This document shows, piece after piece, positions 1-64,000 of a stretch of DNA of 64,000 nt. The stretch comes from Escherichia coli (GTDB taxonomy: Bacteria; Pseudomonadota; Gammaproteobacteria; Enterobacterales; Enterobacteriaceae), in assembly GCF_030013595.1 (NCBI RefSeq), contig NZ_CP122768.1. One strand, 5' to 3'. Numbering within the stretch: the stretch's first letter is position 1; the number at the start of each line of letters is the position of its first letter. Both the position numbers and the translations under genes were made by a program. The notes beneath the pieces were generated by a model, which did no database searches, was not told the origin of the DNA, and saw nothing but the letters and a program-made list of their open reading frames with translations.

Positions 1-49
1 CAGTATGATGTCATAAAGTTAAGTGAGAATAATTAAGGGATGACTCGTC

Positions 50-991
50 ATGGCGCACTCACACTCACACACTTCCTCACACCTGCCAGAAGATAATAAT
101 GCTCGTCGCTTGTTGTATGCTTTCGGCGTGACTGCCGGGTTTATGCTCGTAGAAGTCATTGGTGGTTTTCTTTCCGGTTCTCTGGCATTGCTGGCCGATG
201 CGGGTCATATGTTGACCGATACTGCCGCCCTGCTTTTCGCCCTACTCGCAGTGCAATTTTCCCGTCGTCCTCCCACCATTCGCCACACTTTCGGTTGGCT
301 AAGATTGACCACGCTCGCGGCGTTTGTGAATGCCATCGCCCTGGTGGTGATTACTATTTTGATTGTCTGGGAGGCGATAGAACGCTTCCGCACTCCGCGT
401 CCGGTCGAGGGCGGCATGATGATGGCAATTGCCGTGGCTGGGCTGCTGGCAAATATACTTTCTTTCTGGTTACTTCATCACGGCAGCGAAGAGAAAAACC
501 TCAACGTGCGAGCAGCGGCACTGCATGTGCTCGGGGACCTGCTGGGTTCGGTTGGGGCTATTATTGCCGCGTTGATTATTATCTGGACCGGCTGGACACC
601 TGCTGACCCCATTCTCTCAATACTGGTGTCGCTTCTGGTTCTGCGTAGCGCGTGGCGACTGTTGAAAGATAGCGTGAATGAATTACTTGAAGGTGCACCG
701 GTATCGCTGGATATCGCCGAACTGAAGCGTCGTATGTGCCGGGAAATCCCGGAAGTCCGCAATGTGCACCATGTACATGTATGGATGGTAGGCGAGAAGC
801 CGGTGATGACGCTGCATGTGCAGGTGATCCCGCCACACGATCACGATGCCTTGTTAGATCAGATCCAACACTACCTGATGGATCACTATCAGATTGAGCA
901 CGCCACTATTCAGATGGAATATCAACCTTGTCATGGGCCAGACTGCCACCTGAATGAAGGGGTGTCTGGCCATTCACATCATCACCATTAA
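50..991 (+). CDS. zitB: Zn(II)/H+ antiporter, cation diffusion facilitator family
   Basis: 313-aa ORF; His-rich N- and C-termini, CDF transmembrane core; matches remembered ZitB; synteny with pnuC-nadA. Confidence 0.95.
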
Positions 992-1707
992 TGGGACAGC
1001 GCGCGTGAACCTCTTTCGCGTGCGCTGTTGATCCACATCCGGCTGCCGTTGAGGGCAATAAAGGTCAGGATGATGTACTCCAGAGACATGGCGTAAACGC
1101 CCTGAAGTGCAAAAATAACGACGCTAATCACGTTAATAATCACCCACAACAGCCAGTTTTCCACATACTTACGCGTCATCAGAATCATTGCCACGATAGA
1201 TAACACCATCATGCATGAATCCCAGAACGGGAAAGCGTCCGGTTGCAGTTCAGGCATCACAACCTGTAATCCTAATGCTTGCATGATCATGACTGCCACG
1301 CGGGTCAAAAATGCAAACACCGGATTGATAAATACCGTCATCAGACCAATCGAAACAACGCAAACCGCCAACCAGCTTAGCGCCTTCGGCAATGGCAACC
1401 AGCGAATTTTCAACTCCGCCTCGTTCTGACTGGTTTGTCGCGACCACGCATACCAACCGTAAATATTCGCGGCAAAGAAAAACACCTGTAATAGCAGGCT
1501 GGCATACAGCTGAATCTGAAAGAAAATAATGCCAAACAAGGTGACGTTGATCAGGCCAAAGAAGTAGTTGCTGATCTTCTCCAGACTGGCAAGGCCAATA
1601 CACAGCAACCCGGCGATCGTGCCTACCGCTTCGATCCATGAGAGATCATAACCGCCTGCTCCTATTGGTATATGTACCAGGATATTCTGCACACTAAAAA
1701 AATCCAT
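988..1707 (-). CDS. pnuC: nicotinamide riboside transporter PnuC
   Basis: 239-aa polytopic membrane ORF directly downstream of nadA; 4-bp convergent overlap with zitB as in K-12. Confidence 0.95.
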
Positions 1708-1744
1708 CTTTCCCCCAAAGCGTAACGTTACGCCTTATTATTCG

Positions 1745-2788
1745 TTATCCACGTAGTGTAGCCGCAAAATCCAGCATACGATTGAGCGGCACCAGCGCCC
1801 TCTCTCGCAGCCTTTCATCAACATGAACCTCGTGATTGCTTCCTTCCTGTTCTAATGCCTCTGCGATGGCCTGAAGGCCATTCATGGCCATCCACGGACA
1901 ATGCGCGCAGCTGCGGCAGGTTGCACCCTCACCTGCGGTTGGTGCTTCCAGTAACTCTTTATCTGGCACCGCCTGCTGCATTTTGTAGAAAATACCCCGA
2001 TCGGTTGCCACAATAAGCCTCTGATGTGGCAATGTTTTCGCAGCAGCGATCAGTTGACTGGTGGAACCGACCGCATCCGCCATATCGACAATAGCTTGTG
2101 GTGATTCTGGATGCACCAGTATGGCAGCATCCGGGTATTCTTCTTGCAAGCGGGTTAACGCCTGAGTCTTAAATTCATCATGCACAATGCAGGCACCCTG
2201 CCAGCATAAAATGTCTGCGCCCGTCTGTTTTTGCACGTAACGCCCCAGATGTTTGTCGGGAGCCCAGATGATTTTTTCACCCAAACTATCCAGATGATCA
2301 ATAAGTTCGACAGCAATGCTTGAAGTTACCACCCAATCTGCCCGCGCTTTTACCGCAGCAGAAGTGTTGGCGTAGACGACGACAGTATGATCGGGATGGG
2401 CATCGCAAAATGCGTTAAATTCTTCAACTGGGCAGCCGAGATCCAGTGAACATTCAGCCTGAAGTGTCGGCATCAGAATTGTTTTTTCCGGACTGAGAAT
2501 TTTGGCGGTTTCTCCCATAAATCTCACCCCAGCGACTAACAACGTAGAAGCGGGATGCTTTGCACCGAAGCGCGCCATTTCCAGAGAATCAGAAATACAG
2601 CCACCGGTTTCTTCTGCCAGTTGTTGAATTTCGGGATCGGTATAGTAATGGGCAACCATCACCGCATTACGTTCTTTTAGCAGACGTTTTATCTTCTCGC
2701 GGTAATACGCTTTTTCATCAATGCTTAACGGCGTCGGCTTCGGGGGGAAAGGATAAATCGCCGTGTCTGGATCAAACATCACGCTCAT
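1745..2788 (-). CDS. nadA: quinolinate synthase A
   Basis: 347-aa ORF, conserved NadA sequence including the Cys residues of the Fe-S site near the C-terminus. Confidence 0.96.
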
Positions 2789-2860
2789 CTTACCATCTCG
2801 TTTTACAGGCTTAACGTTAAAACCGACATGAGCGTAATATTCGCTGTTATCGGTGTAATT

Positions 2861-2878
2861 TGTTTTATATGCTAAACA
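2861..2878. promoter_or_regulatory. putative NadR operator (TGTTTT-N6-TAAACA palindrome) upstream of nadA
   Basis: near-perfect inverted repeat about 75 bp upstream of the nadA start; second weaker copy at 2967-2983; NadR box consensus from memory. Confidence 0.4.
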
Positions 2879-3034
2879 AGATAGTCGAATGGTGGGGAAA
2901 AGTCACTCGAATTACGTATGAGATGCCGAATGCCACACTTTGCGTCTTATTTCTCCGACGTAAAGTTGTTTACGCAGCAAACGCGGAGTATGTCATCTGG
3001 GTTAAGAATTGAAATTGAGAGATGCCTGAATAGC

Positions 3035-3061
3035 AAAAAAGCGCCTTTAGGGCGCTTTTTT
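3035..3061. terminator. bidirectional intrinsic terminator hairpin (AGCGCC-TTTAG-GGCGCT flanked by A6/T7)
   Basis: perfect stem with poly-T on both strands; exact duplicate of the terminator at 3191-3217. Confidence 0.6.
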
Positions 3062-3065
3062 ACAT

Positions 3066-3110
3066 TGGTGGGTCGTGCAGGATGACTCGCTTCGCTCGCC
3101 CTTCGGGCCG
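3066..3110 (-). repeat. tRNA-Lys 3'-end fragment (17 nt) fused to conserved spacer hairpin; copies also at 3455-3499 and 3948-3994
   Basis: TGGTGGGTCGTGCAGGA followed by TGACTCG(A)CTTCG(T)CTCGCCCTTCGGGCCG occurs three times in the operon spacers. Confidence 0.7.
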
Positions 3111-3190
3111 TCGCCGCGAGCGGCTCCGTTGTTTCGCTGCGCTCAACTCAAACCTGCTGCAGGTTCGAATCTTTGAGTATCGCAGATAGC

Positions 3191-3217
3191 AAAAAAGCGC
3201 CTTTAGGGCGCTTTTTT
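3191..3217. terminator. bidirectional intrinsic terminator ending the tRNA operon
   Basis: same hairpin as 3035-3061, immediately 3' of the last tRNA-Lys on the minus strand. Confidence 0.7.
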
Positions 3218-3221
3218 ACAT

Positions 3222-3297
3222 TGGTGGGTCGTGCAGGATTCGAACCTGCGACCAATTGATTAAAAGTCAACTGCTCTACCAACTGAGCTAACGACCC
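3222..3297 (-). tRNA. lysQ: tRNA-Lys (UUU)
   Basis: reverse complement reads the 76-nt tRNA-Lys sequence with CUUUUAA anticodon loop and CCA end; name by position relative to nadA. Confidence 0.95.
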
Positions 3298-3330
3298 CTT
3301 GCGGGATTATGCTGCTTTAATCATTCAGGA

Positions 3331-3406
3331 TGGTGGGTCGTGCAGGATTCGAACCTGCGACCAATTGATTAAAAGTCAACTGCTCTACCAACTGAGCTAA
3401 CGACCC
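3331..3406 (-). tRNA. lysZ: tRNA-Lys (UUU)
   Basis: identical 76-nt copy. Confidence 0.95.
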
Positions 3407-3552
3407 ATACGGGTGTTACCTGAAAGATTTCTACTCGGAACCAATCTTTAAAATTGGTGGGTCGTGCAGGATGACTCGCTTCGCTCGCCCTTCGGGCCGT
3501 TGCTGGCGCAACGTTATCCTTCACGCTTAACATCTGAGTTTGATGTTAAAAT

Positions 3553-3628
3553 TGGTGGGTCGTGCAGGATTCGAACCTGCGACCAATTGATTAAAAGTCA
3601 ACTGCTCTACCAACTGAGCTAACGACCC
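3553..3628 (-). tRNA. lysY: tRNA-Lys (UUU)
   Basis: identical 76-nt copy. Confidence 0.95.
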
Positions 3629-3631
3629 GAG

Positions 3632-3707
3632 TGGTGGGTGATGACGGGATCGAACCGCCGCCCCCCTCCTTGTAAGGGAGGTGCTCTCCCAGCTGAGCTA
3701 ATCACCC
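3632..3707 (-). tRNA. valZ: tRNA-Val (UAC), variant copy
   Basis: 76-nt tRNA-Val; differs from the copy at 3837-3912 by one base at 3661 (variable-loop position). Confidence 0.9.
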
Positions 3708-3758
3708 GATACTGCGCTGGATACTACAAACTACTTCCACCGAACCCACCGTAATTAG

Positions 3759-3834
3759 TGGTGGGTCGTGCAGGATTCGAACCTGCGACCAATTGATTAA
3801 AAGTCAACTGCTCTACCAACTGAGCTAACGACCC
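3759..3834 (-). tRNA. lysW: tRNA-Lys (UUU)
   Basis: identical 76-nt copy. Confidence 0.95.
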
Positions 3835-3836
3835 GG

Positions 3837-3912
3837 TGGTGGGTGATGACGGGATCGAACCGCCGACCCCCTCCTTGTAAGGGAGGTGCTCTCCCAGCTG
3901 AGCTAATCACCC
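3837..3912 (-). tRNA. valT: tRNA-Val (UAC)
   Basis: 76-nt tRNA-Val matching the canonical E. coli sequence as remembered. Confidence 0.95.
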
Positions 3913-4047
3913 AATACTACGCTGGATACTACAACTAACTATGTTAGTGGTGGGTCGTGCAGGATGACTCGACTTCGTCTCGCCCTTCGGGCCGTTGCTG
4001 ACGCAACGTTATCCTTCACGTTTTACTACCGCTTCCACCTTAGCGAT

Positions 4048-4123
4048 TGGTGGGTCGTGCAGGATTCGAACCTGCGACCAATTGATTAAAAGTCAACTGC
4101 TCTACCAACTGAGCTAACGACCC
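4048..4123 (-). tRNA. lysT: tRNA-Lys (UUU)
   Basis: identical 76-nt copy; first gene of the operon, adjacent to cpoB. Confidence 0.95.
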
Positions 4124-4287
4124 ACTTTTTCGTTGCTTTCGGTTTGTTTGATATCCCGTGGCAACGGCGGCATATATTACTGATTTCAGACTTGAGCGCA
4201 ACAAAAATTTCGATGCAGATCACTCAACTGCTTATGATTCGCACGACACGACCAGAAATAATGCGACTTCTGGTCGTGTGTTATGCA

Positions 4288-5079
4288 TTACATCGCGTTC
4301 AGACGTTTTTGCGCCTGTTTAGCGCCATCAGTACCAGGGTATTTACTGATAACCTGCTGGTATACGGCTTTCGCTTTTGCGGTGTCACCTTTGTCCTGCA
4401 TGATGACGCCGACTTTAAACATCGCATCTGCAGCCTTTGGCGACTTCGGATAGTTTTTTACTACCGAAGCAAAATAGTACGCCGCATCATCTTTTTTACC
4501 CTTGTTGTAGTTTAACTGACCCAGCCAATAATTGGCGTTTGGCAGGTAAGTTGAATCAGGGTAATTTTTGATGAAATTCTGAAATGCCACCATTGCGTCA
4601 TCCTGGCGGGATTTATCCTGCACCAGCGCAATAGCTGCATTGTAATCCGTGTTTGCATCACCGCTTTTCACCGGCGCGCCAGCATTCGCAGTACCAGCAT
4701 CAGCTGTCGGCGTCATTGATGCCGCCGCACCGCTTTGATCGCCGCTGGTTGATTGCGCCGCTGCACCACCGCTGCTGAGGCTATCGATCTGCAACAGGAT
4801 CTGCTTTTGCCGCTCCACGACCTGATTCAGTTGATACTGATTTTCCTGAATCTGACCACGCAGGGAATCAATATCGGATTGATTATCAGAGAGTTGTTGC
4901 TGGAGTTGGGTTAAAAGCTGGCTGTGAGCATTTGAAATACGCTCAAGTTGAGTGACGCGGTCTTCGACCGAGCCTGAGCCGACACTACTGATTGGTGCCT
5001 GAGCAAAAGCGGCCCAGGGGGCCGCTATACCAACCAGTAACGACAGACTCAATAGTTGATGTCTGAAGTTACTGCTCAT
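4288..5079 (-). CDS. cpoB: cell division coordinator CpoB (YbgF), TPR periplasmic protein
   Basis: 263-aa ORF with signal peptide, Gln-rich coiled coil and C-terminal TPR region; last gene of the tol-pal cluster. Confidence 0.94.
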   Translation of the reverse strand: MSSNFRHQLLSLSLLVGIAAPWAAFAQAPISSVGSGSVEDRVTQLERISNAHSQLLTQLQQQLSDNQSDIDSLRGQIQENQYQLNQVVERQKQILLQIDSLSSGGAAAQSTSGDQSGAAASMTPTADAGTANAGAPVKSGDANTDYNAAIALVQDKSRQDDAMVAFQNFIKNYPDSTYLPNANYWLGQLNYNKGKKDDAAYYFASVVKNYPKSPKAADAMFKVGVIMQDKGDTAKAKAVYQQVISKYPGTDGAKQAQKRLNAM

Positions 5080-5088
5080 GCAATTCTC

Positions 5089-5634
<546 letters not shown>

Positions 5635-5644
5635 TTAATTATTA

Positions 5645-6937
5645 TCACAGATACGGCGACCAGGCAGGGAATTTGACCTGTCCATCAGTTGCCGGAAGAC
5701 GCGCTTTGAAACGCCCATCTGTAGAAACCAAATTCAGCACGGATCCCATCCCCTGAGAAGAGCTGTAGATTACCATAGTGCCGTTAGGTGCCAGACTTGG
5801 CGTTTCATCCAGGAACGTGGACGACAGAACTTGTACGCCTCCCGTTGCCAGATCTTGTTTGGCAATGTGCTGCTGCCCACCATTGGAGCTGACCATTACC
5901 ATAAATTTACCGTCGCTGCTGACATCCGCATCCTGGTTCTGCGAACCTTCCCAGGTAATACGTTGTGGCGCACCGCCGTTGATATTCACTTTATAAACCT
6001 GTGGACGACCGGCCTGGTCAGAAGTAAATGCCAGGTTCTGGCTGTCCGGGAACCAGGTCGGTTCGGTATTGTTACTGCGACCATCCGTCACCTGGCGGAT
6101 CTGACCAGAAGCCAAATCCATTACGTATAGGTTCAGGCTACCAGTTTTCGACAAGGCGAATGCCAGTTTGCTGCCGTCTGGCGAGAATGCAGGTGCACCG
6201 TTGTGACGCGGGAATGAAGCCACCTGACGTACAGCGCCATTTGCCAGCGTTTGGATGACCAGCGCGGAACGACCGCTTTCGAAGGTCACATAAGCCAGTT
6301 TAGAACCGTCTGGTGACCACGCCGGAGACATCAGCGGCTGTGGTGAACGGTGAACGACAAATTGGTTGTAACCGTCATAGTCAGATACGCGCAGTTCATA
6401 CGGGAACTGACCGCCGTTGGTCTGAACAACGTAGGCAATACGGGTACGGAACGCACCTTTAATGCCGGTCAGTTTTTCAAACACTTCATCACTGGCGGTA
6501 TGACCAGCATAACGCAGCCACTGCTTGTTCACTTTGTACGAGTTCTGAGCAAGTACAGTACCCGGTGCGCCGCCAGTGTCAACAAGTTGATAAGCAACAT
6601 TGTAAGAACCATCCGGATTCGGAGTGACCTGACCGACAACTACAGCGTCAATACCCAGCGCGGACCATGCAGCTGGTTGTACTTCCTGCGCACTACCCGG
6701 CTGCTGTGGCAGACGAGCGCGATCTAACGGATTAAATTTACCGCTGTTACGCAAGTCGGCAGCAACGATGCCGCCAATATCTTCAGGTGCCGCACCAGGG
6801 CCCGCCCACTGGAAAGGAACAACTCCAATAGGACGACCGGAATCTACACCGCTGTCGATCACAATGCGGACTTCAGCATGCAGAACTGATGCCCACAGTA
6901 TGAGAAAACCAAATGCTACTCGTAATGCCTGCTTCAT
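5645..6937 (-). CDS. tolB: Tol-Pal system periplasmic beta-propeller protein TolB
   Basis: 430-aa ORF with signal peptide and repeated WD-like propeller motifs. Confidence 0.95.
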
Positions 6938-7069
6938 CATATCTCCCTTATCTGGACCGATGGCCCACGATAATTTAGCAGAATGTTAACAAACTAAAAT
7001 ACACAAAACTACCAGAACCCCGTGGCAACCGGTGCCTGATGTTGACCGTCGGAACAGTCAACATCGCGA

Positions 7070-8335
7070 TTACGGTTTGAAGTCCAATGGCGCGTTTTTG
7101 AACACTTCATATACTGCCTGGCTTGGTGGTTTCGGGATCTTCGCAAGTTTAGCTGCTGCCAACGCAGCCTGACAAAGTGCGGGATCGCCACCTTCAGGTT
7201 TGATATCCAGTAACATACCATCGGGTGCCAGTTTTATGCGCAGCGTACAGGTTTTGCCTGCATAGGACGATGCGTCATAGAACTTACTTTCGATAGCAGA
7301 TTTAATCTGCCCGGCATAGTTATTGATATCGGCCCCTGATGCGCCATTGTTTTTAGTATTACCACTCCCGGCTGGCGAAGCATTGTTCCCTTTCGCCCCT
7401 CCCCCCGTTTTCGGTGCATTCTTACCAGAGCTTAGCTCACCGAAAATATCATCTGCCTCTGCGGCAGCTTTTGCTGCAGCGGCTTTTTCAGCTGCTGCTT
7501 TTGCCGCTGCCGCTTTTTTGTCTGCGGCGGCTTTTTCTGCCGCTGCTTTCTTATCAGCAGCTGCCTTTTCAGCAGCCGCTTTTTCTGCTGCTTTTTTGTC
7601 GGCTGCAGCTTTCTCTGCTGCCGCTTTCTTATCAGCTGCAGCCTTTTCAGCAGCCGCTTTCTTATCAGCTTCTGCCTTGGCTTTTTCAGCAGCTTCAGTT
7701 GCCGCTTTCTTTCTTGCTTCAGCTGCAGCTGCTTCTGCCGCTTCCGCTTTCTTCTTCAGTGCCGCCGCGGCTGCCTCGGCTTTTTTCTGCGCTTCGGCTG
7801 CGGCTTTGGCGGCTTCTGCTTCTGCTTTTTTCTTCGCGTCTGCAGCCGCTTTCTTCGCAGCTTCTTCCGCAGCTTTAGCATCCGCTTCGGCCTTCGCTTT
7901 AGCATCTGCCGCCGCTTTCGCTGCCGCTTCTTCCGCTTGCTTCTGCTTTAACTCGGCCTGTTTTGCGGCTTCTTCAGCCTGCTTTTTCTGTTCCTGAGCA
8001 GCTAACCGCTCTTTCTCAAGTTGCTTCAGGCGTTCCTGTTCAGCCGCTTGTTTCTCACGCAGTTCTTCAGCAGCCTGCTGTTCCTTCATCTTGCGCTGCT
8101 CATCAGAACGCTTCGCGCTTGATTCCTGGCTTTGCATGCGTTTGTACTGCTCAACTACCGCACCTGAATCAACCATGACAGCGTCGATGGATGAACCACC
8201 GCCGCCTCCGGCTGAAGCTTCTATATTCTCATCGAACGAACTCCAGATCAGCGCCGCAAATAAGATGACATGCAGCACTGCTGAAATAATTATCGCCCGC
8301 TTGAGCTTGTCGTTTTGTTCGGTTGCCTTTGACAC
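7070..8335 (-). CDS. tolA: Tol-Pal system protein TolA
   Basis: 421 aa; N-terminal TM anchor, long Ala/Lys/Glu-rich helical domain II encoded by repetitive DNA (about 7430-7990), C-terminal domain III. Confidence 0.95.
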   Translation of the reverse strand: MSKATEQNDKLKRAIIISAVLHVILFAALIWSSFDENIEASAGGGGGSSIDAVMVDSGAVVEQYKRMQSQESSAKRSDEQRKMKEQQAAEELREKQAAEQERLKQLEKERLAAQEQKKQAEEAAKQAELKQKQAEEAAAKAAADAKAKAEADAKAAEEAAKKAAADAKKKAEAEAAKAAAEAQKKAEAAAAALKKKAEAAEAAAAEARKKAATEAAEKAKAEADKKAAAEKAAADKKAAAEKAAADKKAAEKAAAEKAAADKKAAAEKAAADKKAAAAKAAAEKAAAAKAAAEADDIFGELSSGKNAPKTGGGAKGNNASPAGSGNTKNNGASGADINNYAGQIKSAIESKFYDASSYAGKTCTLRIKLAPDGMLLDIKPEGGDPALCQAALAAAKLAKIPKPPSQAVYEVFKNAPLDFKP

Positions 8336-8399
8336 TCTCGGTTTCCAAAAACTGTTCGCCTGTTACCCGCTCTCTTTCAAGCAAGGGAAACGCAGATGT

Positions 8400-8828
8400 T
8401 TAGATAGGCTGCGTCATTAAACCAACCGATTTCACACCCGCACTATGTAACAAGTTCAGTGCTTTAATTATTTCATCGTAAGGCACATCTTTTGCGCCAC
8501 CGATCAGAAAGACCGTTTTCGGGTTGGCCTTGAAACGGCTGGACACTTCCGCCACCACCTGCTCTGGTGGTAAACGCTCCAGGCGATCTTTCTCAACCAC
8601 CACGGTGTACTGACCAATACCAGACACTTCAACAATCACTGGCGGATTATCGTTACTGCTCACCGCCTGTGATTCAGTAGCGTCTGGCAGATCGACCTCC
8701 ACGCTCTGGGTGATGATGGGCGCTGTCGCCATAAAGATCAGCAACAGCACCAGCAGTACGTCCAGCAACGGTACAATGTTGATTTCGGACTTGAGATCGC
8801 GACGACCTCGTCCACGCGCTCTGGCCAT
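8400..8828 (-). CDS. tolR: Tol-Pal system protein TolR
   Basis: 142 aa, ExbD/TolR family, single N-terminal TM. Confidence 0.95.
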   Translation of the reverse strand: MARARGRGRRDLKSEINIVPLLDVLLVLLLIFMATAPIITQSVEVDLPDATESQAVSSNDNPPVIVEVSGIGQYTVVVEKDRLERLPPEQVVAEVSSRFKANPKTVFLIGGAKDVPYDEIIKALNLLHSAGVKSVGLMTQPI

Positions 8829-8831
8829 GGC

Positions 8832-9925
<1,094 letters not shown>

Positions 9926-10023
9926 TTTACATCCCGGTAATGCAACAAAAGTTAGAGCTTTTAAACGCTGCTACTATACGCGCGCGATTGAGGTTTGGGA
10001 ATGAGGGCAAGTTAAGGGAGCGT

Positions 10024-10060
10024 AAAAATTTATGGGCCTGTAGCGGCCCATAATTTTTTA
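10024..10060. terminator. bidirectional intrinsic terminator (TATGGGCC-loop-GGCCCATA with T runs)
   Basis: hairpin immediately 3' of ybgE on the minus strand. Confidence 0.6.
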
Positions 10061-10074
10061 AAGAGAATTCTGAG

Positions 10075-10368
10075 TTAAAAGAAGAAGAAAATCAGCCCGA
10101 CAATGAGAACAATATCGGCAAGCAATGGGCAAAAAATCCCTTGCCAAAGAACCTTCTGCGGACGAAAGCCCACGCCGTGAATCACACCAGCACAGACGGC
10201 CCACATCAGCAATAAACCATGCCAGATTTCCAGTTCACTGGTCTTCGCGGCGAAACGTGATGGGTCCCAAAACATACATCCGGCTAACAGAAGCGCCATC
10301 ACGAAGGAAAGCGCCCGCAGGGGGCGCTTGTCCATTACCGCATACAAGGTTGCGATAATCTTACTCAT
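10075..10368 (-). CDS. ybgE: cyd operon small membrane protein YbgE
   Basis: 97-aa hydrophobic ORF downstream of cydX. Confidence 0.9.
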   Translation of the reverse strand: MSKIIATLYAVMDKRPLRALSFVMALLLAGCMFWDPSRFAAKTSELEIWHGLLLMWAVCAGVIHGVGFRPQKVLWQGIFCPLLADIVLIVGLIFFFF

Positions 10369-10481
10369 CAGATGTCTTCTTGACCGGCTTTGCCTGATTC
10401 GACGTGCTCAAGCGCCAGCGCGGTGATTACCCCAAACGAACAGGCAAGAAGCGTTCCCAGAATCCATGCGAAATACCACAT
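10368..10481 (-). CDS. cydX: cytochrome bd-I accessory subunit CydX (37 aa)
   Basis: translated by hand from the minus strand: MWYFAWILGTLLACSFGVITALALEHVESGKAGQEDI; not in the ORF track (too short); TGATG overlap with ybgE. Confidence 0.9.
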   Translation of the reverse strand: MWYFAWILGTLLACSFGVITALALEHVESGKAGQEDI

Positions 10482-10495
10482 TTTTAGCTCCTTAC

Positions 10496-11635
10496 TTAGT
10501 ACAGAGAGTGGGTGTTACGTTCAATATCTTCTTTGGTGATACGACCGAACATTTTCCAGTAACACCAGGCGGTGTAGAGCAGAATGATCGGTACCAGAAC
10601 CACCGCAACCCAAGTCATGACGTTAAGTGTCAGCTGGCTGGAAGTTGCATCCCACATTGTCAGACTTGCGTTCATCATGGTGCTGGACGGCATCACAAAC
10701 GGGAACATTGCGATACCGGCAGTCAGGATGATGCAGGCCAGCGTCAGGGAGGAGAACACAAACGCCCACGCGGCTTTATCCATACGTGCAGTCAGGATGG
10801 TCAGCAGCGGCAGAACCACACCCAGTGCCGGAATAGCCCACAGAATTGGCGTGTTGTTGAAGTTAACCAGCCATGCGCCAGCTTCACGAACCACTTCTTT
10901 ATTCAGCGGGTTAGAGGCTGCGTAATGGTCCATTGTCGATTTCACGACATAACCATCGATACCGTACATCACCCATACGCCAGCCAGTGCGAAACAGACC
11001 AGTGTCACCAGTGCCGCCACCTGAGCCGTTGCACGGGTACGCAGGTGCAGTTCGCCCACGGTACGCATTTGCAGATAGGTTGCGCCCTGAGTAATGATCA
11101 TCCCTACGCTCACCACGCCTGCCAGCAGGCCGAACGGGTTAAGCAGCTGGAAGAAGTTACCGGTGTAGTACAGACGCAGATATTCATCAACGTTGAACGG
11201 TACGCCCTGCAACAGGTTACCGAACGCTACACCAATCACCAACGGCGGAACGAAGCTACCAATGAAGATGCCCCAGTCCCACATGTTACGCCAGCGGGTT
11301 TCTTCAATCTTGGAGCGGTAGTCAAAACCGACCGGACGGAAGAACAAAGACGCCAGCACGAGGATCATCGCCACATAGAAGCCGGAGAACGCAGCGGCAT
11401 AGACCATCGGCCAGGCAGCAAAGAGTGCGCCGCCTGCGGTGATCAGCCAAACCTGGTTACCGTCCCAGTGTGGTGCGATGGAGTTAATCATAATTCGACG
11501 CTCGGTGTCGTTACGACCGAGGAAACGGGTGAGCATGCCCACCCCCATGTCGAAACCGTCAGTGACTGCAAAACCAATCAGCAGAACGCCAACCAGCAGC
11601 CACCAGATAAAACGCAATACTTCATAATCGATCAT
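10496..11635 (-). CDS. cydB: cytochrome bd-I ubiquinol oxidase subunit II
   Basis: 379-aa polytopic ORF matching CydB. Confidence 0.96.
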   Translation of the reverse strand: MIDYEVLRFIWWLLVGVLLIGFAVTDGFDMGVGMLTRFLGRNDTERRIMINSIAPHWDGNQVWLITAGGALFAAWPMVYAAAFSGFYVAMILVLASLFFRPVGFDYRSKIEETRWRNMWDWGIFIGSFVPPLVIGVAFGNLLQGVPFNVDEYLRLYYTGNFFQLLNPFGLLAGVVSVGMIITQGATYLQMRTVGELHLRTRATAQVAALVTLVCFALAGVWVMYGIDGYVVKSTMDHYAASNPLNKEVVREAGAWLVNFNNTPILWAIPALGVVLPLLTILTARMDKAAWAFVFSSLTLACIILTAGIAMFPFVMPSSTMMNASLTMWDATSSQLTLNVMTWVAVVLVPIILLYTAWCYWKMFGRITKEDIERNTHSLY

Positions 11636-11650
11636 TTGACGACTCCTGTC

Positions 11651-13219
11651 TTAGCGTGCCGGCTGAGTAGTCGTGGAAGACTGCTCAAAGTGATAGCGAC
11701 CGGTTTTCAGGCTGCTTGGGCCGAGGCGTGCAAACTTGAACATTAAGAACAATTCTGCCACCAGGAACAGGGTATACAGGCCGCAAATCAGCACCATTGA
11801 GAAGATGAGATCGCCTGCGGTCAGTGACGAGTTCGCCACAGCTGTCGGCAGCACTTCACCGATAGCCCACGGTTGGCGGCCATATTCAGCCACAAACCAG
11901 CCCGCTTCTACAGCAATCCACGGCAGCGGAATACCGTACAGCGCGGCGCGCAGCAGCCATTTTTTCTCGCCAATGCGGTTGCGGATGACACTCCAGAAAG
12001 AGAGCGCGATGATTGCCAGCAGCAGGAAGCCACACGCCACCATGATACGGAACGCGAAGTACAGCGGCGCTACACGCGGAATGGAGTCTTTGGTTGCCTG
12101 TTGAATCTGCGCTTCAGTCGCATCAGCCACGTTTGGCGTATAGCGTTTCAGCAGCAGACCGTAACCGAGGTCTTTCTTCATGCTATTGAACTGGTCACGA
12201 ACCGCCTGGTCGGTAGAACCAGAACGCAGTTGCTCGAGCAGAGAGTACGCCTTCATCCCGTTACGAATGCGTTCTTCATGCTGCACCATCAGTTCTTTCA
12301 GGCCGATAACTGGAGTATCCACGGAACGCGTTGCAATGATACCCAGCGCGTAAGGGATCTGGATCGCAAATTTGTTCGTCTCCTCTTCCTGATCAGGAAT
12401 GCCGAACAGAGTAAAGGCAGCAGGCGCAGGTTGCGTTTCCCACTCGGCTTCAATAGCAGCCAGTTTGGTTTTCTGCACGTCGCCCATTTCGTAACCAGAT
12501 TCATCACCCAGAACAATAACAGACAGAACGGCAGCCATACCGAAGCTGGCAGCGATAGCAAAGGAGCGTTTAGCGAAGGCGAAGTCACGACCTTTCAGCA
12601 TATACCATGCGCTGATACCGAGGATGAACATCGCGCCAGTCACATAACCAGACGCTACAGTGTGAACGAATTTCACCTGAGCAACCGGGTTAAGCACCAG
12701 CTCGGAGAAGCTCACCATCTCCATACGCATAGTTTCAAAGTTGAAATCAGACGCGATTGGGTTTTGCATCCAGCCGTTCGCAACCAGAATCCACAGTGCG
12801 GACAGGTTTGAACCGAGCGCCACCAGCCAGGTGACACACATATGCTGAACTTTACCCAGACGATCCCAACCGAAGAAGAACAGACCTACAAAGGTGGATT
12901 CGAGGAAGAAGGCCATTAGACCTTCGATTGCCAGCGGCGCACCGAAGATATCCCCTACATAGTGGGAATAGTAAGACCAGTTAGTCCCGAACTGGAACTC
13001 CATGGTCAGACCGGTAGCCACACCCAGAGCGAAGTTGATACCAAACAACTTGCCCCAGAACTTGGTCATATCTTTATAAATCTGTTTGCCGGAAAGGACG
13101 TAGACCGTTTCCATAATGGCCAGCAGGAACGCCATACCGAGCGTCAGTGGCACAAAAAGGAAGTGGTACATCGCGGTCAAGGCAAACTGTAAGCGCGACA
13201 GTTCGACTATATCTAACAT
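11651..13219 (-). CDS. cydA: cytochrome bd-I ubiquinol oxidase subunit I
   Basis: 522 aa from the second Met ([12 protein letters not shown]...); Q-loop region present. Confidence 0.96.
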
Positions 13220-13556
13220 CATGACTCCTTGCTCATCGCATGAAGACTCCGAGAGTGAACCCCGTTAGAAAGGGTCACACGCATGCCCCAATACAAAATT
13301 ATTTGCTCGCCTCTATCGTTGCCATTTCATCAAAAGAGGAAAAGACAATGATAAAAAAGTTACAAATATGTTAATGAATAAACCAAATTGATCCCGTAAT
13401 TATATTACGCCGCAAAATCCTTACAATAAACAGGTTTTTATTGAGCAAATTTGCATTTTTCGACAGTGATCAATTTATAGCGAAATTGTCACGATCTCAC
13501 CAATTTGATCTACGACAATTTATCGTGTTTTGCAGATTTTTTTCAAGAATTAAAAA

Positions 13557-13570
13557 TTGATTTATATCAA
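13557..13570. promoter_or_regulatory. FNR-consensus palindrome TTGAT-N4-ATCAA in the cydA upstream region
   Basis: perfect match to the FNR half-site palindrome about 340 bp upstream of the cydA start; cydAB is known to be FNR/ArcA regulated. Confidence 0.55.
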
Positions 13571-14024
13571 AATCAACCAAATATGTTAATTATGTATAAA
13601 CCATAGATCATTGGTAATTTTATTGTTAATTTATTGTGAAATATTTATGCAACACAATTATTACAATGAAAAAGTATAGATAAAAAACCAGTGTTTTATT
13701 TAACAGAACCGCCCTATCCACTTTTTATAATACCAATTGATTAGAGTAGCCAATTTGTTGCTATTTTACATAACATATTTTTATCAAAGTTAATTGATTG
13801 TTGCCTTTATGAGCACCGGCCGTAAGCCCGTTATGTTATTGTTTCATTAGTAATAATCACTTAAATGTATCGATGAAACAGGTATGACTTAGCGGGAGTG
13901 ATTGTTTCTGAGTGAACAGAGACCACTTTCGCCTGATAAATGAAAAATGAGCGATTTTTGCAAGTTAGTTTTTCTATAGCCGAGTACGCTCAGCGCCTCG
14001 CTTGATTACAATGAGGTTGCTGCT

Positions 14025-14969
14025 ATGAGTCCTGATAATATCAGTTCTGCTGTCAATCGCTTCTCAGGTTGGCCATCTAATGATCCTCTAAAAACAGATA
14101 AAGAATCAATGACATCACCCATGACTGTGCAGGTAATAAAGATGATTGCCGCCATCCTTGACCCACATCGGATAGTCGTTGGAATCGATACACTTTATAC
14201 AACGCAGCGCGAAACATTTACCTCAGAGAGTCAACAGCTCATTGAATCAGCATTGCAAACACTTCATGTGATGAATTTAAATAACCTGGAAACAAATCTC
14301 GATGAGGAAGGTCACTATCTGGCTTTTGGATATAACGTTGACACTCCTGACAGAATAACCGTTTCTGCTTATAATGAAAAAAAGCCTGGCTGCTATGGCC
14401 AATGTCTTTTAATACAGGATGACGAAACAGACTTATTTAACCTGATAAAAGTTAAAATTTTTGAAGCCAGGCATAATTATGTCGCTCAATTGATGAGCGA
14501 TCCGGAATTTATGTTCAAATTTAGTTATAGCGCTCAACAAAATAGATTAGAACCTCATCTTCTGGTTCCCACTTATTTCCCTCTAAAAACAAACGAACCG
14601 GTTACGCAAGAGGATGTACTGTTACTTTATCGTTTCTTTAAAATGGATGGTGATTTTAATATATTAACATCAGATGAATACATGAGTATCATGACACCTC
14701 TAATGAAGTGTGAGCGTAGCATCCACGACCACAACAGGTATGTGACGGGCAAAGATCCCCTTCTTCTGGACTATCCTCCTTCTGGTAACCAGATATATTT
14801 CCATATTTTTCCTGACGAATCAGCAACACTAGTCCTTTATTTTTCAAACAATGACATTGAATGTTTCGTCTTTGAAAGAGATATTCCGAGCCAGTATCGC
14901 TTTTTCAAAATGTTTACCAATCTGGCACTGGTTATTGATCAGTTAACCGATGCCAATCAAATACTTTAA
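14025..14969 (+). CDS. hypothetical protein, 314 aa, low GC, no recognisable domain
   Basis: clean ORF with a GAGG Shine-Dalgarno 8 nt upstream; polar Ser/Pro-rich N-terminus; no signal peptide or TM segment; AT-rich codon usage unlike flanking core genes. Confidence 0.7.
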   Translation: MSPDNISSAVNRFSGWPSNDPLKTDKESMTSPMTVQVIKMIAAILDPHRIVVGIDTLYTTQRETFTSESQQLIESALQTLHVMNLNNLETNLDEEGHYLAFGYNVDTPDRITVSAYNEKKPGCYGQCLLIQDDETDLFNLIKVKIFEARHNYVAQLMSDPEFMFKFSYSAQQNRLEPHLLVPTYFPLKTNEPVTQEDVLLLYRFFKMDGDFNILTSDEYMSIMTPLMKCERSIHDHNRYVTGKDPLLLDYPPSGNQIYFHIFPDESATLVLYFSNNDIECFVFERDIPSQYRFFKMFTNLALVIDQLTDANQIL

Positions 14970-15049
14970 TTTTTATATATTCCCTGTGGCAAATATTGCT
15001 AAACAATGCCCGGGGATTAATTTTTATTACTCACGGAAAGATTTAAATA

Positions 15050-15472
15050 ATGATCCCATCTCAAATCTCTTTCAACACCCTTCCTGTCAATGCAACATAC
15101 GCTTCAGAGACAACAGTTGACACACAAAAATTCTCTGACATCCTCTACTCAGCGGGGTGTTCCCTAAAGGATCTGGCTTATCTGAGCAGATGTCTGGCAT
15201 CAATACATCCGACTATCGCCAAAAACATTTATGAAACAGAAAATCTCAGCGATCAAAAATTACTACATATTGATTGCCGTAGTACAAATGAAATCAAGAT
15301 AAATATCTTTTTTGGTCAACAACGAGAAGGATTAATTGAAATTAGTTCTGACACAGTCATTTTTTCGATACTGTCTTCATTGATTGACTCCACCATTTCT
15401 AAATTTCAACACCAAAACCCCGTTAACGGTTCTGTAAATCCTGACCTATTGTATGAGGATTATACTGATTAA
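15050..15472 (+). CDS. hypothetical small acidic protein, 140 aa, low GC
   Basis: ORF 80 bp downstream of the 314-aa gene on the same strand; acidic composition, no TM; no family recognised. Confidence 0.6.
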   Translation: MIPSQISFNTLPVNATYASETTVDTQKFSDILYSAGCSLKDLAYLSRCLASIHPTIAKNIYETENLSDQKLLHIDCRSTNEIKINIFFGQQREGLIEISSDTVIFSILSSLIDSTISKFQHQNPVNGSVNPDLLYEDYTD

Positions 15473-16019
15473 ATCCCTCCTGTCGCGAAAAATGGCCTGC
15501 GTTATTGCCAGACGTAATAAAACTTTTGATTAACGTTTCTCGTACTGGTAGCACCTTCATGTACTTTTCTTTTTTACGAAAAATCAAAAGAGCTAACAAA
15601 GGTCATAATTCGCATGAATCATTAATTATTTGTTATTTTCAACATTATTTTTACATTAAGCAGAGATGAATTGCAGTGAAATTCGACTTAATTTTTATGA
15701 AATGCATTTACTCATGGCTAAAGCCACGTCACAAAAATGCAAATTAGAAGTTGATCACAATTATCTCAATACATCAAATCAAGTTAATTTTAAAAATTTA
15801 ACATTCATGACACTAGTTGACATAACACACTGAATTAAAATGAGAATTTGGAAACACACTTTAAACAATCATTTCCCGAAAGACATTTTGAAAATAGATC
15901 AATTGCAACATTACGGTCAGATAAAGACACTCCTGTGATATTAAACCTGTGCCGTTATGAACGGCCATAAATACGACGTGTGTAACTTATTTTACTCTCT
16001 GTCTTACAAAGGATTACCC

Positions 16020-16469
16020 ATGAAGAAAGCAACACTTGTGATTGGCGTTATTGGCGCGGACTGCCATGCAGTAGGCAATAAAGTTCTGGACCGCGTTTTT
16101 AGCAACCATGGCTTCAGAGTCATTAATCTGGGCGTAATGGTCAGCCAGGACGAATATATTGATGCTGCCATTGAAACTGGCGCTGACGCGATTGTCGTCT
16201 CCTCTATCTATGGGCATGGCGATATCGACTGTCTGGGCATGCGCGAACGCTGCATCGAGCGTGGACTGGGTGACATCCTGCTCTATGTGGGCGGTAACCT
16301 GGTGGTCGGAAAACATGACTTCGCTGACGTGGAAACCAAATTTAAAGAGATGGGATTTGATCGCGTCTTTGCCCCAAGTCATGACTTAGAAGATGTTTGT
16401 CAGCTGATGGCCCACGATATCAACCAACGTCATGACGTTGATACTCGCATTCTTGAAGAGGCAATCTGA
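16020..16469 (+). CDS. glmS: glutamate mutase sigma (S) subunit, cobalamin-binding
   Basis: start placed at [21 protein letters not shown] after an AAGGA Shine-Dalgarno; the D-x-H-x-x-G B12-binding motif (DCHAVG) is present; similar to clostridial MutS/GlmS. Confidence 0.9.
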
Positions 16470-17857
16470 TGCAAATCGTCTCTGTCGATATTGGATCGAC
16501 GTGGACCAAAGCAGCCCTCTTCGCCCGGGAGGGGGACGCGTTAACGTTGGTTAACCACGTACTGACCCCAACCACCACCCATCATCTGGCGAAGGGGTTT
16601 TTCTCCAGCCTGAACCTGGTGTTAAACGTAGATAATGCCCTCCCCCTGTTTAACAGCGGTGAGGTTACATTGAAGTATTCCTCCTCTGCCAAAGGTGGGC
16701 TGGCGGTTGCCGCAATGGGATTGGTGCCTTCTATCACCCTGGAAACCGCGAAAGTAACCGCTCACTCTGCGGGGGCTAAAATTGCGCAATATTACTCCTA
16801 CAAGCTGAACCGCCGTGATATCCAGGCACTGGAAGAAACGCAGCCCGATATTCTCTTGTTCACCGGCGGCACCGACGGCGGAGAAGAAAGCTACGGCCTG
16901 AATAACGCCCGTGTGCTGGCAGAATCCAAACTCGACTGCGCCATTATTTATGCCGGAAACCGGGATATTCAGGACGAAGTGCAGGAGATCCTAGGGCATA
17001 AAGACCTGACCATCGTCGACAACGTTCTGCCCGATCTTGACCATCCGAACCCTTTAGCCGCACGCCAGGCTATCTGCGACATATTCCTTAAACGCATCGT
17101 TAAAGGGAAAGGGCTGGATGTCGTTGTTGATAAAACAGGCGAAGAACCAATGCCGACACCATGGACGGTCTTTGAACTGGTTAAGGCAATCAGTAACGTC
17201 GATCACAGCTGGAAAGAGTTCATGCTGATCGACATGGGCGGCGCAACCACCGATGTCTATTCCGCCTGTGCCAACACGCTCTCGCCCGACACCGTTTTAC
17301 ACGGCGTACCGGAACCCTTCGTGAAACGGACGGTGGAAGGCGATCTGGGAATGCGCGTCTCGGCAATGGTGGTTGGTGAAAGTGCGAAAGAGTTAGTCAA
17401 TGTGAATTTTGCTCAGCAACCCGCACAGCTGGACGCTTTTTATCATTACCTCCGTCATCTAGTCGCTCATCCCGACTACTTACCCGCGAATGCAGAAGAA
17501 AAATATTTCGATACCGTCCTGGCCGGACTGTGTGTGGGTTATGCCACCGAAAGACATGCGGGCACCAAAAAAGAGGTCTGCACCTGCGTCGGCAATGTCG
17601 ATTTACAGATGGGACGTGACCTGACAACCGTGCGTAAAGTCGTCGGATCCGGCGGATGGCTCTCGCGTGCCAGTCAGTTCGATATGCATCACTGGTTGAA
17701 ATACCGCGAGTTAAACGACGACGGTAAACGCATTCTCTTACCGACCGAATTTGAATATTACCGCGATTCCCGGGGGCTATTACCACTGCTGGCAAACGTC
17801 GCCAGAGTCGATCCTCTGGCCGCCGCGCGCACCAGTATTCAATGCTTAACCCTATAA
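16469..17857 (+). CDS. glmL: glutamate mutase-associated protein L (MutL/GlmL, putative reactivase)
   Basis: 462-aa ORF between the S and E subunit genes, as in clostridial glutamate mutase operons. Confidence 0.85.
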   Translation: MQIVSVDIGSTWTKAALFAREGDALTLVNHVLTPTTTHHLAKGFFSSLNLVLNVDNALPLFNSGEVTLKYSSSAKGGLAVAAMGLVPSITLETAKVTAHSAGAKIAQYYSYKLNRRDIQALEETQPDILLFTGGTDGGEESYGLNNARVLAESKLDCAIIYAGNRDIQDEVQEILGHKDLTIVDNVLPDLDHPNPLAARQAICDIFLKRIVKGKGLDVVVDKTGEEPMPTPWTVFELVKAISNVDHSWKEFMLIDMGGATTDVYSACANTLSPDTVLHGVPEPFVKRTVEGDLGMRVSAMVVGESAKELVNVNFAQQPAQLDAFYHYLRHLVAHPDYLPANAEEKYFDTVLAGLCVGYATERHAGTKKEVCTCVGNVDLQMGRDLTTVRKVVGSGGWLSRASQFDMHHWLKYRELNDDGKRILLPTEFEYYRDSRGLLPLLANVARVDPLAAARTSIQCLTL

Positions 17858-17875
17858 CAATTAAGGCTGCAATCA

Positions 17876-19321
17876 ATGGAACTTCGAAATAAGAAATTAA
17901 CCCATGACGAATTCATGACCGAGCGGCAACAGGTACTGAAAACCTGGGAAACCGGCAAGGATGTTGAAAACTTTGAAGATGGCGTTAAATACCAACAAAC
18001 CATTCCTGAGCATAAACGCTTCTCTCTTGCGCTGTTGAAAGCAGACAAGGAAGGTAAAACCCTTAGCCAACCGCGCGCAGGTGTGGCGCTGATGGACGAA
18101 CACATCGAACTACTGAAAACACTACAAGAAGAGTGCGATCTGCTGCCGAGCACTATCGATGCATATACCCGTCTGAATCGGTACGAAGAAGCGGCTGTAG
18201 GGATTAAAAAATCCATCGAAGCCGGAACCTCTAAACTGAACGGTTTGCCGGTAGTTAACCATGGCGTCGCAGCTTGCCGTCGCCTCACCGAAACCCTGCA
18301 AAAACCGCTACAGATCCGCCACGGCACGCCAGATGCGCGTCTGCTGGCTGAAATCTCAATGGCCAGCGGCTTTACCAGTTATGAAGGCGGTGGCATTTCC
18401 TACAACATTCCGTATGCCAAACGCGTAACGCTGGAAAAATCGATCCGCGACTGGCAGTACTGCGACCGTTTAATGGGGATGTATGAAGAACACGGGATCC
18501 GCATCAACCGCGAACCGTTTGGCCCACTAACGGGTACGCTGATCCCGCCGTTTATCTCGCACTCTATCGCGATAATCGAAGGCTTGCTGGCGCTGGAACA
18601 GGGTGTGAAATCTATCACCGTTGGTTATGGACAGGTCGGCAGCCTGACGCAGGATGTTGCGGCGATCCAGTCTCTGCGTGAACTTGCACACGAATATTTT
18701 CAGAGCTATGGCTATACCGACTATGAATTAAGTACCGTGTTTCACCAGTGGATGGGCGGCTTTCCGGAAGACGAATCGAAAGCGTTCGCTATTATCTCCT
18801 GGGGCGCAGCCGTCGCGGGGATGTCTGGTGCCACCAAAGTCATCACCAAAAGTCCGCACGAAGCCTGGGGCATCCCGACTGCCGCTGCCAACATTCAGGG
18901 GCTGAAAGCCTCCCGCCAGATGCTCAACATGGTCAACGAGCAGAAATTCCCGCCGTGCCCTGCGGTTGAACTGGAAATTGAACTGATTAAGAGCGAGGTT
19001 CGCGCGGTACTGAATAAAGTGTTCGAACTGGGTAATGGTGATATTGCGCGCGGTACGGTGCTGGCATTTGAAGCGGGCGTACTGGATGTGCCGTTTGCGC
19101 CAGCCGCCTGCAACGCGGGCAAAATTCTTCCGGTCCGTGACAACACCGGCGCGATACGCGTACTGGAAGCCGGAGCCGTTCCATTGCCAAAAGATATTCT
19201 CGACCTCCACCACGATTACGTTGCTGAACGCGCACGCTTTGAAGGACGCCAACCGACATTCCAGATGGTTGTAGATGACATCAATGCTGTATCCCACAGT
19301 AAATTAATAGGAAGACCATAA
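17876..19321 (+). CDS. glmE: glutamate mutase epsilon (E) subunit
   Basis: 481 aa with strong collinear similarity to clostridial GlmE (e.g. PRAGVALxDEHIELL, REPFGPLTGTL, VFHQWMGGFP). Confidence 0.92.
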   Translation: MELRNKKLTHDEFMTERQQVLKTWETGKDVENFEDGVKYQQTIPEHKRFSLALLKADKEGKTLSQPRAGVALMDEHIELLKTLQEECDLLPSTIDAYTRLNRYEEAAVGIKKSIEAGTSKLNGLPVVNHGVAACRRLTETLQKPLQIRHGTPDARLLAEISMASGFTSYEGGGISYNIPYAKRVTLEKSIRDWQYCDRLMGMYEEHGIRINREPFGPLTGTLIPPFISHSIAIIEGLLALEQGVKSITVGYGQVGSLTQDVAAIQSLRELAHEYFQSYGYTDYELSTVFHQWMGGFPEDESKAFAIISWGAAVAGMSGATKVITKSPHEAWGIPTAAANIQGLKASRQMLNMVNEQKFPPCPAVELEIELIKSEVRAVLNKVFELGNGDIARGTVLAFEAGVLDVPFAPAACNAGKILPVRDNTGAIRVLEAGAVPLPKDILDLHHDYVAERARFEGRQPTFQMVVDDINAVSHSKLIGRP

Positions 19322-20562
19322 TGAAAATAAAACAGGCTCTGTTCACCGCTGGCTACTCCTCATTCTATTTCGATGACCAGCAGGCGATAAAAAACGGAGC
19401 GGGTCATGACGGCTTTTTTTATACCGGGGAGCCAGTAACACAGGGGTTTAACGCCGTACGTCAGGCCGGGGAGTGCGTATCGGTACAGTTGATTCTGGAA
19501 AACGGCGCGGTCGCCGTAGGTGACTGTGCTGCCGTACAGTATTCCGGGGCAGGTGGTCGCGATCCACTGTTCCTCGCAGAGCACTTTATTCCGTTCCTCA
19601 ACGACCATATCAAGCCATTACTGGTAGGCCGCGATGTGGATGCTTTCCTGCCGAATGCCCGTTTCTTCGACAAATTGCGTATTGACGGCAACTTGCTACA
19701 TACCGCCGTGCGCTACGGATTATCACAGGCGCTGCTTGATGCTACCGCGCTGGCAACCGGCCGTCTGAAAACTGAAGTAGTTTGCGATGAATGGCAGTTG
19801 CCACGCGTGGCGGAATCCATTCCATTATTTGGTCAGAGCGGTGACGATCGATATATCGCCGTCGATAAGATGATCCTTAAGGGCATCGACGTGCTGCCCC
19901 ATGCACTGATTAATAACGTCGAAGAGAAACTAGGCTTTAAAGGTGAAAAACTGCGCGAATATGTCCGCTGGCTGTCGGATCGTATTCTGAGCAAGCGCAC
20001 CAGCGCACGCTACCACCCTACCCTGCACATCGATGTATACGGCACTATCGGTCTGATCTTCGATATGGATCCGCTTCGCTGTGCGCAATACATCGCCAGC
20101 CTGGAAAAAGAAGCGCAAGGCCTGCCGCTCTACATTGAAGGGCCGGTCGATGCCGGTAACAAGCCCGATCAAATTCGCCTGCTGACCGCGATTACCAAAG
20201 AGCTGACGCGCCTCGGTTCCGGCGTGAAAATTGTGGCCGATGAATGGTGTAACACCTACCAGGATATTGTTGATTTTACTGATGCCGCCAGTTGCCACAT
20301 GGTGCAAATCAAAACCCCGGATCTGGGCAGTATTCACAACATCGTCGATGCGGTTCTTTACTGCAACAGCCACAGCATGGAAGCGTACCAGGGCGGCACC
20401 TGCAATGAAACTGATGTCAGTGCCTGCACCTGTGTCCACGTCGCCCTTGCCGCTCGCCCTATGCGTATGCTGGTAAAGCCAGGGATGGGCTTTGACGAAG
20501 GCCTCGATATCGTCTTCAACGAAATGAATCGTACTATCGCGCTGTTGCAGGCTAAGGATTAA
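19321..20562 (+). CDS. mal: 3-methylaspartate ammonia-lyase (beta-methylaspartase)
   Basis: 413 aa; enolase-superfamily MAL motifs (AVQYSGAGGRDPLF, HMVQIKTPDLG, KPGMG); overlaps glmE stop (TAATG). Confidence 0.93.
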   Translation: MKIKQALFTAGYSSFYFDDQQAIKNGAGHDGFFYTGEPVTQGFNAVRQAGECVSVQLILENGAVAVGDCAAVQYSGAGGRDPLFLAEHFIPFLNDHIKPLLVGRDVDAFLPNARFFDKLRIDGNLLHTAVRYGLSQALLDATALATGRLKTEVVCDEWQLPRVAESIPLFGQSGDDRYIAVDKMILKGIDVLPHALINNVEEKLGFKGEKLREYVRWLSDRILSKRTSARYHPTLHIDVYGTIGLIFDMDPLRCAQYIASLEKEAQGLPLYIEGPVDAGNKPDQIRLLTAITKELTRLGSGVKIVADEWCNTYQDIVDFTDAASCHMVQIKTPDLGSIHNIVDAVLYCNSHSMEAYQGGTCNETDVSACTCVHVALAARPMRMLVKPGMGFDEGLDIVFNEMNRTIALLQAKD

Positions 20563-20565
20563 CAA

Positions 20566-21936
20566 ATGGCTCGTTCTTTTAAAGTCTTATCGCCAACGGC
20601 AATCCTCGGGTATGGATTCCCGGAAGAGAGCTTCCGTAAAGCGATGGCAGAATCGCCCGATCTGATCGCCGTTGATGCAGGCTCTTCCGATCCTGGCCCC
20701 CACTACCTCGGGGCGGGCAAACCGTTTACCGATCGCGCAGGGGTCAAGCGCGATCTGCGCTATATGATCACCGCAGGCGTGCAAAATAATATACCGGTGG
20801 TGATCGGAACGGCTGGCGGTTCTGGTGCCGCACCACACCTGGAGTGGTGCCGAGAAATAATTCATGAGATTGCCCGGGAAGAGCACCTCTCGTTCTCGAT
20901 GGCGTTGATCCCGGCAGACGTTGACAAAGCCATCGTCCACCAGGCGCTGGATAACGGCAAAATCACGGCGCTGGATTTTGTCCCGCCGTTAACCCACGAC
21001 GCGATTGACGAAAGTACGTATATCGTCGCGCAAATGGGCATCGAACCCTTCCAGCAGGCGCTGAAAGAAGGCGCGCAAGTGGTGCTGGGCGGGCGCGCTT
21101 ACGACCCGGCCTGCTTTGCTGCGCTACCGATCATGCAAGGCTTTGATGAAGGTCTGGCGCTGCATTGTGGGAAAATCCTTGAATGCGCGGCAATCGCCGC
21201 AACGCCCGGCTCAGGCTCTGACTGGGCGATGGGCATCATTGATGACAACGGCTTTACGCTGAAGACATTTAATCCGAAGCGTAAATTTACCGAAACGTCA
21301 GCGGCTGCACACACACTGTATGAGAAATCCGATCCCTACTTCCTGCCAGGACCTGGCGGCGTGTTGAACCTGAAAGACTGCACATTTAAAGCGGTCAATG
21401 ACGGCGAAGTGTACGTCAGCGGTTCTAAGCATGAAGAAACGCCGTATGCCCTGAAACTGGAAGGTGCGCGACGAGTGGGCTTCCGCTGTCTGACCATCGC
21501 AGGAACGCGCGACCCGATCATGATCGCCGGGATCGATAAAATCATCGATGAAGTCAAAACCAGCGTTTCGCGTAACCTGTCGCTCGACGATGACAGCATT
21601 CACATCAATTTCCACCTGTACGGCAAAAACGGGGTGATGGGCGACCATGAACCGATGCAAACTGCCGGGCATGAGCTGGGGATTGTCCTTGATGTAGTTG
21701 CACCGACCCAGGAAATTGCCAATAGCGTTTGCTCGCTGGTGCGCTCTACCATGCTGCACTACGGCTATGAAAACCGCATCGCTACCGCAGGCAATCTGGC
21801 GTTCCCGTTCTCCCCTTCTGATATCCAGGGCGGGCCGGTATACGAATTTTCCATATATCACCTGATTGAAGCCAACGACGCTCTGCGTTTTGATTTCCAT
21901 ATTGAACAGGTGACGCCAGAAGGAGTTCAGGCATGA
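20566..21936 (+). CDS. DUF1446 (AtuA-like) family protein, function unknown
   Basis: 456-aa soluble ORF; family assignment from remembered N-terminal pattern, not verified. Confidence 0.6.
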   Translation: MARSFKVLSPTAILGYGFPEESFRKAMAESPDLIAVDAGSSDPGPHYLGAGKPFTDRAGVKRDLRYMITAGVQNNIPVVIGTAGGSGAAPHLEWCREIIHEIAREEHLSFSMALIPADVDKAIVHQALDNGKITALDFVPPLTHDAIDESTYIVAQMGIEPFQQALKEGAQVVLGGRAYDPACFAALPIMQGFDEGLALHCGKILECAAIAATPGSGSDWAMGIIDDNGFTLKTFNPKRKFTETSAAAHTLYEKSDPYFLPGPGGVLNLKDCTFKAVNDGEVYVSGSKHEETPYALKLEGARRVGFRCLTIAGTRDPIMIAGIDKIIDEVKTSVSRNLSLDDDSIHINFHLYGKNGVMGDHEPMQTAGHELGIVLDVVAPTQEIANSVCSLVRSTMLHYGYENRIATAGNLAFPFSPSDIQGGPVYEFSIYHLIEANDALRFDFHIEQVTPEGVQA

Positions 21937-22250
21937 AACAGTCAATTGTCTCACTGGCGCAAGTCATTCGTTCGAAAAATGCCGGACCTTACGAACTGGT
22001 TTTAGATATTTTATTTAAAACCAAAGAAAACTATGAGCGTGTCAAATCATCAGGGCAATTAACCCCAGAACTGATCGCGCGCTTATATCATGTTGAACCT
22101 GACTTTATTCATCGTATTGTCTGGTTTGATCCTTCTAACGCAGTAAAAATCGTCATGCCACGAGATATTATCTCCGGGAATGTAGGTGACAATGATGTCT
22201 ATGGTGCACAGCAACATGCACCTTTATTAAATATGAGTTTCGATTTGTAA
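21933..22250 (+). CDS. DUF4387-like small protein, function unknown
   Basis: 105-aa ORF translationally coupled (ATGA overlap) to the DUF1446-like gene; remembered SKNAGP and YGAQQH motifs. Confidence 0.55.
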   Translation: MKQSIVSLAQVIRSKNAGPYELVLDILFKTKENYERVKSSGQLTPELIARLYHVEPDFIHRIVWFDPSNAVKIVMPRDIISGNVGDNDVYGAQQHAPLLNMSFDL

Positions 22251-22333
22251 AAATCCGAATACTTTTAGCCAACTGACATCCCGTCACTTATTGCAGTTCA
22301 ACACTTCAGCTATTTGTAAGGTTGTAATAGCAG

Positions 22334-22375
22334 GTAGATGCCTGAATCTCTATTCAGGCATCTACTTCTCCTGAT
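22334..22375 (+). terminator. intrinsic terminator or attenuator hairpin (14-bp perfect stem GTAGATGCCTGAAT / ATTCAGGCATCTAC)
   Basis: perfect inverted repeat with CTCT loop followed by a T-rich tract, between the DUF4387-like gene and the transporter. Confidence 0.6.
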
Positions 22376-22410
22376 TCTGATTTATCGCCGCGCACCTGAT
22401 GGAGGAAAAA

Positions 22411-23691
22411 ATGAAGAAAATAAGTTTAACCACGATGATTCTTTTGGCGCTGGTACTTGGAATGATTATCGGCGTAGTGCTCAATAACACTGCTTCACCG
22501 GAAACCGCAAAACTCTATGCGCAAGAAATATCGATATTCACGACGATTTTCTTACGACTGATAAAAATGATTATCGCTCCGTTAGTGGTCTCTACCCTGG
22601 TGGTAGGTATAGCTAAAATGGGCGATGCCAAAGCCCTTGGTCGTATTTTTTCTAAAACACTCTTTTTATTTATTTGCGCCTCATTGCTGTCAATTGCCTT
22701 AGGCTTGATAACAGTAAATTTCTTCATGCCAGGCACAGGAATTAATTTTGTTGCACACGGAGCCGAAACCACCGGAGTGGTCGCGTCAGAACCCTTTACG
22801 CTAAAAGTATTTATTTCGCATGCTTTCCCCACCAGCATTGTCGATGCCATGGCGCACAATGAAATTTTGCAAATCGTGGTGTTCTCAATTTTCCTCGGCT
22901 GTAGCCTGACGGCGATTGGCGAGAAAGCCAGCGCCATCGTTCACGCCTTAGATTCGCTGGCACATGCCATGTTAAAGCTCACTGGCTACGTCATGCTCTT
23001 CGCTCCCCTGACCGTATTCGCTGCTATTTCAGCATTGATTGCTGAACGAGGACTGGCAGTTATGGTGAGCGCCGGGATCTTTATGGGTGAATTTTATTTC
23101 ACCATGTTATTACTTTGGGTGCTGCTTATCGGTCTGGCCATCGTTTATGTTGGCCCCTGCATCAGACGCCTGACCCGCGCCCTTTCGGAACCCGCCCTGC
23201 TGGCATTTACCACATCCAGTTCTGAAGCGGCTTTTCCAGGAACGCTTGAAAAACTGGAGCAATTTGGCGTTTCCCCCAAAATTGCCAGCTTTGTCTTACC
23301 CATTGGCTACTCATTTAATCTCGTTGGATCAATGGCCTACTGCTCCTTCGCCACAGTTTTCATCGCCCAGGCCTGCAATATCCATTTATCCATCGGTGAG
23401 CAAATCACCATGCTGTTGATCCTGATGTTGACCTCGAAAGGAATGGCTGGCGTACCACGCGCCTCAATGGTGGTTATCGCCGCCACGCTCAACCAGTTCA
23501 ATATTCCGGAAGCGGGGCTGATCTTGCTGATGGGCGTTGATCCGTTCCTTGATATGGGGCGTTCCGCGACAAACGTCATGAGCAACGCAATGGGCGCTGC
23601 GATGGTGAGTCGGTGGGAAGGCGAACATTTCGGCGAGGGCTGTCGGGGTAAAGCATTAAAACCCAATGAATCGAACGTTGCTCTGCCCTGA
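22411..23691 (+). CDS. dicarboxylate/amino acid:cation symporter (DAACS family, GltP/DctA-like)
   Basis: about 426-aa polytopic membrane ORF; start chosen at MKKISL after a GGAGG Shine-Dalgarno; substrate unknown. Confidence 0.8.
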   Translation: MKKISLTTMILLALVLGMIIGVVLNNTASPETAKLYAQEISIFTTIFLRLIKMIIAPLVVSTLVVGIAKMGDAKALGRIFSKTLFLFICASLLSIALGLITVNFFMPGTGINFVAHGAETTGVVASEPFTLKVFISHAFPTSIVDAMAHNEILQIVVFSIFLGCSLTAIGEKASAIVHALDSLAHAMLKLTGYVMLFAPLTVFAAISALIAERGLAVMVSAGIFMGEFYFTMLLLWVLLIGLAIVYVGPCIRRLTRALSEPALLAFTTSSSEAAFPGTLEKLEQFGVSPKIASFVLPIGYSFNLVGSMAYCSFATVFIAQACNIHLSIGEQITMLLILMLTSKGMAGVPRASMVVIAATLNQFNIPEAGLILLMGVDPFLDMGRSATNVMSNAMGAAMVSRWEGEHFGEGCRGKALKPNESNVALP

Positions 23692-23798
23692 GGGGGATCT
23701 TAAGCAATCAGAAGCCAATGACTACGCATTTTTATAAGCCGGATCATGAAGTTAGACGGCAATTAAGTAACACTAACGTTTAAGGTGAAAAGTGAAAT

Positions 23799-25451
23799 AT
23801 GTCAAAACCATTTATCTGGCAAGAACCGTTTCTACAAAATAAAGACGGTACAGAATATACATTAATTAGCGATCAGCATATTACAGTAACGGAATTAGAC
23901 GGCGAAGAAGTGATAAAAATCGCTCCTGAAGCATTAACGCTGCTTGCCCGGCAGGCATTTTATGAAGCCTCTTTTTTCTTACGTTCCGCTCATTTGCAAC
24001 AGGTCGCCAGCATTCTTAACGATCCGCAGGCCAGTAGTAATGATAAATACGTTGCGTTGCAGTTATTACGTAATGCTGAAGTCTCAGCAAAAGGGGTATT
24101 ACCCAACTGTCAGGATACCGGCACCGCAACTATTGTTGCCAGTAAAGGGCAACAGATATGGACGGGAGGTAACGACGCTGAAGCCTTAAGCAAAGGCATT
24201 TACAGTACTTTCCAGGAAAATAATCTGCGCTTTTCACAAAATGCGCCGCTGGATATGTATACCGAAGTCAATACGCAAACCAATCTCCCGGCGCAGATTG
24301 ATATCAGCGCTGTCGCTGGTAATGAGTACCATTTTCTCTGTGTTAATAAAGGGGGCGGCTCCGCCAATAAAGCCGCACTTTATCAGGAAACCAAATCCTT
24401 ATTGCAACCAGAAAAACTGACCGCATTTTTAATCGAAAAAATGAAATCGCTGGGCACCGCTGCCTGCCCGCCTTACCACATCGCCTTTGTCGTCGGAGGG
24501 CTTTCAGCCGATCAAACCTTAAAAGTTGCCAAGCTGGCCTCAACGAAATATTACGACAATTTGCCCACCAGCGGAAACGAGCAAGGACAAGCATTCCGTG
24601 ATATTGAGCTGGAAAAAGTGTTGCTCGAGGCCAGTCAGCAATTTGGTATTGGTGCGCAATTTGGAGGTAAATATTTCGCTCATGATATTCGCGTCATTCG
24701 TCTGCCGCGTCACGGTGGCTCCTGCCCGATAGCTATGGCGCTCTCCTGTTCTGCCGATCGCAATATCAAAGCAAAAATTAACAAGCACGGTATCTGGCTG
24801 GAAAAACTCGAACACAATCCGGGGCAATATATTCCAGCCTCACTGCGGGAAGAAAATCACGCGCAACATGTACAGCTGGATCTAAACCGTCCGTTGCGTG
24901 ACGTGATGCAGGATCTCGCCAGATTACCGGTAGGTACCCGCGTGTCGTTAAGTGGTCCCATCGTAGTGGCGCGCGATATCGCCCACGCCAAAATAAAAGC
25001 GCGGCTGGATAGCGGCGAACCGATGCCGGATTACCTGAAGCATCATATTGTCTATTACGCTGGCCCGGCGAAAACACCGGAGAACATGGCCTGCGGTTCA
25101 CTAGGTCCAACCACGGGCGGTCGAATGGACGGTTATGTCGATACCTTCCAGGCTGCTGGCGGCAGTCTGGTAATGTTATCGAAAGGTAACCGCAGCCAGC
25201 AGGTCACCGATGCCTGTCACAAACATGGCGGCTTCAATCTGGGAAGTATTGGCGGTGCAGCTGCGTTACTGGCGCAAGAATATGTCAAAAGTCTGCGTTG
25301 CCTGGAATACCCGGAGCTGGGTATGGAAGCGGTGTGGATGATGGAAGTGGAAAATCTGCCCGCATTCATCCTGGTAGATGATAAAGGCAATAATTTCTTT
25401 AGTCAGTTTGAGCAGCAACACCGCTGCGCCAGTTGCCCTGCGGGACATTAA
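23799..25451 (+). CDS. fumD: class I (Fe-S) fumarate hydratase paralogue, mesaconase/fumarase FumD-type
   Basis: 550 aa, FumA/FumB-like; clustered with glutamate mutase and mal as described for FumD of E. coli O157:H7. Confidence 0.85.
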
Positions 25452-25460
25452 GGAAAATGA

Positions 25461-26063
25461 ATGGAAGCGCGAATTTCAACTGAACGGCATGTGCAGCGCC
25501 AGCAGAAATTGAAGGAACAGGTCGATACGCGCATCGCGGCGGCGATAGAGAAAAAAGGGATTTTGATTGTTTTCACCGGCAATGGCAAAGGGAAATCCAC
25601 TGCCGCGTTTGGTACTGTGACGCGCGCGGTGGGTCATGGCAAAACGGTGGGGGTTGCGCAGTACATCAAGGGGCAATGGGACAACGGCGAATACAACCTT
25701 CTCCAGCCGCTGGGGGTTGAGTTTCATATTATGGGAACCGGTTTTACCTGGGAGACACAGAACCGGCAAGCGGATATCGACGCGGCGAAAGAGGTCTGGT
25801 CGGAAAGCAAACGGATGCTGGCTGACAAGCGTTACGACTTAGTGGTGCTTGATGAGCTGACCTATATGCTGGCTTACCATTATCTGGATACCGAAGAAGT
25901 GATCGCTTCTCTGCAAAACCGCCCGGCACAACAAAGTGTCATTGTCACCGGACGCGGTTGCCACAGTCAGATATTAAAAATGGCGGATACGGTCAGCGAA
26001 ATCCGCCCCGTCAAACATGCTTTTGATAACGGCATTCAGGCCCAGCCGGGTATCGACTGGTAA
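25461..26063 (+). CDS. cob(I)alamin adenosyltransferase (BtuR/CobA paralogue)
   Basis: 200 aa with P-loop GNGKGKSTAAFG and collinear similarity to BtuR; would supply adenosylcobalamin to glutamate mutase. Confidence 0.88.
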   Translation: MEARISTERHVQRQQKLKEQVDTRIAAAIEKKGILIVFTGNGKGKSTAAFGTVTRAVGHGKTVGVAQYIKGQWDNGEYNLLQPLGVEFHIMGTGFTWETQNRQADIDAAKEVWSESKRMLADKRYDLVVLDELTYMLAYHYLDTEEVIASLQNRPAQQSVIVTGRGCHSQILKMADTVSEIRPVKHAFDNGIQAQPGIDW

Positions 26064-26066
26064 TAA

Positions 26067-26098
26067 CTGCGCCTGGCATCCCGCCAGGCGCAGGTTTT
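26067..26098. terminator. bidirectional terminator hairpin between convergent genes
   Basis: 11-bp inverted repeat CTGCGCCTGGC / GCCAGGCGCAG followed by GTTTT. Confidence 0.6.
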
Positions 26099-27002
26099 AC
26101 ATCTCCTGCGGTACAACCGATTTCGCCAGCAACCATTCACGAAATTGCTGCAAGTGCGGTGAGTCAGACTTCTCTTCCTGCCACGTCATAATAAAACGAT
26201 TACCGGTACGAATAGGCACATCACAGGGGATCACCATATCGCCACTATCCAAATCATGTTGAATAGCGAACCGTGGTAACAGCGCCACGCCGAGATTCGA
26301 GCGCACGGCGGCAATCAGCATTGAAAGCAAATCGAAACGTGGTCCGTTGTTGACCAGCGGACTGCTAACGCCAGATAAGGCAAACCACTCTTCCCAGCCA
26401 GTAATACGGGTACTTTGATGCAGAAGTGGTAACTCTGTAAGCAGTTCTGCCACTGACAGTTTTTGATCGGACATTGCAAGCAAACTGCCGCTGCATACCG
26501 GCAAAATCTCCTCATAAAAGAGATATTCTACTTCCGCCCAGGGCGCGCAAAAATTTTCGCGCATAATGACAGCATCGTACTCCCGATTAAGAAAATCGCC
26601 GTTATTAGCTAAAGAGTGAATATTAACAATAATATCGGGATGTAACTTTGTGAATTCATGTAAATTTGGGATTAACCAGTGAGTACTAAACGTAGGATTA
26701 ACGGCAAGTTCAATAACCTGAACCGTAGGCTGCCAGGTCATAATGGTATTGGTATCGCGTTCCAGCTTATTTAATGTTTCTTTTACTATCCCCAGGTAAT
26801 ACTTCCCTGCATCATTAAGAAAAATGCGTTTTTTAGAGTGTGAAAATAACGGAGTATGTAAAAATTCCTCCAGCGCACTTACTTGTCTGAATACAGCACT
26901 TTGGGTTAACGCTAACTCCTCTGCCGCTCTGGTATAGCTTTCATGACGTGCGACGACCTCAAAAGTCACCAGCTGCTCCGTTTTAGGTATTTTTCCTCGC
27001 AT
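26097..27002 (-). CDS. LysR-family transcriptional regulator
   Basis: N-terminal HTH (TFEVVARHESYTRAAEELALTQSAVFRQVSALEE) and LysR substrate-binding domain; start chosen at MRGKIP; divergent from the RtcB-like gene. Confidence 0.85.
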   Translation of the reverse strand: MRGKIPKTEQLVTFEVVARHESYTRAAEELALTQSAVFRQVSALEEFLHTPLFSHSKKRIFLNDAGKYYLGIVKETLNKLERDTNTIMTWQPTVQVIELAVNPTFSTHWLIPNLHEFTKLHPDIIVNIHSLANNGDFLNREYDAVIMRENFCAPWAEVEYLFYEEILPVCSGSLLAMSDQKLSVAELLTELPLLHQSTRITGWEEWFALSGVSSPLVNNGPRFDLLSMLIAAVRSNLGVALLPRFAIQHDLDSGDMVIPCDVPIRTGNRFIMTWQEEKSDSPHLQQFREWLLAKSVVPQEM

Positions 27003-27591
27003 AATGCCGTCCGTGAAAAAATAACAATTCAAAAATTATTTTATAAAAAACAGTAGCACTAATGAATATCATAATTCAAATAAACAAACCAGTCAGCTAT
27101 ATGTCTAACCAGGAAAATAAAGTGACAATAATCCTAAAACAGGAATTTCACCTCAGTTATCCGCATGCAATACTTTAAAGCTATTATTGCAAGAATATTA
27201 TTCATATACATGAATATACTCTAAATAAGTCAAGTTGCAGGAAGGGAACAAATAATGAATTTCCAGAAGCTTACATAAGTAAGTGACCTGGGTGAGCGAA
27301 CATCGATGCAGCACATGCAACTTGAATTATGACAAGTATACAATGATAAATTTATATACCCTATGTTATATATTATCTATGTCCGGTTAAATTGAATGAG
27401 TCATGGCCTTAAAAGACTTCACAAAAGATAATTCCTCTTTAACAATAAGCCAGATTTACCACTTGTAAAACTTGCTATCGCCACATACACTACGCGCGTT
27501 TTCTTTCCCTTTTGCTGGCTGCTGACCGGAAAGACAAAATTACCCTCGCAATACAGGGGGTTGTTTAACGTCTATATTTCAGGACAGCGTT

Positions 27592-28989
27592 ATGCATCAT
27601 CTTTCAAGGCTTGATAAAGCCTTTCTGCGCAAAGGGATCCAACTTTCCCGCGCCAACAATATTGTTTCATTATCTCGTCCATCAGGTGCCAGTGCCCGCG
27701 TACTGCTGCCGGACGAACTGCCGCTGGAAGAAAAAGCAGTAACACAACTGCTTGATTTTGCAGAAGTGAAGCTACCAGACCACCCAGGTTATGTGCGCCA
27801 GACGTGCGCGACGCCAGATTTTCATCCCGGCAATGGAGTCCCCGTTGGCGCGGTGGTGGCCTCAACGCCGGATTTAGTCATTCCCGCCGCCATCGGCACC
27901 GATATTTCTTGTGGCATGCGGCTGCTGACGACCGGATTAACACTTGAGCAAGCCGAAGCGCATAAAGACGTCATCGCTCAGCGGTTAACGCAAGTGCTAC
28001 TGCAAAATGAGCGCGATGTTCCGTTATCCGCACAGGCGTTCACCGCGCTTTTTGATGGCGGACCGGCAGATTGCGTGTCGACCTTGCCATCAGCAGGTCT
28101 CTGGACACGCACGAATATCCCCCGAATGGTACAAGAGATTGACCGCTGCATTGGGCTTAACGAGCATAACAGTCATTCGCGTTATGCCCCACCCGCCCTG
28201 CTGGCAACGGACCGCGCATTACTCCGCGATCCTTGTCTGGGTACGCCGGGTTCAGGTAATCATTTTATTGAACTTCAGGTCGTTGATAGCGTGGTTGATC
28301 GCCATGTAGCCTGGCAACAAGGGCTGAAAACAGGCGATATTGTGGTGATGATCCACAGTGGATCGCGAGATGTTGGCTTTTACGTCGGAAGACGCTGGAT
28401 GGATCGCGCCCGTGCTGAATGGCCCACCGGACATAAACATCCACAAAGCGGGTTATATGGTCTGGCAGGCGGACTGGCGGAGGAATATCTACAAGCGATA
28501 GGAATGGCGGCGCGTTACGCGTGGTTAAATCGCGTCACAATTGCCGAAATGGTGCGCGTATGTCTCGCCAATCTCTTTCATCAGGACAATTCGCATCTGG
28601 TGGTGGATGTGCCGCATAACATCATCCTTCGCGAGCATGAAATGAATATTCATCGCAAAGGTGCAACACCGGCACGAGTGGGCGATCTGGCATTAATCCC
28701 CGGTTCAATGGGCGATTATTCGTGGCTTGCAGTCGGTTGCGGCAACCCGGAGTGGCTGTGGTCATGCAGTCACGGAGCAGGACGCAGCCAGCGTCGACAG
28801 GCCATGCGCTCAAGCGCGACTGAAGAGTCAACGCTGCCGTGGCAATGCGTCACATTGCGTGAAGAACGACGTCTTGAAGAAGCGCCAGCGGCTTATAAAG
28901 ATATTGGTCCGGTTATCGAAGCCCAACAAGAAGCCGGATTAATTCAGCCAGCGGTCAGATTTCGACCGTGGTTAACGTTTAAGGCATAA
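27592..28989 (+). CDS. RtcB-family RNA 3'-phosphate ligase paralogue with N-terminal extension
   Basis: 465 aa; RtcB motifs PDFHPGNG, IPAAIGTDISCGM, GSGNHFIEL, MIHSGSRDVG, HN, IPGSMG, CSHGAGR, AYKDI; no rtcA/rtcR nearby. Confidence 0.85.
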   Translation: MHHLSRLDKAFLRKGIQLSRANNIVSLSRPSGASARVLLPDELPLEEKAVTQLLDFAEVKLPDHPGYVRQTCATPDFHPGNGVPVGAVVASTPDLVIPAAIGTDISCGMRLLTTGLTLEQAEAHKDVIAQRLTQVLLQNERDVPLSAQAFTALFDGGPADCVSTLPSAGLWTRTNIPRMVQEIDRCIGLNEHNSHSRYAPPALLATDRALLRDPCLGTPGSGNHFIELQVVDSVVDRHVAWQQGLKTGDIVVMIHSGSRDVGFYVGRRWMDRARAEWPTGHKHPQSGLYGLAGGLAEEYLQAIGMAARYAWLNRVTIAEMVRVCLANLFHQDNSHLVVDVPHNIILREHEMNIHRKGATPARVGDLALIPGSMGDYSWLAVGCGNPEWLWSCSHGAGRSQRRQAMRSSATEESTLPWQCVTLREERRLEEAPAAYKDIGPVIEAQQEAGLIQPAVRFRPWLTFKA

Positions 28990-29086
28990 AAAAGGCCATC
29001 ATACGATGGCCAACCATGTCGAAACCGACAGCCCTTCGCCATTCCTGTAGAGGGAAGCGGCGAGGGCTATTTCTTATTACAGATAT
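28990..29086 (-). ncRNA. sdhX: SdhX (RybD)-type 3'UTR-derived sRNA region with intrinsic terminator
   Basis: position immediately 3' of sucD with terminator GGCCATCGTATGATGGCC-TTTT on the minus strand; assignment by position and memory of SdhX, exact ends uncertain. Confidence 0.5.
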
Positions 29087-29956
29087 TTATTTCAGAACAG
29101 TTTTCAGTGCTTCACCGATATCCGCCAGGCTGCGAACGGTTTTCACGCCTGCGGCTTCCAGAGCAGCGAATTTCTCATCCGCAGTCCCTTTCCCACCGGC
29201 AATGATCGCACCCGCGTGGCCCATACGTTTGCCTTTCGGCGCAGTCACACCAGCGATGTAACCCACAACTGGCTTGGTAACATGCTCTTTGATGTACGCA
29301 GCCGCTTCTTCTTCAGCGCTACCGCCGATCTCACCGATCATCACGATCGCTTCGGTCTGCGGATCTTTTTCGAACATTTCGAGGATGTCGATAAAGTTAG
29401 AGCCAGGGATCGGGTCACCGCCGATACCAACACAGGTCGACTGACCGAAACCGTAATCCGTGGTCTGTTTCACCGCTTCATAGGTCAGTGTACCGGAACG
29501 GGAAACGATACCCACTTTACCCGGTTTGTGAATGTGACCAGGCTGGATACCGATTTTGCATTCACCCGGAGTGATAACGCCTGGGCAGTTCGGGCCGATC
29601 ATGCGAACGCCCGCTTCATCCAGTTTCACCTTCACGGTCAGCATATCCAGCGTCGGGATGCCTTCAGTGATGGTGATAATCAGTTTGATGCCTGCATCAA
29701 TAGCTTCCAGAATGGAGTCTTTGCAGAACGGTGCTGGTACGTAGATAACAGAAGCGGTAGCGCCAGTAGCAGCAACAGCTTCACGCACGGTATTGAACAC
29801 CGGCAGGCCGAGGTGGGTAGTACCGCCTTTACCTGGGGTTACGCCGCCAACCATTTTGGTGCCGTATGCAATGGCCTGTTCAGAGTGGAAAGTCCCCTGG
29901 CTACCGGTAAAGCCCTGGCAGATAACCTTGGTGTTTTTATCAATTAAAATGGACAT
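29087..29956 (-). CDS. sucD: succinyl-CoA synthetase alpha subunit
   Basis: 289 aa, conserved SucD. Confidence 0.97.
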
Positions 29957-31122
29957 TATTTCCCCTCCACTGCGGCAACAACCTGCTGAGCTGCATCCGT
30001 CAGACCTTTTGCTGCAATAATATTCAGGCCGCTGTCAGCCAGTTTCTTCGCGCCGAGTTCGGCGTTGTTACCTTCCAGACGTACCACGACCGGTACGTTA
30101 ACACCCACTTCCGCTACCGCGCCGATGATACCGTCAGCGATCAGGTCGCAACGAACGATACCGCCGAAGATGTTAACCAGAACGGCTTTCACTTTGTCGT
30201 CAGAGAGGATGATTTTGAACGCTTCGGTTACACGTTCTTTGGTTGCGCCGCCGCCAACGTCCAGGAAGTTAGCTGGTTCGCCGCCGTGCAGTTTAACGAT
30301 GTCCATCGTACCCATCGCCAGACCTGCGCCGTTAACCATACAACCGATGTTACCGTCCAGCGCAACGTAGTTCAGTTCCCACTGTGCAGCCTGTGCTTCA
30401 CGCGGATCTTCCTGCGACTGGTCACGCATTTCGCGCAGATCAGGCTGGCGGAACAGTGCGTTGCCGTCAGCGCCCAGTTTGCCGTCGAGGCAAATCAGAT
30501 CGCCCTGTTTGGTGATGACCAGCGGGTTGATTTCGATCAGCGCCAGGTCGCGCTCCAGGAAAATGGTCGCCAGGCCCATGAAGATTTTGGTGAACTGCTG
30601 AACCAGTTTACCTTCCAGACCCAGTTTAAACGCCAGCTCGCGTCCCTGATACGGCATCGGGCCAGTCAGCGGATCAAGCGCAACTTTGTGGATCAGGTGC
30701 GGAGTTTCTTCCGCCACTTTTTCGATTTCCACGCCGCCTTCGGTGGAGGCCATAAAGACCACACGACGGGAACTACGGTCAACAACGGCACCGAGATACA
30801 GCTCTTTAGCGATATCGGTCGCTGCTTCAACCAGAATCTGGTTAACCGGTTGGCCATTGGCATCTGTTTGATACGTTACCAGACGCTTGCCCAGCCAGTT
30901 TTCTGCAAAAGCACGGATGTCTTCTTTGCTGTTTACCACTTTCACACCGCCCGCTTTACCGCGGCCACCAGCGTGAACCTGACATTTCACTACCCACGGA
31001 CCGGCACCGATTTTTGAAGCGGCTTCTTCTGCTTCGCGCGGAGTAGTACAGGCATAACCCACCGGTGCTGGTAAGCCATAGCGGGCAAAAAGTTGTTTTG
31101 CCTGATATTCATGTAAGTTCAT
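29956..31122 (-). CDS. sucC: succinyl-CoA synthetase beta subunit
   Basis: 388 aa, ATP-grasp SucC. Confidence 0.97.
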
Positions 31123-31215
31123 GTGTTCTGTCCATCCTTCAGTAATCGTTATCTTTTAAACCGTAGACCGACACCCTATCCACGTCGGTCTACAGTGCAG
31201 GTGAAGCTTAAACTA

Positions 31216-32433
31216 CTACACGTCCAGCAGCAGACGAGTCGGATCTTCCAGCAACTCTTTGATCGTTACCAGGAAGCCCACGGATTCGCGACCATCGATC
31301 AGACGGTGATCGTAGGACAGCGCCAGGTACATCATCGGCAAGATCTCAACCTGACCATTCACCGCCATCGGACGATCTTTGATAGCGTGCATACCCAGAA
31401 TTGCGCTCTGCGGCGGGTTGATGATCGGCGTAGACATCAGGGAACCGAACACACCACCATTGGTGATGGTGAAGTTACCACCGGTCAGATCTTCAACGGT
31501 CAGCTTGCCGTCACGGCCTTTAACAGCCAGCTCTTTGATTTTCTTCTCGATGTCTGCCATGCCGAGGGTATCGACATCACGCAGAACCGGCGTCACCAGG
31601 CCGCGCGGCGTAGAAACCGCCATGCTGACGTCGAAATAGTTGTGGTAAACCACATCATCGCCGTCGATAGACGCGTTCACTTCCGGGTAACGTTTCAGGG
31701 CTTCAACCACCGCTTTCACGTAGAAGGACATAAAGCCCAGACGGATGCCGTGGCGTTTTTCAAACGCTTCACCGTACTGCTTACGCAGATCCATAATCGG
31801 CTTCATGTTGACTTCGTTGAACGTGGTCAGCATGGCGGTGGAGTTTTTCGCTTCCAGCAGACGCTCAGCCACACGCTTACGCAGGCGAGTCATCGGCACA
31901 CGTTTTTCGCTACGTGCAGCCAGAGCCGGTTGCGCCGCCGGAGCAGCCGCTGCCGGAGCAGACTCTTTCGCCGGGGCTTTCGCCAGATGTTTTTCCACAT
32001 CTTCACGAGTCAGACGACCACCCACACCGGTGCCTTTAATGGCGCTGGCGTCGAGGTTGTGTTCAGCCAGCAGGCGACGGATCGCCGGGCTTAACGCATC
32101 GTTGTTTTGCTCTTCCAGAGACGCCTGCTGGCGTTGCGCCGGAGTGGACGCTTTCTCTTCAGATTTGGCGCTGGTTTCTTTACCCGCGCTGTTGCCTTCA
32201 CGCAGGCGACCAAGGATCTGACGAGACGTTACCGTTGTACCTTCATCTTCCAGAACCGCATCCAGAATGCCGTCTGCTGATGCCGGTACTTCCAGTACCA
32301 CTTTGTCAGTTTCGATTTCTACCAGCACTTCATCACGTACGACTGCGTCGCCGGGTTTTTTATGCCAGGTTGCGACGGTGGCATCGGCTACGGATTCAGG
32401 CAGGTCAGGGACCAGAATATCTACGCTACTCAT
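31216..32433 (-). CDS. sucB: 2-oxoglutarate dehydrogenase E2 (dihydrolipoyl succinyltransferase)
   Basis: 405 aa, lipoyl domain, Ala/Pro linker, catalytic domain with DHRxxDG. Confidence 0.97.
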
Positions 32434-32447
32434 TGTGTATCCTTTAT

Positions 32448-35249
32448 TTATTCGACGTTCAGCGCGTCATTAACCAGATCTTGTTGCTGTTTCTGGTGAA
32501 CGGACATATACCCTACCGCCGGAGAGGCGGAGGCCGGGCGGCCTGCATAACGCAGAGAAGCCCCAAACGGAATCACTTCACGGAAATGATGCTGGCTGCA
32601 GTACCATGCGCCCTGGTTGAGCGGCTCTTCCTGGCACCAGACAAAATCCTTGACGTGAGCAAACTGCTGCAACACTTCCTGCATCGCTTTATGCGGGAAC
32701 GGGTAGAGTTGCTCGATACGCACAATGGCGACATCGTGTTGATTGTTCTTACGACGTTGTTCCAGCAGGTCGTAATAAACCTTACCAGAACACATCACTA
32801 CGCGCTTCACGCCCTTCGGATCAAGCTCGTCGATTTCACCGATGGCTGGCAGGAAGGTGCCGTTCGCCAGTTCTTCGAGGCTGGATACCGCCAGCGGATG
32901 ACGCAGCAGGGATTTCGGCGACATCACGACCAGTGGACGACGCATCCCGCGCAACGCCTGACGACGCAGCATGTGGTAAACCTGTGCCGGGGTAGACGGG
33001 ACGCACACCTGCATGTTTTGCTCAGCGCAAAGTTGCAGATAACGTTCCAGACGCGCGGAGGAGTGCTCCGGTCCCTGCCCTTCGTAACCGTGCGGCAGCA
33101 ACATCACCAGGCCACACATCCGGCCCCATTTCTGCTCGCCAGAGGAGATGAACTGGTCGATAACCACCTGAGCACCGTTAGCGAAGTCACCGAACTGTGC
33201 TTCCCAGATAGTCAGAGTGCGTGGTTCTGCGGTGGCATAACCGTATTCAAACGCCAGCACTGCTTCTTCAGACAGTACGGAGTCCCAGACACGGAACGCG
33301 CCCTGGCCGTTATGGATGTGTTGCAGCGGCGTGTAAGTGGAACCGTTAGACTGGTTGTGGATCACCGCGTGGCGGTGGAAGAAGGTACCGCGACCGGAGT
33401 CTTCACCCGACAGGCGAACCGGAATGCCTTCGTCAACCAGCGTGGCGTAAGCGAGGTTTTCCGCGCCGCCCCAGTCGAACAGTTTCTCACCGGCAGCCAT
33501 CGCCTGGCGATCGCCATAAATCTTGGCAACGCGAGACTGCATTTCAACTGCTTCCGGCACCGTGCTGATGCGTTTAGCCAGTTCCTGCAGGCGCTTCATC
33601 TCAACTTTGTTCGGGTACTCTTCGTCCCATTCGTGGTTGAGGTACGGTGACCAGGTGAAAGAGTGCATGTTCATCGGACGCCACTCTGCTACCACGCAAT
33701 CGCCAGCATCCAGCGCATCGCGGTACAGGTTAACCATCTCGGTGGCATCTTCCAGCGTCGCGACTTTTTCTTGCTCCAGCTTGTCAGCGTAGATTTTGCG
33801 CGGCGTCGGATGTTTTTTGATTTTCTGATACATCAGCGGCTGGGTTGCGCTCGGCTCGTCGGCTTCGTTATGGCCATGACGGCGGTAGCACACCAGGTCG
33901 ATGAAGACATCACGTTTAAAGGTGTTACGGAAATCGAGCGCCAGACGGGTCACAAAGGCAACGGCTTCAGGATCATCCGCGTTAACGTGGAAAATCGGTG
34001 CCTGAACCATCTTACCGATATCAGTACAGTACGGCGTCGAACGGGCATCCAGCGGGTTAGAGGTGGTGAAGCCAACCTGGTTGTTGATAACGATACGTAC
34101 CGTACCGCCAACTTCATAGCCACGCGCTTTCGACATGTTCAGGGTTTCCTGAACCACGCCCTGCCCGGTCACTGCGGCGTCACCGTGGATGGTAATTGGC
34201 AGCACTTTGTTGCTGCTCGGCTCATCAAGTCTGTCCAGACGGGCACGAACAGAACCGATAACTACCGGGCTGACAATCTCAAGGTGAGACGGGTTAAACG
34301 CCAGCGCCAGGTGCACCAGGCCGCCATCGGTCTGGAAGTCAGACGAGAAGCCCATGTGGTATTTCACGTCGCCCGTGCCGAGGTGTTCTTTATGTTTACC
34401 GGCAAACTCGTCGAACAAGTCTTGCGGTTTTTTACCCAGCACGTTCACCAGCACGTTCAGACGACCACGGTGCGCCATCCCGAGAACCACTTCGCGGGTG
34501 CCGCTGTTGCCAGCGTGGCGGATCATCTCTTTAAGCATCGGGATTAACGCGTCACCGCCTTCCAGCGAGAAGCGTTTTGCGCCAGGGAATTTTGCGCCGA
34601 GGTAACGTTCAAGGCCTTCAGCGGCGGTCAGTTCGCTTAAGAAGCGTTTTTTCTCTTCGCTATTGAAAGTCGCGCGACCAGACTCGATACGCTGTTGGAT
34701 CCAGCGTTTTTCTTCGGTGCTGGTAATATGCATATACTCGGCACCAATCGGGCCGCAGTAGGTTTGCTTGAGGGCTTCCAGCAGCTCGCCGAGTTTCATG
34801 GTTTCTTTGCCGCTGGCAAATGAACCGACGTTGAAGGTCTCCTGGAAGTCTGCTTCGGTCAGATCGTGGAAAGACGGATCCAGATCGGCCACTTTATCTT
34901 GCTGCCACAGTCCCAGCGGATCGAGATTCGCATGCTGGTGACCACGGAAGCGGTATGCGTTAATGAGCTGCAGGACTTTAACCTGCTTCACATTGGTGTC
35001 AGGGTCGGAGATCGTTGAAGAGTAACGTGAAGCGTCTTTCGCCAGGCGGCGGAAATATTCACGCGTTTGAGAGTGGAATTGATCCGGTTTGACTCCCGTA
35101 CCAGGTAACTGCTGGAACGTCGAACGCCAGTTAGCGTCAACCGAGTCAGGATCGGTTAAGAAGTCTTCATAGAGCTGTTCTATCCAGCTCTGGTTTGCGC
35201 CAGAGAGGTAAGAAGAGTCCAACCAGGCTTTCAAAGCGCTGTTCTGCAT
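32448..35249 (-). CDS. sucA: 2-oxoglutarate dehydrogenase E1
   Basis: 933 aa. Confidence 0.97.
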
Positions 35250-35449
35250 CGTGATCCCTTAAGCATCTTTTTTATGCTTACTTCGCCGTGGATACTACCA
35301 CGCACAGTGATGTGCGTGCCGGGGTTCACTTGCGAGCTCTTGTCTACGTAGTGGCTCGCGAAGGAACCTTTAAAAACTGTCTTAGTGTCAGGGGCAGTTT
35401 TTAAAGATATCCTGAATAGCCGGGGGATTACCCCGGCATCAACATTTAA

Positions 35450-36166
35450 TTACGCATTACGTTGCAACAACATCGACTTGATATGGCCGATGGCGCGCGT
35501 CGGGTTCAGCCCCTTCGGACATACACTGACGCAGTTCATGATGCTGTGACAGCGGAATACACTGAATGCATCGCTCAAACCGTCGAGGCGGCTGTCAGTC
35601 TCGGTATCACGGCTATCGATCAGGAAACGATATGCCGCTAACAAGCCTGCCGGGCCGATAAACTTATCGGGATTCCACCAGAAAGACGGACAAGAGGTTG
35701 AACAACATGCGCAGAGAATACATTCATACAGCCCGTCGAGTTTTTCGCGCTGCTCTGGCATCTGTAAATGCTCGCGAGCTGGCGGATTTTGTCCATTATT
35801 CAACAGGTAAGGCTTAATTTTCTCATATTGCGCATAGAATTGTCCCATGTCTACCACCAAATCGCGGATCACCGGTAAACCTGGCAGCGGGCGAATCACA
35901 ATCTTCTTGCCCGGCTGGTTGAGTGCCGAAATCGGGGTAATACAGGCCAGACCATTCTTGCCGTTCATGTTCAGACCGTCGGAACCGCACACACCTTCAC
36001 GACAGGAGCGACGGAACGACAGGCTGGGATCTTTCTCTTTCAGCTGGATAAGCGCATCCAGCAGCATCATGTCGCGACCTTCTTCCGCTTCCAGGGTGTA
36101 ATCCTGCATACGCGGAGCATCATCAACATCCGGGTTATAGCGATAAATTGAAAACTCGAGTCTCAT
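35450..36166 (-). CDS. sdhB: succinate dehydrogenase iron-sulfur subunit
   Basis: 238 aa with three Cys clusters. Confidence 0.97.
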   Translation of the reverse strand: MRLEFSIYRYNPDVDDAPRMQDYTLEAEEGRDMMLLDALIQLKEKDPSLSFRRSCREGVCGSDGLNMNGKNGLACITPISALNQPGKKIVIRPLPGLPVIRDLVVDMGQFYAQYEKIKPYLLNNGQNPPAREHLQMPEQREKLDGLYECILCACCSTSCPSFWWNPDKFIGPAGLLAAYRFLIDSRDTETDSRLDGLSDAFSVFRCHSIMNCVSVCPKGLNPTRAIGHIKSMLLQRNA

Positions 36167-36181
36167 TTTCCTGTCTCCGCA

Positions 36182-37948
36182 TTAGTAAGTACGAATCTTC
36201 GGCGGGAATGCCGGGCGCAGTTTCGGTTCCATGTTGACGCTTCGGCGCGTCATGGATTCCGACTCTGGCAGATACAGGGAGTGGCACAGCCAGTTTTCAT
36301 CATCACGATCCGGGAAGTCGAAGCGGCTATGCGCGCCGCGGCTTTCGGTACGGAAGTTGGCAGAAACAGCCGTTGCATACGCCGTTTCCATCAGGTTATC
36401 CAGTTCCAGGCACTCAACACGCTGGGTGTTGAACTCGCTGGAAGTGTCATCCAGACGGGCATTTTTCAGACGCTCACGGATCACTTTCAACTGCTCAAGC
36501 CCTTTCGCCATCGCATCACCTTCACGGAAGACCGAGAAGTTATGCTGCATACATTCTTGCAGTGCTTTACGGATCGCCACCGGATCTTCACCGTTACGGT
36601 TGTTGTTCCAGCGGTTCAGGCGATCCAGAGACGCTTCTACATCAGACTCGCTGGCATCGCGCAGTGCGCCCTGCTCGGCGATAGACTCTTGCAGATGCAG
36701 ACCCGCTGCGCGACCAAAGACCACCAGGTCCAGCAGCGAGTTGCCGCCCAGACGGTTAGCGCCGTGTACCGATACACAAGCGATTTCACCAACGGCAAAC
36801 AGCCCCGGAACAACCACATCTTCGCCTTTCTCATTCACGGTCAGCGCCTGACCGGTCACTTTGGTCGGAATACCGCCCATCATGTAGTGACAGGTTGGGA
36901 TAACCGGGATCGGCTCTTTCACCGGATCAACGTGAGCGAAGGTACGGGAGAGTTCCAGAATACCCGGCAGACGGGATTCGAGAACTTCTTTACCCAGGTG
37001 GTCAAGTTTCAGTTTCGCGTGTGGCCCCCACGGACCATCACAGCCGCGACCTTCACGGATTTCAATCATGATGGAACGCGCCACCACGTCACGGCCCGCC
37101 AGGTCTTTGGCGTTCGGCGCATAACGCTCCATAAAGCGTTCGCCATGTTTGTTCAGCAGATAACCGCCTTCACCACGGCAACCTTCGGTGACCAGTACGC
37201 CCGCTCCTGCAATGCCGGTCGGGTGGAACTGCCACATTTCCATATCCTGCACTGGTACGCCTGCACGGATAGCCATGCCGACGCCGTCGCCAGTGTTAAT
37301 GTGGGCGTTGGTAGTGGACTGATAAATACGCCCTGCCCCGCCAGTCGCCAGCACGGTAGCGCGGGCTTTGAAATAAACCACTTCACCAGTTTCGATGCAC
37401 AGTGCGGTACAACCGACCACCGCGCCATCCTGGTTTTTCACCAGATCCAGCGCATACCACTCGGAGAAAATGGTGGTGTGGTTTTTCAGGTTCTGCTGAT
37501 AAAGGGTGTGCAACAGTGCGTGACCGGTACGGTCAGCAGCCGCCGCAGTACGTGCCGCCTGCTCGCCGCCGAAGTTTTTCGACTGACCGCCAAACGGACG
37601 TTGATAGATACGACCATCATCAAGACGCGAGAACGGCAGACCCATATGTTCCAGTTCCAGAATCGCTTCCGGCCCGGTTTTACACATATATTCAATCGCG
37701 TCCTGGTCACCGATATAGTCCGAACCTTTTACGGTGTCGTACATATGCCATTCCCAGTTATCTTCATGGGTATTACCCAGCGCAACGGTAATGCCGCCTT
37801 GCGCAGAAACGGTATGGGAACGGGTCGGGAAGACTTTAGAGAGCAGCGCACAGGTCTGACCGCTCTGGGAAATTTGCAGCGCCGCGCGCATACCTGCGCC
37901 ACCGGCACCAATCACAACTGCATCAAATTCTCTGACTGGCAATTTCAT
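36182..37948 (-). CDS. sdhA: succinate dehydrogenase flavoprotein subunit
   Basis: 588 aa from [19 protein letters not shown] (FAD-binding motif). Confidence 0.97.
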
Positions 37949-38295
37949 CACACACCCCACACCACAACGAATCCATAAATCACGTAAACCACCAGAGCAA
38001 CGACAATCACCAGTTGCAGCATCAGGCGCAAGGCCAGCGGTTTAACGTAGTCGGTCAACACCTGCCACATGCCGATCCAGGCATGGATCAAGATAGAAAA
38101 CAGCGCCAGCAGGGTGAACACTTTGGTGAACGCAGAGGCGAAGAAACCGATCCAGACTTCATATGTCAGCTCGCCACTGGTAGCGAAAAAACCGACCATA
38201 TAAATGATGTAGAGCGTCAGGACGATAGCGGTAGCGCGAACGAGGATGAAATCATGTACGCCATTGCGTCCTAATGCGGAGGCGTTGCTTACCAT
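37948..38295 (-). CDS. sdhD: succinate dehydrogenase membrane anchor subunit
   Basis: 115 aa hydrophobic. Confidence 0.95.
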
Positions 38296-38678
38296 ACGAG
38301 GACTCCTGCGAGAAGTGAAAGCACGACAGTAATAACAAAGGAGATTTTGGCGGAGCGTTTACCCGCTTCGAATGTTTCTTCCAGATAGCCAAAATCCATC
38401 ATCATGTGGCGAATACCTACGACGACGTGATACGCCAGAGCGGTAAGGATGCCCCACATGATAAATTTGACGAAGAAGCTGCCCATAATCGCGGAAGCTT
38501 GCTCGAAACCTTCAGGGGAAGAGAGGCTGGTACCCAGAAGCCACAGCAGGATGCCCACTGCAACAAAGGTGATCACACCGGAAACGCGATGGAGAATGGA
38601 CGCTATCGCCGTGATGGGGAACCGGATGGTCTGTAGGTCCAGATTAACAGGTCTTTGTTTTTTCACATTTCTTATCAT
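38289..38678 (-). CDS. sdhC: succinate dehydrogenase cytochrome b556 subunit
   Basis: 129 aa from [15 protein letters not shown]. Confidence 0.94.
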
Positions 38679-39386
38679 GAATAACGCCCACATGCTGTTC
38701 TTATTATTCCCTGGGGACTACGGGCACAGAGGTTAACTTTCTGTTACCTGGAGACGTCGGGATTTCCTTCCTCCGGTCTGCTTGCGGGTCAGACAGCGTC
38801 CTTTCTATAACTGCGCGTCATGCAAAACACTGCTTCCAGATGCGAAAACGACACGTTACAACGCTGGGTGGCTCGGGATTGCAGGGTGTTCCGGAGACCT
38901 GGCGGCAGTATAGGCCGTTCACAAAATCATTACAATTAACCTACATATAGTTTGTCGGGTTTTATCCTGAACAGTGATCCAGGTCACGATAACAACATTT
39001 ATTTAATTTTTAACCATCTAATTTGACAATCATTCAACAAAGTTGTTACAAACATTACCAGGAAAAGCATATAATGCGTAAAAGTTATGAAGTCGGTATT
39101 TCACCTAAGATTAACTTATGTAACAGTGTGGAAGTATTGACCAATTCATTCGGGACAGTTATTAGTGGTAGACAAGTTTAATAATTCGGATTGCTAAGTA
39201 CTTGATTCGCCATTTATTCGTCATCAATGGATCCTTTACCTGCAAGCGCCCAGAGCTCTGTACCCAGGTTTTCCCCTCTTTCACAGAGCGGCGAGCCAAA
39301 TAACAAACGGGTAAAGCCAGGTTGATGTGCGAAGGCAAATTTAAGTTCCGGCAGTCTTACGCAATAAGGCGCTAAGGAGACCTTAA

Positions 39387-40670
39387 ATGGCTGATACAAA
39401 AGCAAAACTCACCCTCAACGGGGACACAGCTGTTGAACTGGATGTGCTGAAAGGCACGCTGGGTCAAGATGTTATTGATATCCGTACTCTCGGTTCAAAA
39501 GGTGTGTTCACCTTTGACCCAGGCTTCACTTCAACCGCATCCTGCGAATCTAAAATTACTTTTATTGATGGTGATGAAGGTATTTTGCTGCACCGCGGTT
39601 TCCCGATCGATCAGCTGGCGACCGATTCTAACTACCTGGAAGTTTGTTACATCCTGCTGAATGGTGAAAAACCGACTCAGGAACAGTATGACGAATTTAA
39701 AACTACGGTGACCCGTCATACCATGATCCACGAGCAGATTACCCGTCTGTTCCATGCTTTCCGTCGCGACTCGCATCCAATGGCAGTCATGTGTGGTATT
39801 ACCGGCGCGCTGGCGGCGTTCTATCACGACTCGCTGGATGTTAACAATCCTCGTCATCGTGAAATTGCCGCGTTCCGCCTGCTGTCGAAAATGCCGACCA
39901 TGGCCGCGATGTGTTACAAGTATTCCATTGGTCAGCCATTTGTTTACCCGCGCAACGATCTCTCCTATGCCGGTAACTTCCTGAATATGATGTTCTCCAC
40001 GCCGTGCGAACCGTATGAAGTTAATCCGATTCTGGAACGTGCTATGGACCGTATTCTGATCCTGCACGCTGACCATGAACAGAACGCCTCTACCTCCACC
40101 GTGCGTACCGCTGGCTCTTCGGGGGCGAACCCGTTTGCCTGTATCGCAGCAGGTATTGCTTCACTGTGGGGACCTGCGCACGGTGGTGCTAACGAAGCGG
40201 CGCTGAAAATGCTGGAAGAAATCAGCTCCGTTAAACACATTCCGGAATTTGTTCGTCGTGCGAAAGATAAAAATGATTCTTTCCGCCTGATGGGCTTCGG
40301 GCACCGCGTGTACAAAAATTACGACCCGCGCGCCACCGTAATGCGTGAAACCTGCCATGAAGTGCTGAAAGAGCTGGGGACCAAAGATGACCTGCTGGAA
40401 GTGGCTATGGAGCTGGAAAACATCGCGCTGAACGATCCGTACTTTATCGAGAAGAAATTGTACCCGAACGTCGACTTCTACTCTGGTATCATCCTGAAAG
40501 CGATGGGTATTCCGTCTTCCATGTTCACCGTCATTTTCGCAATGGCACGTACCGTTGGCTGGATCGCCCACTGGAGCGAAATGCACAGTGACGGTATGAA
40601 GATTGCCCGTCCGCGTCAACTGTATACAGGATATGAAAAACGTGACTTTAAAAGCGATATCAAGCGTTAA
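39387..40670 (+). CDS. gltA: citrate synthase
   Basis: 427 aa, canonical type II citrate synthase. Confidence 0.97.
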
Positions 40671-40698
40671 TGGTTGATTGCTAAGCCGTTTACTTTCC

Positions 40699-40731
40699 GA
40701 ACCCGCCTTTAATAGAGCGGGTTCTTTTTTA
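40699..40731 (+). terminator. intrinsic terminator of gltA
   Basis: GAACCCGC-loop-GCGGGTTC followed by TTTTTT. Confidence 0.75.
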
Positions 40732-41059
40732 TATGGCTGAACATAAAAAATTGTAAAAATTAAACCAGATGCAAATACCCATTAATAAGGTGAGAAAATG
40801 TGACAAGTCACATACTGAGCAGAATGATAAGTTTATTTTTATACTTCCCTGCCGGTAGCATTATTAACTCAATGAAAATTATGCATATCCATCCCATTCC
40901 ATCCTTCATCTCATTAAACAATAAATTTATGCACTCAATTATTCCATTCTTTATATAACAAGCTTTTTAATATTGTTAAATAAAACCAAATACATTCAAC
41001 TGTCAGTTAATATATTCTTGCCTCGCAACACTCTATCTCATTATTTAAAGGACTCAGCT

Positions 41060-41626
41060 ATGTTTAAAGGACAAAAAACATTGGCCGCACTGGCCGTATC
41101 TCTGCTGTTCACTGCACCTGTTTATGCGGCTGATGAAGGATCCGGTGAAATTCACTTTAAAGGTGAAGTTATTGAAGCACCGTGTGAAATACATCAGGAT
41201 GATATTGATAAAGAGGTTGAACTCGGTCAGGTGACCACCAGCCACATTAATCAGTCGCATCACAGCGATGCCGTTGCTGTCGACCTGCGCTTAGTCAACT
41301 GCGATCTGGAAAACTCCAACAACGGTTCCGGCGGCAAGATTTCTAAAGTTGCAGTCACCTTTGACAGCTCAGCGAAAACCACCGGCGCAGATCCGATTCT
41401 CAACAACACCAGCACGGGTGAAGCGACCGGTGTCGGCGTGCGTTTAATGAATAAAGATCAAAGCAATATCGTTTTAGGCACCGCTACTCCAGATATCGAC
41501 CTGGCACCAACCTCCAGCGAACAAACGTTAAATTTCTTTGCGTGGATGGAACAAATTGATCAGGCTACGCCCGTAACACCAGGCGCAGTTACGGCGAATG
41601 CGACCTACGTACTGGATTATAAATAA
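41060..41626 (+). CDS. ybgD: fimbrial major subunit (chaperone-usher pilin)
   Basis: 188 aa from MFKGQKTLAALAVSLLFTAPVYA (signal peptide); pilin-like with conserved Cys pair. Confidence 0.8.
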   Translation: MFKGQKTLAALAVSLLFTAPVYAADEGSGEIHFKGEVIEAPCEIHQDDIDKEVELGQVTTSHINQSHHSDAVAVDLRLVNCDLENSNNGSGGKISKVAVTFDSSAKTTGADPILNNTSTGEATGVGVRLMNKDQSNIVLGTATPDIDLAPTSSEQTLNFFAWMEQIDQATPVTPGAVTANATYVLDYK

Positions 41627-41676
41627 GTATCACTTTGGCGGCGTCATCGCCGCCTTTCTTCAAATATTTATCAGGT

Positions 41677-44136
41677 ATGGACACCGTGAATATTTATCGA
41701 CTCTCTTTTATATCCTGCCTGGTCATGGCGATACCTTCCGCATTGGCGGTCGAATTCAACCTGAATGTCCTCGATAAATCGATGCGAGATCGCATTGATA
41801 TTTCATTATTAAAGGAAAAAGGGGGCATTGCTCCCGGTGAATATTTTGTTAGCGTTGCGGTGAATAACAACCAAATCAGTAATGGGCAAAAAATCAACTG
41901 GCAAAAAAATGGTGACAAAACCATTCCATGCATCAATGATTCACTGGTCGATAAATTTGGTTTAAAACCAGATATCCGTCAGTCCTTGCCACAGATAGGT
42001 CGGTGTATTGATTTCAGTTCCCGACCTGAAATGCTCTTCAATTTCGATCAAGCCAATCAGCAACTGAATATTAGTATTCCGCAAGCCTGGCTGGCGTGGC
42101 ACTCAGATAACTGGACTCCCCCCTCAACATGGAAAGAAGGTGTCGCCGGCGTCCTGATGGACTACAACCTGTTTGCCAGCAGCTACCGCCCACAGGACGG
42201 CAGCAGCAGCACTAATCTGAATGCCTACGGAACAGCCGGAATTAACGCGGGAGCATGGCGTTTACGCAGTGATTACCAATTGAATCAGACCGATAGCGAT
42301 GATAACCATGAACAGTCAGGCGAAATATCACGCACCTATCTTTTTCGTCCATTACCGCAATTAGGTTCAAAATTAACCCTTGGTGAAACGGATTTCAGTT
42401 CCAATATTTTCGACGGCTTTTCTTATACCGGCGCGGCACTGGCAAGTGACGATCGGATGTTACCGTGGGAGCTACGCGGCTACGCCCCACAAATCAGCGG
42501 CATTGCACAAACCAACGCCACCGTCACCGTGAGTCACTCAGGGCGAGTTATTTACCAGAAAAAAGTCCCACCAGGTCCGTTTATCATTGATGACCTTAAT
42601 CAGTCCGTCCAGGGTACGTTGGATGTCAAAGTGACGGAAGAAGATGGTCGGGTGAACAATTTCCAGGTTTCGGCAGCATCGACGCCTTTCCTTACGCGCC
42701 AGGGGCAGGTTCGCTATAAACTTGCTGCCGGTCAGCCGCGAACATCTATGTCTCATCAAACTGAAAATGAAACCTTTTTTAGCAATGAAGTTTCCTGGGG
42801 GATGCTGTCAAATACCTCACTGTACGGCGGCCTGCTGATTTCGGGTGACGACTACCATTCTGCCGCAATGGGTATCGGGCAAAATATGCTCTGGCTTGGT
42901 GCGCTGTCTTTTGATGTCACCTGGGCCAGTAGCCATTTTGATACTCAGCAGGACGAGCGGGGCTTAAGCTACCGTTTTAATTACAGCAAACAAGTGGATG
43001 CCACCGACAGCACGATTTCGCTCGCCGCTTATCGTTTCTCCGATCGTCATTTTCACAGCTACGCCAACTATCTGGATCACAAATACAACGACAGCGATGC
43101 GCAGGACGAAAAACAGACGATCAGCTTATCCGTGGGCCAACCGATTACCCCACTGAACCTCAATCTGTACGCCAACCTGCTGCATCAAACCTGGTGGAAT
43201 GCAGACGCCTCCACGACCGCCAACATCACGGCGGGTTTTAATGTTGATATTGGTAACTGGAGAGATATCTCGATCTCGACGTCATTCAATACAACCCATT
43301 ACGAAGATAAAGATCGCGACAATCAGATTTACCTGTCGATTTCGCTCCCCTTCGGTAACGGGGGGCGGGTCGGTTATGACATGCAAAACAGTAGTCACAG
43401 CACCACGCACCGCATGTCGTGGAATGATACGTTAGATGAACGTAATAGCTGGGGCATGTCTACCGGACTGCAATCCGACCGTCCGGATAATGGAGCCCAG
43501 CTGAGCGGTAACTATCAGCACCTGAGTTCAGCGGGTGAGTGGGATATTTCTGGTACCTATGCCGCCAATGATTACAGTTCCGTCAGCAGCAGCTGGAGCG
43601 GTTCTTTCACGGCAACTCAATATGGTGCGGCGTTCCATCGCCGCAGCTCCACCAATGAACCACGCCTGATGGTCAGCACCGATGGCGTGGCAGATATTCC
43701 GGTTCAGGGCAATCTCGACTACACCAACCATTTTGGCATTGCGGTGGTGCCGTTGATTTCCAGTTACCAGCCTTCCACCGTGGCGGTGAACATGAATGAT
43801 TTACCCGACGGCGTAACAGTGGCAGATAACGTTATCAAAGAAACGTGGATTGAAGGCGCGATAGGTTACAAATCACTGGCTTCCCGTTCCGGTAAAGACG
43901 TTAACGTCATCATTCGCAACGCCAGCGGTCAGTTCCCTCCCCTCGGAGCGGATATCCGCCAGGAGGATAGCGGCATTAGCGTGGGAATGGTTGGCGAGGA
44001 AGGACACGCCTGGTTAAGCGGAGTCGCTGAAAATCAACAATTTACCGTGATCTGGGGTGATAGCCAGCGTTGCTCGATCCATCTTCCTGAACATATGGAA
44101 GACACCGCAAATCGCCTGATTTTACCTTGTCATTAA
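41677..44136 (+). CDS. ybgQ: fimbrial outer-membrane usher
   Basis: about 820 aa with signal peptide; usher family size and composition. Confidence 0.85.
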   Translation: MDTVNIYRLSFISCLVMAIPSALAVEFNLNVLDKSMRDRIDISLLKEKGGIAPGEYFVSVAVNNNQISNGQKINWQKNGDKTIPCINDSLVDKFGLKPDIRQSLPQIGRCIDFSSRPEMLFNFDQANQQLNISIPQAWLAWHSDNWTPPSTWKEGVAGVLMDYNLFASSYRPQDGSSSTNLNAYGTAGINAGAWRLRSDYQLNQTDSDDNHEQSGEISRTYLFRPLPQLGSKLTLGETDFSSNIFDGFSYTGAALASDDRMLPWELRGYAPQISGIAQTNATVTVSHSGRVIYQKKVPPGPFIIDDLNQSVQGTLDVKVTEEDGRVNNFQVSAASTPFLTRQGQVRYKLAAGQPRTSMSHQTENETFFSNEVSWGMLSNTSLYGGLLISGDDYHSAAMGIGQNMLWLGALSFDVTWASSHFDTQQDERGLSYRFNYSKQVDATDSTISLAAYRFSDRHFHSYANYLDHKYNDSDAQDEKQTISLSVGQPITPLNLNLYANLLHQTWWNADASTTANITAGFNVDIGNWRDISISTSFNTTHYEDKDRDNQIYLSISLPFGNGGRVGYDMQNSSHSTTHRMSWNDTLDERNSWGMSTGLQSDRPDNGAQLSGNYQHLSSAGEWDISGTYAANDYSSVSSSWSGSFTATQYGAAFHRRSSTNEPRLMVSTDGVADIPVQGNLDYTNHFGIAVVPLISSYQPSTVAVNMNDLPDGVTVADNVIKETWIEGAIGYKSLASRSGKDVNVIIRNASGQFPPLGADIRQEDSGISVGMVGEEGHAWLSGVAENQQFTVIWGDSQRCSIHLPEHMEDTANRLILPCH

Positions 44137-44151
44137 TTAAGGAAATGAAAA

Positions 44152-44883
44152 ATGACATTTATGAAAGGACTTCCCCTTTTGTTGTTGATTGCCAGTCTGT
44201 GCAGCTACGCTGCGCTACAACCCGATCGCACTCGCATTGTGTTTAACGCTAATGATAAAGCCACCAGCCTACGAGTGGATAATCGTAGCGATAAACTCCC
44301 CTACCTCGCTTATTCCTGGCTCGAAAATGAAAAAGGGGAGAAAAGCGACGATCTTCTGGTCGCCCTGCCACCGATACAACGTCTGGAACCGAAAGCAACA
44401 ACGCAGGTGCGGATAGTCAAGCAAGCCTCGACCGCGAAATTACCGGGCGATCGCGAAACGCTATTTTTCTACAATATGCGTGAAATTCCTCCCTCCCCAG
44501 AAAAAAACAGCGGCCATGCCGTTCTGCAGGTCGCCATCCAGAGTCGTATCAAGGTGTTCTGGAGACCGTCCGCGTTACGCAAGAAAGCAGGAGAAAAAGT
44601 CGAGCTACAGTTACAAGTCAGCCAGCAGGGCAATCAACTTAACTTAAAAAACCCGACCGGCTATTACCTGACAATCGCCTACCTGGGACGAAATGAGCAA
44701 GCTGTTCTCCCGGGCTTCAAAACCGTGATGGTTGCGCCTTTTAGTACAGTAATTACAAACACCGGAAGTTATAGCGGCAGTCAGTTTTATCTCGGTTATA
44801 TGGATGATTACGGCGCGTTACGCATGACGACGCTCAATTGCAACGGACATTGCCGTTTACAAGCAGTGGAGGCGAAGAAATGA
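44152..44883 (+). CDS. ybgP: fimbrial periplasmic chaperone (PapD-like)
   Basis: 243 aa with signal peptide. Confidence 0.85.
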
Positions 44884-45941
44884 GTACTGGCAAAGGATTG
44901 TTGCTCGTCATCTGTCTGTTATTTCTGCCATTGAAGTCTGCGCTAGCGCTGAACTGCTATTTTGGTACTTCCGGCGGAACGGTAGAAAAATCGGAAGCGA
45001 TTCAACCCTTTGCTGTGCCAGGTAATGCCAAACCCGGCGATAAGATCTGGGAATCTGACGATATTAAAATTCCCGTCTATTGTGACAACAATACCAACGG
45101 CAACTTTGAAAGCGAACATGTCTACGCATGGGTAAACCCCTACCCGGGGGTACAGGATCGTTATTATCAACTCGGCGTGACATACAATGGTGTCGATTAC
45201 GATGCCAGTCTGGGGAAAAGCCGCATCGACACCAACCAGTGTATCGACAGTAAGAATATTAACATTTATACCCCTGAGCAGATTATCGCGATGGGCTGGC
45301 AGAACAAAATATGCTCGGGTGACCCCGCTAATATTCACATGTCGCGAACCTTTCTCGCTCGTATGCGGTTATACGTTAAGATTCGCGAAATGCCGCCGCA
45401 TGATTATCAAAGTACGCTTAGCGACTACATCGTCGTGCAATTTGATGGTGCCGGTAGCGTTAACGAAGACCCTACCGCCCAAAACCTGAAATATCATATT
45501 ACTGGTCTGGAAAACATTCGCGTGCTGGATTGCAGCGTCAATTTTTCCATTTCACCGGAAACACAGGTGATTGATTTTGGTAAATTTAATTTGCTGGATA
45601 TTCGTCGCCACACAATGTCGAAAACATTCAGTATTAAGACGACAAAATCACAAAATGACCAGTGCACCGACGGATTTAAGGTCAGCTCTTCGTTTTATAC
45701 CGAAGAAACATTGATTGAAGAGGATAAAGCACTGCTGATTAGTAATGGACTGAAGCTACGTTTGCTGGATGAAAATTCTTCACCCTATACTTTCAACAAA
45801 TACAGCGAATATGCTGATTTCACTAGCGATATGCTGATCTACGAAAAAACCTATACGGCTGAACTTTCGTCCATTCCCGGCACCCCCATCGAAGCGGGTC
45901 CCTTCGATACAGTGGTGCTTTTTAAGATTAACTATAACTAA
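44880..45941 (+). CDS. ybgO: fimbrial-like protein, putative tip adhesin
   Basis: about 353 aa with signal peptide; last gene of the operon, ATGA overlap with the chaperone gene. Confidence 0.75.
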
Positions 45942-46093
45942 TTTATCATGATGCCCTTTGCAGTCAGTAAAGGGCCTCTCTTTCAGAAAATTGCTGATTT
46001 TCCCCTTTTCCTTGATTGCTGTTATTTTTTCCTGGCCCGGCTTTCTTTATGCTGTATCGATACACCAAAGAAAAAATAATGAGGGAACGAAGG

Positions 46094-47140
46094 ATGCCAG
46101 TTTTGCAGTGGGGAATGTTATGTGTGCTCTCACTTCTCCTTTCTATTGGTTTCCTCGCGGTTCATCTCCCGGCGGCGCTATTACTTGGGCCGATGATCGC
46201 CGGGATCATCTTTAGTATGCGCGGAATTACTCTGCAACTTCCCCGCTCTGCTTTTCTCGCCGCCCAGGCCATTCTTGGCTGCATGATTGCGCAAAACCTC
46301 ACTGGTTCGATTCTCACCACGCTGGCCGTCAACTGGCCGATCGTGCTTACAATTTTACTGGTGACGCTGCTTTCCAGCGCCATTGTTGGGTGGCTACTGG
46401 TGCGCTATAGCTCATTACCTGGAAATACTGGTGCCTGGGGTTCTTCTCCTGGCGGCGCGGCGGCAATGGTCGCTATGGCGCAAGATTACGGCGCAGATAT
46501 TCGCCTGGTGGCGTTTATGCAATATCTGCGAGTGCTGTTCGTCGCGGGGGCAGCTGTTCTGGTCACCCGCATGATGCTGGGTGATAACGCTGAAGCGGTT
46601 AACCAGCAAATCGTCTGGTTCCCTTCAGTGAGCATTAATCTCCTGCTTACGATTTTGCTCGCAGTCGTTGCCGGTACAGTGGGATGCTTGCTACGTCTTC
46701 CTTCCGGCACGATGCTCATCCCGATGCTGGCGGGCGCAGTGCTCCAGTCTGGTCAGCTCATCACCATCGAACTACCGGAATGGCTGCTTGCGATGGCGTA
46801 TATGGCAATTGGCTGGCGGATTGGCCTTGGTTTCGATAAACAAATCTTACTGCGGGCACTACGCCCGCTACCGCAAATCCTGCTGTCGATTTTTGCTCTG
46901 CTGGCTATTTGTGCAGGTATGGCGTGGGGGCTGACCCGGTTTATGCATATTGATTTTATGACTGCCTACCTCGCCACCAGTCCCGGCGGGCTTGATACCG
47001 TGGCGGTCATCGCCGCAGGGAGCAATGCCGATATGGCGCTTATTATGGCGATGCAAACCCTGCGCCTGTTCAGTATTTTGCTGACGGGGCCAGCCATTGC
47101 GCGGTTTATTTCAACCTATGCGCCGAAGCGGTCGGCCTAG
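46094..47140 (+). CDS. abrB: AbrB-family membrane protein (putative transporter)
   Basis: 348 aa from [12 protein letters not shown]; polytopic. Confidence 0.85.
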
Positions 47141-47928
47141 TGCTGGCAGCCTGGACACCAGTAAAACGGGCGCGAGGACAACGTGGTTTTCTCAATGATG
47201 CTGCCACAGCGTTCACACGGTTCGCCATCACGATGAAAAACCTTAAAGCGAAACAACGCCCCATGATGTTTATTCTCATCCACCTGCCCCCGCGTAGCGT
47301 AAGAAAGTCGAGGAATATCCAGTAACGCGTCTGCGAGTGCATCCAGTTGCGCCGCACTGAGATCTTTCGCTTTATGATTGCCGGTTAACCCCACCTGCCA
47401 GAGGATCTCCACCCGCAAATAATTGCCAAGCCCAGCCAGAAACGCCTGATCGAGTAGTAATCCAGCAAACTGACGGTTACGAAAGCGCGGCGACAATAAT
47501 CGTTCCTTTACCACCTCTGGCGTCAGATTCGGATCCAGCACATCTGGACCAACGCGTTGTAAAAACGGATGCGTGGTCAGTTGTTCCGGGGTCAACATCT
47601 CAATATCCGAGGCGCTATAAAGCAGAATGGTTTTGTCAGCCGTTTGCAGTTTTACCCGCAATACTCGCGTGGTCTGCGGCTCTTCGCCGGTTTCAACCAC
47701 GCGCCAGACGCCGTAAAGCTGATTATGGCTGTAGAGCGTTAAACCGTTGGAAAAATGAGTTAACAACGCCTTACCACGCGTTTCCACATGGGTAATCTGT
47801 TGACCGATAAGTCGTGATTGATAAGATTTTAACTGCGGGAAGGCAAACCAGACATCAGTTAGTGGTTTGCCTTTGATCGCCGCCTCCAGGTTATCCGCTG
47901 CACGGCGGATCTCCGGGCCTTCAGGCAT
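47137..47928 (-). CDS. nei: endonuclease VIII (DNA glycosylase/AP lyase)
   Basis: 263 aa, N-terminal MPEGPEIRR (catalytic Pro2/Glu3), C-terminal zinc finger CxxC...CxxC. Confidence 0.96.
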
Positions 47929-47963
47929 GGTGATATCCTTTTTTCATTCTTTATTAAGCGGGG

Positions 47964-48698
47964 TTATGCTGCGACAACAATCCCCTTTTCGGCAAATGTA
48001 GAGCGTAGTCGGCGGGCGAACGCCAGTGCGTGCTCGCCATCGCCATGCAGGCAGACCGTTTGCGCCGTGACCGTTGCCCATTCGCCGGTGATGCTTTTGA
48101 CTCTGCCGTGTTGCACCATCTCCAACGTTTGCGCCAGCGCCTGTTCTTCGTTTTCAATCAACGCGCCTGGCTGGCTTCGCGGCACCAGCGAACCGTCTGC
48201 CTGATAACCGCGATCGGCAAACACTTCCTCGCGCGTTGTCAGGCCATATTGCTTGCCTGCACGAATCAGCTCGCTTCCTGCCAGCCCGACGAGAATCAAT
48301 GCCGGATCGCAAGCGTATACCGCTCTGGCGATGGCGTCTGCCAGTTGTGCCTCTTTCGCCGCCTGGTTGTATAACATGCCGTGCGGTTTGACATGACACA
48401 TTACGCCGCCTTGCGCACGGGTAATCGCTGCCAGCGCGCCAATTTGATACAGCGTCTGGGCGTAAACGGTTTCTGGCGGCAGCTGCATGGCTCTGCGACC
48501 AAAATTTTCCCTGTCGGGAAAACTCGGATGAGCGCCAATCGCAACACCATTTTTTATTGCTTCACGCACGCAAGCCTGCATGGTTTGCGCATCGCCTGCA
48601 TGAAATCCACAGGCAATATTGGCAGAGGAAACCAGCGTTAATAGCTCTGCATCGCTGGCATAGCCTTCGCCCAGATCGGCGTTCAGGTCAATTTTCAT
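47964..48698 (-). CDS. pxpA: 5-oxoprolinase subunit A (LamB/YcsF family)
   Basis: 244 aa, ybgL orthologue by sequence and synteny. Confidence 0.92.
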
Positions 48699-49620
48699 TG
48701 TGCAGCCGCCACGCTAATTGTTCGAAATAACGTTGCTGATCTTGCCGTGCTTTCAGTGCCTCTTCCAGTGAACACTGGACAAAATGAATCGGCTGACCGA
48801 GCGGAATTTGCGCCAGATGGTACATATCAGCCTCAATGATACAGGCAATACGCGGATAACCACCCGTGGTCTGTGCGTCGTTCATTAACACAATGGGCTG
48901 CCCGTTATGCGGCACCTGCACCACACCCGGTAACAAACCGTGAGATAACAGTTCGCGATCGGTGGTGCGTTTTAAAATTTGCCCCTGTAAGCGATAGCCC
49001 ATGCGGTTACTTTGCGAGCTAAGCTGCCAGGGCGAACGCCAGAATGCATCCTGCGAGGCGCGATCGAACTCATGATATTCCGGCCCCGGCAAGGCGCGAA
49101 TGCGGTTGCCCCACAGCAGCTGTTTAACGCCCTGCGCTTCCATAAAATCACGCTTCGATTTGCCAATCGGGAGTCGGTCACCATCCTTCAGTAAACGGCC
49201 TTCCAGCCCGCCAATCCCCACTTTGAGATCGGTGCTGCATGACCCCATTACCGGCGGAACATCAATACCACCCGCGACCGCCAGATAACTGCGCATCCCG
49301 TGCTGCGGGCGTTTAAGCGTTAAACGCTGGCCTGCTTTCATCGGCAATCGCCAGCCGGTCCAGACGGCGTTATCATCCAGCCGCGCTTCGCAACCGGCCC
49401 CCGTCAGAGCAAACCACCCATCAGTTTCGAACTCAACCGTTAACTGACCGAGCGTGATCTCCAGCGCGGGGGCATTGGCGTCATTACCCACCAGTAGGTT
49501 AGCAATGCGTAACGCGGGCATATCCAGTGCGCCGCAGTGGCTGATACCCGACTGGCGAAAACCGTGACGACCGCCATCCTGCACAGTGGTATACATGCCC
49601 GCACGAATAATCTTCAGCAT
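48688..49620 (-). CDS. pxpC: 5-oxoprolinase subunit C
   Basis: 310 aa, ybgK orthologue. Confidence 0.92.
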
Positions 49621-50270
49621 ACTCCCTCCTTCTGCGGTACAAAGCGCACGCTGTCTCCCGGACGTAATAAGATGGGTTCGTCACGCGCCGGATCAAACAG
49701 GCTGAGTGAGGTATGACCAATCAACTGCCAGCCACCCGGCGTTGCCAGCGGATAAATACCAGTCTGCGGCCCGCCGATCCCGACAGAACCTGCCGGAACG
49801 AGCAAGCGCGGTTCAGCGCGCCGTGGCGTGTGTAGTTGTTCCGGCAAACTCCCGAGATACGGGAAGCCCGGTTGAAAACCTAAAAACCAGACCACGTATT
49901 CCACGGAGGAGTGCAATTCAACAACCTGTTTCTCACTCAACCCACAATGCGCCGCGACCACCGCTAAATCCGGTCCGCCTGCACCACCGTAAACCACCGG
50001 AATTTCAATAAAACGAGACTCCGGCTCCAGCGCCTCACTCTCCTCCCACCAGCGTTGCAAACGCTCTATGGCATCCAGTGCCAGCGACTCAGGATTACGT
50101 AAAATCACCGTGATATTGTTCATCCCCGGTATCGCTTCAACCACATTCGGCATATCCACCAGACGCTGCGCCAGTCGCCAGATCCGTTTCTGGCTAGCCA
50201 GCGTCACCGGCGGTTCCAGCTCCAGCACTACCGCCGTTTCACCTATCAGATAACAACGCGCTCGTTGCAC
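49614..50270 (-). CDS. pxpB: 5-oxoprolinase subunit B
   Basis: 218 aa, ybgJ orthologue. Confidence 0.92.
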
Positions 50271-50292
50271 TTTCGATCCCTCTGATTATTCG

Positions 50293-51036
50293 TTATGCAG
50301 GATTAGGAATATCAATAAAGGTCACATCAAGATCGGTATTTTCATTCAGCCACTCGCTCAACGCGCGAATACCACCACGTTCAGTGGCATGGTGACCCGC
50401 AGCATAAAAATGCAATCCCTGCTCGCGGGCTGAATGAATGGTCTGTTCAGAAACTTCGCCAGTAATAAAAGCATCCACGCCAAAACGCGCGGCGCTATCG
50501 ATAAAACTTTGCCCGCCGCCCGTGCACCAGGCAACGCGCTGGACCACCTCAGGTCCGGTATCGCCACACCATAACGGCTTACGTCCCAGACGCGCTTCAA
50601 TCCAGGAAGCCAGCTCCAGTCCCGGCACAGGCATGGTCAGCTCGCCCCACGGCACCAACGGCTCAATTTCGCCCATGACCGTGATCCCCAGTAACGCCGC
50701 CAGCTGTGCGTTATTGCCCAACTCAGGATGTGCGTCAAGCGGCAAATGCCAGCCATACAGGTTGATATCATTCGCCAGCAACGTTTTTAAACGGTTACGC
50801 TTCATGCCGCGAATGACCGGGGATTCGCCTTTCCAGAAGTAGCCATGATGCACAATGACCGCATCCGCGCCCAGACGCACCGCTTCATCGAGCAAAGCCT
50901 GGCTGGCAGTGACACCGGTAACAATTTTTTGCACCGTCTCTTTGCCTTCCACCTGCAAACCATTCGGCGCGTAATCACTAATCGCCGCGCTGTTCAGTTT
51001 TTCGTTAATCAGTTGTTCCAGTTCGGTGTTTTTCAT
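50293..51036 (-). CDS. ybgI: Nif3-family metal-binding protein (GTP cyclohydrolase 1 type 2 homologue)
   Basis: 247 aa, YbgI. Confidence 0.93.
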   Translation of the reverse strand: MKNTELEQLINEKLNSAAISDYAPNGLQVEGKETVQKIVTGVTASQALLDEAVRLGADAVIVHHGYFWKGESPVIRGMKRNRLKTLLANDINLYGWHLPLDAHPELGNNAQLAALLGITVMGEIEPLVPWGELTMPVPGLELASWIEARLGRKPLWCGDTGPEVVQRVAWCTGGGQSFIDSAARFGVDAFITGEVSEQTIHSAREQGLHFYAAGHHATERGGIRALSEWLNENTDLDVTFIDIPNPA

Positions 51037-51123
51037 CTTCGCGCCTTCCGTATTCTGATAGCTACACCGTTAACATAGCGTTACCTCGCCTGTTCGTCGA
51101 TAGCCAATCTTTTGACATATTAA

Positions 51124-52788
<1,665 letters not shown>

Positions 52789-52803
52789 CAGGCCAGCACC
52801 ATG

Positions 52804-52834
52804 CCTGATAAAACGCTCGCTGCGTTTTATCAGG
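52804..52834. terminator. bidirectional hairpin (13-bp stem CCTGATAAAACGC / GCGTTTTATCAGG) between convergent dtpD and phr
   Basis: perfect inverted repeat overlapping the phr stop codon. Confidence 0.55.
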
Positions 52835-54248
52835 CTCCTTTCCTCGCTTCTTCGTACGCTGCCAGCGTTCGCAGCCTTGCCTCTTTATGATCAACTATCG
52901 GTTGCGGATAATCCAGCGTCACACCTGCTTTCTGCGCCCATTTCCACGGCTCATGCACCACTTTCCCTGGCACATCGCGCAGTTCCGGTAGCCACCGGCG
53001 GATAAACTCGCCTTCGCGGTCAAATTTCTCGCCCTGGGTTGTCGGGTTAAAAATACGAAAATACGGCGCTGCATCGGTTCCGGTTGAAGCGGCCCACTGC
53101 CAGCCACCGTTATTGGCTGCCAAATCACCATCAATCAGCTGCGACATGAAATATCGCTCACCTTCGCGCCAGTCGATCAATAAATCTTTCACCAAAAAAC
53201 TGGCTGTAATCATCCGTAGCCGGTTATGCATCCAGCCAGTGGTGTTAAGCTGACGCATGGCAGCATCAACAATCGGGTATCCCGTTTTGCCTTCCTGCCA
53301 GGCCTGTAAATGTGCGGGATTGCTCTGCCACTGCACACGATCCGTCCAGGCAATAAACGGACAATGTTTACACAACGAGGGGTAATACGTCATCAGATGA
53401 CGGTAGAACTCGCGCCAGATCAGCTCACTAAGCCAGACACTACCGGCCCCACCGTCCAGCGCCTGCGGCTGTTCCGCCAACAAGCGATGCAAACACTGGC
53501 GAGGCGATAACCCGCCCGTTGCCAGGCTGGCGGACAAACGACTGGTGCCTTCCACTGCCGGAAAATCTCGTTGTTGCTCATATTCTCCGGCACCGTTCTG
53601 GCAAAACTGGCGTAATTGCGCAATCGCAGCTTTTTCTTCCACCGGGAAATGCGCAGTATCGAGAGGCTGACGAGGATAATTCAGCGTAATGGATGGCGCG
53701 GGATCTATCGATCCACTACTACGTACTTTTGGCGCAGCGACGCACTCCGGCATCCCTTCCCGCAGTCGTTTCAGCCAGGCGTTTTTAAATGGTGTAAAGA
53801 CTTTGTACATCTCATGATTGCCGGTCATCACCGCCCCCGGCGGCAGGATCACGCTGTCATCAAATCCTTCACACACCACGTTACGCAGCGCTCTTTCAAC
53901 TTCCACATCCCGCGCCCGCTCATTCACCTCATACTGATAGTTATAAAACAGATGGGTAACACGATTTTCCGCGCACACCTGTTTAACTATTTCGACGCTG
54001 GCGGCAAAGTCATCCACTTCATGAAACAGCAAAGGAATGCCTTTTTCCGCCAGCGCGATTTGTAGCCCGTTCAGTTGTGCATTGATAAATTCAGCCTGAC
54101 GCGGCGACATATTATGCGCCGCCCACTGGCGTGGGGTAGCGATATACAACGCCAGCACGCGCGCAGACGAATTGCGGCAGGCGGCAGCCAGCGCGAGATT
54201 ATCGTGCTGACGCAAATCCTGGCGAAACCAGACCAGATGGGTAGTCAT
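52830..54248 (-). CDS. phr: deoxyribodipyrimidine photolyase
   Basis: 472 aa with photolyase N-terminal and FAD-binding domains. Confidence 0.96.
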   Translation of the reverse strand: MTTHLVWFRQDLRQHDNLALAAACRNSSARVLALYIATPRQWAAHNMSPRQAEFINAQLNGLQIALAEKGIPLLFHEVDDFAASVEIVKQVCAENRVTHLFYNYQYEVNERARDVEVERALRNVVCEGFDDSVILPPGAVMTGNHEMYKVFTPFKNAWLKRLREGMPECVAAPKVRSSGSIDPAPSITLNYPRQPLDTAHFPVEEKAAIAQLRQFCQNGAGEYEQQRDFPAVEGTSRLSASLATGGLSPRQCLHRLLAEQPQALDGGAGSVWLSELIWREFYRHLMTYYPSLCKHCPFIAWTDRVQWQSNPAHLQAWQEGKTGYPIVDAAMRQLNTTGWMHNRLRMITASFLVKDLLIDWREGERYFMSQLIDGDLAANNGGWQWAASTGTDAAPYFRIFNPTTQGEKFDREGEFIRRWLPELRDVPGKVVHEPWKWAQKAGVTLDYPQPIVDHKEARLRTLAAYEEARKGA

Positions 54249-54754
54249 AAAACTCCTGAATGGCGCAAGTTAATCACACGCGGCCAAAGTTCGAAATAAC
54301 GCTGCCCTGAAAGCCAGGCGTCAGGATAAAGCGCCATATAGTGTTTGATACGCATCAGCGGCGCAAGAAGTGGTTGCTCGCCACGGCGATAACTGTCGAT
54401 AAGCGCAGCCAGCTGCTGGCGTTCTGTGGAATCAATATGAGGGCGAAAATAACCCTGAACGTGCATCAAAACATTGGTGTGGTCACGTCGGTTGGCGGGG
54501 TGAGAAAGCAAAACAACTACGCGTTGGCGGTACTGGTTGTAATAGTCATCCAGATTTTGCCACTGGTGAATATCAGCCACGAACGGGCCAAGTTTGCGGT
54601 ATTCCGGCTGGGAATGAGCCAGAAAGACGAGTTTATAGCGGCTGTGATAATCGAGAAGCGCCCCGCGCGTTAAGCCATGTTCTTTCAGTCGATGTAACTC
54701 ATGAAGCGCGAAGATACGGATTAGAGTGCTGTCATCAAATCGTTGCTGATTCAT
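54245..54754 (-). CDS. ybgA: DUF1722 protein YbgA
   Basis: 169 aa, overlaps phr start. Confidence 0.9.
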   Translation of the reverse strand: MNQQRFDDSTLIRIFALHELHRLKEHGLTRGALLDYHSRYKLVFLAHSQPEYRKLGPFVADIHQWQNLDDYYNQYRQRVVVLLSHPANRRDHTNVLMHVQGYFRPHIDSTERQQLAALIDSYRRGEQPLLAPLMRIKHYMALYPDAWLSGQRYFELWPRVINLRHSGVL

Positions 54755-54882
54755 TACTGCTCCTGAACGGTTTACAGGAGTAAGTGTAGACGTTGGTAAA
54801 TGATGTTTGTGAAGTTAATCCGCTAGCAGGGCAAGATTACGAAAGCGCGCTCCCCGCAAGCAACTCATCAAGGTAGTTAATC

Positions 54883-55176
54883 ATGGCTGAACACAATATT
54901 ACGCCAGAAGTCATCATTTCCAAAACACAGCGCCGCTGTACCGTGGGTTATCTGCCCAACCGCAGCGACACGCCGGTGATCAAAATCAGCGCCAAATGGC
55001 TGAGAGAAGCGGGATTTGAGATCGGCACTGGCGTTACCGTGAAGATCTCGGAAGGTTGCCTGATCCTGCTTGCGGATAACAACGAAGTACAGGAACTGCG
55101 CAGGGAACTGTATCAGGTTAAACAGGCTGTTAAGGGGATGCGTGACGGGATGTTTAGTGTGCTGAACGAGAGTTAA
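54883..55176 (+). CDS. SymE-family (SOS-induced type I toxin-like, AbrB/SpoVT fold) protein
   Basis: 97 aa; RRCTVGY...PVIKISAKWLREAGFEIGTGVTVKISEGCLIL aligns with K-12 SymE (RHVTVGY...[32 protein letters not shown]). Confidence 0.75.
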   Translation: MAEHNITPEVIISKTQRRCTVGYLPNRSDTPVIKISAKWLREAGFEIGTGVTVKISEGCLILLADNNEVQELRRELYQVKQAVKGMRDGMFSVLNES

Positions 55177-55181
55177 ATAAT

Positions 55182-55213
55182 AAAAAAGCCGGGAGATTTA
55201 ATGTCTACCCGGC
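55182..55213. terminator. bidirectional terminator between SymE-like and Rhs immunity genes
   Basis: A6 + GCCGGG...CCCGGC hairpin; reads as hairpin + T6 on the minus strand. Confidence 0.5.
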
Positions 55214-55243
55214 CCACACATTATAATGTGTAAAACATATATT

Positions 55244-55684
55244 CTATTTATTTAAGTATTTTTTAGAGATTCTTAACCACCATGCTTTACCAGAATTAAA
55301 ATTTGAAATTAATACTTTCCCTTTTTTCCTTTTTAAAACATCAAGAATTACAGCATCAGATTTTTTTAATATCCCATCTTCTTGAGGAACACCTAACTCT
55401 ATCAATATATTAATTGAGTCAAATAGATGACCTATCTTTTCATATTCTTCATACAATAAATTACTTTCATTATTCGATATCTGAATTAAGTAATTAAATG
55501 TAACCCCCAAAATATTAGGAAATTTAGAGCTATTGACACTCGATATAAACTCCTGAACAATAGCTCTGTTTTTTAATTTCCCGGCACATAATAAAGCATA
55601 AATATTTCCAGCCAAACGTTCGATATCATGCGGATATCTATATCCTTTAGCAATTATTGCCTTAATTTTCTGTTCAGGAGTCAT
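55244..55684 (-). CDS. putative Rhs immunity protein (146 aa, low GC)
   Basis: AT-rich ORF starting 3 bp after the Rhs stop on the same strand; typical toxin-immunity arrangement. Confidence 0.7.
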   Translation of the reverse strand: MTPEQKIKAIIAKGYRYPHDIERLAGNIYALLCAGKLKNRAIVQEFISSVNSSKFPNILGVTFNYLIQISNNESNLLYEEYEKIGHLFDSINILIELGVPQEDGILKKSDAVILDVLKRKKGKVLISNFNSGKAWWLRISKKYLNK

Positions 55685-55686
55685 TA

Positions 55687-58600
55687 TCAGTACCTCCCGT
55701 TAGGAACAGAAAATCCAGGCAAACGCCTTAGATTTTCCCACGATTCAGGGAAGTGAGTTAAGATCACTGGTGTTTTCCCTATCTGACTTGTTGCAGTAAA
55801 CAAACCTGTTTCAGGATCATAATAGCCTACTCTAGGTTTATTCGTATACCTATCTCTATAAGTAAATTTCCTGCCATTTTGTATCGTGGTTCTTGCACTA
55901 ATATCATATTCTTTTACTGAATTTGCACCGACTTGTGAGCCATGTTTTTCAAAGTGATCTCTTAGGCCCGGCCCATCAACATTTTGTCGTGCTTTATTCC
56001 ATTTTGCATTTTTAGCCGTACCACAAAATAACCCAAGCGGATCGATCCAGCTTAACGGATTTGGCACATAAGCATAGAGGTTCAGCCCACCGTTTAATCC
56101 TATCGGGTCCGTTACCATGAACCGCCCGACATCCGGATCATAGTACCTGTGCAGATTGTAATGCAGCCCCGTTTCCCTGTCGAGGTACTGTCCCTGGTAG
56201 CGCAGGTTCTGCTCCACCCCGCCGTGGTCCTTCTCCTGTATCGTGTTACCCCAGACCTGATACCCCGTCTCCCACACGATTTTCCCGTCGCTGTCCGTCA
56301 TCTCTTCCGGCGCGCCGTTCACATCCGTGTGAAAATACAGTATCCGGTTCGGGCCCTCTTTGCCCGCCTTATCCACCCGCGCCAGCGGTTCATAACTCCC
56401 CGGGTCCCTGTAGATGTACAGGCTGTCTGTTCCCTCCGGCCTGCTCTCCTGCGCCAGCCGCATTCCGTCCCATAAAAATTTTGTCCGGTTGTACGGTTTA
56501 CCGTCAGGACTGATGTGCTGTTTTTCCGTCCGCCTCCCCAGCGCATCGTACACATACCGGTACGTCCCCCGCGCTGTCGTCACTTCCACCATCCGGTGTT
56601 CCGCATCATAACGGTAACTCTGCGTGCCGCTCCGCCCCTCCTTTTCCACCGCACGGCCAAATTCGTCGTAACGGTAGTGCACACCACGGTAAGACATCAG
56701 CCGGTTGAACGGCACCACGCTGTTTTCTGCCGTGGCCCTTTCCCCCGCGCGCCGCGCCAGCAGGTTTCCCGCCGCGTCGTACTGCCAGCTCGCCAGATAC
56801 CCCTCATCCTCCGAGCGGCACGCCGTGATGCGCCCCGTGGGGTCGTAGAAGTAATCCGTTTCCCCCCGCCGGCTGTGCCGCGTCTTCAGCAGTTCATCCT
56901 CGCCACTGTAGCTGTACTGCCGGTCCGTGAACGTCTCCGGTACCCCCCCGCGCATCCCGCTGTATGTCTCCCTGCGCTTCAGCCGCCCGCCGGGGTCGTA
57001 AAGCTGCCGCGTGCTCAGTCGCCCCTGGCTTCTGAGCACTTCACGGTGCAGGGCGTCACGTGTGAACTCGCTGATGACCTCCCGGTCCAGATTTATCTGC
57101 TGGAGATGGCCGCTGCCGTAGTACAGATGACGCTGCGTTCTGCCGTCCGGAAAGGTGGTGGCTGTCCGGTTGCTGAGTTCATCGTACTGATGGGTCAGGA
57201 CGCCCTGCGCCGTCTCCTCAGTCAGCATCCGCCCCAGTCTGTCGTAACTGAAGCGGATAATCTCCGGTGCGTCTGTTTCCCCGGCATCCGACCGTCGGCG
57301 GCGGATTTCCAGTAGCTGGTCTGCCGCATCATGGACGTATTCCGTACGGCTATCGGCTGTCTCCTTTGCCGTAAGCCGGCCCGCCGCATCACGTGCCAGC
57401 CGATGGCGGATTTCACCGCCCCGGTCCCCGGTGAACACCACTTCCGTGACCGCGTTCAGCGCGTTGTAGCGGTACGTCTGGCGGCAGCCGTCCGGATTTA
57501 TCTGCTCCGCCAGACGGTCCAGCACATCATGGCGGAACCGGTAGCTTTCTCCGTTCTCGTTTGTCAGCGTGACCAGACGCCCGTAAGCATCGTACCCGAA
57601 TGCCGTCCTGCGCCCCGTCGCGTCCGTCCGGCTGCGCACCCGGCCCTGCCCGTCCCGCTGCCAGCGCGTTATCCTCCCCATCGGGCTGGTGTACTTCACC
57701 AGCCTGCCCGCCGCGTCCGACTGGTAATTCACCGTGCGGCCGTCCGCCAGTATCACCTCCGTCAGGTGGCCGCTGTCGTCATACCCGTAGCGCGTGCTGT
57801 GGCTCTGCGCGTCTGTCATCCGTATCAGCCGCGTGCGTTCGTCGTAGAACCAGGCCGTCTGCGAGCCGGAACAGTCCGTGTGCCGCATGAGCTGCCCGTC
57901 TTCGTTCCACTGAAGGTATTTATTCCCCCCGCGCGCATCGGTTATCTGCACCACCTGGCCGTGGCGGTCATACTGATACCGGGTGTTCTGCTGCAGCGGG
58001 TCGGTCACCGCAAGAAGATTGCCGCGTTCATCGTACTCACAGCACCAGCTGTTCCCCGCCGCGTCCACCTCCGTTTCCGGCTGGTGCCACACCGGGTGCC
58101 ACTGTGTCTGTGCCACCCGCCCCAGCGGGTCGTGCGTCTCCGTGATATGCCCCTGCCGGTCATACACATAGCGCCATTTGCCGCCCTGCGCATCGGTCAT
58201 TCCCAGTAACAGCCGTTCTTCGTCGCTCCAGCGGAACGTCGTCACCTGCCCGGCTTCGTCCTGGTACGCCGTCACCTGGTTCTGCGCGTCCCACTGATGA
58301 TAACGCGTGCGCCCCAGCCCGTCCGTCACGCACAGCCTGCGTGACGCCAGGCTCCACGCCAGCCGGTACTGTTCACCGCTGTCCGTGTGGTGCCCCGTCA
58401 CCCGCCACGCTGCGTCATCCGGGCCTTCATACCAGCCCCACTGGTAATAATACCCTTCGCCGCCCGGCTGGCGGTGCAGGGTCATGCAGTGGTTTTCGTC
58501 GTAAGCAAACTCGCGCAGCAGGTGTCCCGTGCTGTCGTACACGCCGTTCAGGTCGCCGGCCTCGTCATAGCGGTAACGACGCAGCAGTAAAGGAGCCGTC

Positions 58601-60339
58601 TCAGGGAAATGCTGATAAATCTGTGTCACCCGCCGGGGATGCGCCGCCAGTTCATAATGCAGACGGATGCACGGACGCTGCTGTTCACCGCTGATTTGCG
58701 TGATGCGCCCCAGCTCGTCGTAGTACAGATTCAGACAGTTGCTGTTGCGGTCGCCCAGCATTTTCAGCCGCTGGCGCTGCGGGTGATGCGGGTCGGCCTC
58801 AAACAGAAAAAACTGCCCGTCATCGCTGCTGATAAGCCAGTGCCCCTGCTCACCCCGCCTTACCGCCAGTCCTTCGCCGGGGCTGTAAAACCCGCTCCCC
58901 GGCAGCACGGCCTCCATATCCAGGCGTCGTCCCATGCCCGACACAAAGGTCATACAGTTTTCGTCAGCAGTACCCGGCGTGCGCTCGAGGCTGACTTCAT
59001 ACATCACGCTCCAGCCCTGCCCGAACATCCCTTCCGTGCGGTCGTCACGACTGCTGTACACGCGCTGCCAGTCCAGCGGAAAGTGGCCCGGCAGACTGAA
59101 ATCGAAGTCATCGTCATCCGCCAGATATTTGGCTCCGGTGGCGGCATTGACCGGATGCGGAAGGGCACTGATGGCCTTCTGCGTCATCACCCCCATCCCG
59201 ACACTGGCAGCAAAACAGGCGATTTTAGAAAGCATTTTGCCCGGGCGAAGAAACATCAGCGCCACAGTTGCCACCAGGGTTATCTGCGACCTGCCGCTTC
59301 TGATATCCCTGACCACCAGTAACGGACCGCCAATGCGGACATCCGGTGACACAAACGCCCCGTTCCCCGGCTCATTCACCACCCAGGCCTCGCAGGTGCA
59401 GCGTGCCCCGCTGCGTGCCGCCGGCTGGCTGTTGATACGCACATCCCGCGCGCCTTCCGCGATATATTCCGCTGCGGGCGGTTCATCATCGCCTTTGAAC
59501 AGATTACTGATGCTGCCAATAACCGCATTCACTCCCTGAAAGGCGGTTTCCAGCATACCGCCCGGACTCAGCAGGTTAAGGGCCGTTCCCAGAGGGTCAT
59601 CCAGAAAGGCGGCTTTTTTTTGTGCGAGAAACTGCGTCAGTGAGGAGGGATGTTTATGGCAGTCGATTTTATCGTCAGGGGTCGGGGTGGAGCCCGGGGC
59701 CGCACTGGCCACGGTGGGCTGCCATAGTTCCGACACAAAATGTGTCACGCCATCCACCATTTCAGAACGCCCTTCTTCCGTACTGAGCTGGTCATGCAGC
59801 GCCCGGGACATCAGCACAGGCCCTGTCACCGGGTTAACCGCCAGGGCTATGGCCCCCGCCATTTCCAGATATTCCCCGGCCACATCCCGGAACGTTCTGG
59901 CGTCCTCCTGACGCTGCGCTTCTTCCTGTTCCGCCTTCGCCTGTGCCTCCTGCGCCTCAATGTCCTGCCGCGATGCCGCAGTCGCCGCTGCCCGCGCGGC
60001 AGGTTTGCTGTTGATCCATGTGTCGCCAGAGCCGGTGAGGATGTAACCTTCAATCTGAGGCGGGAAAAGCCAGTTCGCCAGTTGCTCACTTTCCCTACTG
60101 ATTCGGTCATTCCAGCCCTGATACGACATAAATACCGCTGTTGCTATACCGATCGCTAAAATGGTTGAGCAGCCCAGCGTTGCCACTTCAACTCCGCCCA
60201 GCGCCGCCATGGTTCCGACAACCAGAACATCCACCAGGGCTGTGGCGGCAACCTCTACAACTGCCCCCAGCACATCTGCCATAAACGACGTATGCAGCAG
60301 GGCATCACCCTGCCTTGCCGCCCAGAATGCCTCTTCCAT
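55687..60339 (-). CDS. Rhs-family polymorphic toxin: prePAAR motif, TM segments, split PAAR, RHS/YD-repeat shell, C-terminal toxin domain
   Basis: 1550 aa; [10 protein letters not shown] prePAAR motif at residues 7-16; PAAR signatures; [9 protein letters not shown] T6SS-effector N-domain motif; many YD repeats; core ends [27 protein letters not shown] followed by a 113-aa AT-rich tip; positionally equivalent to K-12 rhsC. Confidence 0.9.
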   Translation of the reverse strand: [1550 protein letters not shown]

Positions 60340-60357
60340 GTCCCGTTCCCTGTGTGA

Positions 60358-60567
60358 TTAATTCGTCCCGGCTTCCTGCCGCATCCTGAAGCGCAGATTC
60401 TTTTTAATTTCAGCCCAGCGCGTCATATCTGCCGGGGTCAGCGGTGTGGTTCTGGCGTAGGTGAAGGCCATCATGACCCGTTCACCCGGCAATACAAATG
60501 CCACCTGACACTGGTACACCTGCTCGTTACCCCGGAGAAACTGGCTCTGTATTTGCAAACCGCCTCA
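60358..60567 (-). pseudogene. truncated Eag/DUF1795-like T6SS effector chaperone remnant (C-terminal about 68 codons only)
   Basis: reading frame open only from an in-frame TGA at 60565-60567; no ATG (track uses TTG); C-terminal pattern resembles EagT6-type chaperones; ends 18 bp before the Rhs start. Confidence 0.4.
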
Positions 60568-61341
60568 TAGAGATAATATTCCGTCATAATAGAAGTCGTC
60601 CTTTTTAATAAATGAATTATTTATTGACAGGTTCTGTTTTTTAATCATGAATGTAATGTCTATCACCGCTTTACAGCACTCTTTATCTTTCAAGCCGTAA
60701 TCACTAATAACATTAAGCAATTACCCATATTTACAATGACCGGAACTGATATGCCGTTATGTATTTAACAATCCCAACATATTCACCATACCAATAAAAT
60801 CACGAGTAACAAACACGCTACCGCCTCCATATAAAAAATGGACAGCTTATAAAATTGCATCTTGCATAGAAAGGGCTGAGATATCGAGTGTATTTTAATT
60901 ATCAACTATAAATGTTGAATATTTTCATTAACAGAAACACATCTTATCCCATTAGATATGTTAACAATCAATTACTCTTAACATATCACTAAAGTATATA
61001 TTACTCTCTTTACTATCTACTTTTATTGCGGTAGCGATACAAATAGCAAAATTCGGAATTTATTTAGATGCAGGAATTAGAAAAAGGGATGGCGGCTTTC
61101 TCACCTTACCCTGAAGTTTCAGGAAAGTGTGTAAGGAAGGATGCAACCTAACTGGAGATTTCTGAGGATCTAGTTGCTTAGAGCGACAATGAAGGTGAAC
61201 GCATCCAGAGTAGTCCTATGAAAGGATACTATTGAAAATTGATGCTAAAACAGTGATTAAATGAACAACACCATGGAACCCGTTGATTCAAAACGCCTAA
61301 ACCAGCCCCCTGATACGAGGCTGGCTTAAACGCGCAGGCAA

Positions 61342-61548
61342 TCAGTAAAAATCACCAGTTGCCTTTTCGGCCTGATCCATCCACACCGGTTTCTCGCTGG
61401 TTTTCGACCAGACGCGGTGCAGGTAGCTGTAAAAGCGGGCGCGGTCTTTCCAGAAAAGCATGAAAGGCAGCGCCAGAACGCCCGCTGCAACCGCATAAGT
61501 ACGGCGTATAAAGATAAGCCATGCAGGATATTCTCTGTAGAGTTCCAT
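61342..61548 (-). CDS. ybfA: DUF2517 small protein YbfA
   Basis: 68 aa, matches remembered YbfA; sits between the rhs locus and kdp as in K-12. Confidence 0.85.
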
Positions 61549-61761
61549 ACTTTTCTCCCCCTTTTGTATCTATCCGGTGAATGGCACCGGAAAAATGAAT
61601 TTGTTTATCTGATGAAAATAGTACCGCCTTTTGTGTAATTTTACTACTCATCCGACCACTTATTTTTGCTTATTGATGGTTTATTTACATTCACACTGTA
61701 ATTAAGTTACACAAAAGTTAAATTAATACTAACCATCAGTTAAATCATGGCTTTTGCCATT

Positions 61762-61778
61762 TTTATACTTTTTTTACA
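61762..61778 (+). promoter_or_regulatory. KdpE operator (TTTATA-N5-TTTACA direct repeats) in the kdpFABC promoter
   Basis: CATTTTTATACTTTTTTTACACCCC about 85 bp upstream of kdpF; KdpE site recalled from the literature. Confidence 0.55.
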
Positions 61779-61860
61779 CCCCGCCCGCAGATTTTTGCGA
61801 AATCTTTGCAGCCAGAATTCTACTCTTCCGGTATCACTTTTAGGCCACTGGAGGTGCACT

Positions 61861-61950
61861 GTGAGTGCAGGCGTGATAGCCGGCGTGTTGCTGGTGTTTT
61901 TATTACTGGGTTATCTGGTTTATGCCCTGATCAATGCGGAGGCGTTCTGA
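61861..61950 (+). CDS. kdpF: K+-transporting ATPase subunit F (29 aa, GTG start)
   Basis: hand-translated [29 protein letters not shown]; stop overlaps the kdpA ATG (TGATG). Confidence 0.85.
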
Positions 61951-63623
61951 TGGCTGCGCAAGGGTTCTTACTGATTGCCACGTTTTTACTGGTGTTAATG
62001 GTGCTGGCGCGTCCTTTAGGCAGCGGGCTGGCGCGGCTGATTAACGACATACCTCTTCCCGGTACAGCGGGCGTTGAACGTATACTCTTTCGTTTACCTG
62101 GCGTCTCTGACAGTGAGATGAACTGGAAGCAGTATCTCTCTGCCATTCTCGGCCTGAACATGCTGGGGCTGGCGGTGCTGTTTTTTATGTTGCTCGGTCA
62201 GCACTATCTGCCGCTTAATCCACAGCAGTTGCCAGGGCTGTCGTGGGATCTGGCGCTGAATACCGCCGTCAGCTTTGTCACCAATACCAACTGGCAATCT
62301 TATAGCGGTGAAACCACGTTGAGCTATTTCAGCCAGATGGCGGGCTTAACGGTACAAAACTTTCTTTCTGCCGCCAGCGGGATTGCGGTGATTTTTGCCC
62401 TCATTCGTGCGTTTACCCGCCAGAGCATGAGCACACTCGGGAATGTCTGGGTCGATCTGTTACGTATCACGTTATGGGTGCTAGTCCCTGTGGCGTTGTT
62501 GATCGCACTGTTTTTTATTCAACAAGGTGCACTGCAAAACTTTCTGCCCTATCAGGCGGTGAATACCGTTGAAGGAGCGAAACAGCTGTTACCCATGGGT
62601 CCGGTGGCTTCTCAGGAAGCGATAAAGATGCTCGGCACTAACGGCGGTGGCTTCTTTAATGCCAACTCGTCGCATCCGTTTGAAAACCCAACCGCACTGA
62701 CCAACTTCGTGCAGATGCTGGCGATCTTCTTGATCCCAACGGCACTGTGCTTTGCCTTTGGCGAAGTGGCGGGCGATCGCCGTCAGGGGCGCATGTTGCT
62801 GTGGGCGATGTCAGTGATTTTTGTCATCTGCGTAGGCGTGGTGATGTGGGCAGAAGTTCAGGGTAATCCTCATCTGCTGGCGCTGGGTGCGGACAGCAGC
62901 ATCAATATGGAAGGTAAAGAGAGCCGTTTCGGCGTGCTGGTCAGTAGCCTGTTTGCGGTCGTGACTACGGCGGCTTCCTGTGGCGCGGTGATTGCGATGC
63001 ATGATTCGTTTACCGCTCTCGGTGGCATGGTGCCGATGTGGCTGATGCAAATTGGTGAAGTGGTATTCGGCGGTGTCGGTTCTGGTCTTTACGGCATGAT
63101 GCTGTTTGTTCTGCTGGCGGTGTTTATTGCCGGGCTGATGATTGGTCGTACACCGGAATATCTGGGTAAAAAAATCGACGTACGTGAGATGAAACTGACC
63201 GCGCTGGCGATTCTGGTCACCCCGACGCTGGTGCTGATGGGCGCGGCGCTGGCGATGATGACCGACGCCGGACGTAGCGCCATGCTCAACCCTGGCCCGC
63301 ATGGTTTTAGCGAAATGCTGTACGCCGTGTCGTCCGCCGCTAACAACAACGGCAGCGCCTTTGCCGGATTAAGCACCAACTCTCCATTCTGGAACTGTTT
63401 GCTGGCGTTCTGCATGTTTGTCGGTCGCTTCGGGGTAATTATCCCGGTGATGGCAATTGCCGGTTCGTTGGTGAGTAAAAAGAGCCAACCCGCCAGCTCC
63501 GGCACGCTGCCAACGCACGGCCCGCTGTTTGTTGGCCTGTTAATCGGCACCGTGTTGCTGGTTGGCGCACTGACCTTTATCCCTGCCCTGGCGCTTGGTC
63601 CGGTGGCGGAATATCTCTCCTGA
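61950..63623 (+). CDS. kdpA: K+-transporting ATPase subunit A
   Basis: 557 aa from [16 protein letters not shown]; the track ORF is extended upstream in frame. Confidence 0.96.
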
Positions 63624-63645
63624 TGATATTGAGTGAGCACTGAAT

Positions 63646-64000
63646 ATGAGTCGTAAACAACTGGCGCTATTCGAACCAACACTTGTCCTTCAGGCGCTGA
63701 AAGAAGCGGTGAAAAAATTAAACCCGCAGGCGCAATGGCGCAATCCGGTGATGTTTATCGTCTGGATCGGCAGTCTGCTGACCACCTGTATTAGCATCGC
63801 GATGGCAAGCGGTGTGATGCCTGGCAATGCGCTGTTTAGCGCGGTAATTAGCGGCTGGCTGTGGGTCACCGTACTGTTCGCTAATTTCGCCGAGGCGTTG
63901 GCAGAAGGCCGCAGTAAAGCGCAGGCCAACAGTCTGAAAGGGGTGAAAAAAACTGCCTTTGCCCGCAAGCTGCGTGAGCCGAAATATGGCGCTGCGGCGG
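63646..64000 (+). CDS. kdpB: K+-transporting ATPase subunit B (P-type ATPase), 5' part only; runs off the window end
   Basis: [37 protein letters not shown]... continues past position 64000. Confidence 0.93.

Follow-up and report, generated by a model that had tools for sequence, protein, structure and literature searches.

The lysT operon and its spacers

The window (the whole 64,000-nt stretch of Escherichia coli DNA analyzed here) carries the lysT operon, with seven tRNA genes, on its minus strand. Three of its spacer units are called tRNA-linked repeats (TLRs) below in anticipation of their probable identity. The features are given in the order of transcription, T1 and T2 being terminators, P1 the proposed closing helix, RtT the Rfam model and D2 to D6 repeat families.

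4048..4123, minus strand: lysT, tRNA-Lys(UUU), first gene of the operon (ARAGORN; Rfam tRNA, 79.2 bits)
3948..4047, minus strand: TLR after lysT, short type, 100 nt (RtT, 60.6 bits; repeat family D3), with the P1 5' strand CGUGAAGGAU at 4011-4020, hairpin A at 3993-4008, the CCCGAAGGG hairpin and a small GAC/GUC hairpin
3948-3965, minus strand: 3' end of the lysT TLR, an 18-nt copy of the tRNA-Lys 3' end
3913..3947, minus strand: valT 5' leader, 35 nt (spacer comparison, 11 loci)
3837..3912, minus strand: valT, tRNA-Val(UAC) (ARAGORN, Rfam)
3759..3834, minus strand: lysW, tRNA-Lys(UUU) (ARAGORN, Rfam)
3708..3758, minus strand: short lysW-valZ spacer, 51 nt, empty TLR site (149 nt in K-12)
3632..3707, minus strand: valZ, tRNA-Val(UAC), with G in place of U at position 47 (ARAGORN; repeat family D2)
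3553..3628, minus strand: lysY, tRNA-Lys(UUU) (ARAGORN, Rfam)
3455..3552, minus strand: TLR after lysY, short type, 98 nt (RtT, 57.8 bits; D3, D5, D6), with the UUAACAUC/GAUGUUAA hairpin, P1, hairpin A at 3498-3513 and the CCCGAAGGG hairpin
3455-3472, minus strand: 3' end of the lysY TLR, an 18-nt copy of the tRNA-Lys 3' end
3407..3454, minus strand: lysZ 5' leader, 48 nt (the sole lysY-lysZ spacer in locus L008)
3331..3406, minus strand: lysZ, tRNA-Lys(UUU) (ARAGORN, Rfam)
3298..3330, minus strand: short lysZ-lysQ spacer, 33 nt, empty TLR site (132 nt in K-12)
3222..3297, minus strand: lysQ, tRNA-Lys(UUU), last gene (ARAGORN, Rfam)
3191..3217, minus strand: terminator T1, AAAAAAGCGCC-CUAAA-GGCGCUUUUUU, 4 nt past lysQ (fold)
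3066..3185, minus strand: terminal TLR, long type, 120 nt, between T1 and T2 (RtT, 46.7 bits, match 3066-3191)
3066-3083, minus strand: 3' end of the terminal TLR, an 18-nt copy of the tRNA-Lys 3' end
3035..3061, minus strand: terminator T2, exact copy of T1 (54-nt perfect repeat)
3030-3185, minus strand: terminal repeat unit (TLR plus T2), 156 bp

All three TLRs lie downstream of tRNA genes and share their orientation. The two short-type units start directly 3' of lysT and lysY, and the long-type unit starts 36 nt past lysQ, behind T1. The operon terminator hairpin indeed occurs twice, as an earlier note on this DNA had reported: the T1 and T2 hairpins are identical, each with -19.1 kcal/mol and z = -5.75, and belong to a 54-nt perfect direct repeat of terminator plus tRNA end (3030-3083 = 3186-3239; repeat family D4). 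Both were missed by a simple terminator scan but are clear on folding; the pairing of the A-run with the U-run, which lengthens the stem, is probably the cause. The tRNA fragment that had been placed after the second terminator is present, but it precedes that terminator in the order of transcription.

Identity of the repeated units

The 64-kb window contains 8 copies of the 18-mer ATCCTGCACGACCCACCA (minus strand), where 0.00 would be expected. Five of them form the 3' termini of tRNA-Lys genes and the other three, free-standing, are the unit ends listed above, the match being exact in 3/3 units and 5/5 tRNA-Lys genes. The core GGCCCGAAGGGCGAG occurs three times (at 3095, 3484, and 3979) against 0.07 expected. 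The repeated tRNA-Lys end fragments of the earlier note are thus real, and so is their fusion to a conserved element, although the shared block is of 18 nt rather than 17 nt and, as the operon runs on the minus strand, stands at the 3' end of each unit instead of its beginning. Of the three spacers counted there, those between lysT and valT and between lysY and lysZ do separate tRNA genes, but the third unit follows the first terminator. Likewise, the CGTTGC/GCAACG hairpin is seen in two units, while the third bears GCCG-CUCG-CGGC at the same position.

TLRs have been described in the literature (Egan and Landy, 1978; Rudd, 1999, the latter as cited in PMC8144298) and comprise 22 copies at 10 loci of K-12, with one to five per locus, whose 3' 18-19 bp are the same as in the tRNA or rRNA gene upstream (PMC8144298). 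The covariance model of RtT (RF00391) scored all three units of the window above its gathering score of 45. The two internal matches cover the whole model only when the tRNA body stands in for the 5' half and a 44-nt insert is allowed, and the scores (47-61 bits) are far under those of the tyrT copies (133-137 bits). A sequence identical to the terminal unit is labelled "RtT sRNA" by PGAP. The conserved core of TLRs, namely hairpin A, the CCCGAAGGG hairpin, the variable hairpin C and GAGU[A/C]AUCC, was recovered in the window by the alignment and the per-sequence folds, with hairpin C shrunk to GCG-AA-GCG or GAC..GUC. Given the RtT scores above gathering, the excess of the 18-mer, the PGAP label, and the definition in the literature, we consider it very likely that the three units are TLRs, equivalent to Rfam RtT; this is a single joint judgement that also takes in the proposal at the RNA level, the repeat-driven gain and loss, and the dispensability discussed below.

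The repeats are real but long known, having been described in 1978 and 1999, modelled in Rfam and annotated by PGAP, and they are ordinary for an E. coli lysT operon. Their importance at the level of the window is small. The earlier note had left them unrecognised as members of the TLR/RtT family.

Presence and absence of TLRs in E. coli

The lysT operon of K-12 occupies the same locus, has the same tRNA order and contains the same three units, but it bears five TLRs (and five RtT matches) against three in the window, those after lysW and lysZ being the ones missing here. The spacers had been suspected to be shorter than in K-12, and the comparison bears this out: because these two TLRs are absent, the lysW-valZ spacer measures 51 nt in the window against 149 nt in K-12, and the lysZ-lysQ spacer 33 nt against 132 nt. 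The lysW-valZ TLR of K-12 is a 98-nt unit inserted exactly 3' of the tRNA CCA, and K-12 and BL21 share a 99-nt TLR in the lysZ-lysQ spacer. Both units are missing from the window precisely between 18-nt direct repeats that match the 3' end of tRNA-Lys. Only a few bases separate the lysT and lysY TLRs of the window from those of K-12, and the 210-nt tail (lysQ end, T1, TLR, T2) is identical at 210/210 positions.

The short forms in the window are the commoner E. coli alleles. In a set of 5,426 complete E. coli genomes, 3,023 (56%) have the short form of the lysW-valZ spacer, a direct junction from tRNA to leader; this count may include a few two-piece joins, but every row sampled was a single piece. 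The short form of the lysZ-lysQ spacer was detected in 3,198 (59%). Both short spacers are thus the majority form and K-12 represents a TLR-rich minority form. Of the same 5,426 genomes, 2,531 (47%) have no terminal unit (TLR and terminator) in the lysT operon, ~2,287 have one and ~233 have several, with 4,818 at 0 or 1; two terminal units were found in locus L003. Rough sample estimates put the absence of the lysT TLR at about one third of genomes and that of the lysY TLR at ~10%. In strains without the lysT TLR, the valT leader alone makes up the entire lysT-valT spacer. Altogether, copy number varies at 5/5 TLR sites.

The genome counts at the lysW and lysZ sites were obtained with 42-nt probes, the flanks of which cannot seed alone, and those of the terminal unit with an anchor-distance design validated locally. 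Probes of 48 nt across the junctions were dropped, as pieces of tRNA end and TLR end were joined as one place and the counts at the level of at least 80% mixed alleles; the same joining at the lysT and lysY sites is the reason for giving sample estimates there in place of exact counts. A 5.5-kb query of the whole locus, in which flanks were seldom joined, served only for haplotype classes and for the arrangement of the window, which was matched end to end in 79 genomes. Spacer tables were drawn up for 11 loci.

One locus, L008, has no TLR at all and retains all seven tRNA genes intact, and its class makes up ~10% of a 60-row sample. TLRs are thus dispensable for retention of the seven tRNA genes of the operon. 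An "expansion of the operon", as had been proposed, finds no support in the same tables: every sampled strain has seven tRNA genes except one with six (L010), while the TLRs number from 0 to 5. The idea of tandem unequal recombination fared better, since units change exactly at the 18-nt repeats and copy number varies at five sites. The comparisons support gain and loss of TLR units exactly at the tRNA-end direct repeats, and recombination between those repeats; unequal recombination or slippage of this kind would produce the observed variation, in which the terminal 156-bp unit is present in 0, 1, or 2+ copies. In terms of populations, each of the five sites in the lysT operon is polymorphic in E. 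coli for the presence or absence of its TLR, which supplies natural "deletion mutants".

A covarying fold across Gammaproteobacteria

We assembled 36 TLRs next to tRNA genes of eight amino-acid types (Lys, Tyr, Pro, Gln, Asp, Ser, Arg, and Glu) from many gammaproteobacterial genera. RNAalifold on a MAFFT alignment recovered only the invariant core hairpin and a part of hairpin C. Because stems of unequal length were misaligned in that run, the structure was instead set down manually before testing. In this structure, which was drawn by eye from the same sequences, themselves gathered with a pattern that fixes the core, 82.8% of cells were paired against 72.0 ± 0.9 in shuffles (0/500 reached the observed value) and 30-51% with the partners slid, and 98 cells were doubly changed against 38 ± 5.6. 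Compensatory changes were seen in P1, hairpin A, and hairpin C. The TLR family thus has a covarying fold across Gammaproteobacteria, and without exception its 3' end is a copy of the adjacent tRNA. Conserved secondary structure across species, on which the earlier interpretation depended, is accordingly present, with compensatory changes. Such broad conservation and covariation speak against the family being mere junk, and the term "by-product" used below may understate a real function.

The copies in the window conform to this fold to different degrees. P1 is formed in the MFE folds of both short-type copies; in the lysT TLR, GUG.AAGGAU is paired with AUCCU.GCAC, and CGUGAAGGAU pairs with AUCCUGCACG at 9/10 positions in the short-type copies. 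In the terminal copy, P1 is decayed, with at least four non-canonical pairs in the outer stem and a best 5'/3' duplex of 5 bp. Compared with shuffled sequences, the long spacers are the better folded (z = -2.8 and -4.1; in full, -2.79 for the lysT TLR and -4.07 for the lysY TLR), in contrast to the short ones (z = -0.3 and -0.15), and for the lysW-valZ spacer folding is not significant (z = -0.34). In rttR, the tyrT copy, the annotated 3' end coincides with the CCA of the TLR.

A proposed model

We propose that a TLR is a non-coding structured element, co-transcribed with the tRNA gene just upstream, that ends in an exact copy of the last 18 nt of the tRNA, from T-loop to CCA. In the RNA, the tRNA-derived 3' strand is predicted to pair with a complementary strand on the 5' side as helix P1, which would close a three-hairpin junction made up of hairpin A, the CCCGAAGGG hairpin (invariant), and hairpin C, while an 8-nt tail ending in ACCCACCA would stay free. 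The spacer may thereby show tRNA-like ends and be releasable as a by-product while the tRNAs are matured by RNase P and the 3' exonucleases. RNase P parts the tRNAs of the lysT operon at their 5' ends with RNase E merely assisting in long spacers, and K-12 probes for these spacers made precursors visible solely in RNase mutants (PMC4176162). As for the DNA, comparison shows that direct repeats of 18-54 nt favour precise loss, gain, or amplification of units, by slippage, unequal recombination, or gene conversion, so that the number of TLRs in the lysT operon ranges from zero to five or more among E. coli strains.

Since the outer stem covaries with the identity of the host tRNA, the TLR may further be more than a passive repeat, namely an RNA widespread in Gammaproteobacteria that imitates the acceptor/T-arm end of the tRNA it follows. 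It may also be able to spread to other tRNA genes and, in certain lineages, to dispersed units flanked by inverted repeats. We regard this extension as unlikely. If it is true, the copies in the lysT operon are partly decayed members of the family, whose turnover is visible at the population scale. In many Gammaproteobacteria, the helix that closes the fold follows the sequence of the adjacent tRNA.

Other readings of the units

The TLRs could instead stem from a mobile element, either as its footprints or as non-autonomous copies of it; such an element would insert at the T-loop of tRNA genes and leave the displaced tRNA 3' end as a direct repeat. The block of identity starts at the T-loop ATCC in 10/10 tRNA types seen, with the match verified for Lys, Arg, Tyr, Pro, Gln, Ser, Asp, and Glu and with Thr and a Ser isoacceptor variant listed without a match. 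Long-type copies also have the 5' half of the host T-stem and TTCGA upstream of the insert, and the core module occurs in multiple copies, flanked by inverted repeats and away from tRNA genes, in MAGs of Rhodanobacteraceae and Xanthomonadaceae. Integrase att sites are reported to lie at tRNA genes, with the T-loop as a sublocation (Reiter, 1989; Williams, 2002), and a direct repeat of the tRNA 3' end that starts in the T-loop resembles such sites. We nevertheless judge this origin quite unlikely. Just 80-107 nt lie between the repeats, with no recombinase gene; no ORF there exceeded 55 aa and none was credible. P1 and hairpins A and C covary, and P1 tracks the host tRNA, which suggests selection on the RNA fold and not on DNA ends, and recombination between existing repeats explains every difference seen in E. 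coli. A scan of viral contigs for the 16-nt core returned almost only chance matches in coding DNA, leaving a phage origin unsupported. A few true TLRs were seen at borders between prophage and host in that scan.

RrA, RrB, and RrF at the ends of rrnA, rrnB, and rrnD (Stenum et al., 2021; PMC8144298) share with the end of the lysT operon the layout of a gene 3' end, T1, a TLR whose end repeats that of the gene upstream, and T2, the upstream gene being 5S rRNA in their case. By analogy, expression of the terminal lysT TLR by read-through is plausible, with T2 supplying a terminator hairpin and U-tail. Conserved copies of the unit are also present downstream of operons of the valU type in Enterobacter, Citrobacter, Leclercia, and Klebsiella, where the layout Val-Val-Val-Lys-T1-TLR-T2 holds one to three units. 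We strongly doubt, however, that the product is an sRNA binding Hfq or CsrA. RrA, RrB, and RrF bind both proteins in vitro and have five GGA motifs, as counted for RrB, against one in the sense strand of the 120-nt lysT unit; 19/19 TLRs of tRNA operons scored < 0.01 in the CsrA-sponge predictor of Stenum et al., being predicted non-binders; the unit is missing from the lysT operon in nearly half of the genomes, as counted above; and its outer stem is decayed. Binding of CsrA through the conserved (A/G)GGAU was also rejected for the copies in the window, where the motif is the P1 5' strand and the predictor stays < 0.01.

The earlier note took the spacers to be structured processing signals. 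The structure part holds, as the long spacers fold better than shuffles and the fold is kept across species with compensatory changes. We consider it very improbable, however, that TLRs are required to guide cleavage of the polycistronic precursor by RNase E or RNase P. TLR sites are empty in 56% (lysW), 59% (lysZ), and 47% (terminal) of genomes, a polymorphism that argues against an essential role in processing; the window itself lacks two of the five TLRs of K-12; L008 retains seven tRNA genes with none; and the separation of these tRNAs at the 5' end is done by RNase P alone, with no more than stimulation from RNase E (PMC4176162).

That the units encode small basic Tpr-like (protamine-like) peptides is hardly credible and was rejected: core frames do read ..RQRPEGR.., as in Tpr of K-12 (MRSFDQGSTRAPARERCRRQRPEGRSAQR), but the frames start at TTG inside hairpin A and are inconsistent in length and end, conservation across species tracks base pairing rather than codons, and the shared residues are a mere translation of the invariant CCCGAAGGG core.

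Relation to known systems

The proposed tRNA-linked elements of the lysT operon resemble rtT/RttR of tyrT-tyrV (Egan and Landy, 1978; Bosl and Kersten, 1991; Rfam RF00391) in the common core, in a 3' end copied from the upstream tRNA, and in tandem units co-oriented with the tRNA. They differ in that the 3' end is of tRNA-Tyr there and of tRNA-Lys here, in that the two internal lysT copies, being of the short type, are without the ~45-nt 5' half, and in the model scores given above. A stringent-response phenotype once assigned to rtT was later reassigned to a neighbouring ORF (PMC8144298). The sRNA sponge 3'ETS-leuZ, as outlined in PMC8144298, is similar in being an RNA freed from the precursor of a tRNA operon in processing; the lysT elements differ in being dispensable and variable, and are not known or predicted to have a base-pairing partner or a binding protein.

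A near-identical copy of the lysT tail is found in K-12 itself. The end of the valU operon (tRNA end, T1, TLR, T2) is identical to it at 209/210 positions, and the terminators of the two operons have been reported to be identical in sequence (PMC4176162). The valU operon is, however, a separate operon 1.74 Mb away, and it is at the lysT operon that the unit is polymorphic.

Repeated units in the lysT operon

ARAGORN and Rfam both placed seven tRNA genes, all on the minus strand, in the window, with cpoB on the upstream side of the operon and nadA on the downstream side.

tRNA genes of the lysT operon in the window
4123-4048, minus, tRNA-Lys
3912-3837, minus, tRNA-Val
3834-3759, minus, tRNA-Lys
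3707-3632, minus, tRNA-Val
3628-3553, minus, tRNA-Lys
3406-3331, minus, tRNA-Lys
3297-3222, minus, tRNA-Lys

Strain HCP5S3_I2 possesses a 5.5-kb stretch identical to that of the window. Upstream of the operon, between pal and cpoB, the CpoB/ybgF intercistronic RNA thermometer (Rfam RF02782) was detected at 5050-5188 on the minus strand (142 bits).

The repeats are genuine and greatly exceed chance expectation. Eight copies of the 18-mer ATCCTGCACGACCCACCA lie in the 64-kb window (0.00 expected), five as tRNA-Lys 3' ends and three free-standing (at 3066, 3455 and 3948), and the core GGCCCGAAGGGCGAG occurs three times (0.07 expected). A 54-nt perfect repeat (3030-3083 and 3186-3239) contains a terminator and a tRNA end, and the two terminator hairpins (T1, 3191-3217; T2, 3035-3061) each fold at -19.1 kcal/mol (z = -5.75). 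The earlier note had recognized the repeated tRNA-Lys fragments and the duplicated terminator correctly, but some details need amendment. The shared block is 18 nt rather than 17 nt, and the tRNA fragment closes a unit rather than opening it, because the operon is transcribed from right to left. The third unit is located past the first terminator, outside the inter-tRNA spacers, and bears GCCG-CUCG-CGGC instead of the CGTTGC/GCAACG hairpin ascribed to every unit.

Against Rfam RtT (RF00391), the three units scored 60.6, 57.8 and 46.7 bits, all over the gathering score of 45, and a sequence identical to the terminal TLR (3066-3185) is labelled 'RtT sRNA' by PGAP. Together with T2, this TLR makes up a 156-bp terminal unit (3030-3185). 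The elements in the window are members of the TLR (tRNA-linked repeat)/RtT family, a feature known since the textbook era and annotated in databases for E. coli. TLRs, as they were named, were first noticed in 1978, at tyrT, and Rudd compiled a catalogue of them in 1999; K-12 possesses 22 of them at ten loci (1-5 per locus), and the terminal 18-19 bp of each are identical to those that end the tRNA or rRNA gene upstream (PMC8144298).

Gain and loss of TLRs among E. coli

The K-12 lysT operon contained five RtT matches, namely after lysT, lysW, lysY and lysZ, and after the lysQ terminator. The spacers are 135, 2, 149, 3, 146 and 132 nt in K-12 and 135, 2, 51, 3, 146 and 33 nt in the window, so that two of them are indeed shorter here (51 vs 149 nt and 33 vs 132 nt), as the earlier note had suggested. 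The 98 and 99 nt absent from the window are exactly one TLR each, with the 18-nt repeat as the boundary; at one junction, K-12 reads ...ACCCACCA/gttttaac...gagtcATCCTGCACGACCCACCA/ctaat... and the window ...ACCCACCA/ctaat.... The duplicated terminator is found in K-12 as well, and the 210-nt tail is identical between the two. Past T2, the lysQ-nadA intergenic region of K-12 (L001, 2380-2460) is approximately 28 nt longer (aggcgtaaaatgacgcatcctgcacatt) than the tails of two other loci (L007 and L011), and the window, BL21 and L008-L010 bear a different sequence version; this additional minor polymorphism has no relation to TLRs.

Across the 11 loci compared, the presence or absence of a TLR was independent at every site.

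TLRs in lysT operons of E. coli
K-12: all five sites
Window: after lysT and lysY; one terminal unit
L003: as the window, except two terminal units
BL21: after lysT, lysY and lysZ; terminal unit absent
L007, L011: after lysT, lysW and lysY; one terminal unit
L009: after lysY only
L010: after lysY only; six tRNA genes
L008: zero TLRs; seven intact tRNA genes

Among 5,426 complete E. coli genomes, the TLR after lysW was absent in 3,023 and that after lysZ in 3,198; thus, the 'short' spacers of the window represent the majority state and K-12 a TLR-rich minority. The terminal unit was absent in 2,531 genomes (47%) and present in zero or one copy in 4,818, leaving approximately 2,287 with one and approximately 233 with more; the lysQ leader was wholly missing in approximately 375. 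Only 79 genomes matched the entire arrangement of the window in one piece. TLRs are gained or lost precisely at direct repeats, which upholds the recombination proposed earlier, and are dispensable for the persistence of the tRNA genes. The 18-, 25- and 54-nt repeats would drive copy-number change via slippage, unequal exchange or gene conversion.

Because the lysT and valU operon tails of K-12 (tRNA end, T1, TLR and T2) are identical at 209 of 210 positions, and the Val-Val-Val-Lys-T1-TLR-T2 layout with 1-3 units is common to Enterobacter, Citrobacter, Leclercia and Klebsiella, the lysT terminal unit appears to be a copy acquired through exchange with the valU operon, via the identical tRNA-Lys and terminator sequences.

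Six-gene operons, in which one tRNA-Lys gene and the lysQ leader are missing, were found in L010 (NZ_CP032793.1) and approximately 375-447 other E. coli genomes. Thus, the number of tRNA genes is also variable, via recombination between identical tRNA-Lys genes.

The valZ gene of the window (3632-3707, minus) bears G at variable-loop position 47 (GGGGGGCGG), where valT and all K-12 tRNA-Val(UAC) genes bear U (GGGGGUCGG). Of 5,428 E. coli records, only 117, several O157:H7 strains among them, matched a 64-nt G47 probe with 100% identity; each of the others had one mismatch. Several E. coli tRNAs receive the acp3U modification at U47, which this valZ copy might lose because G replaces U47.

Conserved structure of the family

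Scanning one genome per species with the core pattern yielded at least 120 stretches (at least 157 matches), and the matches listed were of Enterobacterales, Gilliamella, Alteromonas, Amphritea, Marinobacterium, Thioalkalivibrio, Chromatiaceae, Salinisphaera, Nevskiales, Rhodanobacteraceae/Xanthomonadaceae and Mariprofundus. Where a copy is linked to a tRNA, the 17-19 nt past GAGU[A/C] are identical to the 3' end of that upstream tRNA (Lys, Arg, Tyr, Pro, Gln, Ser, Asp or Glu).

A hand-written structure, comprising an outer helix between the 5' strand and the tRNA-derived 3' strand (P1), hairpin A, the invariant CCCGAAGGG hairpin and hairpin C, was tested on 36 diverse copies. Paired cells amounted to 82.8%, against 72.0 ± 0.9% after shuffling (reached in 0 of 500 shuffles) and 30-51% with the partners slid, and doubly changed cells to 98 against 38 ± 5.6, with compensatory changes in 6/10 pairs of P1, 5/7 of hairpin A and 5/5 of hairpin C; in these figures the core is fixed by the collecting pattern, the structure was drawn from the very sequences tested and the alignment (MAFFT) has imperfections. 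The 5' strand of P1 tracks the host tRNA, being GGGGAAGGAU for Tyr, GCCCGGCAGGAU for an Arg tRNA and GGGGGACUGGGAU for a Gln tRNA. The two internal TLRs of the window are of the short type, and in their MFE folds (z = -2.8 and -4.1) CGUGAAGGAU and AUCCUGCACG pair at 9/10 positions and enclose hairpin A, the core hairpin and a minimal hairpin C. The terminal TLR belongs to the long type, and its P1 has decayed.

Processing and possible functions

The K-12 lysT operon precursor is separated by RNase P working from the 3' end, the terminator is removed endonucleolytically directly past CCA, and RNase E cuts in the long spacers show up when RNase P is defective (PMC4176162). Each TLR would close with a tRNA-like helix that leaves a ...ACCCACCA tail unpaired, and the enzymes acting on the precursor probably trim the element too, releasing it as a by-product; the annotated 3' end of rttR falls exactly at its CCA copy.

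A mobile-element origin of TLRs is conceivable. As of 2021, TLRs had 'no known function' except the three rrn-operon copies, which bind Hfq and CsrA in vitro, and a formerly claimed role of rtT in the stringent response was retracted (PMC8144298). That the terminal unit acts as an sRNA is possible but poorly supported, as it contains one GGA against five in RrB, scores below 0.01 with a published predictor and is missing from nearly half of the genomes. An essential role in processing is unlikely, and the structured processing signals envisaged in the earlier note find no support as a requirement, since the tRNA genes persist without TLRs. Coding of a Tpr-like peptide by the units was rejected.

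Copies in other bacteria

In Photorhabdus caribbeanensis (L135, 5554-7850), one tRNA-Lys gene is followed downstream by a tandem array of at least 13 Lys-type TLR units (period 174-175 bp), and the tRNA-end copy bears point changes in several of them. The array represents a unit of the same kind amplified to an extreme.

The same RtT-like core (hairpin A, CCCGAAGGG, hairpin C and GAGUAAUCC) was found in multiple copies away from tRNA genes in Rhodanobacteraceae, Xanthomonadaceae and 'Gammaproteobacteria 48_S62' MAGs (L157-L162, L213-L216 and L221-L228). No Rfam family matched the sampled MAG copies at E ≤ 0.1. Inverted repeats of 21-40 nt (CGTCATTCCCGCG...CGCGGGAATGACG), 85-99 nt apart, flank the core in three checked loci, and none were seen in a fourth (L216).

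RtT-like core between inverted repeats
L158, 2056-2223
L221, 1006-1132
L226, 958-1100

The MAG copies look like MITE/REP-type carriers of the module.

Follow-up and report, generated by a model that had tools for sequence, protein, structure and literature searches.

Background

The best described counterpart of the locus considered here is the lysT operon of Escherichia coli K-12, which yields a single transcript of about 1,100 nt that is taken apart by RNase P, beginning at the 3' end, once the terminator, itself described in the same study, has been removed (PMC4176162). Among its genes are two for tRNA-Val1 (anticodon cmo5UAC), valT and valZ, which can be told apart by the spacer leading into the tRNA-Lys gene that follows each of them: Val-CC-Lys corresponds to valT-lysW and Val-CUC-Lys to valZ-lysY (PMC4176162). 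In K-12 these two belong to a set of five Val(UAC) genes--valT, valZ, valU, valX and valY--that are identical to one another and that all have U at position 47 (see also PMC4176162).

The valine identity set consists of A73, A35, C36, G20, G45, G3-C70 and U4-A69, and does not include position 47 (PMC9976931). This position is modified in several E. coli tRNAs: acp3U47 occurs in tRNAs Arg2, Ile1/2, Lys, Met, Phe and Val2A/B (PMC6895100), which, as substrates of TapT/TuaA, carry the modification within the variable loop next to m7G46. The U47 of tRNA-Val(cmo5UAC), however, is not acp-modified, and this tRNA has served as a negative control (PMC7026641). E. coli tRNA-Val does carry m7G46 (PMC13052159), and, according to a review, the TrmB protein of Aquifex requires a variable loop with the sequence AGG*UC (PMC4033218).

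Here a lysT operon is analysed that lies within a window from E. coli (that is, the whole stretch of 64,000 nucleotides taken from contig NZ_CP122768.1) and whose two tRNA-Val(UAC) genes differ by a single base. Beyond what was recognised in a first-pass annotation of this DNA, the analysis identifies the variant copy, which has G instead of U at position 47 (termed here the G47 allele), as valZ, and finds this substitution again, in other genomes, in each of the five E. coli Val(UAC) genes. The reading that is regarded here as likely is that the G47 isodecoder in the valZ slot is real and inherited, that it has recurrently arisen or been copied, and that it is most likely neutral or nearly neutral. 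In the literature collection searched, no paper was found to describe the G47 allele or variation in the lysT operon; as data, the allele is already known, being present in public reference genomes. The sole mildly new point is the recurrence of one substitution in all five paralogous Val(UAC) genes.

Results and discussion

A lysT operon with one variant valine tRNA gene

A 1.2-kb query from the window aligns with E. coli chromosomes where a tRNA cluster adjoins cpoB, and in the window, too, the operon lies between cpoB (4288-5079) and nadA (1745-2788). ARAGORN identifies seven tRNA genes within positions 3222-4123, all on the minus strand: five for tRNA-Lys(UUU), which are also recognised by Rfam and which on exact comparison are mutually identical, and two for tRNA-Val(UAC), each of which scores 65.9 bits against the Rfam tRNA model RF00005. 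Read along the minus strand, the operon begins with lysT (4048-4123) and continues with valT (3837-3912), which leads through the dinucleotide CC into lysW (3759-3834); after a 51-nt spacer follows valZ (3632-3707), which leads through CTC into lysY (3553-3628); and lysZ (3331-3406) and lysQ (3222-3297) complete the series. The 22 or so nucleotides upstream of valZ (3708-3729, minus strand) align with those upstream of valT (3913-3934). Immediately 3' of lysQ, a Rho-independent terminator can be read from the sequence at 3191-3217 (minus strand) as GCGCC-CTAAA-GGCGC followed by TTTTTT; a consensus terminator scan of the window did not report it, probably as the flanking A and T runs were absorbed into the stem. 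A promoter scan found no consensus sigma-70 site.

Each tRNA-Val(UAC) gene is 76 nt long, and exact comparison of the two reveals one mismatch, at tRNA position 47, where G is found in the copy at 3632-3707 (position 3661 of the window, which is C on the plus strand) and the canonical T, or U in the transcript, in the copy at 3837-3912 (position 3866, A on the plus strand). With a D-loop of 8 nt and a variable loop of 5 nt, linear position 47 is also canonical position 47. The first-pass annotation had described a single-base difference at 3661, a U to G change at variable-loop position 47, and every detail of that description is borne out by the direct comparison. The CTC (CUC) spacer that follows the variant copy establishes that this copy is valZ; of the two Val genes in this cpoB-proximal Lys/Val operon it comes second, and it is followed, after CTC, by the tRNA-Lys gene lysY.

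In its gene order and in its CC and CUC junction spacers the operon agrees with that of K-12 (PMC4176162). The valT gene of the window is identical to its K-12 counterpart at 76 of 76 positions, whereas valZ matches at 75 of 76, the exception being U47G; valZ thus departs from the sequence common to K-12 valT, valZ, valU, valX and valY and is an isodecoder variant. The two operons differ as well in spacer length: lysW-valZ and lysZ-lysQ measure 51 and 33 nt in the window, as opposed to 149 and 132 nt in K-12, where a module of about 99 nt resembling RtT RNA is present.

Distribution of the G47 allele among E. coli genomes

The first-pass annotation had offered a strain polymorphism as one explanation and had proposed a comparison across E. 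coli genomes. That comparison supports the proposal: of 5,426 complete E. coli genomes, 206 contain the exact G47 allele (76 of 76 positions), among them those of the O157:H7 strains Sakai and EDL933. The allele has 298 copies in all, with a maximum of two per genome; it is found in 3.8% of the genomes and makes up about 1.1% of all Val(UAC) copies, in a set of complete RefSeq genomes within which O157:H7 is oversampled. A perfect canonical U47 allele occurs in all 5,428 records with a Val(UAC) match and in 5,425 of the 5,426 genomes, and accounts for 25,867 of the 26,752 Val(UAC) matches; the 587 that remain are non-perfect and include partial matches. These perfect-match counts were obtained by placing the E-value limit between the scores of a perfect match and of a match with one mismatch.

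The slot occupied by each G47 copy was assigned by perfect matches specific to the gene junctions, which place the allele in valT in 172 genomes, in valZ in 117, in valU in six, in valX in one and in valY in seven. The lysT operon thus accounts for 289 of the 303 G47 copies. For valU, valX and valY the counts come from a three-block chimeric query with its middle block reverse-complemented and with a tightened cut-off, and the matches were verified in the sequences of five carriers, one per lineage. Two earlier procedures were discarded: a first chimeric query for these three genes, in which blocks with one mismatch gained a chance base and gapped alignments crossed blocks; and slot counts by BLAST identity bands, in which adjoining tRNA-Lys pieces were joined and identity was inflated (at least 99% for 3,478 and 2,007 records). 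Added over the slots, the copies come to 303, slightly more than the 298 perfect 76-mers, and a few G47 copies therefore have a further change within positions 1-29 or are split by the start of a record. From these counts, the allele is estimated to occupy both valT and valZ in about 88 genomes, valT only in about 84 and valZ only in about 29, so that the genotype of the window is found in about 0.5% of genomes.

Sixteen lysT operons from other strains were genotyped along with that of the window. Written as valT/valZ, the genotype is G/G in Sakai; G/T in Z1816 (O157:H7), PMV-1, Es_ST80, 210205630, R1 and WP2-S18-ESBL-08; T/G in FWSEC0010, EC812A1, 700481, RIVM_C029670, STEC388 and HCP5S3_I2, as in the window; and T/T in K-12 and M7424. 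OkiPb01698 has a single Val gene, which is G.

The closest relatives of the window over 20 kb are two pig isolates, HCP5S3_I2 and LCP30S3_I5 (99.9% identity). HCP5S3_I2, which was isolated in the UK, shares with the window U47 in valT, G47 in valZ, the series of spacers (135/2/51/3/146/33) and an identical upstream flank; the two are nevertheless distinct genomes, with 99.8-99.9% identity over 1.2 kb and 20 kb. Its sister isolate LCP30S3_I5 likewise gives a perfect G47 match at the valZ junction. Sakai and EDL933 have the same 76-nt G47 allele as the valZ gene of the window; in Sakai, however, it occupies both slots (ECs_R0039 and ECs_R0041) of an operon without lysQ, whereas in the window it occupies valZ only, all seven genes being present, and there are 7 differences between the two in 700 positions of flanking haplotype. 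Even within O157:H7, valZ is not uniform and has either G or U: on identical flanks, Sakai is G/G and Z1816 G/T.

The allele outside E. coli

Of 100,044 species-representative genomes, that of Mixta tenebrionis alone contains a 32-mer diagnostic of G47; given this near-absence, G47 is derived within E. coli, and U47, which is overwhelmingly common, is the ancestral state. In strain BIT-26 of M. tenebrionis (family Erwiniaceae) a tRNA-Val(UAC) at positions 182-257 of the locus examined, in a Lys-Val-Lys arrangement, shares G47, the anticodon arm and the T-stem with valZ of the window, but differs from it in having T16, T20 and G59. The same gene consequently does not have G20, which in E. coli is a minor ValRS identity element.

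When metagenomes were scanned for any base other than T at position 47, only two contigs were found, both with C47, a result that is uninformative about allele frequencies in E. coli. These JGI metagenome contigs (tRNA-Val(UAC) at 576-651 and 1859-1934, respectively) have 72% G+C and belong to an unrelated organism. Their tRNA-Val shares the E. coli anticodon arm and the 5' strand of the T-stem; position 47, then, varies among bacteria.

Origin of the allele

Within E. coli the derived allele has arisen or been copied repeatedly. It occurs on at least five flank haplotypes, as compared over 700 nt of the upstream flank, and on identical 700-nt flanks it is found in opposite slots: in valT in 210205630 and R1, and in valZ in FWSEC0010, EC812A1 and 700481. 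(Independent origins are judged here by these 700-nt flanks rather than by a genome phylogeny.)

Two kinds of event might account for this pattern. The first is mutation. T47 is immediately preceded by five consecutive Gs, so that the substitution converts GGGGGT into GGGGGG; judging from this context, the change would be favoured by primer slippage and realignment or, alternatively, could come about as an A:T to C:G transversion caused by oxidised dGTP. Local templated mutation to G47 has no template in the window, where no other GGAGGGGGGCGGCGG-like sequence is found. The case for recurrent mutation comes from the K-12 laboratory strain W3110-P (NZ_CP084899.2) and six derivative records, which have G47 in valY and U47 in valT, valZ, valU and valX; in other words, G47 is present in this lineage with no donor copy elsewhere in the genome. 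Strain 2013C-3513, similarly, has G47 in valU only, as the one copy in its genome.

The second kind of event is exchange between paralogues. In the window strain valT and valZ lie within a direct repeat of about 177 nt (some 22 nt of upstream sequence, the Val gene, the short spacer and the Lys gene), the two copies of which are about 205 nt apart, and such a repeat would allow the two genes to undergo gene conversion or unequal exchange with each other. Their upstream 35-mers align as ..GTAGTATCCAGCG[T/C]AGTAT[C/T]. In M7424 the 35 nt upstream of valT contain the valZ-type marker CCAGCGCAGTATC instead of CCAGCGTAGTAT[C/T], which, from the sequence, looks like the footprint of a conversion between valT and valZ.

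A narrower account would dispense with recurrent mutation altogether: G47 would have originated once and have spread only by homologous recombination between strains and by conversion between paralogues. E. coli recombines often, which counts in favour of this account, as do the concentration of G47 copies in the adjacent lysT-operon pair rather than in the three valU-operon genes, the repeat shared by valT and valZ together with the apparent footprint in M7424, and the occurrence of G/G and G/T genotypes on identical O157:H7 flanks. The concentration in the lysT operon, however, mostly disappears when occurrences are counted by haplotype and slot instead of by copy. The count is then nine for the lysT operon, with its two Val genes, and five for the valU operon, with its three, which is no significant departure from a uniform per-gene rate (P=0.058); the raw excess is due for the most part to clonal descent within O157:H7, a lineage that has been sampled heavily. 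A single origin is also at odds with the valY allele of W3110-P, a laboratory lineage in which natural gene flow is not expected and for which no donor is present, and with the isolated valU allele of 2013C-3513; moreover, each swap of slots on identical flanks (G/T versus T/G) would require at least two conversion or import events. This account is therefore considered unlikely. The recurrence of G47 is instead attributed, from its sequence context, to what is probably a mutational hotspot beside the run of five Gs, with conversion between valT and valZ probably contributing as well.

Functional implications

Position 47 is an unpaired nucleotide, one that in the standard tRNA structure faces the solvent and lies outside the tertiary pairs. 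The valZ gene with G47 fits RF00005 exactly as well as does the U47 copy, with a score far above the gathering score of 29; folded into the canonical cloverleaf, either allele has an energy of -29.8 kcal/mol. The minimum free energies are -35.0 kcal/mol for G47 and -34.6 kcal/mol for U47, and for neither allele is the corresponding structure the cloverleaf. A degenerate copy or tRNA pseudogene was considered and rejected: the gene is full length, CCA is encoded, and both the model score and the cloverleaf energy are unchanged. All of the listed valine identity elements, and the anticodon UAC, are intact in both alleles.

Because the gene lies inside the polycistronic lysT operon (PMC4176162) and because its identity elements are intact, it is presumed to be expressed, processed and charged. 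The G47 transcript would be cut from the polycistronic precursor by RNase P as its neighbours are, and the resulting tRNA would be charged by ValRS and would read GUN codons as the canonical species does. 

The first-pass annotation had also raised the possibility of a functional isodecoder change at a position that is modified in several E. coli tRNAs. In this the general statement holds, position 47 being so modified in a number of tRNAs (PMC6895100), but its application to this isoacceptor does not, since tRNA-Val(cmo5UAC) is not acp-modified there (PMC7026641). Loss of acp3U by way of G47 can thus be set aside, as the tRNA is unmodified even with U47 (PMC7026641). The TapT/TuaA substrates include the operon's five tRNA-Lys; the valZ G47 tRNA, which has no U47, falls outside that group, and its substitution removes no known modification.

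That G47 is most likely neutral or nearly neutral follows from position 47 being unpaired, lying outside the ValRS determinants and carrying no modification in this isoacceptor. In O157:H7, a successful clone, two of the five Val(UAC) genes are G47. The population pattern points the same way: an allele that is rare, that is found in no more than two of the five copies and that is variable within O157:H7 fits a neutral or nearly neutral allele better than an adaptive one.

It might be argued, to the contrary, that G47 defines a functionally distinct isodecoder whose recurrence is due to selection, acting through m7G46 and TrmB, folding, stability, tRNA fragments or a tRNA-targeting factor. The identical substitution is, after all, seen in all five slots and in many lineages; it is maintained in two of the five Val(UAC) genes in part of the O157:H7 clone; and it has become fixed in a laboratory K-12 stock. 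G47 also abuts m7G46, which, in view of the AGG*UC loop reported to be required by a TrmB orthologue (PMC4033218), suggests that it could affect methylation by TrmB; G46 and the 5-nt variable loop are themselves retained in the G47 allele. Finally, folding predictions weakly suggest that G47 adds one more G-C pair, C27-G47, to a register-slipped anticodon hairpin. Combining these last two points, a specific form of the argument would have m7G46 lost or shifted, or the anticodon stem folded in the slipped register; selection, or tolerance under particular conditions, of the resulting hypomodified or less stable tRNA-Val would then have occurred repeatedly in lineages such as O157:H7.

Most of what is observed runs counter to selection, however. 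The allele is rare by genome and by gene copy alike; it never occupies more than two of five copies and is unfixed outside one oversampled clone, within which valZ still varies between G and U; and it is missing from 100,043 of the 100,044 species representatives. Covariance-model score and cloverleaf energy are unaffected by it. In this tRNA, position 47 is neither an identity element (PMC9976931) nor a modification site (PMC7026641), and the predicted additional pair belongs to a comparison in which neither minimum-energy structure is the cloverleaf. Selection on a distinct isodecoder is accordingly judged to be improbable, and the specific form involving m7G46 or the slipped fold, taken by itself, seems a distinctly improbable explanation. 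What is favoured is that G47 in valZ is an ordinary polymorphism, probably neutral, in a redundant tRNA gene, with no special isodecoder function indicated.

As a natural allele of a redundant tRNA gene, G47 has little importance for biology at large. It does have certain modest uses. The position-47 genotype of valT, valZ and valU can serve as a cheap lineage marker, as with G/G versus G/T in O157:H7; the recurrence of one substitution in five identical genes provides a natural example of a mutational hotspot or of concerted evolution; and G47 is a natural variant suited to asking whether TrmB depends on nucleotide 47.

Possible sequencing or assembly error

The remaining explanation, listed by the first-pass annotation as a sequencing error, is that the G at 3661 arose in sequencing, assembly or polishing, as a homopolymer miscall or through cross-mapped reads. 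The change does create a homopolymer of six Gs, and GGT read as GGG is an Illumina systematic-error motif; the five genes are nearly identical over 76 nt, and valT and valZ over about 177 nt, which makes short-read polishing harder; and some carrier assemblies contain further, unusual tRNA SNPs. Yet the same base is present in the same slot in the independently assembled HCP5S3_I2 (the closest relative) and LCP30S3_I5, as well as at the valZ junction in 117 genomes; Sakai, EDL933 and many other O157:H7 assemblies carry G47 consistently; and an error driven by sequence context should strike all five identical copies, whereas G47 is specific to a slot and stable within a lineage, as in the W3110-P lineage, where one of the five identical copies (valY) is hit, consistently over seven assemblies. 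A private sequencing error is therefore very unlikely, and the base at 3661 should not be 'corrected' in assembly polishing.

As to the unusual SNPs, STEC388, which is a carrier of G47, has tRNA-Lys genes at 1055-1130 and 1551-1626 of the locus examined with the SNPs G53A and T60C, of which G53A would break the conserved G53-C61 pair, and 2013C-3513, also a carrier, has C5T in lysV. These may be real variants or assembly noise, and some of the single, sporadic G47 calls may likewise be assembly noise.

Variation in operon architecture

The operon also varies among strains in the lengths of its spacers and in its number of genes. Each long spacer consists of a short spacer plus a module of about 99 nt that is RtT-like (RF00391) and whose end is a copy of the final 18 nt of tRNA-Lys. 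In the window such modules occupy the lysT-valT spacer (3948-4047, minus strand; 60.6 bits) and the lysY-lysZ spacer (3455-3552, minus strand; 57.8 bits), the RF00391 matches continuing into lysT as far as 4116 and into lysY as far as 3621; altogether, RtT-like regions are found on the minus strand at 3948-4116, 3455-3621 and 3066-3191. Across strains the short and long forms measure 35 and 135 nt for lysT-valT, 51 and 149-150 nt for lysW-valZ, 48 and 146 nt for lysY-lysZ, and 33 and 132 nt for lysZ-lysQ. Inasmuch as every one of these spacers is either short or long, depending on the strain, the modules are independent presence/absence polymorphisms.

Gene number varies as well: Sakai, Z1816 and 700481 have six tRNA genes, with one Lys gene fewer, and OkiPb01698 has lost one Lys-Val unit, its single remaining Val gene being G47. 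Such variation is consistent with unequal exchange between repeats.

Beyond the operon, positions 4300-24300 of the window are covered to at least 80% in only 1,122 of 5,426 genomes. Annotated features in the matching regions include methylaspartate mutase subunit E, glmL and an AtuA-family protein, as well as tolB and cydA, and an accessory gene cluster appears to lie within it.

Follow-up and report, generated by a model that had tools for sequence, protein, structure and literature searches.

The cydAB control region of this Escherichia coli locus is probably the genus-wide one, and that of K-12 the diverged outlier

Positions 13223–13860 of the window (the whole 64-kb stretch of DNA that was analysed) are best read, with a probability of about 0.7, as the complete and vertically inherited cydABX control region of the genus Escherichia. 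The mismatch with K-12 would then have arisen on the K-12 side. The K-12 control region would be a swapped-in, strongly diverged outlier, and that of the window the normal one found throughout the genus. E. coli relies on cytochrome bd-I for respiration at low oxygen, and the cydAB promoter serves as a standard system for studying how FNR, ArcA and H-NS act together. To our knowledge, K-12 was used throughout this model work. The window-type control region was found in ~42% of complete E. coli genomes, including O157:H7, EAEC 042 and B2 ExPEC, and is ~28% diverged from that of K-12. K-12 site coordinates and regulatory models should be checked before they are applied to such strains. The two cyd alleles were not found described in the literature searched. 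The coordinates of the features are given in Table 1.

Table 1. Features upstream of cydA and in the adjoining DNA (positions in the window)
Feature	Coordinates	Strand	Remarks
cydA, cytochrome bd-I subunit I	11651–13222	minus	RefSeq start 13219; the ORF finder adds one ATG, giving 13222
Near-invariant 71 nt immediately 5' of the cydA ATG	13223–13293	minus	same sequence in K-12; near-invariant in seven Escherichia loci
Probable genus-typical cydAB control region	13294–13860	minus	left edge, breakpoint against K-12; right edge, common to all other locus types with this allele
Proximal predicted ArcA box, AAGTTACAAATATGTTAA	13357–13374	plus	20 bits; position of the K-12 cydA3 site
Promoter-like site TTGTAA-16-TATAAT (predicted)	13399–13426	minus	10/12 matches; within a 38-nt block identical in both alleles
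FNR site 2 (predicted), TTGATCTACGACAA	13505–13518	no strand	at -1.5, overlapping the P1 -10 element and start; 52 bp from FNR site 1
P1-like core promoter TTGAAA-18-TAAATT	13517–13546	minus	predicted -35/-10 pair
FNR site 1 (predicted), perfect palindrome TTGATTTATATCAA	13557–13570	no strand	-53.5 of P1; K-12 counterpart TTGATAAATATCAA
Middle predicted ArcA cluster	13583–13640	plus	boxes 13583–13600 (16 bits), 13612–13629 (17 bits) and 13623–13640 (about 20.5–20.7 bits); K-12 cydA2 site
Invariant 32-nt block, TATAGATAAAAAACCAGTGTTTTATTTAACAG	13675–13706	no strand	invariant in seven Escherichia loci; conserved in Citrobacter; unrecognisable in K-12 (nhmmer)
Distal invariant block	13767–13815	no strand	includes two predicted ArcA boxes; invariant in seven Escherichia loci; positional counterpart of K-12 cydA1
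Distal predicted ArcA box	13770–13787	minus	17.3 bits
Distal predicted ArcA box	13787–13804	plus	14 bits
DNA upstream of hyp314	13861–14024	plus	common only to loci with hyp314
hyp314, 314-aa orphan gene	14025–14969	plus	Escherichia-restricted; divergent from cydA
hyp140, second orphan ORF	15050–15472	plus
Methylaspartate (glutamate fermentation) cluster and neighbours	15729–28983	plus	RtcB last; right edge is the sucD-side junction

Comparison with K-12 and with other species

In K-12 the locus runs cydA, an 846-bp spacer, mngB-mngA-mngR and sucD, so mngB does lie on this side of cydA, as the original prediction had it. From cydB as far as 13293, 72 bp before the cydA ATG, the window and K-12 shared 98.9% identity (22 differences across 11218–13293). 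From 13294, identity fell to ~72% overall (55–94% per 50 bp). The BLAST alignment to K-12 stopped at 13595, with no BLAST-detectable homology beyond, and homology was picked up again only at 28984, ~100 bp beyond the sucD stop codon. The window is thus not collinear with K-12. The breakpoint sought by alignment to the K-12 cydA upstream region was placed at 13294, and collinearity up to ~14000 was absent. Within the diverged part the alignment is a mosaic: K-12 and the window share both predicted FNR sites, the 38-nt block and two predicted ArcA-box regions, and the intervening DNA is saturated with changes. The AT-rich character noted for this DNA was confirmed (32.5% G+C across 13200–13999, against 51–56% within cydAB). 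The cydA-hyp314 spacer of the window is 802 bp long, also with 32.5% G+C, and K-12 likewise has an AT-rich spacer of ~800 bp, with the same near-invariant 71 nt before the ATG of the operon.

Alleles of other species were scanned in one genome per species with a 20-mer common to both alleles. Matches were obtained in E. albertii, E. whittamii, Escherichia sp. E1V33, Escherichia sp. MOD1-EC7003, E. coli E69 and several Citrobacter. The first five all carry the window allele, with 88–98% core identity to the window, and phylogroup B2 E. coli also has a window-type allele. The K-12 allele was only 71–76% identical to every Escherichia and Citrobacter allele sampled. A profile of 13601–13865 (nhmmer) detected the Citrobacter cyd upstream regions with E values of 2e-9 to 4e-3 and did not detect K-12 (E = 1.4). 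In an E. albertii contig, the whole cydA-hyp314 spacer (804 bp) aligned end to end with that of the window (85.3% over 809 columns). The right edge common to all window-type loci is 13860–13865, whatever the neighbour. Together with the presence of the glm (methylaspartate) cluster in other species, the outgroup alleles and the E. albertii spacer indicate that the window has the ancestral Escherichia arrangement. Window-type alleles stray from the species tree, E. albertii being nearer to the window (93.4% core identity) than E. coli E69 (only 92.5%), so that recombination between Escherichia lineages has also shaped the window allele. In Citrobacter, mngB adjoins cydA and the distal ArcA boxes lie at K-12-like offsets; this adjacency of mngB and cydA is therefore old in the family.

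A contig of the 'Citrobacter sp.' MAG HRGM_Genome_0066 (DXKH01000067.1, locus L009) was 98–100% identical to the window over 13373–15394, and another contig of the same MAG (locus L008) has a Citrobacter-type cyd region. The bin probably holds E. coli contamination.

Locus types were counted in complete E. coli genomes with a match, and three types accounted for 5424 of 5425. The K-12-type spacer was present in 3172 genomes (at least 80% of the spacer), with 3175 records matching at 99% identity or more. The type with hyp314 and the cluster, which includes O157:H7, was present in 1138. The remaining 1114 have a TPR gene (ATCC 11775, CFT073, Nissle 1917, NC101, ST131) and are 88–90% identical to the window up to 13860. 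The window-type allele is thus carried by 2252 of the 5424 genomes. Strain 042 matches the window over 13294–14024 with 100% identity. Within E. coli, the K-12-type allele is nearly uniform (at least 99% identity) and the window-type allele spans 88–100%. No allele intermediate between the two was found among the 5425 genomes.

Predicted FNR and ArcA sites in the two alleles

The K-12 cydAB model comprises five promoters, P1 to P5, and three ArcA-P regions (Cotter et al., 1997; Govantes et al., 2000, as cited in PMC3688515 and PMC3798270). In PMC3688515, the FNR sites of cydA P1 are placed at -53.5 and -1.5. The perfect FNR palindrome announced upstream of cydA was found at exactly the position given: TTGATTTATATCAA is the sole match to TTGATNNNNATCAA (perfect TTGAT-N4-ATCAA) in the 64-kb window, where shuffles expect 0.11. 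The 52-bp spacing of the predicted FNR pair matches the -53.5/-1.5 layout of P1, and the pair has the same spacing and the same distance to the ATG in K-12. The N4 spacers of the sites are unlike in the two alleles. From the positions of both FNR sites, the P1 start would lie near 13510. The promoter scan returned the P1-like site and one more promoter-like site, against P1 to P5 in the K-12 model. The latter, at 13399–13426, is a candidate for a cyd promoter located further downstream.

ArcA boxes were predicted with a position weight matrix built from 111 published ArcA boxes, those of cydA being left out (PMC3798270 Table S3). Five boxes of at least 15 bits were found in the window, against 0.06 expected. 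Upstream of the ATG, predicted boxes lie at +135 (20 bits), +361, +390, +401, +427, +548 (minus, 17.3 bits) and +565 bp (14 bits) in the window, at +132, +367, +398, +570 (minus) and +615 bp in K-12, and at +133, +389, ~+572 (minus) and ~+616 bp in Citrobacter. The proximal box lies at +132 to +135 in 14 of 14 loci. The three K-12 ArcA ChIP regions cydA1, cydA2 and cydA3 (PMC3798270) map onto the distal, middle and proximal box clusters, respectively. The DNA surrounding cydA1, the strongest ArcA ChIP site of K-12, has no alignable counterpart in the window.

The distances at which the FNR pair and the ArcA boxes are placed are conserved across the 14 loci. As both alleles keep the predicted three-cluster ArcA layout and the predicted FNR pair, these would predate the split of the alleles. 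With two predicted FNR sites 52 bp apart and three predicted ArcA clusters at corresponding distances in both, the two alleles are probably regulated alike in qualitative terms. Predicted boxes score higher in the window than in K-12 (proximal, 20 against 15 bits; middle, 20.5 against 13 bits), and the distal boxes of the window are ~22 bp nearer to cydA. The response to ArcA is possibly stronger with the window allele than with that of K-12.

If the K-12 model holds for the window, FNR bound at the two sites would repress P1 in the absence of oxygen, and ArcA-P would bind three clusters of direct-repeat boxes ~135, 360–400 and 550–565 bp upstream of the ATG. ArcA-P would thereby counteract H-NS silencing of the AT-rich cyd DNA, giving an expression peak under microaerobic conditions. 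The K-12 cydA spacer is among the H-NS-bound regions according to PMC3946193. The two alleles constitute a natural experiment on a classic promoter, in which the predicted layout of sites is conserved and the intervening DNA has become saturated with changes.

The 71 nt upstream of the cydA ATG showed nothing unusual in RNA folding (z = -0.06), and an Rfam scan of 13100–16100 gave a chance miRNA match alone (E = 0.97). Over 13000–13293, which covers the first 220 nt of cydA and the upstream 71 nt, Escherichia and Citrobacter are 97–99% identical; the adjacent DNA is 72–85% identical.

Genes between cydA and sucD

In this window, variable cargo would begin only past 13860 and would consist of hyp314, hyp140 and the methylaspartate cluster. 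The upstream neighbour of cydA is the divergent hyp314, where K-12 has the 3' end of the co-oriented mngB. Among 5.8 billion sequences, hyp314 is represented by only five protein clusters, each of them Escherichia-like. Neither hyp314 nor hyp140 had a hit above threshold in Pfam, NCBIfam or PADLOC, and the AlphaFold2 model of hyp314 (four-sequence alignment, mean pLDDT 46.6) was too poor for a fold search. An intact hyp314 lies beside cydA in the E. albertii contig (65% amino-acid identity, dN/dS 0.43). In the E. albertii type strain the gene has a frameshift, and in Escherichia sp. MOD1-EC7003 it is disrupted. Two copies of a ~127-bp element with an ERIC/IRU core (AGCTTACATAAGTAAGTGACCTGGGTGAGCGA) interrupt it there (L019 12075–12202 and 12817–12943); the same element lies between the LysR and RtcB genes of the window (27214–27340).

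The glm cluster is located beside cydA in E. whittamii and E1V33, with 89% identity to the window, and is also present in MOD1-EC7003. The DNA that an island view would expect to be absent from sister lineages is thus present in them, the cluster in three Escherichia species and hyp314 in E. albertii. Judged from this distribution, hyp314 and the methylaspartate cluster have long been resident between cydA and sucD in Escherichia, and the description of this DNA as acquired is not borne out. The gene set is that of the cydA-adjacent mesaconate cluster of O157:H7 (Kato and Asano, 1997; Kronen and Berg, 2015, PMC4682846): glmS, glmL, glmE, methylaspartate ammonia-lyase, an AtuA-family gene, DUF4387, a symporter, class I fumarase (FumD in PMC4682846), cobO and a LysR regulator. 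PMC4682846 treats the cluster as a pathogen-associated extra, whereas it appears to be ancestral at the cydA locus in Escherichia. Absence from K-12 alone is a poor ground for calling DNA 'acquired'.

Some E. coli have composite loci with the order cydA-hyp314-hyp140-glm...RtcB-mngB-mngA-mngR-sucD, and the mngB-RtcB junction was found in 134 genomes. The window corresponds to such a locus minus a clean 5.6-kb mngRAB segment at 28984.

Several loci differ in detail. Both mngRAB and the methylaspartate cluster lie between sucD and cydA in loci L021 and L022. In the composite locus of E. coli VE-T9 (NZ_AP027963.1, L024), a deletion caused by an IS1 begins with the DUF4387 gene and takes in part of RtcB. 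At its sucD end the cluster is variable: the RtcB-sucD junction of the window (28780–29180) was found in only 156 genomes, and O157:H7 (L026) is without RtcB, its LysR gene being followed directly by sucD. B2-type loci (cydA-TPR-sucD) retain short 5' remnants of glmS (L003 7099–7167 and L007 11818–11922) matching window 15991–16324, which suggests that they descend from a cluster-bearing ancestor.

The divergent K-12 tract and its possible origins

K-12 was compared with the composite loci. Identity was 97–100% from sucC through mngA and 96% over nt 1–2160 of mngB. K-12 and composite-type mngB differ at 91 of the first 2160 nt and at 92 of the last 474 nt, where dS is 0.885 and dN 0.10. As a yardstick, E. 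coli and E. albertii have a dS of 0.22–0.28 for cydA and cydB and of 0.51 for hyp314. With one edge at mngB nt 2161 and the other at -72 of cydA, K-12 bears a single sharp-edged divergent tract of ~1.25 kb. By its divergence, the tract dates from before E. coli and E. albertii separated.

Most simply, the K-12 state would have arisen by one replacement, in a lineage possessing mngRAB as well as the cluster. The incoming segment of ~1.25 kb, either foreign or very old, would have brought an mngB 3' end, a spacer and a cyd control region of its own, and would have replaced everything between the mngB 3' end and -72 of cydA. Recombination would have taken place within mngB and within the near-invariant stretch that precedes cydA. 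The cluster would have been removed and a diverged control region with an unchanged site layout left behind. That the K-12 region is a xenolog, brought by one exchange of ~1.25 kb that deleted a 15-kb glutamate-fermentation cluster and provided the ancestor of K-12-like lineages, which make up 58% of sequenced E. coli, with a foreign cyd control region whose predicted ArcA boxes are weaker, is a tentative reconstruction and rather doubtful in this full form. If it were true, O157:H7, 042 and B2 ExPEC would tune cytochrome bd-I to oxygen otherwise than K-12. No donor was found, there being no K-12-like allele among the species representatives that have the shared 20-mer. The MngB C-terminus of K-12 is 80–84% identical to other Escherichia variants and ~71% to those of Citrobacter, Salmonella and Enterobacter, with no closer relative outside Escherichia. 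A Citrobacter-like donor was considered; it is weakened by this nearness to Escherichia and was kept only as an 'unsampled deep lineage'.

The fruitless search for a donor among species representatives, the nearness of the K-12 MngB C-terminus to Escherichia variants and the Citrobacter arrangement (mngB adjoining cydA, distal ArcA boxes at the K-12 offsets of ~570 (minus) and ~615 (plus)) would also suit an ancient balanced polymorphism. Both types would then have segregated since before the Escherichia radiation, neither being imported. The MngB C-terminus in particular leaves room for such a long-lived polymorphism. This explanation is nevertheless improbable: the K-12-type allele was absent from all other sampled Escherichia lineages, its near-uniformity contrasts with the 88–100% span of the window type, and the tract has two sharp edges, beyond which divergence is not raised.

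Quite unlikely is the scenario first put forward, in which the lineage of the window acquired an island whose insertion severed or displaced distal cyd regulatory sequence and whose genes may share FNR/ArcA/H-NS control with cydAB. Non-collinearity with K-12 beyond 13595 and the lack of an alignable counterpart of cydA1 speak for it. The distal sequence does differ from that of K-12 as proposed, but the polarity is reversed, K-12 being the outlier. The low G+C content of hyp314 and hyp140 (34–41%) also fits, but the glm cluster has an E. coli-like ~52% and occupies the same place in two other species, and no integrase, transposase or tRNA gene is annotated in the island or at its edges (identical locus). 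A foreign cassette had been said to begin ~450 bp past the FNR site. The first gene absent from K-12, hyp314, is indeed 455 bp away, but 14024 is not a foreign-DNA boundary. Against K-12, divergence starts at 13294 and BLAST ends at 13595; against E. albertii there is no boundary, as the whole spacer aligns. Other Escherichia species also share the allele. hyp314 is divergent from cydA and has predicted ArcA boxes 221–255 bp before its ATG. Shared control is nonetheless not supported: conserved blocks are present up to 13860 next to hyp314, TPR and glm alike, and so would serve cyd, and no plus-strand promoter-like site was found in 13200–14100. The predicted boxes make co-regulation of hyp314 with cyd conceivable, but nothing argues for it.

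Divergence of the K-12 region in place, by relaxed or positive selection and without recombination, would account for the kept motifs among saturated spacers, but it is highly improbable given that ~28% divergence abuts ~1% flanks in steps, that the tract includes coding DNA whose dS and dN indicate long neutral divergence and not local acceleration, and that the 5425 genomes hold no intermediate alleles.

The preferred reading, a genus-wide control region in the window and an outlier in K-12, has a precedent in switched intergenic regions and horizontal regulatory transfer (Oren et al., 2014, as described in PMC5890482). As there, a core operon is served within one species by alternative, highly divergent upstream alleles that recombine in conserved flanks. 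Edges are sharp and lie in conserved DNA (13294 and mngB nt 2161), and the alleles before the same core gene share less than 90% identity (~72% in the core, none detectable distally). Unlike such regions, the cyd tract also includes 474 nt of mngB, it would have come in as a metabolic cluster was lost, and the predicted binding-site layout is kept and not rewired. On these comparisons, the cydA upstream DNA is an ordinary, though instructive, switched regulatory region of a known kind. Its value lies in the warning on K-12-centred reasoning and in the natural pair of alleles.

Two minor observations concern the K-12-type mngB-cydA spacer. Near the mngB stop codon (locus L001 6942–7033) it contains a repeat with ~40 matching places per E. 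coli genome, probably a REP/BIME element. In one genome, LR-31, the spacer carries an IS1A insertion.

Follow-up and report, generated by a model that had tools for sequence, protein, structure and literature searches.

The locus examined here lies in a window of 64,000 nucleotides of Escherichia coli DNA (the whole stretch that was analysed), between cydA and glmS, and consists of two co-oriented genes, orfA and orfB (Table 1). In the six-frame ORF list both begin with ATG, code for proteins of 314 and 140 amino acids, respectively, and are separated by a gap of 80 bp. The RefSeq annotation, taken from a genome 100% identical to the window over positions 13300-16100, contains the same two coding sequences, both under the name 'hypothetical protein' (WP_064225409.1 for orfA, WP_000613115.1 for orfB). 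The gene pair described in an earlier sequence-only reading of this DNA is thus confirmed by both sources, and so is its low GC content in AT-rich surroundings: GC is 0.34-0.42 (about 38%) across the pair, 0.26-0.37 in 13300-14050 and 0.27-0.33 in 15400-16000, whereas cydA and the glm genes have values of 0.50-0.58.

Table 1. Features of the orfA-orfB locus and its immediate neighbours (window coordinates)
Feature	Position	Strand	Remarks
cydA	11651..13219/13222	-	neighbour on one side
cydA upstream (control) region, AT-rich	13223..13860	.	GC 0.26-0.39; present in essentially all E. coli
pair-specific 5' leader of orfA	13861..14024	+	absent from pair-less genomes
orfA	14025..14969	+	314-aa soluble acidic protein, no known family, constrained core at residues 32-100
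spacer between orfA and orfB, 80 bp	14970..15049	+	weak SD-like GGAAAG, no terminator-like hairpin
orfB	15050..15472	+	140-aa soluble acidic protein, no known family
AT-rich spacer between orfB and glmS, 547 bp	15473..16019	.	GC 0.27-0.33; kept wherever the glm cluster is present
glmS	16020..16469		neighbour on the other side

A Shine-Dalgarno-like GAGG (14013-14016) is placed 8 nt before the ATG of orfA, and the weak GGAAAG motif ahead of the orfB start occupies positions 15035-15040. A scan of the plus strand upstream of orfA yielded no consensus sigma-70 promoter, the counts of candidate sites not rising above those in shuffled sequences, and description of the pair as an operon defined by promoter and terminator was dropped for this reason. 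The terminator scan likewise detected no terminator-like hairpin between the two genes. The long spacer following orfB presumably holds the promoter of the glm operon. We also considered whether the AT-rich spacers contain a cobalamin riboswitch or another RNA element and rejected this, as Rfam searches at E<=1 gave nothing relevant. Expression values (RPKM) from 11 conditions revealed that orfA and orfB are near-silent in culture, and glmS is silent likewise. The locus is richer in AT than the genome and silent at the transcript level under standard culture conditions, and it is probably silenced; this silence and its AT content of 62% would fit a locus kept off by a nucleoid protein of the H-NS type.

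Both genes are genuinely coding and evolve under moderate purifying selection, as follows from their intact alleles in E. coli, from the existence of an orfA ortholog in E. albertii and from dN/dS values lying lower in frame than off frame. When 13861-15999 was shuffled 1000 times by mononucleotides, the longest ATG-initiated ORF had a mean length of 65 aa; at least 140 aa were reached in 0.3% of the shuffles and 314 aa in none. All nine sampled E. coli alleles, sharing 90-100% nucleotide identity, retain both frames intact and at equal length. The E. albertii ortholog of orfA also codes for 314 aa and displays 65% amino-acid identity with no indels. By the Nei-Gojobori method, dN/dS of orfA was 0.37 in comparison with a divergent E. 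coli allele and 0.43 in comparison with E. albertii, and orfB gave 0.41 in pairwise comparison and a median of 0.22 within E. coli. Off-frame readings of the same alignments, which served as controls, ranged from 0.56 to 1.19, and cydA, the other control, had a value of 0.006. Constraint is not spread evenly along orfA: dN/dS is 0.15 in codons 32-100 and about 0.5 in the remaining ones. The first 31 codons have unusually low dS (0.13 vs 0.47-0.66, the former based on 12 differences only). In orfB, the C-terminal motif YEDYTD is invariant among intact alleles.

A dN/dS of about 0.4 shows that constraint on the pair is relaxed, and cases of decay are found as well. In E. albertii, a frameshift is present in the type strain, and strain NBRC 107761 counts among the decayed cases. 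In Escherichia sp. MOD1-EC7003, orfA has suffered multiple frameshifts and carries an inserted repeat, and orfB has lost its first 93 codons. Two E. coli genomes have the locus interrupted by IS903B and IS4 insertions, more than 100 sequences contain orfB with a frameshift at its C-terminal end (variants of 160 aa were seen), and orfB is truncated to 103 aa in a sequence labelled Shigella dysenteriae. Given the relaxed constraint and these repeated events, part of the population may carry non-functional copies. Taken further, the same observations, along with the silence in 11 conditions and the loss of the locus from about 79% of E. coli, could mean that both genes are functionless relics, i.e. 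ancestral ORFs drifting to pseudogenes whose frames stay open by chance or through weak selection acting on something other than protein. Conservation of the frames over a dS of 0.5 outweighs this reading, however. Two species share an open, indel-free 945-nt frame of 38% GC in spite of 19% nucleotide divergence, diverse E. coli alleles are intact in nine cases out of nine, codons 32-100 are clearly constrained and in-frame dN/dS lies well under the off-frame controls. We consider it unlikely that orfA and orfB are mere relics.

The sequence-only reading could assign neither protein to a family, and profile searches bear this out. No significant match was obtained for either protein in Pfam (best independent E-values 0.14 for orfA and 9.2 for orfB), NCBIfam, PADLOC, PHROGs or PDB sequence profiles, and PADLOC-DB yielded no families for them even at E<=1. 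The Pfam listing down to independent E<=10 contained no toxin, immunity, type III secretion chaperone or effector, nuclease, NTPase, TIR, SIR2, DNA-binding or cofactor domain. A word-indexed search of 5.8 billion clusters returned solely Escherichia and Shigella proteins, every one of them named 'hypothetical protein'. When a profile of orfA was run exhaustively with HMMER over 1.84 billion representative proteins, all 14 matches were short self-fragments. Among 100,044 genomes (one per bacterial species), only E. albertii, Escherichia sp. MOD1-EC7003 and two contigs of metagenome-assembled genomes contain orfA; with 98-100% identity to E. coli, these contigs are presumably binning errors. Relatives of orfB were sought by word-index search, tblastn and profile libraries, the exhaustive HMMER run being limited to orfA. 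Homologs of orfB are confined to Escherichia and Shigella, and intact copies are found solely in sequences labelled E. coli. As far as sequence comparison reaches, neither protein has a detectable relative outside Escherichia or a known domain.

Next, we examined the chromosomal context of the pair. In the sequence-only reading, the AT-rich flanks were regarded as a mark of horizontal acquisition. This cannot apply to the left flank up to about 13860, since it belongs to the conserved cydA upstream region: positions 13300-13860 of the window match 5418 of 5426 complete E. coli genomes, irrespective of presence of the pair. In pair-less genomes, homology ends at 13860 (B2-like genome L003) or at about 13595 (K-12-like genome L016), and no remnants of the pair were found in pair-less E. 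coli. Nor did the notion of an acquired or mobile pair hold up. The pair occupies the same chromosomal position in every case. IMG/VR viral contigs contain no relatives of either protein, and a phage collection searched with orfB as query contains none of that protein. Plasmid sequences gave three matches and no true-plasmid copies, two of the matches being records of about 4.9 Mb (evidently mislabelled chromosomes) and one a 730-kb record. A mobile origin was rejected on these grounds, and the pair is not carried on mobile elements. Its sequence is shared with E. albertii at 81% nucleotide identity, and the leader of orfA is co-linear with that species at 81% as well. Such a degree of identity places the pair before the split of E. 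coli and E. albertii and does not agree with a recent import.

Between cydA and sucD the chromosome is variable. In this window the interval contains orfA, orfB and a glutamate-fermentation island of about 13 kb, extending up to an RtcB-family gene beside sucD; the genes around the pair are the metabolic genes of cydABX and glm. K-12-type genomes have mngB/mngA in the same interval, and a second type of pair-less genome, which we take to be B2-like, has a TPR pseudogene. In E. albertii the interval holds orfA and an OMP-like gene. Many strains of that species possess the intact 314-aa orfA; they have no glm cluster, and their orfB is reduced to a stub of 23 codons and a fragment matching residues 30-60.

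In E. coli, presence of the pair is tied to that of the glm genes, the former being found in 1135 and glmE in 1131 of the 5426 genomes. This near-perfect co-inheritance, together with the position of the pair between the cydA control region and glmS, could indicate accessory or regulatory proteins of glutamate (methylaspartate) fermentation or of cydAB expression. Distribution outside E. coli contradicts such a role. The enterobacterial cluster has been described as glmS-glmL-glmE-mal-DUF1446-DUF4387-gltP-fumD-cobA-LTTR, a definition in which orfA and orfB do not figure, and it is also present in Klebsiella, Citrobacter, Salmonella and E. fergusonii (Kronen and Berg 2015, PMC4682846), whereas orfA has no relatives outside Escherichia. 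In E. albertii orfA is present and glm is missing, and Escherichia sp. MOD1-EC7003 combines an intact glm cluster with two decayed ORFs. No DNA-binding or cofactor domain was detected in Pfam, and cydAB works in the absence of the pair in the majority of E. coli. The sequence-only reading had asked whether the pair travels independently of glm; the association, close within E. coli, breaks down outside it. A role in the glm pathway was ruled out on distribution, and we regard an accessory function for either metabolic neighbour as highly improbable. In E. coli the pair co-occurs with the glm island but stands outside that pathway.

Both proteins lack transmembrane segments, as previously supposed (maximum Kyte-Doolittle 19-mer values 1.25 for orfA and 1.52 for orfB). 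The description of the smaller protein as an acidic partner is correct in that the pI of orfB is 4.65; since orfA has practically the same pI (4.69), acidity does not single out the small protein. The polar N-terminus attributed to orfA is present, 12 of its first 25 residues being S, T, N, P or Q. The first 19 residues of orfB bear no charge and are also rich in these amino acids. Between E. coli and E. albertii, orfA conserves Cys127, Cys229, His48, His150, His234 and His260, and no catalytic-site family matched these cysteines and histidines. AlphaFold (AF2) models were unusable, with pLDDT of 46 for orfA (low-confidence throughout) and 40 for orfB, and Foldseek run on the low-confidence orfB model gave TM scores of 0.26 at most. 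A short BLASTP alignment between the two proteins (35% identity over 43 aa, E=1.8) and similar predicted topologies hint at paralogy. We nevertheless rejected the ideas that orfB and the C-terminal half of orfA are paralogous and that orfA contains an internal repeat: hhalign gave 1.1% probability and Smith-Waterman scores were no better than those of shuffles (p 0.2-0.8).

Polar N-termini are the main reason to think of type III secretion, with orfA (perhaps also orfB) as a substrate of the LEE or ETT2 system, or with orfB as a class I chaperone for orfA. By content of S, T, N, P and Q in the first 25 residues, orfB ranks first and orfA second among 42 local coding sequences, a small background in which about four N-termini, from genes in the first 10 kb with mis-registered coordinates, are garbled. 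Other evidence speaks against it. Neither protein matches a type III chaperone or effector family in Pfam, even at independent E<=10, the locus lies outside any prophage or effector island and orfA is as acidic as orfB. Moreover, orfB cannot be an obligatory chaperone, because E. albertii does without it. Many carriers of the pair presumably resemble isolates devoid of LEE (human, poultry, wastewater), which we also count against secretion. Taken together, it is quite unlikely that the proteins are type III substrates or a chaperone with its effector. Decidedly unlikely, too, is a broader version, according to which orfA, possibly with orfB, founds a new protein family that is ancestral to the E. 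coli/E. albertii clade and acts in interaction with the host or with competitors, for example as an unrecognised LEE or ETT2 type III substrate whose polar N-termini would be secretion signals and whose expression would be restricted to the gut.

Arrangement of the genes, a larger one followed after 80 bp by a small acidic one, was earlier likened to toxin/immunity pairs, effector/chaperone pairs and antiphage systems. A two-gene conflict system of this sort (toxin/antitoxin, toxin/immunity, antiphage or abortive infection), in which orfA would be the effector and orfB its neutraliser or sensor, would also agree with the absence of a terminator between the genes, with low GC content, with proteins belonging to no family and with rapid divergence: among E. 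coli carriers, the lowest nucleotide identity of the pair is 90% in comparison with 95% for glmE, so that the pair diverges faster than its neighbours. This divergence shows no sign of adaptation, however. The McDonald-Kreitman test (Pn 65, Ps 43, Dn 110, Ds 53) was not significant (p=0.24), there is no excess of adaptive substitutions and adaptive evolution by an arms race was rejected accordingly. No toxin, immunity or type III chaperone profile supports the proposed layout, PADLOC gave nothing at E<=1 and no toxin, nuclease, NTPase, TIR or SIR2 domain was detected. Copies are absent from phages (orfB query), true plasmids and viral sequences, and the neighbours are metabolic and not defence genes. 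Toxin-antitoxin and defence genes are usually expressed constitutively, but this pair is near-silent in culture. Further evidence comes from E. albertii. Routine separation of the pair had been named beforehand as an argument against the proposed module; in many strains of this species, orfA is intact with orfB reduced to a stub. Since purifying selection maintains orfA there in the absence of orfB, orfA cannot be a toxin that depends on orfB, and its persistence without both orfB and glm means that the pair is not an obligate couple of the toxin/antidote type. We find a conflict system very improbable, and the case for an undescribed 'module' is weak.

What remains is, in our view, the probable explanation, namely that orfA and orfB are orphan genes whose occurrence is restricted to Escherichia and which are situated at the cydA-proximal edge of the variable cydA-sucD spot. 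In the simplest history, the ancestor shared by E. coli and E. albertii would already have had orfA-orfB beside cydA. Distal to the pair the glm island would then have been added, the whole interval would later have been replaced in most E. coli lineages and orfB would have been lost in E. albertii. According to this scheme, orfA, older and more persistent than orfB, may be the primary functional unit. It is predicted to be a soluble alpha/beta protein in which residues 32-100 would carry the constrained function, and one may guess that its activity consists most likely in binding rather than in a recognisable enzymatic reaction. For its part, orfB would be an accessory gene of E. coli and its closest relatives that can be lost. 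Expression of such a locus might be limited to a niche that has so far gone unsampled.

The chief practical outcome is a negative one. A large protein next to a small acidic one in AT-rich DNA is, in this case, no evidence for a toxin/immunity, effector/chaperone or defence module, and the pair should not be prioritised as any of these without experiments. Nothing at the locus points to a new kind of system. On the other hand, about one fifth of complete E. coli genomes possess the pair, including O157:H7 and O145:H28 as well as human, poultry, livestock and wastewater isolates. Genes which are held by selection and still uncharacterised are legitimate targets of functional work, and gut colonisation, microaerobic physiology and secretion are the fields where it could be directed.

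Finally, we compared the pair with known systems. The glm (methylaspartate) cluster is its immediate neighbour and is inherited together with it in E. coli. The pair falls, however, outside the definition of this cluster in other genera. In addition, orfA is found in genomes devoid of the cluster, and the cluster in genomes devoid of a functional pair.

Class I type III chaperone/effector pairs of the CesT/SycE kind resemble the locus in several respects. Beside a larger protein, the locus encodes a small acidic one (about 140 aa) for which an alpha/beta layout is predicted, both N-termini are polar and carriers of the pair include LEE-positive lineages. Unlike in CesT/SycE-like pairs, there is no profile match, the candidate 'effector' orfA is itself acidic and survives without its 'chaperone' in E. 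albertii, and the genes are located outside any type III secretion or effector island.

With type II toxin-antitoxin systems, polymorphic toxin/immunity pairs and two-gene antiphage systems as modelled in PADLOC and DefenseFinder, orfA and orfB share the arrangement of an adjacent, co-oriented large and small gene, low GC content and variable presence. They differ in having no match to any model, no enzymatic domain and no context of a mobile element or defence island. They are, moreover, separable in nature, show no adaptive signature and are transcribed at a level near zero.

The proteins fit no described family, but ORFs of this kind, AT-rich and variable among strains, are well known from E. 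coli. Orphan genes of the E. coli O-islands, i.e. the 'hypothetical protein' ORFs of EDL933 and Sakai, are alike in being restricted to the genus, AT-rich, family-less and poorly expressed in culture, in occupying a variable chromosomal spot and in evolving under relaxed purifying selection. In comparison with them, orfA has no link to prophages or insertion sequences and stands out by its unusual length of 314 aa, by its clear maintenance by selection and by its age, being shared with E. albertii and thus older than E. coli as a species.

The stretch from cydA to sucD is a replacement hotspot, and its content differs among Escherichia genomes. In the window it holds orfA and orfB together with the glutamate-fermentation island, in K-12-type genomes mngB/mngA, and in FDAARGOS_1255, which represents another kind of E. 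coli genome lacking the pair and which we take to be B2-like, a TPR-repeat pseudogene; in E. albertii, orfA is accompanied by an OMP-like gene of 258 aa. No integrase, insertion sequence or tRNA marks the borders of this interval.

Features of the cydA-sucD interval, in window coordinates
Feature	Position	Strand	Remark
cydA-sucD interval	13223-29086		replacement hotspot
orfA codons 1-31	14025-14117	+	low synonymous divergence
orfB 3' end	15430-15472	+	frameshift variants
glm operon leader	15473-16019		547 bp, AT-rich
RtcB-family (RNA ligase) gene	27592-28989	+	stand-alone, at sucD end of island

In the leader of the operon for glutamate mutase, a coenzyme-B12-dependent enzyme, a search against Rfam at E<=1 found neither a cobalamin riboswitch nor any other family. 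At the sucD end of the island, the RtcB-family gene is preceded by a gap of about 590 bp, and neither rtcA nor rtcR is annotated in its neighbourhood.

Comparison of orfA with its E. albertii counterpart revealed an unusual 5' end. Over the first 31 codons, dN/dS is about 1 and synonymous divergence is 0.13, versus 0.47-0.66 elsewhere in the gene; both values for these codons are drawn from only 12 differences. The low synonymous divergence could reflect constraint at the nucleotide level, imposed for example by translation initiation, by a regulatory site or by antisense transcription. In E. albertii, an antisense ORF of 89 aa overlaps the orfA start.

Variation in orfB concerns its 3' end, where frameshifts exchange the last approximately 12 residues for an alternative end of 32 residues, with loss of the otherwise invariant YEDYTD tail. 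The resulting 160-aa forms are the protein variants P0010 and P0014, the latter standing for 105 sequences.

Several database records place these genes in unexpected hosts or replicons. orfA turns up in two contigs assigned to MAGs of other genera, a Collinsella sp. (JAIJJM010000209.1) and a Citrobacter sp. (DXKH01000067.1), at 100% and 98% identity, respectively, to E. coli; both contigs are almost certainly E. coli sequence that was binned wrongly. The only "plasmid" matches to the pair in PLSDB are NZ_CP134663.1, NZ_CP141089.1 and CP088669.1, all three typed as non-mobilizable; the first two, at about 4.9 Mb, are evidently chromosomes mislabelled as plasmids, and the third measures 730 kb.

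Disrupted copies of the pair were also found. IS903B and IS4-family insertions interrupt it in individual E. coli strains (NZ_CP139196.1 and NZ_CP182371.1). In the locus of Escherichia sp. MOD1-EC7003, a repeat is inserted twice in opposite orientation, at about 8350-8470 and 9090-9220 of that locus, interrupting the decayed orfA and replacing the 5' half of orfB; to us, this repeat looks like an enterobacterial ERIC/IRU element.

Follow-up and report, generated by a model that had tools for sequence, protein, structure and literature searches.

The window analyzed here is a stretch of 64,000 nucleotides of Escherichia coli DNA in which the cydA-sucD interval holds an intact gene cluster at positions 16020 to 26063, followed by a convergent LysR gene at 26097 to 27002; cydAB lie to the left of the cluster and sucDC to the right. 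Pfam and NCBIfam give the order glmS-glmL-glmE-mal, a pair of AtuA/DUF1446 and DUF4387 genes, an SDF symporter, fumD, and a CobA/BtuR adenosyltransferase, and together with the RefSeq annotation they confirm the gene identities and order that an earlier sequence-only reading had assigned to a methylaspartate island. Every open reading frame of the cluster is uninterrupted, in agreement with the RefSeq annotation of a 99.9% identical E. coli strain from pig. As that reading had also recognized, the cluster is a published one, namely the fumD cluster described by Kronen and Berg (2015); it is real, ordinary, and known. The features of the interval are as follows.

13596 to 14024, AT-rich left junction upstream of cydA, the limit of homology with other alleles of the interval
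14025 to 14969, plus strand, orfX1, a 314-aa orphan gene (ECs_0767 in Sakai; hypothetical in RefSeq)
15050 to 15472, plus strand, orfX2, a 140-aa orphan gene (ECs_0766 in Sakai)
15886 to 15906, plus strand, conserved 21-nt box TTTTGAAAATAGATCAATTGC, a candidate LysR operator with the dyad TGA-N7-TCA (T-N11-A)
16020 to 16469, plus strand, glmS, B12-binding sigma subunit of glutamate mutase (NCBIfam equivalogs NF002612 and TIGR01501)
16469 to 17857, plus strand, glmL (mutL), glutamate mutase accessory/reactivating protein (Pfam MutL PF13941, E 6e-139, full length)
17876 to 19321, plus strand, glmE, catalytic epsilon subunit of glutamate mutase (Pfam Met_asp_mut_E, E 1e-214)
19321 to 20562, plus strand, mal, 3-methylaspartate ammonia-lyase (Pfam MAAL_N and MAAL_C)
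20566 to 21936, plus strand, cmlA, predicted citramalate lyase large subunit, AtuA/DUF1446 family
21933 to 22250, plus strand, cmlB, predicted citramalate lyase small subunit, DUF4387
22411 to 23691, plus strand, SDF-family dicarboxylate/amino acid:cation symporter (Pfam SDF, E 4e-102)
23799 to 25451, plus strand, fumD, class I fumarase acting as mesaconase (NCBIfam equivalog NF011921)
25461 to 26063, plus strand, cobO/btuR-like ATP:cob(I)alamin adenosyltransferase (Pfam CobA_CobO_BtuR, E 5e-64)
26067 to 26093, GC-rich, terminator-like hairpin between the convergent cobO and lysR genes (inverted repeat I17)
26097 to 27002, minus strand, LysR-type regulator, GcvA-like, presumed regulator of the cluster (Pfam HTH_1 and LysR_substrate)
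27021 to 27483, AT-rich filler of 463 nt, at the spot of an 8.6-kb hut operon in other E. coli strains
27592 to 28989, plus strand, stand-alone RtcB-family RNA ligase gene (Pfam RtcB, E 1e-94)
28984 to 29011, right junction with the sucD terminator; K-12, MP1, and p11A become homologous again at 28984 to 28986

Extent of the variable segment

In K-12, the cydA-sucD interval contains mngB-mngA-mngR. No mng protein or DNA match was found within the whole 64-kb window, and neither our own scans nor the PGAP annotation of the identical locus revealed a transposase or integrase; the interval has no IS element, no tRNA, and no flanking direct repeats longer than expected by chance. On the absence of mng and of mobility genes the sequence-only reading was borne out. 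Since homology to K-12 stops at 13595 and restarts at 28984, the strain-variable segment extends from about 13596 to 28983 and is ~15 kb wide; the 10-kb range first proposed for the island, 15957 to 26063, misses ~5 kb of it, comprising the two orphan genes, which are restricted to Escherichia, the RtcB-family gene, and the AT-rich filler. On the left, positions 13300 to 13600 are only 63 to 89% identical to K-12, whereas cydA itself is 98 to 100% identical; homology to the MP1/p11A (TPR) alleles stops at 13860, and the GC content of the junction is 0.35 to 0.36. The terminator-like hairpin downstream of sucD occupies 29011 to 28994 on the minus strand.

Neither orphan gene has a family match in Pfam, NCBIfam, or PADLOC. 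In a collection of 5.8 billion proteins, orfX1 is represented by 5 protein clusters, the sole source-named one being from E. coli; among the 57 related loci that make up our comparison set, its only matches are a contig of 98% identity in a Citrobacter sp. MAG bin and, at 50%, a cryptic Escherichia, while orfX2 matches solely a contig of 96% identity, in a Citrobacter sp. MAG bin. The 463-nt filler is single copy and found in 144 genomes, contains no open reading frame longer than 40 aa, and resembles neither the SX4 nor the O145 allele. The RtcB-family gene belongs to the variable segment and lies outside the pathway; its catalytic Asp/Cys/His motifs align with those of Thermus TTHA1785 RtcB, and the individual residues presumably have the roles of their counterparts in the Pyrococcus enzyme.

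A predicted route from glutamate to pyruvate and acetate

The start of glmS, placed by the sequence-only reading at 15957, was corrected to 16020, where an ATG and an AAAGGA/AGAGGA ribosome-binding site are kept across genera and residue 1 of the product aligns with residue 1 of Clostridium cochlearium GlmS (1I9C). The gene scores 254 bits against NF002612 (cutoff, 110), and the DxHxxG motif of GlmS reads DCHAVG. The gene that follows is also named glmL in RefSeq, and GlmE matches the solved GlmE (6H9E/1CCW) over its full length (E 2e-190). Mal matches Citrobacter amalonaticus MAL (1KKO; E 4e-269), and in this alignment the catalytic residues H194, D238, E273, D307, Q329, and K331 are all retained. 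The adenosyltransferase scores 246.6 bits against TIGR00708 (cutoff, 167.75), and FumD scores 1286 bits against NF011921 (cutoff, 1060). FumD is identical at 545 of 550 residues to ECs_0757 of O157:H7 Sakai, the enzyme characterized by Kronen and Berg, which favors mesaconate over fumarate 2- to 3-fold in kcat/Km (PMC4682846).

The cmlA and cmlB products are ~90% identical to chains A and B of PDB 9ERQ/9EVF, deposited as citramalate lyase CmlA/CmlB with citramalate bound, plus an ATP analogue in the solved complex; CmlB matches 9ERQ chain B, "Citramalate lyase, subunit B (cmlB)," at residues 1 to 104 (E 5e-57). The cmlB gene overlaps cmlA by 4 nt and follows it in every related locus. In a preprint, Raoultella planticola cmlAB is described as cutting citramalate directly to pyruvate and acetate and, when placed in E. 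coli, as supporting mesaconate-dependent acetyl-CoA formation (bioRxiv 10.64898/2026.01.16.699985). The AtuA/DUF1446-DUF4387 pair is a predicted citramalate lyase, CmlAB, an assignment that draws on the names given by the PDB depositors and on this one preprint, which used gifted enzyme. Given the match of the two "DUF genes" to a solved citramalate lyase, the encoded pathway appears complete. The sequence-only reading had likewise called it complete, but gave no reason and missed the identity of these two genes; its statement that role and regulation are not known still holds for regulation and the inducing condition, but no longer for the fate of citramalate.

In the 2015 paper the AtuA gene appeared as a DUF1446 gene of unknown function, and the pathway ended at citramalate, whose fate was left open; extracts had shown no citramalate lyase activity (PMC4682846). 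It is conceivable that (S)-citramalate is indeed the end product, secreted or used elsewhere, and that the AtuA/DUF4387 pair is unrelated; NCBIfam has a model for neither protein. However, the 2015 extracts were made from cells not expressing the cluster, and we regard this end-point as very improbable given the high identity to citramalate-bound structures, the in vivo use of cmlAB to convert mesaconate to pyruvate and acetate, and the linkage of cmlAB to glmSLE-mal across phyla: the order glmS-glmL-glmE-mal-cmlA-cmlB is maintained from Enterobacteriaceae to Aromatoleum, Telmatospirillum, Desulfotomaculum, and Dictyoglomaceae.

In a complete methylaspartate pathway, the substrate, most likely glutamate, would be imported by the SDF symporter, and imported cobalamin would be adenosylated by the CobA/BtuR-type enzyme, as its family suggests; E. 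coli is not known to synthesize B12 de novo. Like their clostridial homologues, GlmS and GlmE would convert glutamate to (2S,3S)-3-methylaspartate, with GlmL keeping them active; Mal, near-identical to the solved and characterized Citrobacter enzyme, would then take off ammonia to give mesaconate. FumD would hydrate mesaconate to (S)-citramalate, as its 99%-identical counterpart does, and CmlAB, if it acts like the Raoultella-type enzyme, would yield pyruvate and acetate. The net conversion would be redox neutral, and ~1 ATP per glutamate could be gained in a mixed-acid fermenter through pyruvate formate-lyase and acetate kinase.

The symporter, whose start was corrected to 22411 (a codon kept across genera), was named GltP in the 2015 paper (PMC4682846). 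Its NCBIfam scores for DctA (311 bits) and GltP (302 bits) are both under their cutoffs; with scores so alike, the substrate could be a C4/C5 dicarboxylate. The top score for DctA would suit a cluster devoted mainly to external C5 dicarboxylates (mesaconate, methylaspartate, or citramalate) imported by this protein, with the mutase as a side entry, and FumD and CmlAB would be enough for mesaconate use. Such a role seems unlikely, and glutamate is the favored entry, because the B12 mutase, the reactivase, and the dedicated adenosyltransferase are all intact and conserved, a glutaminase is added inside the cluster in other genera, and the hut operon, whose product is glutamate, is added in 144 E. 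coli genomes.

Regulation and history of the cluster

The LysR gene, its start corrected to 27002, has the GcvA subfamily as its best NCBIfam match, under the cutoff. It accompanies the cluster in most Enterobacteriaceae loci but is absent from the Hafnia and Budvicia flanks, and in Aromatoleum/Azoarcus a 45%-identical LysR gene adjoins glmS in divergent orientation. The 21-nt box, which occurs once in the window, is situated 134 nt upstream of the glmS ATG and is shared by ~40 enterobacterial species. In 38 related Enterobacteriaceae loci it has 0 to 1 mismatch, although the surrounding intergenic DNA is otherwise unalignable, and it precedes glmS by 110 to 138 nt, except in one locus, where the distance is 244 nt. 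Its invariance across genera points to selection on regulation, and the convergent LysR probably controls the cluster by acting on this candidate operator, a proposal founded on their co-conservation. The hairpin between cobO and lysR has an 11-pair stem with 9 G-C pairs, followed by a T-run.

Kronen and Berg found no conditions under which their O157:H7 strain expressed the genes or grew on glutamate (PMC4682846); the AT-rich promoter may be silenced under laboratory conditions. The lack of detected expression and the AT-rich promoter region would also be compatible with a silent, decaying relic that has no current role in E. coli, as would several signs of decay elsewhere: the annotation of one O145 genome marks glmL and mal as frameshifted, E. 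whittamii and a cryptic Escherichia have lost gltP and carry a truncated cobO, and hut and rtcB are worn down to remnants in the O145 allele compared. We nevertheless consider this explanation unlikely, since the ten genes are intact both in the window and in the annotation of the near-identical strain, the window, O157 Sakai, and SX4 alleles are full-length and 98 to 99% identical gene by gene, and the upstream box is invariant.

Among 5,426 complete E. coli genomes, 1,116 (~21%) carry the glm cluster and 3,884 carry mng. The cydA-sucD position is common to the clusters of Klebsiella, Citrobacter, Salmonella arizonae/diarizonae, Pseudescherichia, and other Escherichia species, so that the same interval holds the cluster in at least five genera, and nucleotide identity drops with phylogenetic distance. 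In C. amalonaticus, glmS adjoins mngB-mngA-mngR or their remnants.

The presence/absence polymorphism in E. coli, the AT-rich junctions with orphan genes, and the nearest non-Escherichia relatives of rtcB, found in Pseudomonas and Betaproteobacteria, might suggest an island recently acquired by horizontal transfer that displaced mngR-mngAB in this lineage. This scenario is very unlikely, however, given the missing mobility features, a GC content of 0.51 to 0.56 from glmS to cmlB and 0.42 to 0.53 from gltP to cobO, a position shared by several genera with identity tracking phylogeny, and the adjacency of mng and glm in C. amalonaticus. Because of this adjacency, alternative losses are more likely than displacement, with K-12 and the window strain having kept different halves of a shared interval; of the "ancient replacement" first proposed, the old, non-mobile locus stands and the replacement of mng does not. 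We favor, with a probability of about 0.85, a model in which this chromosomal, non-mobile region specifies the complete methylaspartate pathway from L-glutamate to pyruvate, acetate, and ammonia, and in which the cluster is an old Enterobacteriaceae resident of the cydA-sucD interval; the K-12 lineage would have lost it and retained the adjacent mng module.

Comparison with known systems

The closest known system is the O157:H7 fumD cluster (ECs_0755-ECs_0764; PMC4682846), which has the same genes, order, and cydA-sucD locus, with 98 to 99% nucleotide identity to the genes of the window. The window allele differs in having an intact rtcB-family gene and, beside lysR, the 463-nt filler; in the Sakai annotation the stretch from lysR to sucD is free of genes, and the O145 allele, compared directly, has only hutH and rtcB remnants at this place. 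Relative to R. planticola CmlAB (PDB 9ERQ/9EVF), the pair in the window is the E. coli orthologue, with no functional distinction.

The clostridial methylaspartate pathway (C. tetanomorphum/C. cochlearium: glmS-mutL-glmE-mal, mesAB, and citDEF-type genes) shares the chemistry from glutamate to pyruvate and acetate; its GlmS and GlmE are homologous to those of the window over their full lengths, and its GlmL and Mal belong to the same families. In clostridia, however, the mesaconase is the two-subunit MesAB rather than a single-chain class I fumarase, citramalate is cleaved by an acyl-carrier-protein-containing CitDEF-type complex rather than by CmlAB (AtuA and DUF4387), and the regulator is of the GntR rather than the LysR type; the window also lacks the butyrate branch. 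The haloarchaeal methylaspartate cycle, in which mesaconate is activated to mesaconyl-CoA for acetate assimilation, lacks both a mesaconase and a citramalate lyase, and its gene order is not homologous to that of the window. Finally, K-12 mngR-mngA-mngB, which serves mannosylglycerate uptake and hydrolysis, is unrelated to the glm cluster in function and sequence but occupies the same interval and shares its right junction, just past the sucD terminator.

Gene content and extent of the variable segment

An ORF listing combined with profile searches bore out the gene list that the sequence-only reading had given for the interval between cydAB and sucDC.

Features of the cydA-sucD interval and its flanks (window positions; genes from glmL to the adenosyltransferase gene were identified by profile search)
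10496-13219, minus strand: cydAB, left flank
14025-14969, plus strand: orfX1, orphan gene, ~35% GC, ECs_0767 in O157:H7
15050-15472, plus strand: orfX2, orphan gene, ~35% GC, ECs_0766 in O157:H7
Start at 16020, plus strand: glmS, B12-binding small subunit of glutamate mutase
16469-17857, plus strand: glmL (mutL)
17876-19321, plus strand: glmE
19321-20562, plus strand: mal, methylaspartate ammonia-lyase
20566-21936, plus strand: cmlA, AtuA/DUF1446 protein
21933-22250, plus strand: cmlB, DUF4387 protein
Start at 22411, plus strand: SDF symporter
23799-25451, plus strand: fumD, class I fumarase
25461-26063, plus strand: cobO, CobA/BtuR adenosyltransferase
26097-27002, minus strand: lysR, convergent to the cluster, with HTH_1 and LysR substrate-binding domains
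27021-27483: AT-rich filler, 463 nt, single copy, at the exact position of the hut operon in the long form of the locus
27592-28989, plus strand: stand-alone RtcB-family RNA ligase gene, between lysR and sucD
29087-31122, minus strand: sucDC, right flank

The start of glmS, first placed at 15957, had to be moved to 16020, where the ATG and the ribosome-binding site are kept in 14 other species; from this start GlmS aligns residue for residue with clostridial GlmS, the DxHxxG B12 motif included. The start codons of the symporter gene (22411) and of lysR (27002) are also corrected. Positions 13000-29300 are 99.9% identical to a pig isolate, whose RefSeq annotation has the same genes, all intact.

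Homology to K-12 ends at 13595, 373 nt upstream of cydA, and resumes at 28984, just past the sucD terminator; the strain-variable segment is thus about 15 kb long. Beyond the array recognized from the sequence, it comprises the two low-GC orphan genes, the 463-nt filler, and the RtcB-family gene. In K-12 the same interval holds mngB-mngA-mngR, and the reported absence of these genes was confirmed, with no mng protein or DNA match anywhere in the 64 kb. The view of the island as ancient and not mobile is also supported. No integrase or transposase gene, no tRNA gene, and no flanking repeat beyond chance was found in the interval. The only tRNA genes of the window form a seven-gene cluster (five Lys-UUU, two Val-UAC) on the minus strand at 3222-4123, away from the variable segment. 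Upstream of cydA, positions 13300-13600 are 63-89% identical to K-12, compared to 98-100% for cydA itself, and at least 96% identical to MP1, a strain with a TPR-gene allele, indicating that the cyd promoter region covaries with the neighboring variable segment.

The orphan genes, located between the cydA regulatory region and glmS, had no Pfam, NCBIfam, or PADLOC family match. Homologues of orfX1 fall into only five protein clusters, with a source, E. coli, named for one, and gave no clue to what it does. Among related loci, orfX1 and orfX2 were matched, at 96-99% identity, only in one contig assigned to a Citrobacter sp. metagenome-assembled genome (MAG), which we suspect to be misbinned E. 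coli DNA, apart from a 50% match to orfX1 in a cryptic Escherichia. The RtcB-family protein has intact catalytic motifs but reaches the cutoff of neither NCBIfam RtcB equivalog. Outside Escherichia, the closest relatives, 60-67% identical, are in Pseudomonas, Burkholderia, Variovorax, and Chitinivorax. There too the gene stands alone, as seen in Pseudomonas and Burkholderia, with no rtcA, rtcR, or archease gene close by. A role in antiphage defense for orfX1, orfX2, or rtcB was considered and rejected, since PADLOC returned no match. The filler has no ORF longer than 40 amino acids and no repeat copies; a modest, imperfect hairpin at 27215-27340 folds better than shuffled sequences (z = -3.2).

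Citramalate lyase assignment and the probable glutamate route

In their description of the fumD cluster of O157:H7, Kronen and Berg (PMC4682846) did not find a citramalate lyase, leaving the fate of citramalate open, and listed the AtuA gene as "DUF1446, unknown function." The sequence-only reading likewise left two "DUF genes" unrecognized; these are now assigned to citramalate lyase, CmlAB. CmlA matched chain A of PDB entries 9ERQ and 9EVF with an E value of 6.6e-289 and ~92% identity across all 456 residues, and CmlB matched chain B across 104 residues with an E value of 5e-57. The depositors named these chains "Citramalate lyase, subunit A (cmlA)" and "subunit B (cmlB)." The window therefore encodes orthologues of both subunits of the solved enzyme in adjacent genes, an AtuA/DUF1446 large subunit and a DUF4387 small one, and its CmlAB would most likely cleave (S)-citramalate to pyruvate and acetate. 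A preprint (bioRxiv 10.64898/2026.01.16.699985) describes this cleavage for Raoultella CmlAB, as well as mesaconate-dependent acetyl-CoA formation in E. coli with cmlAB. No Pfam match to the CitD, CitE, or CitF families of CitDEF-type lyases was detected in the 13 ORFs between cydA and sucD. A literature search found neither a primary description of CmlAB nor a paper on DUF4387. The structures were released in 2025. Others have closed the one enzymatic step that was still missing. The ATP analogue AMPPNP is present in the solved complex 9ERQ; the text found on the enzyme makes no mention of a nucleotide requirement or regulatory role.

Gene order provides independent support for a role of cmlAB in the pathway. 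We scanned one genome per species for CmlA, obtaining 57 loci onto which the window proteins were mapped. The core glmS-glmL-glmE-mal-cmlA-cmlB is fixed from Enterobacteriaceae to Aromatoleum/Azoarcus, Telmatospirillum, Desulfotomaculum, and Dictyoglomaceae; a Bacillota MAG has the same six genes, with mal after cmlB.

The remaining enzymes were compared with solved or characterized proteins. GlmS is above the cutoff of the NCBIfam equivalogs and, aligned to Clostridium cochlearium GlmS, carries the B12 motif DxHxxG as D-C-H-A-V-G at residues 14-19. GlmE is full length (Pfam Met_asp_mut_E at positions 1-441 of 441; E value of 2e-190 to 6H9E/1CCW), and GlmL, encoded between the two, is matched over its full length by MutL (PF13941). 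By homology, GlmS and GlmE most likely form a coenzyme B12-dependent glutamate mutase that would interconvert glutamate and 3-methylaspartate. In Mal, alignment to 1KKO found all six of the residues K331, H194, Q329, D238, E273, and D307; from the literature on 1KKO and 1KCZ, we take K331 and H194 to be the catalytic bases and D238, E273, and D307 to be metal ligands. FumD is identical at 545 of 550 residues to the characterized ECs0757 and scores 1286 bits against the NF011921 equivalog (cutoff, 1060); ECs0757 prefers mesaconate over fumarate (PMC4682846). The adenosyltransferase exceeds the curated cutoffs of TIGR00708 (246.6 versus 167.75 bits) and NF004637 (296 versus 185). By NCBIfam score the symporter is equally DctA-like and GltP-like, below both cutoffs. 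No Rfam riboswitch or other structured RNA was detected at E values up to 1 in a permissive scan of 13000-29300.

These assignments suggest a six-step route. Glutamate would be taken up by the symporter, and scavenged cobalamin would be adenosylated by the CobA/BtuR paralogue, both steps being proposed from family membership only. Close homology to solved enzymes suggests that GlmSE, with GlmL, would then convert glutamate to 3-methylaspartate, from which Mal would release ammonia to give mesaconate. FumD would hydrate mesaconate to (S)-citramalate, as judged from the biochemistry of the 99%-identical protein, and CmlAB, about 90% identical to the solved and named enzyme, would yield pyruvate and acetate. 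Overall, glutamate + H2O would yield pyruvate + acetate + NH3, a redox-neutral balance from which E. coli could gain ~1 ATP per glutamate by way of pyruvate formate-lyase and acetate kinase.

In RefSeq, cmlA is entered as an "AtuA family" protein and cmlB as a "DUF4387" protein; in older records the two are called methylaspartate ammonia-lyase and acyl-CoA synthetase. Genome-scale models of O157:H7-type and other cluster-bearing E. coli therefore lack the complete B12-dependent and redox-neutral conversion of glutamate to pyruvate and acetate. The CmlAB assignment, still absent from public annotation, is therefore part of what this analysis adds.

History of the interval and its alleles in E. 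coli

The cydA-sucD interval also houses the complete cluster in the Klebsiella oxytoca group, many Citrobacter species, Salmonella enterica arizonae and diarizonae, Pseudescherichia vulneris, Escherichia whittamii, and cryptic Escherichia. The more distant the relative, the lower the nucleotide identity of its cluster genes to those of the window, from 98-99% within E. coli to 85-92% in E. whittamii, 75-84% in Citrobacter, Salmonella, and Klebsiella, and 70-79% in P. vulneris, and the flanking cyd and suc genes run parallel at higher values. Several other genera have a glutaminase gene between the symporter gene and fumD, and lysR is accompanied by an AraC-type regulator in Klebsiella and by a PocR/AraC-type regulator and a tetrapyrrole methylase in Citrobacter; such variants appear in Fig. 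5 of Kronen and Berg (PMC4682846). Neither hut nor rtcB was found in any locus from other genera or species mapped in the 57-locus scan.

The idea that the island replaced mng was not supported. Citrobacter amalonaticus S646 carries mngB-mngA-mngR directly left of glmS, with ~85% protein identity to K-12 (locus L051, 1-5455), and a second C. amalonaticus strain retains mngB and mngR remnants between cydA and glmS (locus L046, 4563-4953). The interval can thus accommodate both modules (cydA-mng-glm-sucD); K-12 resembles this arrangement minus glm, and the window resembles it minus mng. The cluster occurs in 1116 of 5426 complete E. coli genomes (20.6%; carriers have at least 80% of the segment) and mng in 3884; compared as totals, the two add up to 5000 of 5426, a sum compatible with mutual exclusivity. 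A TPR gene is present in other E. coli alleles, some with mng and some lacking it.

The cluster itself takes three forms within E. coli. In the long form (144 genomes), hutH-hutG-hutI-hutD-permease-hutU (8.6 kb) is located between lysR and rtcB, as in strain SX4 (locus L003, 15503-24271) and in two further loci, L008 and L009; strain HB42 likewise combines hut with glm. Since the hut enzymes end in glutamate, this form puts histidine breakdown beside glutamate breakdown; we found no paper on E. coli hut beside glm. In the window form (also 144 genomes), 463 nt of unrelated AT-rich DNA exactly replaces hut, and rtcB is kept. The O157/O145 form is without hut and rtcB genes, and the Sakai annotation has no gene between lysR and sucD. 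In a direct comparison, the O145 allele still showed degraded fragments of rtcB and of the 3' end of hutH, and so derives from the long form. In O145 strain RM8843-C1 (locus L002), glmL and mal are annotated as frameshifted. In E. whittamii and Escherichia sp. E1V33 (loci L040 and L052), the symporter gene and the greater part of cobO are gone but the enzymes remain, suggesting that erosion is under way in some lineages.

A candidate operator and the published cluster

Across genera, the AT-rich 400 nt upstream of glmS can hardly be aligned, except for one 21-nt block, TTTTGAAAATAGATCAATTGC, at 15886-15906, 134 nt upstream of glmS. A shorter conserved patch follows it, made up of AGACACTCC at 15925-15933 and TATTAA at 15939-15944. 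The block occurs once in the 64-kb window; among the related Enterobacteriaceae loci, 38 have it with no or one mismatch, 110-138 nt upstream of glmS (244 nt in one). It is degenerate in Budvicia and Yersinia aldovae, and two Yersinia species have a related sequence upstream of fumD. The block contains TGA-N7-TCA, a T-N11-A dyad of the kind bound by LysR-type regulators. In most Enterobacteriaceae loci lysR has been conserved together with the cluster, and in Aromatoleum a 45%-identical LysR gene adjoins glmS divergently. The box is thus a candidate operator to which the LysR protein may bind, with glutamate, methylaspartate, mesaconate, or a corrinoid as candidate co-inducers.

Other readings of the box were rejected by eye in favor of a candidate LysR-type dyad. 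For FNR/CRP, the TGA-N7-TCA half-sites are one base too far apart; for sigma-54, the GG at -24 is missing; and the IHF and Fur consensus sequences are poorly matched. No second copy was found upstream of gltP, where the spacer is poorly conserved. In a sigma-70 scan, promoter-like sites were no more numerous than in shuffled sequences, and a terminator scan gave useful sites only at the cobO/lysR hairpin and the sucD terminator.

We tentatively propose, with a probability of roughly 0.4, that the box is a LysR operator activating the operon on binding of a co-inducer and that the hut-glm long form is a contiguous anaerobic module converting histidine to pyruvate and acetate. Neither an operator box nor such a module was described in the literature searched. 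If true, the proposal would make the timing of pathway use in enterobacteria directly testable.

The feature in the window was correctly recognized and is real and already known: it is the fumD cluster published in 2015. To that cluster we add corrected coordinates and boundaries, a cross-genus history with evidence that both mng and glm were anciently present between cydA and sucD, and, in the candidate operator, the hut-linked form, and this history, handles on when and why about one-fifth of E. coli use the pathway. The ECs0757-0764 tags were cited in no paper found in our literature search besides that of Kronen and Berg, who reported that 26.5% of E. coli strains and 90.6% of O157:H7 strains have fumD in a cluster with genes for glutamate mutase and methylaspartase (PMC4682846). 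In O157:H7 Sakai, ECs_0755-ECs_0767 have the same gene order as the window, and the genes are 98-99% identical.

Follow-up and report, generated by a model that had tools for sequence, protein, structure and literature searches.

The window analysed here, a 64,000-nucleotide stretch of an Escherichia coli chromosome with a GC content of 51%, carries the cydABX-ybgE genes on the minus strand (cydA at 11651-13222). On the plus-strand side, an AT-rich cydA upstream region of 800 bp precedes two hypothetical orphan genes, both on the plus strand, that encode proteins of 314 (14025-14969) and 140 amino acids (15050-15472). The 140-aa ORF adjoins a gap of 547 bp (15473-16019) that separates it from the plus-strand glmS operon. 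From there on the plus strand carries, in this order, glmS, glmL, glmE, the methylaspartate ammonia-lyase gene (mal), an AtuA-like gene, a DUF4387 gene, a dicarboxylate/amino-acid symporter gene, fumD and cobO, and a LysR-type gene lies convergent with cobO. The product of glmS has a Pfam B12-binding match and its ATG at 16020 agrees with the RefSeq start.

Relative to K-12, positions 13596-28983 of the window form a 15.4-kb island that is absent from that strain and stands in place of mngRAB, between the cydA control region and sdhX/sucD. The island is carried by 1135 of the 5426 complete E. coli genomes, and the methylaspartate/glutamate mutase island has been reported in about 90% of O157:H7 strains (PMC4682846). 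In their description of the cluster, Kronen and Berg (2015) listed the LysR gene as a member and found no tested condition that gave expression of the cluster genes in E. coli O157:H7 (PMC4682846). For other enterics, production under oxygen limitation has been reported (Kato and Asano, as cited in PMC4682846). Morganella and Citrobacter are known producers of methylaspartate ammonia-lyase. Nothing is annotated within the gap in the 1135 RefSeq genomes, and literature searches by locus tag and topic recovered neither start-site or regulation data nor a paper on this promoter.

Loci containing glmS were fetched from 80 species and compared by blastn and MAFFT. One short block located 5' of glmS proved to be the sole sequence common to the genera. 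An ungapped alignment of 48 distinct sequences, anchored on ATCAATTG and taking in Yersinia, Hafnia, Morganella, Budvicia and Yokenella, yields the pattern ttTt..g.A.GAt.Tt.TgAaaaTA.ATCAATTGc.t-N17-.A.A.T, which is gapless in 19 genus-level lineages. Only about 75 bp (15872-15945) are constrained. Among the 19 genus-level representatives the columns of the box average 1.73 bits, compared with 0.43 for the 17-bp spacer and 0.37-0.39 for the flanks. The block accompanies glmS whatever its upstream neighbour, be it cydA, a tetrapyrrole methylase gene, a GntR regulator gene, pduX or the orphan genes.

The operator-like block itself occupies 15872-15902 on the plus strand and includes a T-tract (15872-15875), an A.GA motif (15880-15883) and a dyad formed by TGA (15889-15891), N7 and TCA (15899-15901), which reads on as TGA-N7-TCAATTG. 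Within the E. coli group the 19-mer TTGAAAATAGATCAATTGC (15888-15906) is invariant. The box is unique in the window even with up to 3 mismatches (0 matches expected by chance), and a looser search for TGA-N7-TCAATTG in the fetched loci gave extra matches only in tRNA genes or coding sequence.

The block lies 5' of, and overlaps, the -35 element of a predicted plus-strand sigma-70 promoter. This promoter comprises the -35 hexamer TTGCAA (15903-15908), whose TTG is invariant in all lineages, a 17-bp spacer (15909-15925) of fixed length and unconserved sequence, and the weak -10 hexamer GACACT (15926-15931). The six positions of the latter carry 1.0, 2.0, 0.91, 1.7, 0.83 and 2.0 bits; -11A and -7T never vary and -9A seldom does, and the variants of the hexamer by genus are GACACT, GAAACT, CACACT, CACATT, CATATT and CATCGT. 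Two hexamers 17 bp apart, with -11A and -7T, are the arrangement of a sigma-70 promoter. Agreeing with the consensus at 7 of 12 positions, they escaped a consensus scan with a threshold of 9/12, which returned no plus-strand promoter-like site in the gap; dependence on an activator is therefore to be expected. Weak hexamers of this kind fit both activator dependence and the published non-expression in O157:H7 (PMC4682846).

The predicted transcription start, near 15938 (or 15951), would give a leader of about 70-82 nt. A Shine-Dalgarno sequence, AAAGGA (16008-16013), stands 6 nt before the glmS ATG (together 16008-16022, plus strand), and conservation across genera extends over the approximately 25 nt that precede the ATG (...CTACAGAGGATTACCC-ATG). 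The earlier note on this DNA had described the gap as a long AT-rich leader of about 550 bp. The non-coding gap of 547 bp is real, as is its low GC content (32.2%, against 52.4% in the operon), but it is not one long leader: the comparative data put the promoter 82-120 bp 5' of glmS, and the distal 390 bp or so are lineage-specific and fast-evolving, and accommodate indels as well as a 330-bp duplication.

A second -10-like element, TGaTATTAA (15936-15944, with TATTAA at 15939-15944), is found on the same strand. Most members of the E. coli group have (C)TATTAA at a fixed distance from the box, with no indels, and in Escherichia only it is preceded by the TG of an extended -10; Yersinia, Hafnia, Morganella and Yokenella lack TATTAA. 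The element may act as a second promoter, with its start at about 15951, or may be a conserved initially transcribed sequence. Since the -10 at 15926-15931 is poor, with G or C at -12, its conserved columns could also be a protein-binding site. TATTAA, the better -10 in the E. coli group, could be the real one, in which case the operator would lie near -56.

The overlap of a deeply conserved operator-like block with a weak promoter makes protein-mediated control, exerted at the promoter, the most likely mode, as the earlier note had preferred over a riboswitch, and expression would therefore be set at initiation. The conserved block (15872-15902) is the predicted activator binding site. Its dyad, TGA-N7-TCA (TTGAA-N5-ATCAA), exceeds the TGA-N6-TCA core of FNR and CRP sites by one base. 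A search of 15860-16019 for the FNR sequence TTGAT-N4-ATCAA with two or fewer mismatches found none, the only perfect FNR box (13557-13570) being located on the cydA side, and the spacing of the conserved dyad is wrong for CRP. In a comparison of consensus sequences by eye, to be taken as a lead only, none of CRP, ArcA, IHF, Fur, Lrp, ArgR, sigma-54, sigma-32, sigma-E and PhoB fits the conserved columns. The sequence thus lends no support to the FNR or ArcA control suggested earlier, there being no FNR site at the core and the spacing being wrong for FNR and CRP alike.

The suggestion of LysR control is only partly borne out. A T-N11-A dyad is present; 16 of the 19 genus-level lineages have it in intact form, and it is degenerate in the other three, Morganella, Yokenella and the Hs463 metagenome bin. 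The LysR gene of the island (protein WP_064225414.1) is GcvA/DsdC-like; it lies about 10 kb from glmS in E. coli, and in E. coli, Klebsiella, Buttiauxella and Lelliottia it always comes after cobO. In Yersinia a LysR-fumD-cobO module is found elsewhere, as a unit. However, the box and the -10 persist in Morganella and Hafnia, where no LysR gene, fumD or cobO occurs within 10 kb, and the island LysR protein is therefore a candidate that the data do not require. A regulator encoded elsewhere and common to Enterobacterales is at least as likely.

The competing explanation that survives best, although we consider it rather unlikely, combines these two elements. It holds that the promoter uses TATTAA and starts at about 15951, which is the first base of a hairpin, that the box near -56 is the recognition site of the island LysR protein, and that AGACACTCC (15925-15933, about -26 to -18) would be its activation site. 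TATTAA is indeed nearer to the -10 consensus (4/6 plus TG) and stands equally far from the box in all of the E. coli group, TGA-N7-TCA reads as a T-N11-A dyad, and the GcvA/DsdC-like gene not only follows cobO in four genera but is also present in the Yersinia cluster (see also the legend of Fig 5 in PMC4682846). Yet TATTAA is missing from Yersinia, Hafnia, Morganella and Yokenella, whereas the NANANT hexamer at the 17-bp spacing is universal. Besides the presence of box and -10 in two genera that have no LysR gene nearby, the LysR gene travels with fumD-cobO, suggesting that this module is its target. LysR sites usually occupy -65 and -35, and the sites here would be about 9 bp nearer to the start.

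The remainder of the gap shows a different pattern of evolution. Homology to E. whittamii and to Escherichia sp. E1V33 ends at 13865 and restarts at 15729, and 13866-15728 is therefore an E. coli-specific insertion, which holds both orphan genes and, as its 3' flank, the first 256 bp of the gap (15473-15728, the distal third). This flank is not common to E. whittamii or other genera, and 18-28% of its sites are variable among 8 E. coli-like sequences. It is followed by an AT-rich spacer (15729-15860, 26% GC) for which no similarity was found outside the genus Escherichia and which evolves faster than synonymous sites: in comparison with O157:H7, identity is 0.871 over 15729-15859, against 0.974 at the third codon positions of glmS/glmL, and in comparison with E. 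whittamii the values are 0.65 and 0.79. The proximal part, at 0.99-1.0 identity to O157:H7, lies above third codon positions. Overall, in the 8 E. coli-like sequences, variable sites make up 23% of 15473-15859 and 4.9% of 15860-16019. In strain MEI003 a 330-bp tandem duplication of 15368-15697 extends the gap to 874 bp without affecting its proximal part. On this comparative evidence the distal 390 bp or so (15473-15860) is non-conserved AT-rich filler. No phage match was found for it, and its sole plasmid matches are E. coli records of 0.7-4.9 Mb, most likely chromosomal sequence filed as plasmids. Two repeats were also recorded in the region, D2 (GACACTCCTG at 14340 and 15926) and I2 (13884-13907 against 15863-15886); both are at chance level for 2.9 kb, in which by our estimate about 4 exact 10-mer pairs are expected.

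Both orphan proteins are restricted to E. coli, and no credible family for them emerged from searches of Pfam, NCBIfam, PHROGs and PADLOC, the only match being to a PHROG at E=0.056. A 65%-identical homologue of the 314-aa protein adjoins cydA in a locus (L095) that has no glm operon, which makes the orphan module independent of the operon. In Escherichia sp. MOD1-EC7003 the orphan genes are degraded. These observations bear on the idea that glmS is co-transcribed with the two orphan genes in E. coli, in which case the 547 nt would form a genuine long untranslated leader between cistrons. The orphan genes and glmS share a strand, and a terminator scan found no terminator-like site in 15473-16019, so that read-through transcripts containing the whole 547 nt are possible. 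As an account of how glmS is expressed, the idea is nonetheless improbable, given that the orphan genes belong to an insertion seen in E. coli only and are decayed in MOD1-EC7003, that the 314-aa gene has a homologue in a locus that lacks the operon, that the operon's own promoter block is kept in every genus, and that the distal part of the gap is not conserved. Furthermore, an untranslated stretch of 547 nt in which C (18%) outnumbers G (14%) would probably serve as a substrate for Rho.

Downstream of the predicted promoter, the hairpin that had been noted close to the glmS start was recovered as GCCGTT-ATG-AACGGC at 15951-15965 on the plus strand (-8.2 kcal/mol), 54 nt before the ATG; in the predicted mRNA it would span positions +14 to +28 (or +1 to +15). 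A perfect GC-rich hairpin of 6 bp appears in about 2% of dinucleotide shuffles of the AT-rich stretch (P ~0.02), and about 1.8 hairpins of any composition are expected. The hairpin is conserved within E. coli. Klebsiella, Salmonella (arizonae, diarizonae), C. sedlakii, Citrobacter sp. Awk4, Pluralibacter and Buttiauxella carry hairpins at this offset that are unrelated in sequence. Those of the C. freundii group are all weak, and C. amalonaticus, Enterobacter and Lelliottia have none at that offset. Across 11 genera the shuffle p-values combine to p=0.0035 (Fisher), with 3 of the 11 individually below 0.05. No U-run comes after the stem, which is followed by CATAAATACG, and the hairpin is consequently not a terminator or attenuator. 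Its position suggests that it is probably a 5'-proximal stabilising stem-loop, and its distribution that it is clearly dispensable in some lineages.

Searches for RNA-level control were negative. The B12 box GCCACTG, reported earlier as not found, is indeed missing on both strands of 15473-16019, even with one mismatch allowed, and a covariance-model scan, the check proposed along with that report, found no Rfam family in the window at E<=10, the cobalamin family (RF00174 / AdoCbl-variant) included. At the gathering threshold, 10 orthologous loci likewise gave no cobalamin or other relevant Rfam family, and a tRNA/tmRNA scan found none. The RNA structure of the whole gap does not exceed that of shuffled sequences on either strand (z = -0.17 and -0.14), nor does the folding of the predicted leader (z = -0.14). 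A cobalamin riboswitch is absent before glmS. An undescribed riboswitch or leader-peptide attenuator sensing B12 or glutamate is also very improbable, even more so than co-transcription with the orphan genes. The operon does require adenosylcobalamin, hairpins recur right after the promoter in several genera, and the leader is longer in Yersinia, Hafnia and Morganella, where the box lies 175-218 bp before the ATG as compared with about 122 bp in E. coli. Against these points stand the lack of an Rfam match at permissive thresholds, fold z-scores close to 0, a leader sequence that between genera is unconserved except around the ribosome-binding site, a hairpin that is missing in C. amalonaticus and Enterobacter and has no U-run after its stem, and small ORFs that are not conserved.

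The ORF beginning ATGAATTGCAGTGAA, described earlier as having 26 codons, in fact has 55 (15666-15833, plus strand) and was judged non-coding. It is frameshifted in two Escherichia lineages (MFDS1019527 and MOD1-EC7003), lacks its ATG start codon in E. whittamii and E1V33, shows many non-synonymous changes, has no family match and sits 5' of the predicted promoter; the leader peptide that had been proposed is not conserved. The idea of a separate gene for a small RNA or small protein in the distal AT-rich part, for example this ORF, is the least credible reading of all: promoter-like hexamers do occur on both strands (as on the minus strand at 15787-15760 and 15486-15459) and the gap holds ORFs of 54-58 codons, but promoter-like sites are at shuffle expectation (13 against 11.4), the 55-codon ORF is broken or missing in relatives, the region outpaces synonymous sites, and the RefSeq genomes have no annotation there.

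What the distal DNA does retain between genera is length and composition. In Morganella, Klebsiella, Buttiauxella, Lelliottia, Yersinia and Hafnia the gap before glmS measures 519-1215 bp at 27-36% GC, next to operons of 46-57% GC, and no gap sequence outside the core is conserved. In the window, about 2.7 kb of DNA of 25-40% GC adjoins the 52% GC operon within the 15.4-kb island. Island DNA of 26-36% GC in a window of 51% has the composition of H-NS-silenced xenogeneic DNA. Conservation of length and composition without sequence suits a substrate for silencing by nucleoid proteins, of which H-NS is the obvious candidate, and the spacer at 15729-15860 may be such a substrate. Judged from composition, H-NS silencing would agree with the failure to induce the genes in O157:H7 (PMC4682846).

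Taken together, the 547 bp are probably a composite upstream region, made up of filler, a weak promoter with an operator-like block, and a short leader. The first 256 bp arrived with the E. coli-specific insertion of the two orphan genes, the rest of the distal part being a genus-specific spacer. The operator-like block at 15872-15902 would overlap a weak sigma-70 promoter (TTGCAA, 17 bp, GACACT) with a start at about 15938 and possibly a second one at about 15951 from TGaTATTAA. The promoter would be too weak to fire alone and would need an activator at the conserved block. The resulting 5' UTR of some 70-82 nt would begin with, or close to, the small GC hairpin and would include a strong ribosome-binding site, and the long AT-rich DNA upstream would probably keep the operon silent via nucleoid proteins such as H-NS.

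A bolder proposal, which we advance tentatively and towards which we are somewhat more doubtful than convinced, is that TGA-N7-TCAATTG is the operator of an Enterobacterales-wide regulator that activates the cryptic B12-dependent glutamate (methylaspartate) pathway, and that the AT-rich tract, with its length and composition kept in at least seven genera, is a required silencer. If this is true, the element is a direct bait both for the regulator and for the inducing signal that eluded Kronen and Berg (2015). The analysis also narrows the control region from 547 bp to a conserved promoter/operator of about 75 bp, removes the riboswitch and long-leader ideas, and makes the question of expression experimentally tractable.

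As a kind of element the region is ordinary, a weak promoter with an upstream operator in AT-rich acquired DNA. It adds one useful new feature, a deeply conserved putative operator before a cryptic B12-dependent operon. Cobalamin riboswitch leaders (RF00174; btuB, cob) and the AdoCbl-responsive control of eut resemble it in pairing a B12-related operon with an upstream untranslated region. They differ from the glm region, which has no B12 box, covariance match or excess structure and whose operon takes B12 as a cofactor and neither makes nor imports it. With the stabilising stem-loops of the ompA 5' UTR type it shares a small stable hairpin in the first 30 nt or so of the predicted transcript; here, however, the 5' end is a predicted one, the position of the hairpin recurs while its sequence does not, and some genera lack it. 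Operons controlled by LysR-type proteins (GcvA/gcvTHP, DsdC/dsdXA, TdcA/tdcABC) likewise have a T-N11-A dyad, and a GcvA/DsdC-like gene is found in the island of E. coli, Klebsiella, Buttiauxella, Lelliottia and Yersinia; in contrast to those operons, the LysR gene is about 10 kb away and not divergent from glmS, and the site is nearer to the start than -65. FNR- and CRP-dependent promoters of the class II-like type, with a site near -41.5, offer a parallel in their weak -35 and -10 elements and in a conserved dyad overlapping the -35. In the glm promoter the centre of the dyad is about 43 bp 5' of the predicted start, but the dyad is one base longer and the core holds no FNR match with two or fewer mismatches. 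Lastly, operons silenced by H-NS/StpA (proU, bgl, LEE1 and the neighbouring cydAB control region) are similar in their long AT-rich upstream DNA. The glm operon is alike also in showing no laboratory expression (PMC4682846), with the difference that here silencing is suggested by base composition alone.

The 15.4-kb island that carries the glm operon (window 13596-28983) stands in place of mngR-mngA-mngB of K-12. Homology to K-12 stops at window 13595, 373 bp upstream of cydA, and restarts at sdhX/sucD (window 28984). A homologue of the 314-aa orphan gene, with 65% identity, sits between cydA and sucD in a further locus from which the glm operon is absent (L095 6001-6945, a Logan contig of SRR11658232). 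Hence the junction of cydA and sucD appears to be a hot spot with differing cargo, occupied by mngRAB in K-12, by the glm island in the window and by the orphan genes alone in L095.

Both hypothetical genes upstream of the gap (window 14025-14969 and 15050-15472) are AT-rich (37% GC) and restricted to E. coli/Shigella, and searches of Pfam, NCBIfam, PHROGs and PADLOC gave no credible match for either. Together they form an insertion relative to E. whittamii (13866-15728). The 140-aa gene is partially deleted in Escherichia sp. MOD1-EC7003, and E. coli MEI003 (L096) carries a 330-bp tandem duplication, equivalent to window 15368-15697, that covers the end of this gene and the distal gap, the extra copy being a partial pseudogene according to RefSeq annotation.

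The perfect FNR box TTGATTTATATCAA (window 13557-13570), located 335-348 bp upstream of cydA, falls within the cydAB control region homologous to K-12, and is that of cydA, not of glmS. The LysR-type gene, fumD and cobO travel as a single module (window 23799-27002 versus L092 2090-5482 in Yersinia frederiksenii), located upstream and on the opposite strand in Yersinia, and all three are absent from the Morganella and Hafnia neighbourhoods, which suggests that the LysR protein primarily serves fumD-cobO.

In lineages without linkage to cydA (L086 and L090-L093, from Morganella, Buttiauxella, Lelliottia, Yersinia and Hafnia), the glm operon adjoins cobalamin biosynthesis genes, its neighbours being cbiA-D, a tetrapyrrole methylase and a pduX-like kinase, and the gap before glmS measures 519-676 bp (27-35% GC). 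In Yersinia (L041-L048), Morganella (L044-L052) and Hafnia (L047), the distance from the conserved box to the glmS ATG downstream is 175-218 bp; leaders of about 135-180 nt, exceeding the E. coli length, are therefore predicted in these genera, and they gave no match in Rfam.

Within the window, a direct repeat (GACACTCCTG...) links the glmS -10 region (15926-15944) to a site inside the 314-aa gene (14340-14358) that overlaps a promoter-like match (14347-14375, 11/12). Also, a 24-nt inverted repeat (75%) pairs the upstream edge of the operator (15863-15886) with a segment near the insertion boundary (13884-13907). Both repeats are at the level expected by chance for 2.9 kb.

GlmS would gain 21 residues if translation began at the in-frame ATG at 15957, within the loop of the hairpin (ORF 15957-16469); this ATG has no ribosome-binding site, other genera do not conserve it, and the RefSeq start is 16020. 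The ribosome-binding-site region (window 16005-16016) reads UACAAAGGAUUA and its counterpart in other genera UACAGAGGAUUA. CsrA binds the consensus RUACARGGAUGU, to which this region is similar, with one additional base, and by this likeness CsrA could possibly repress translation.
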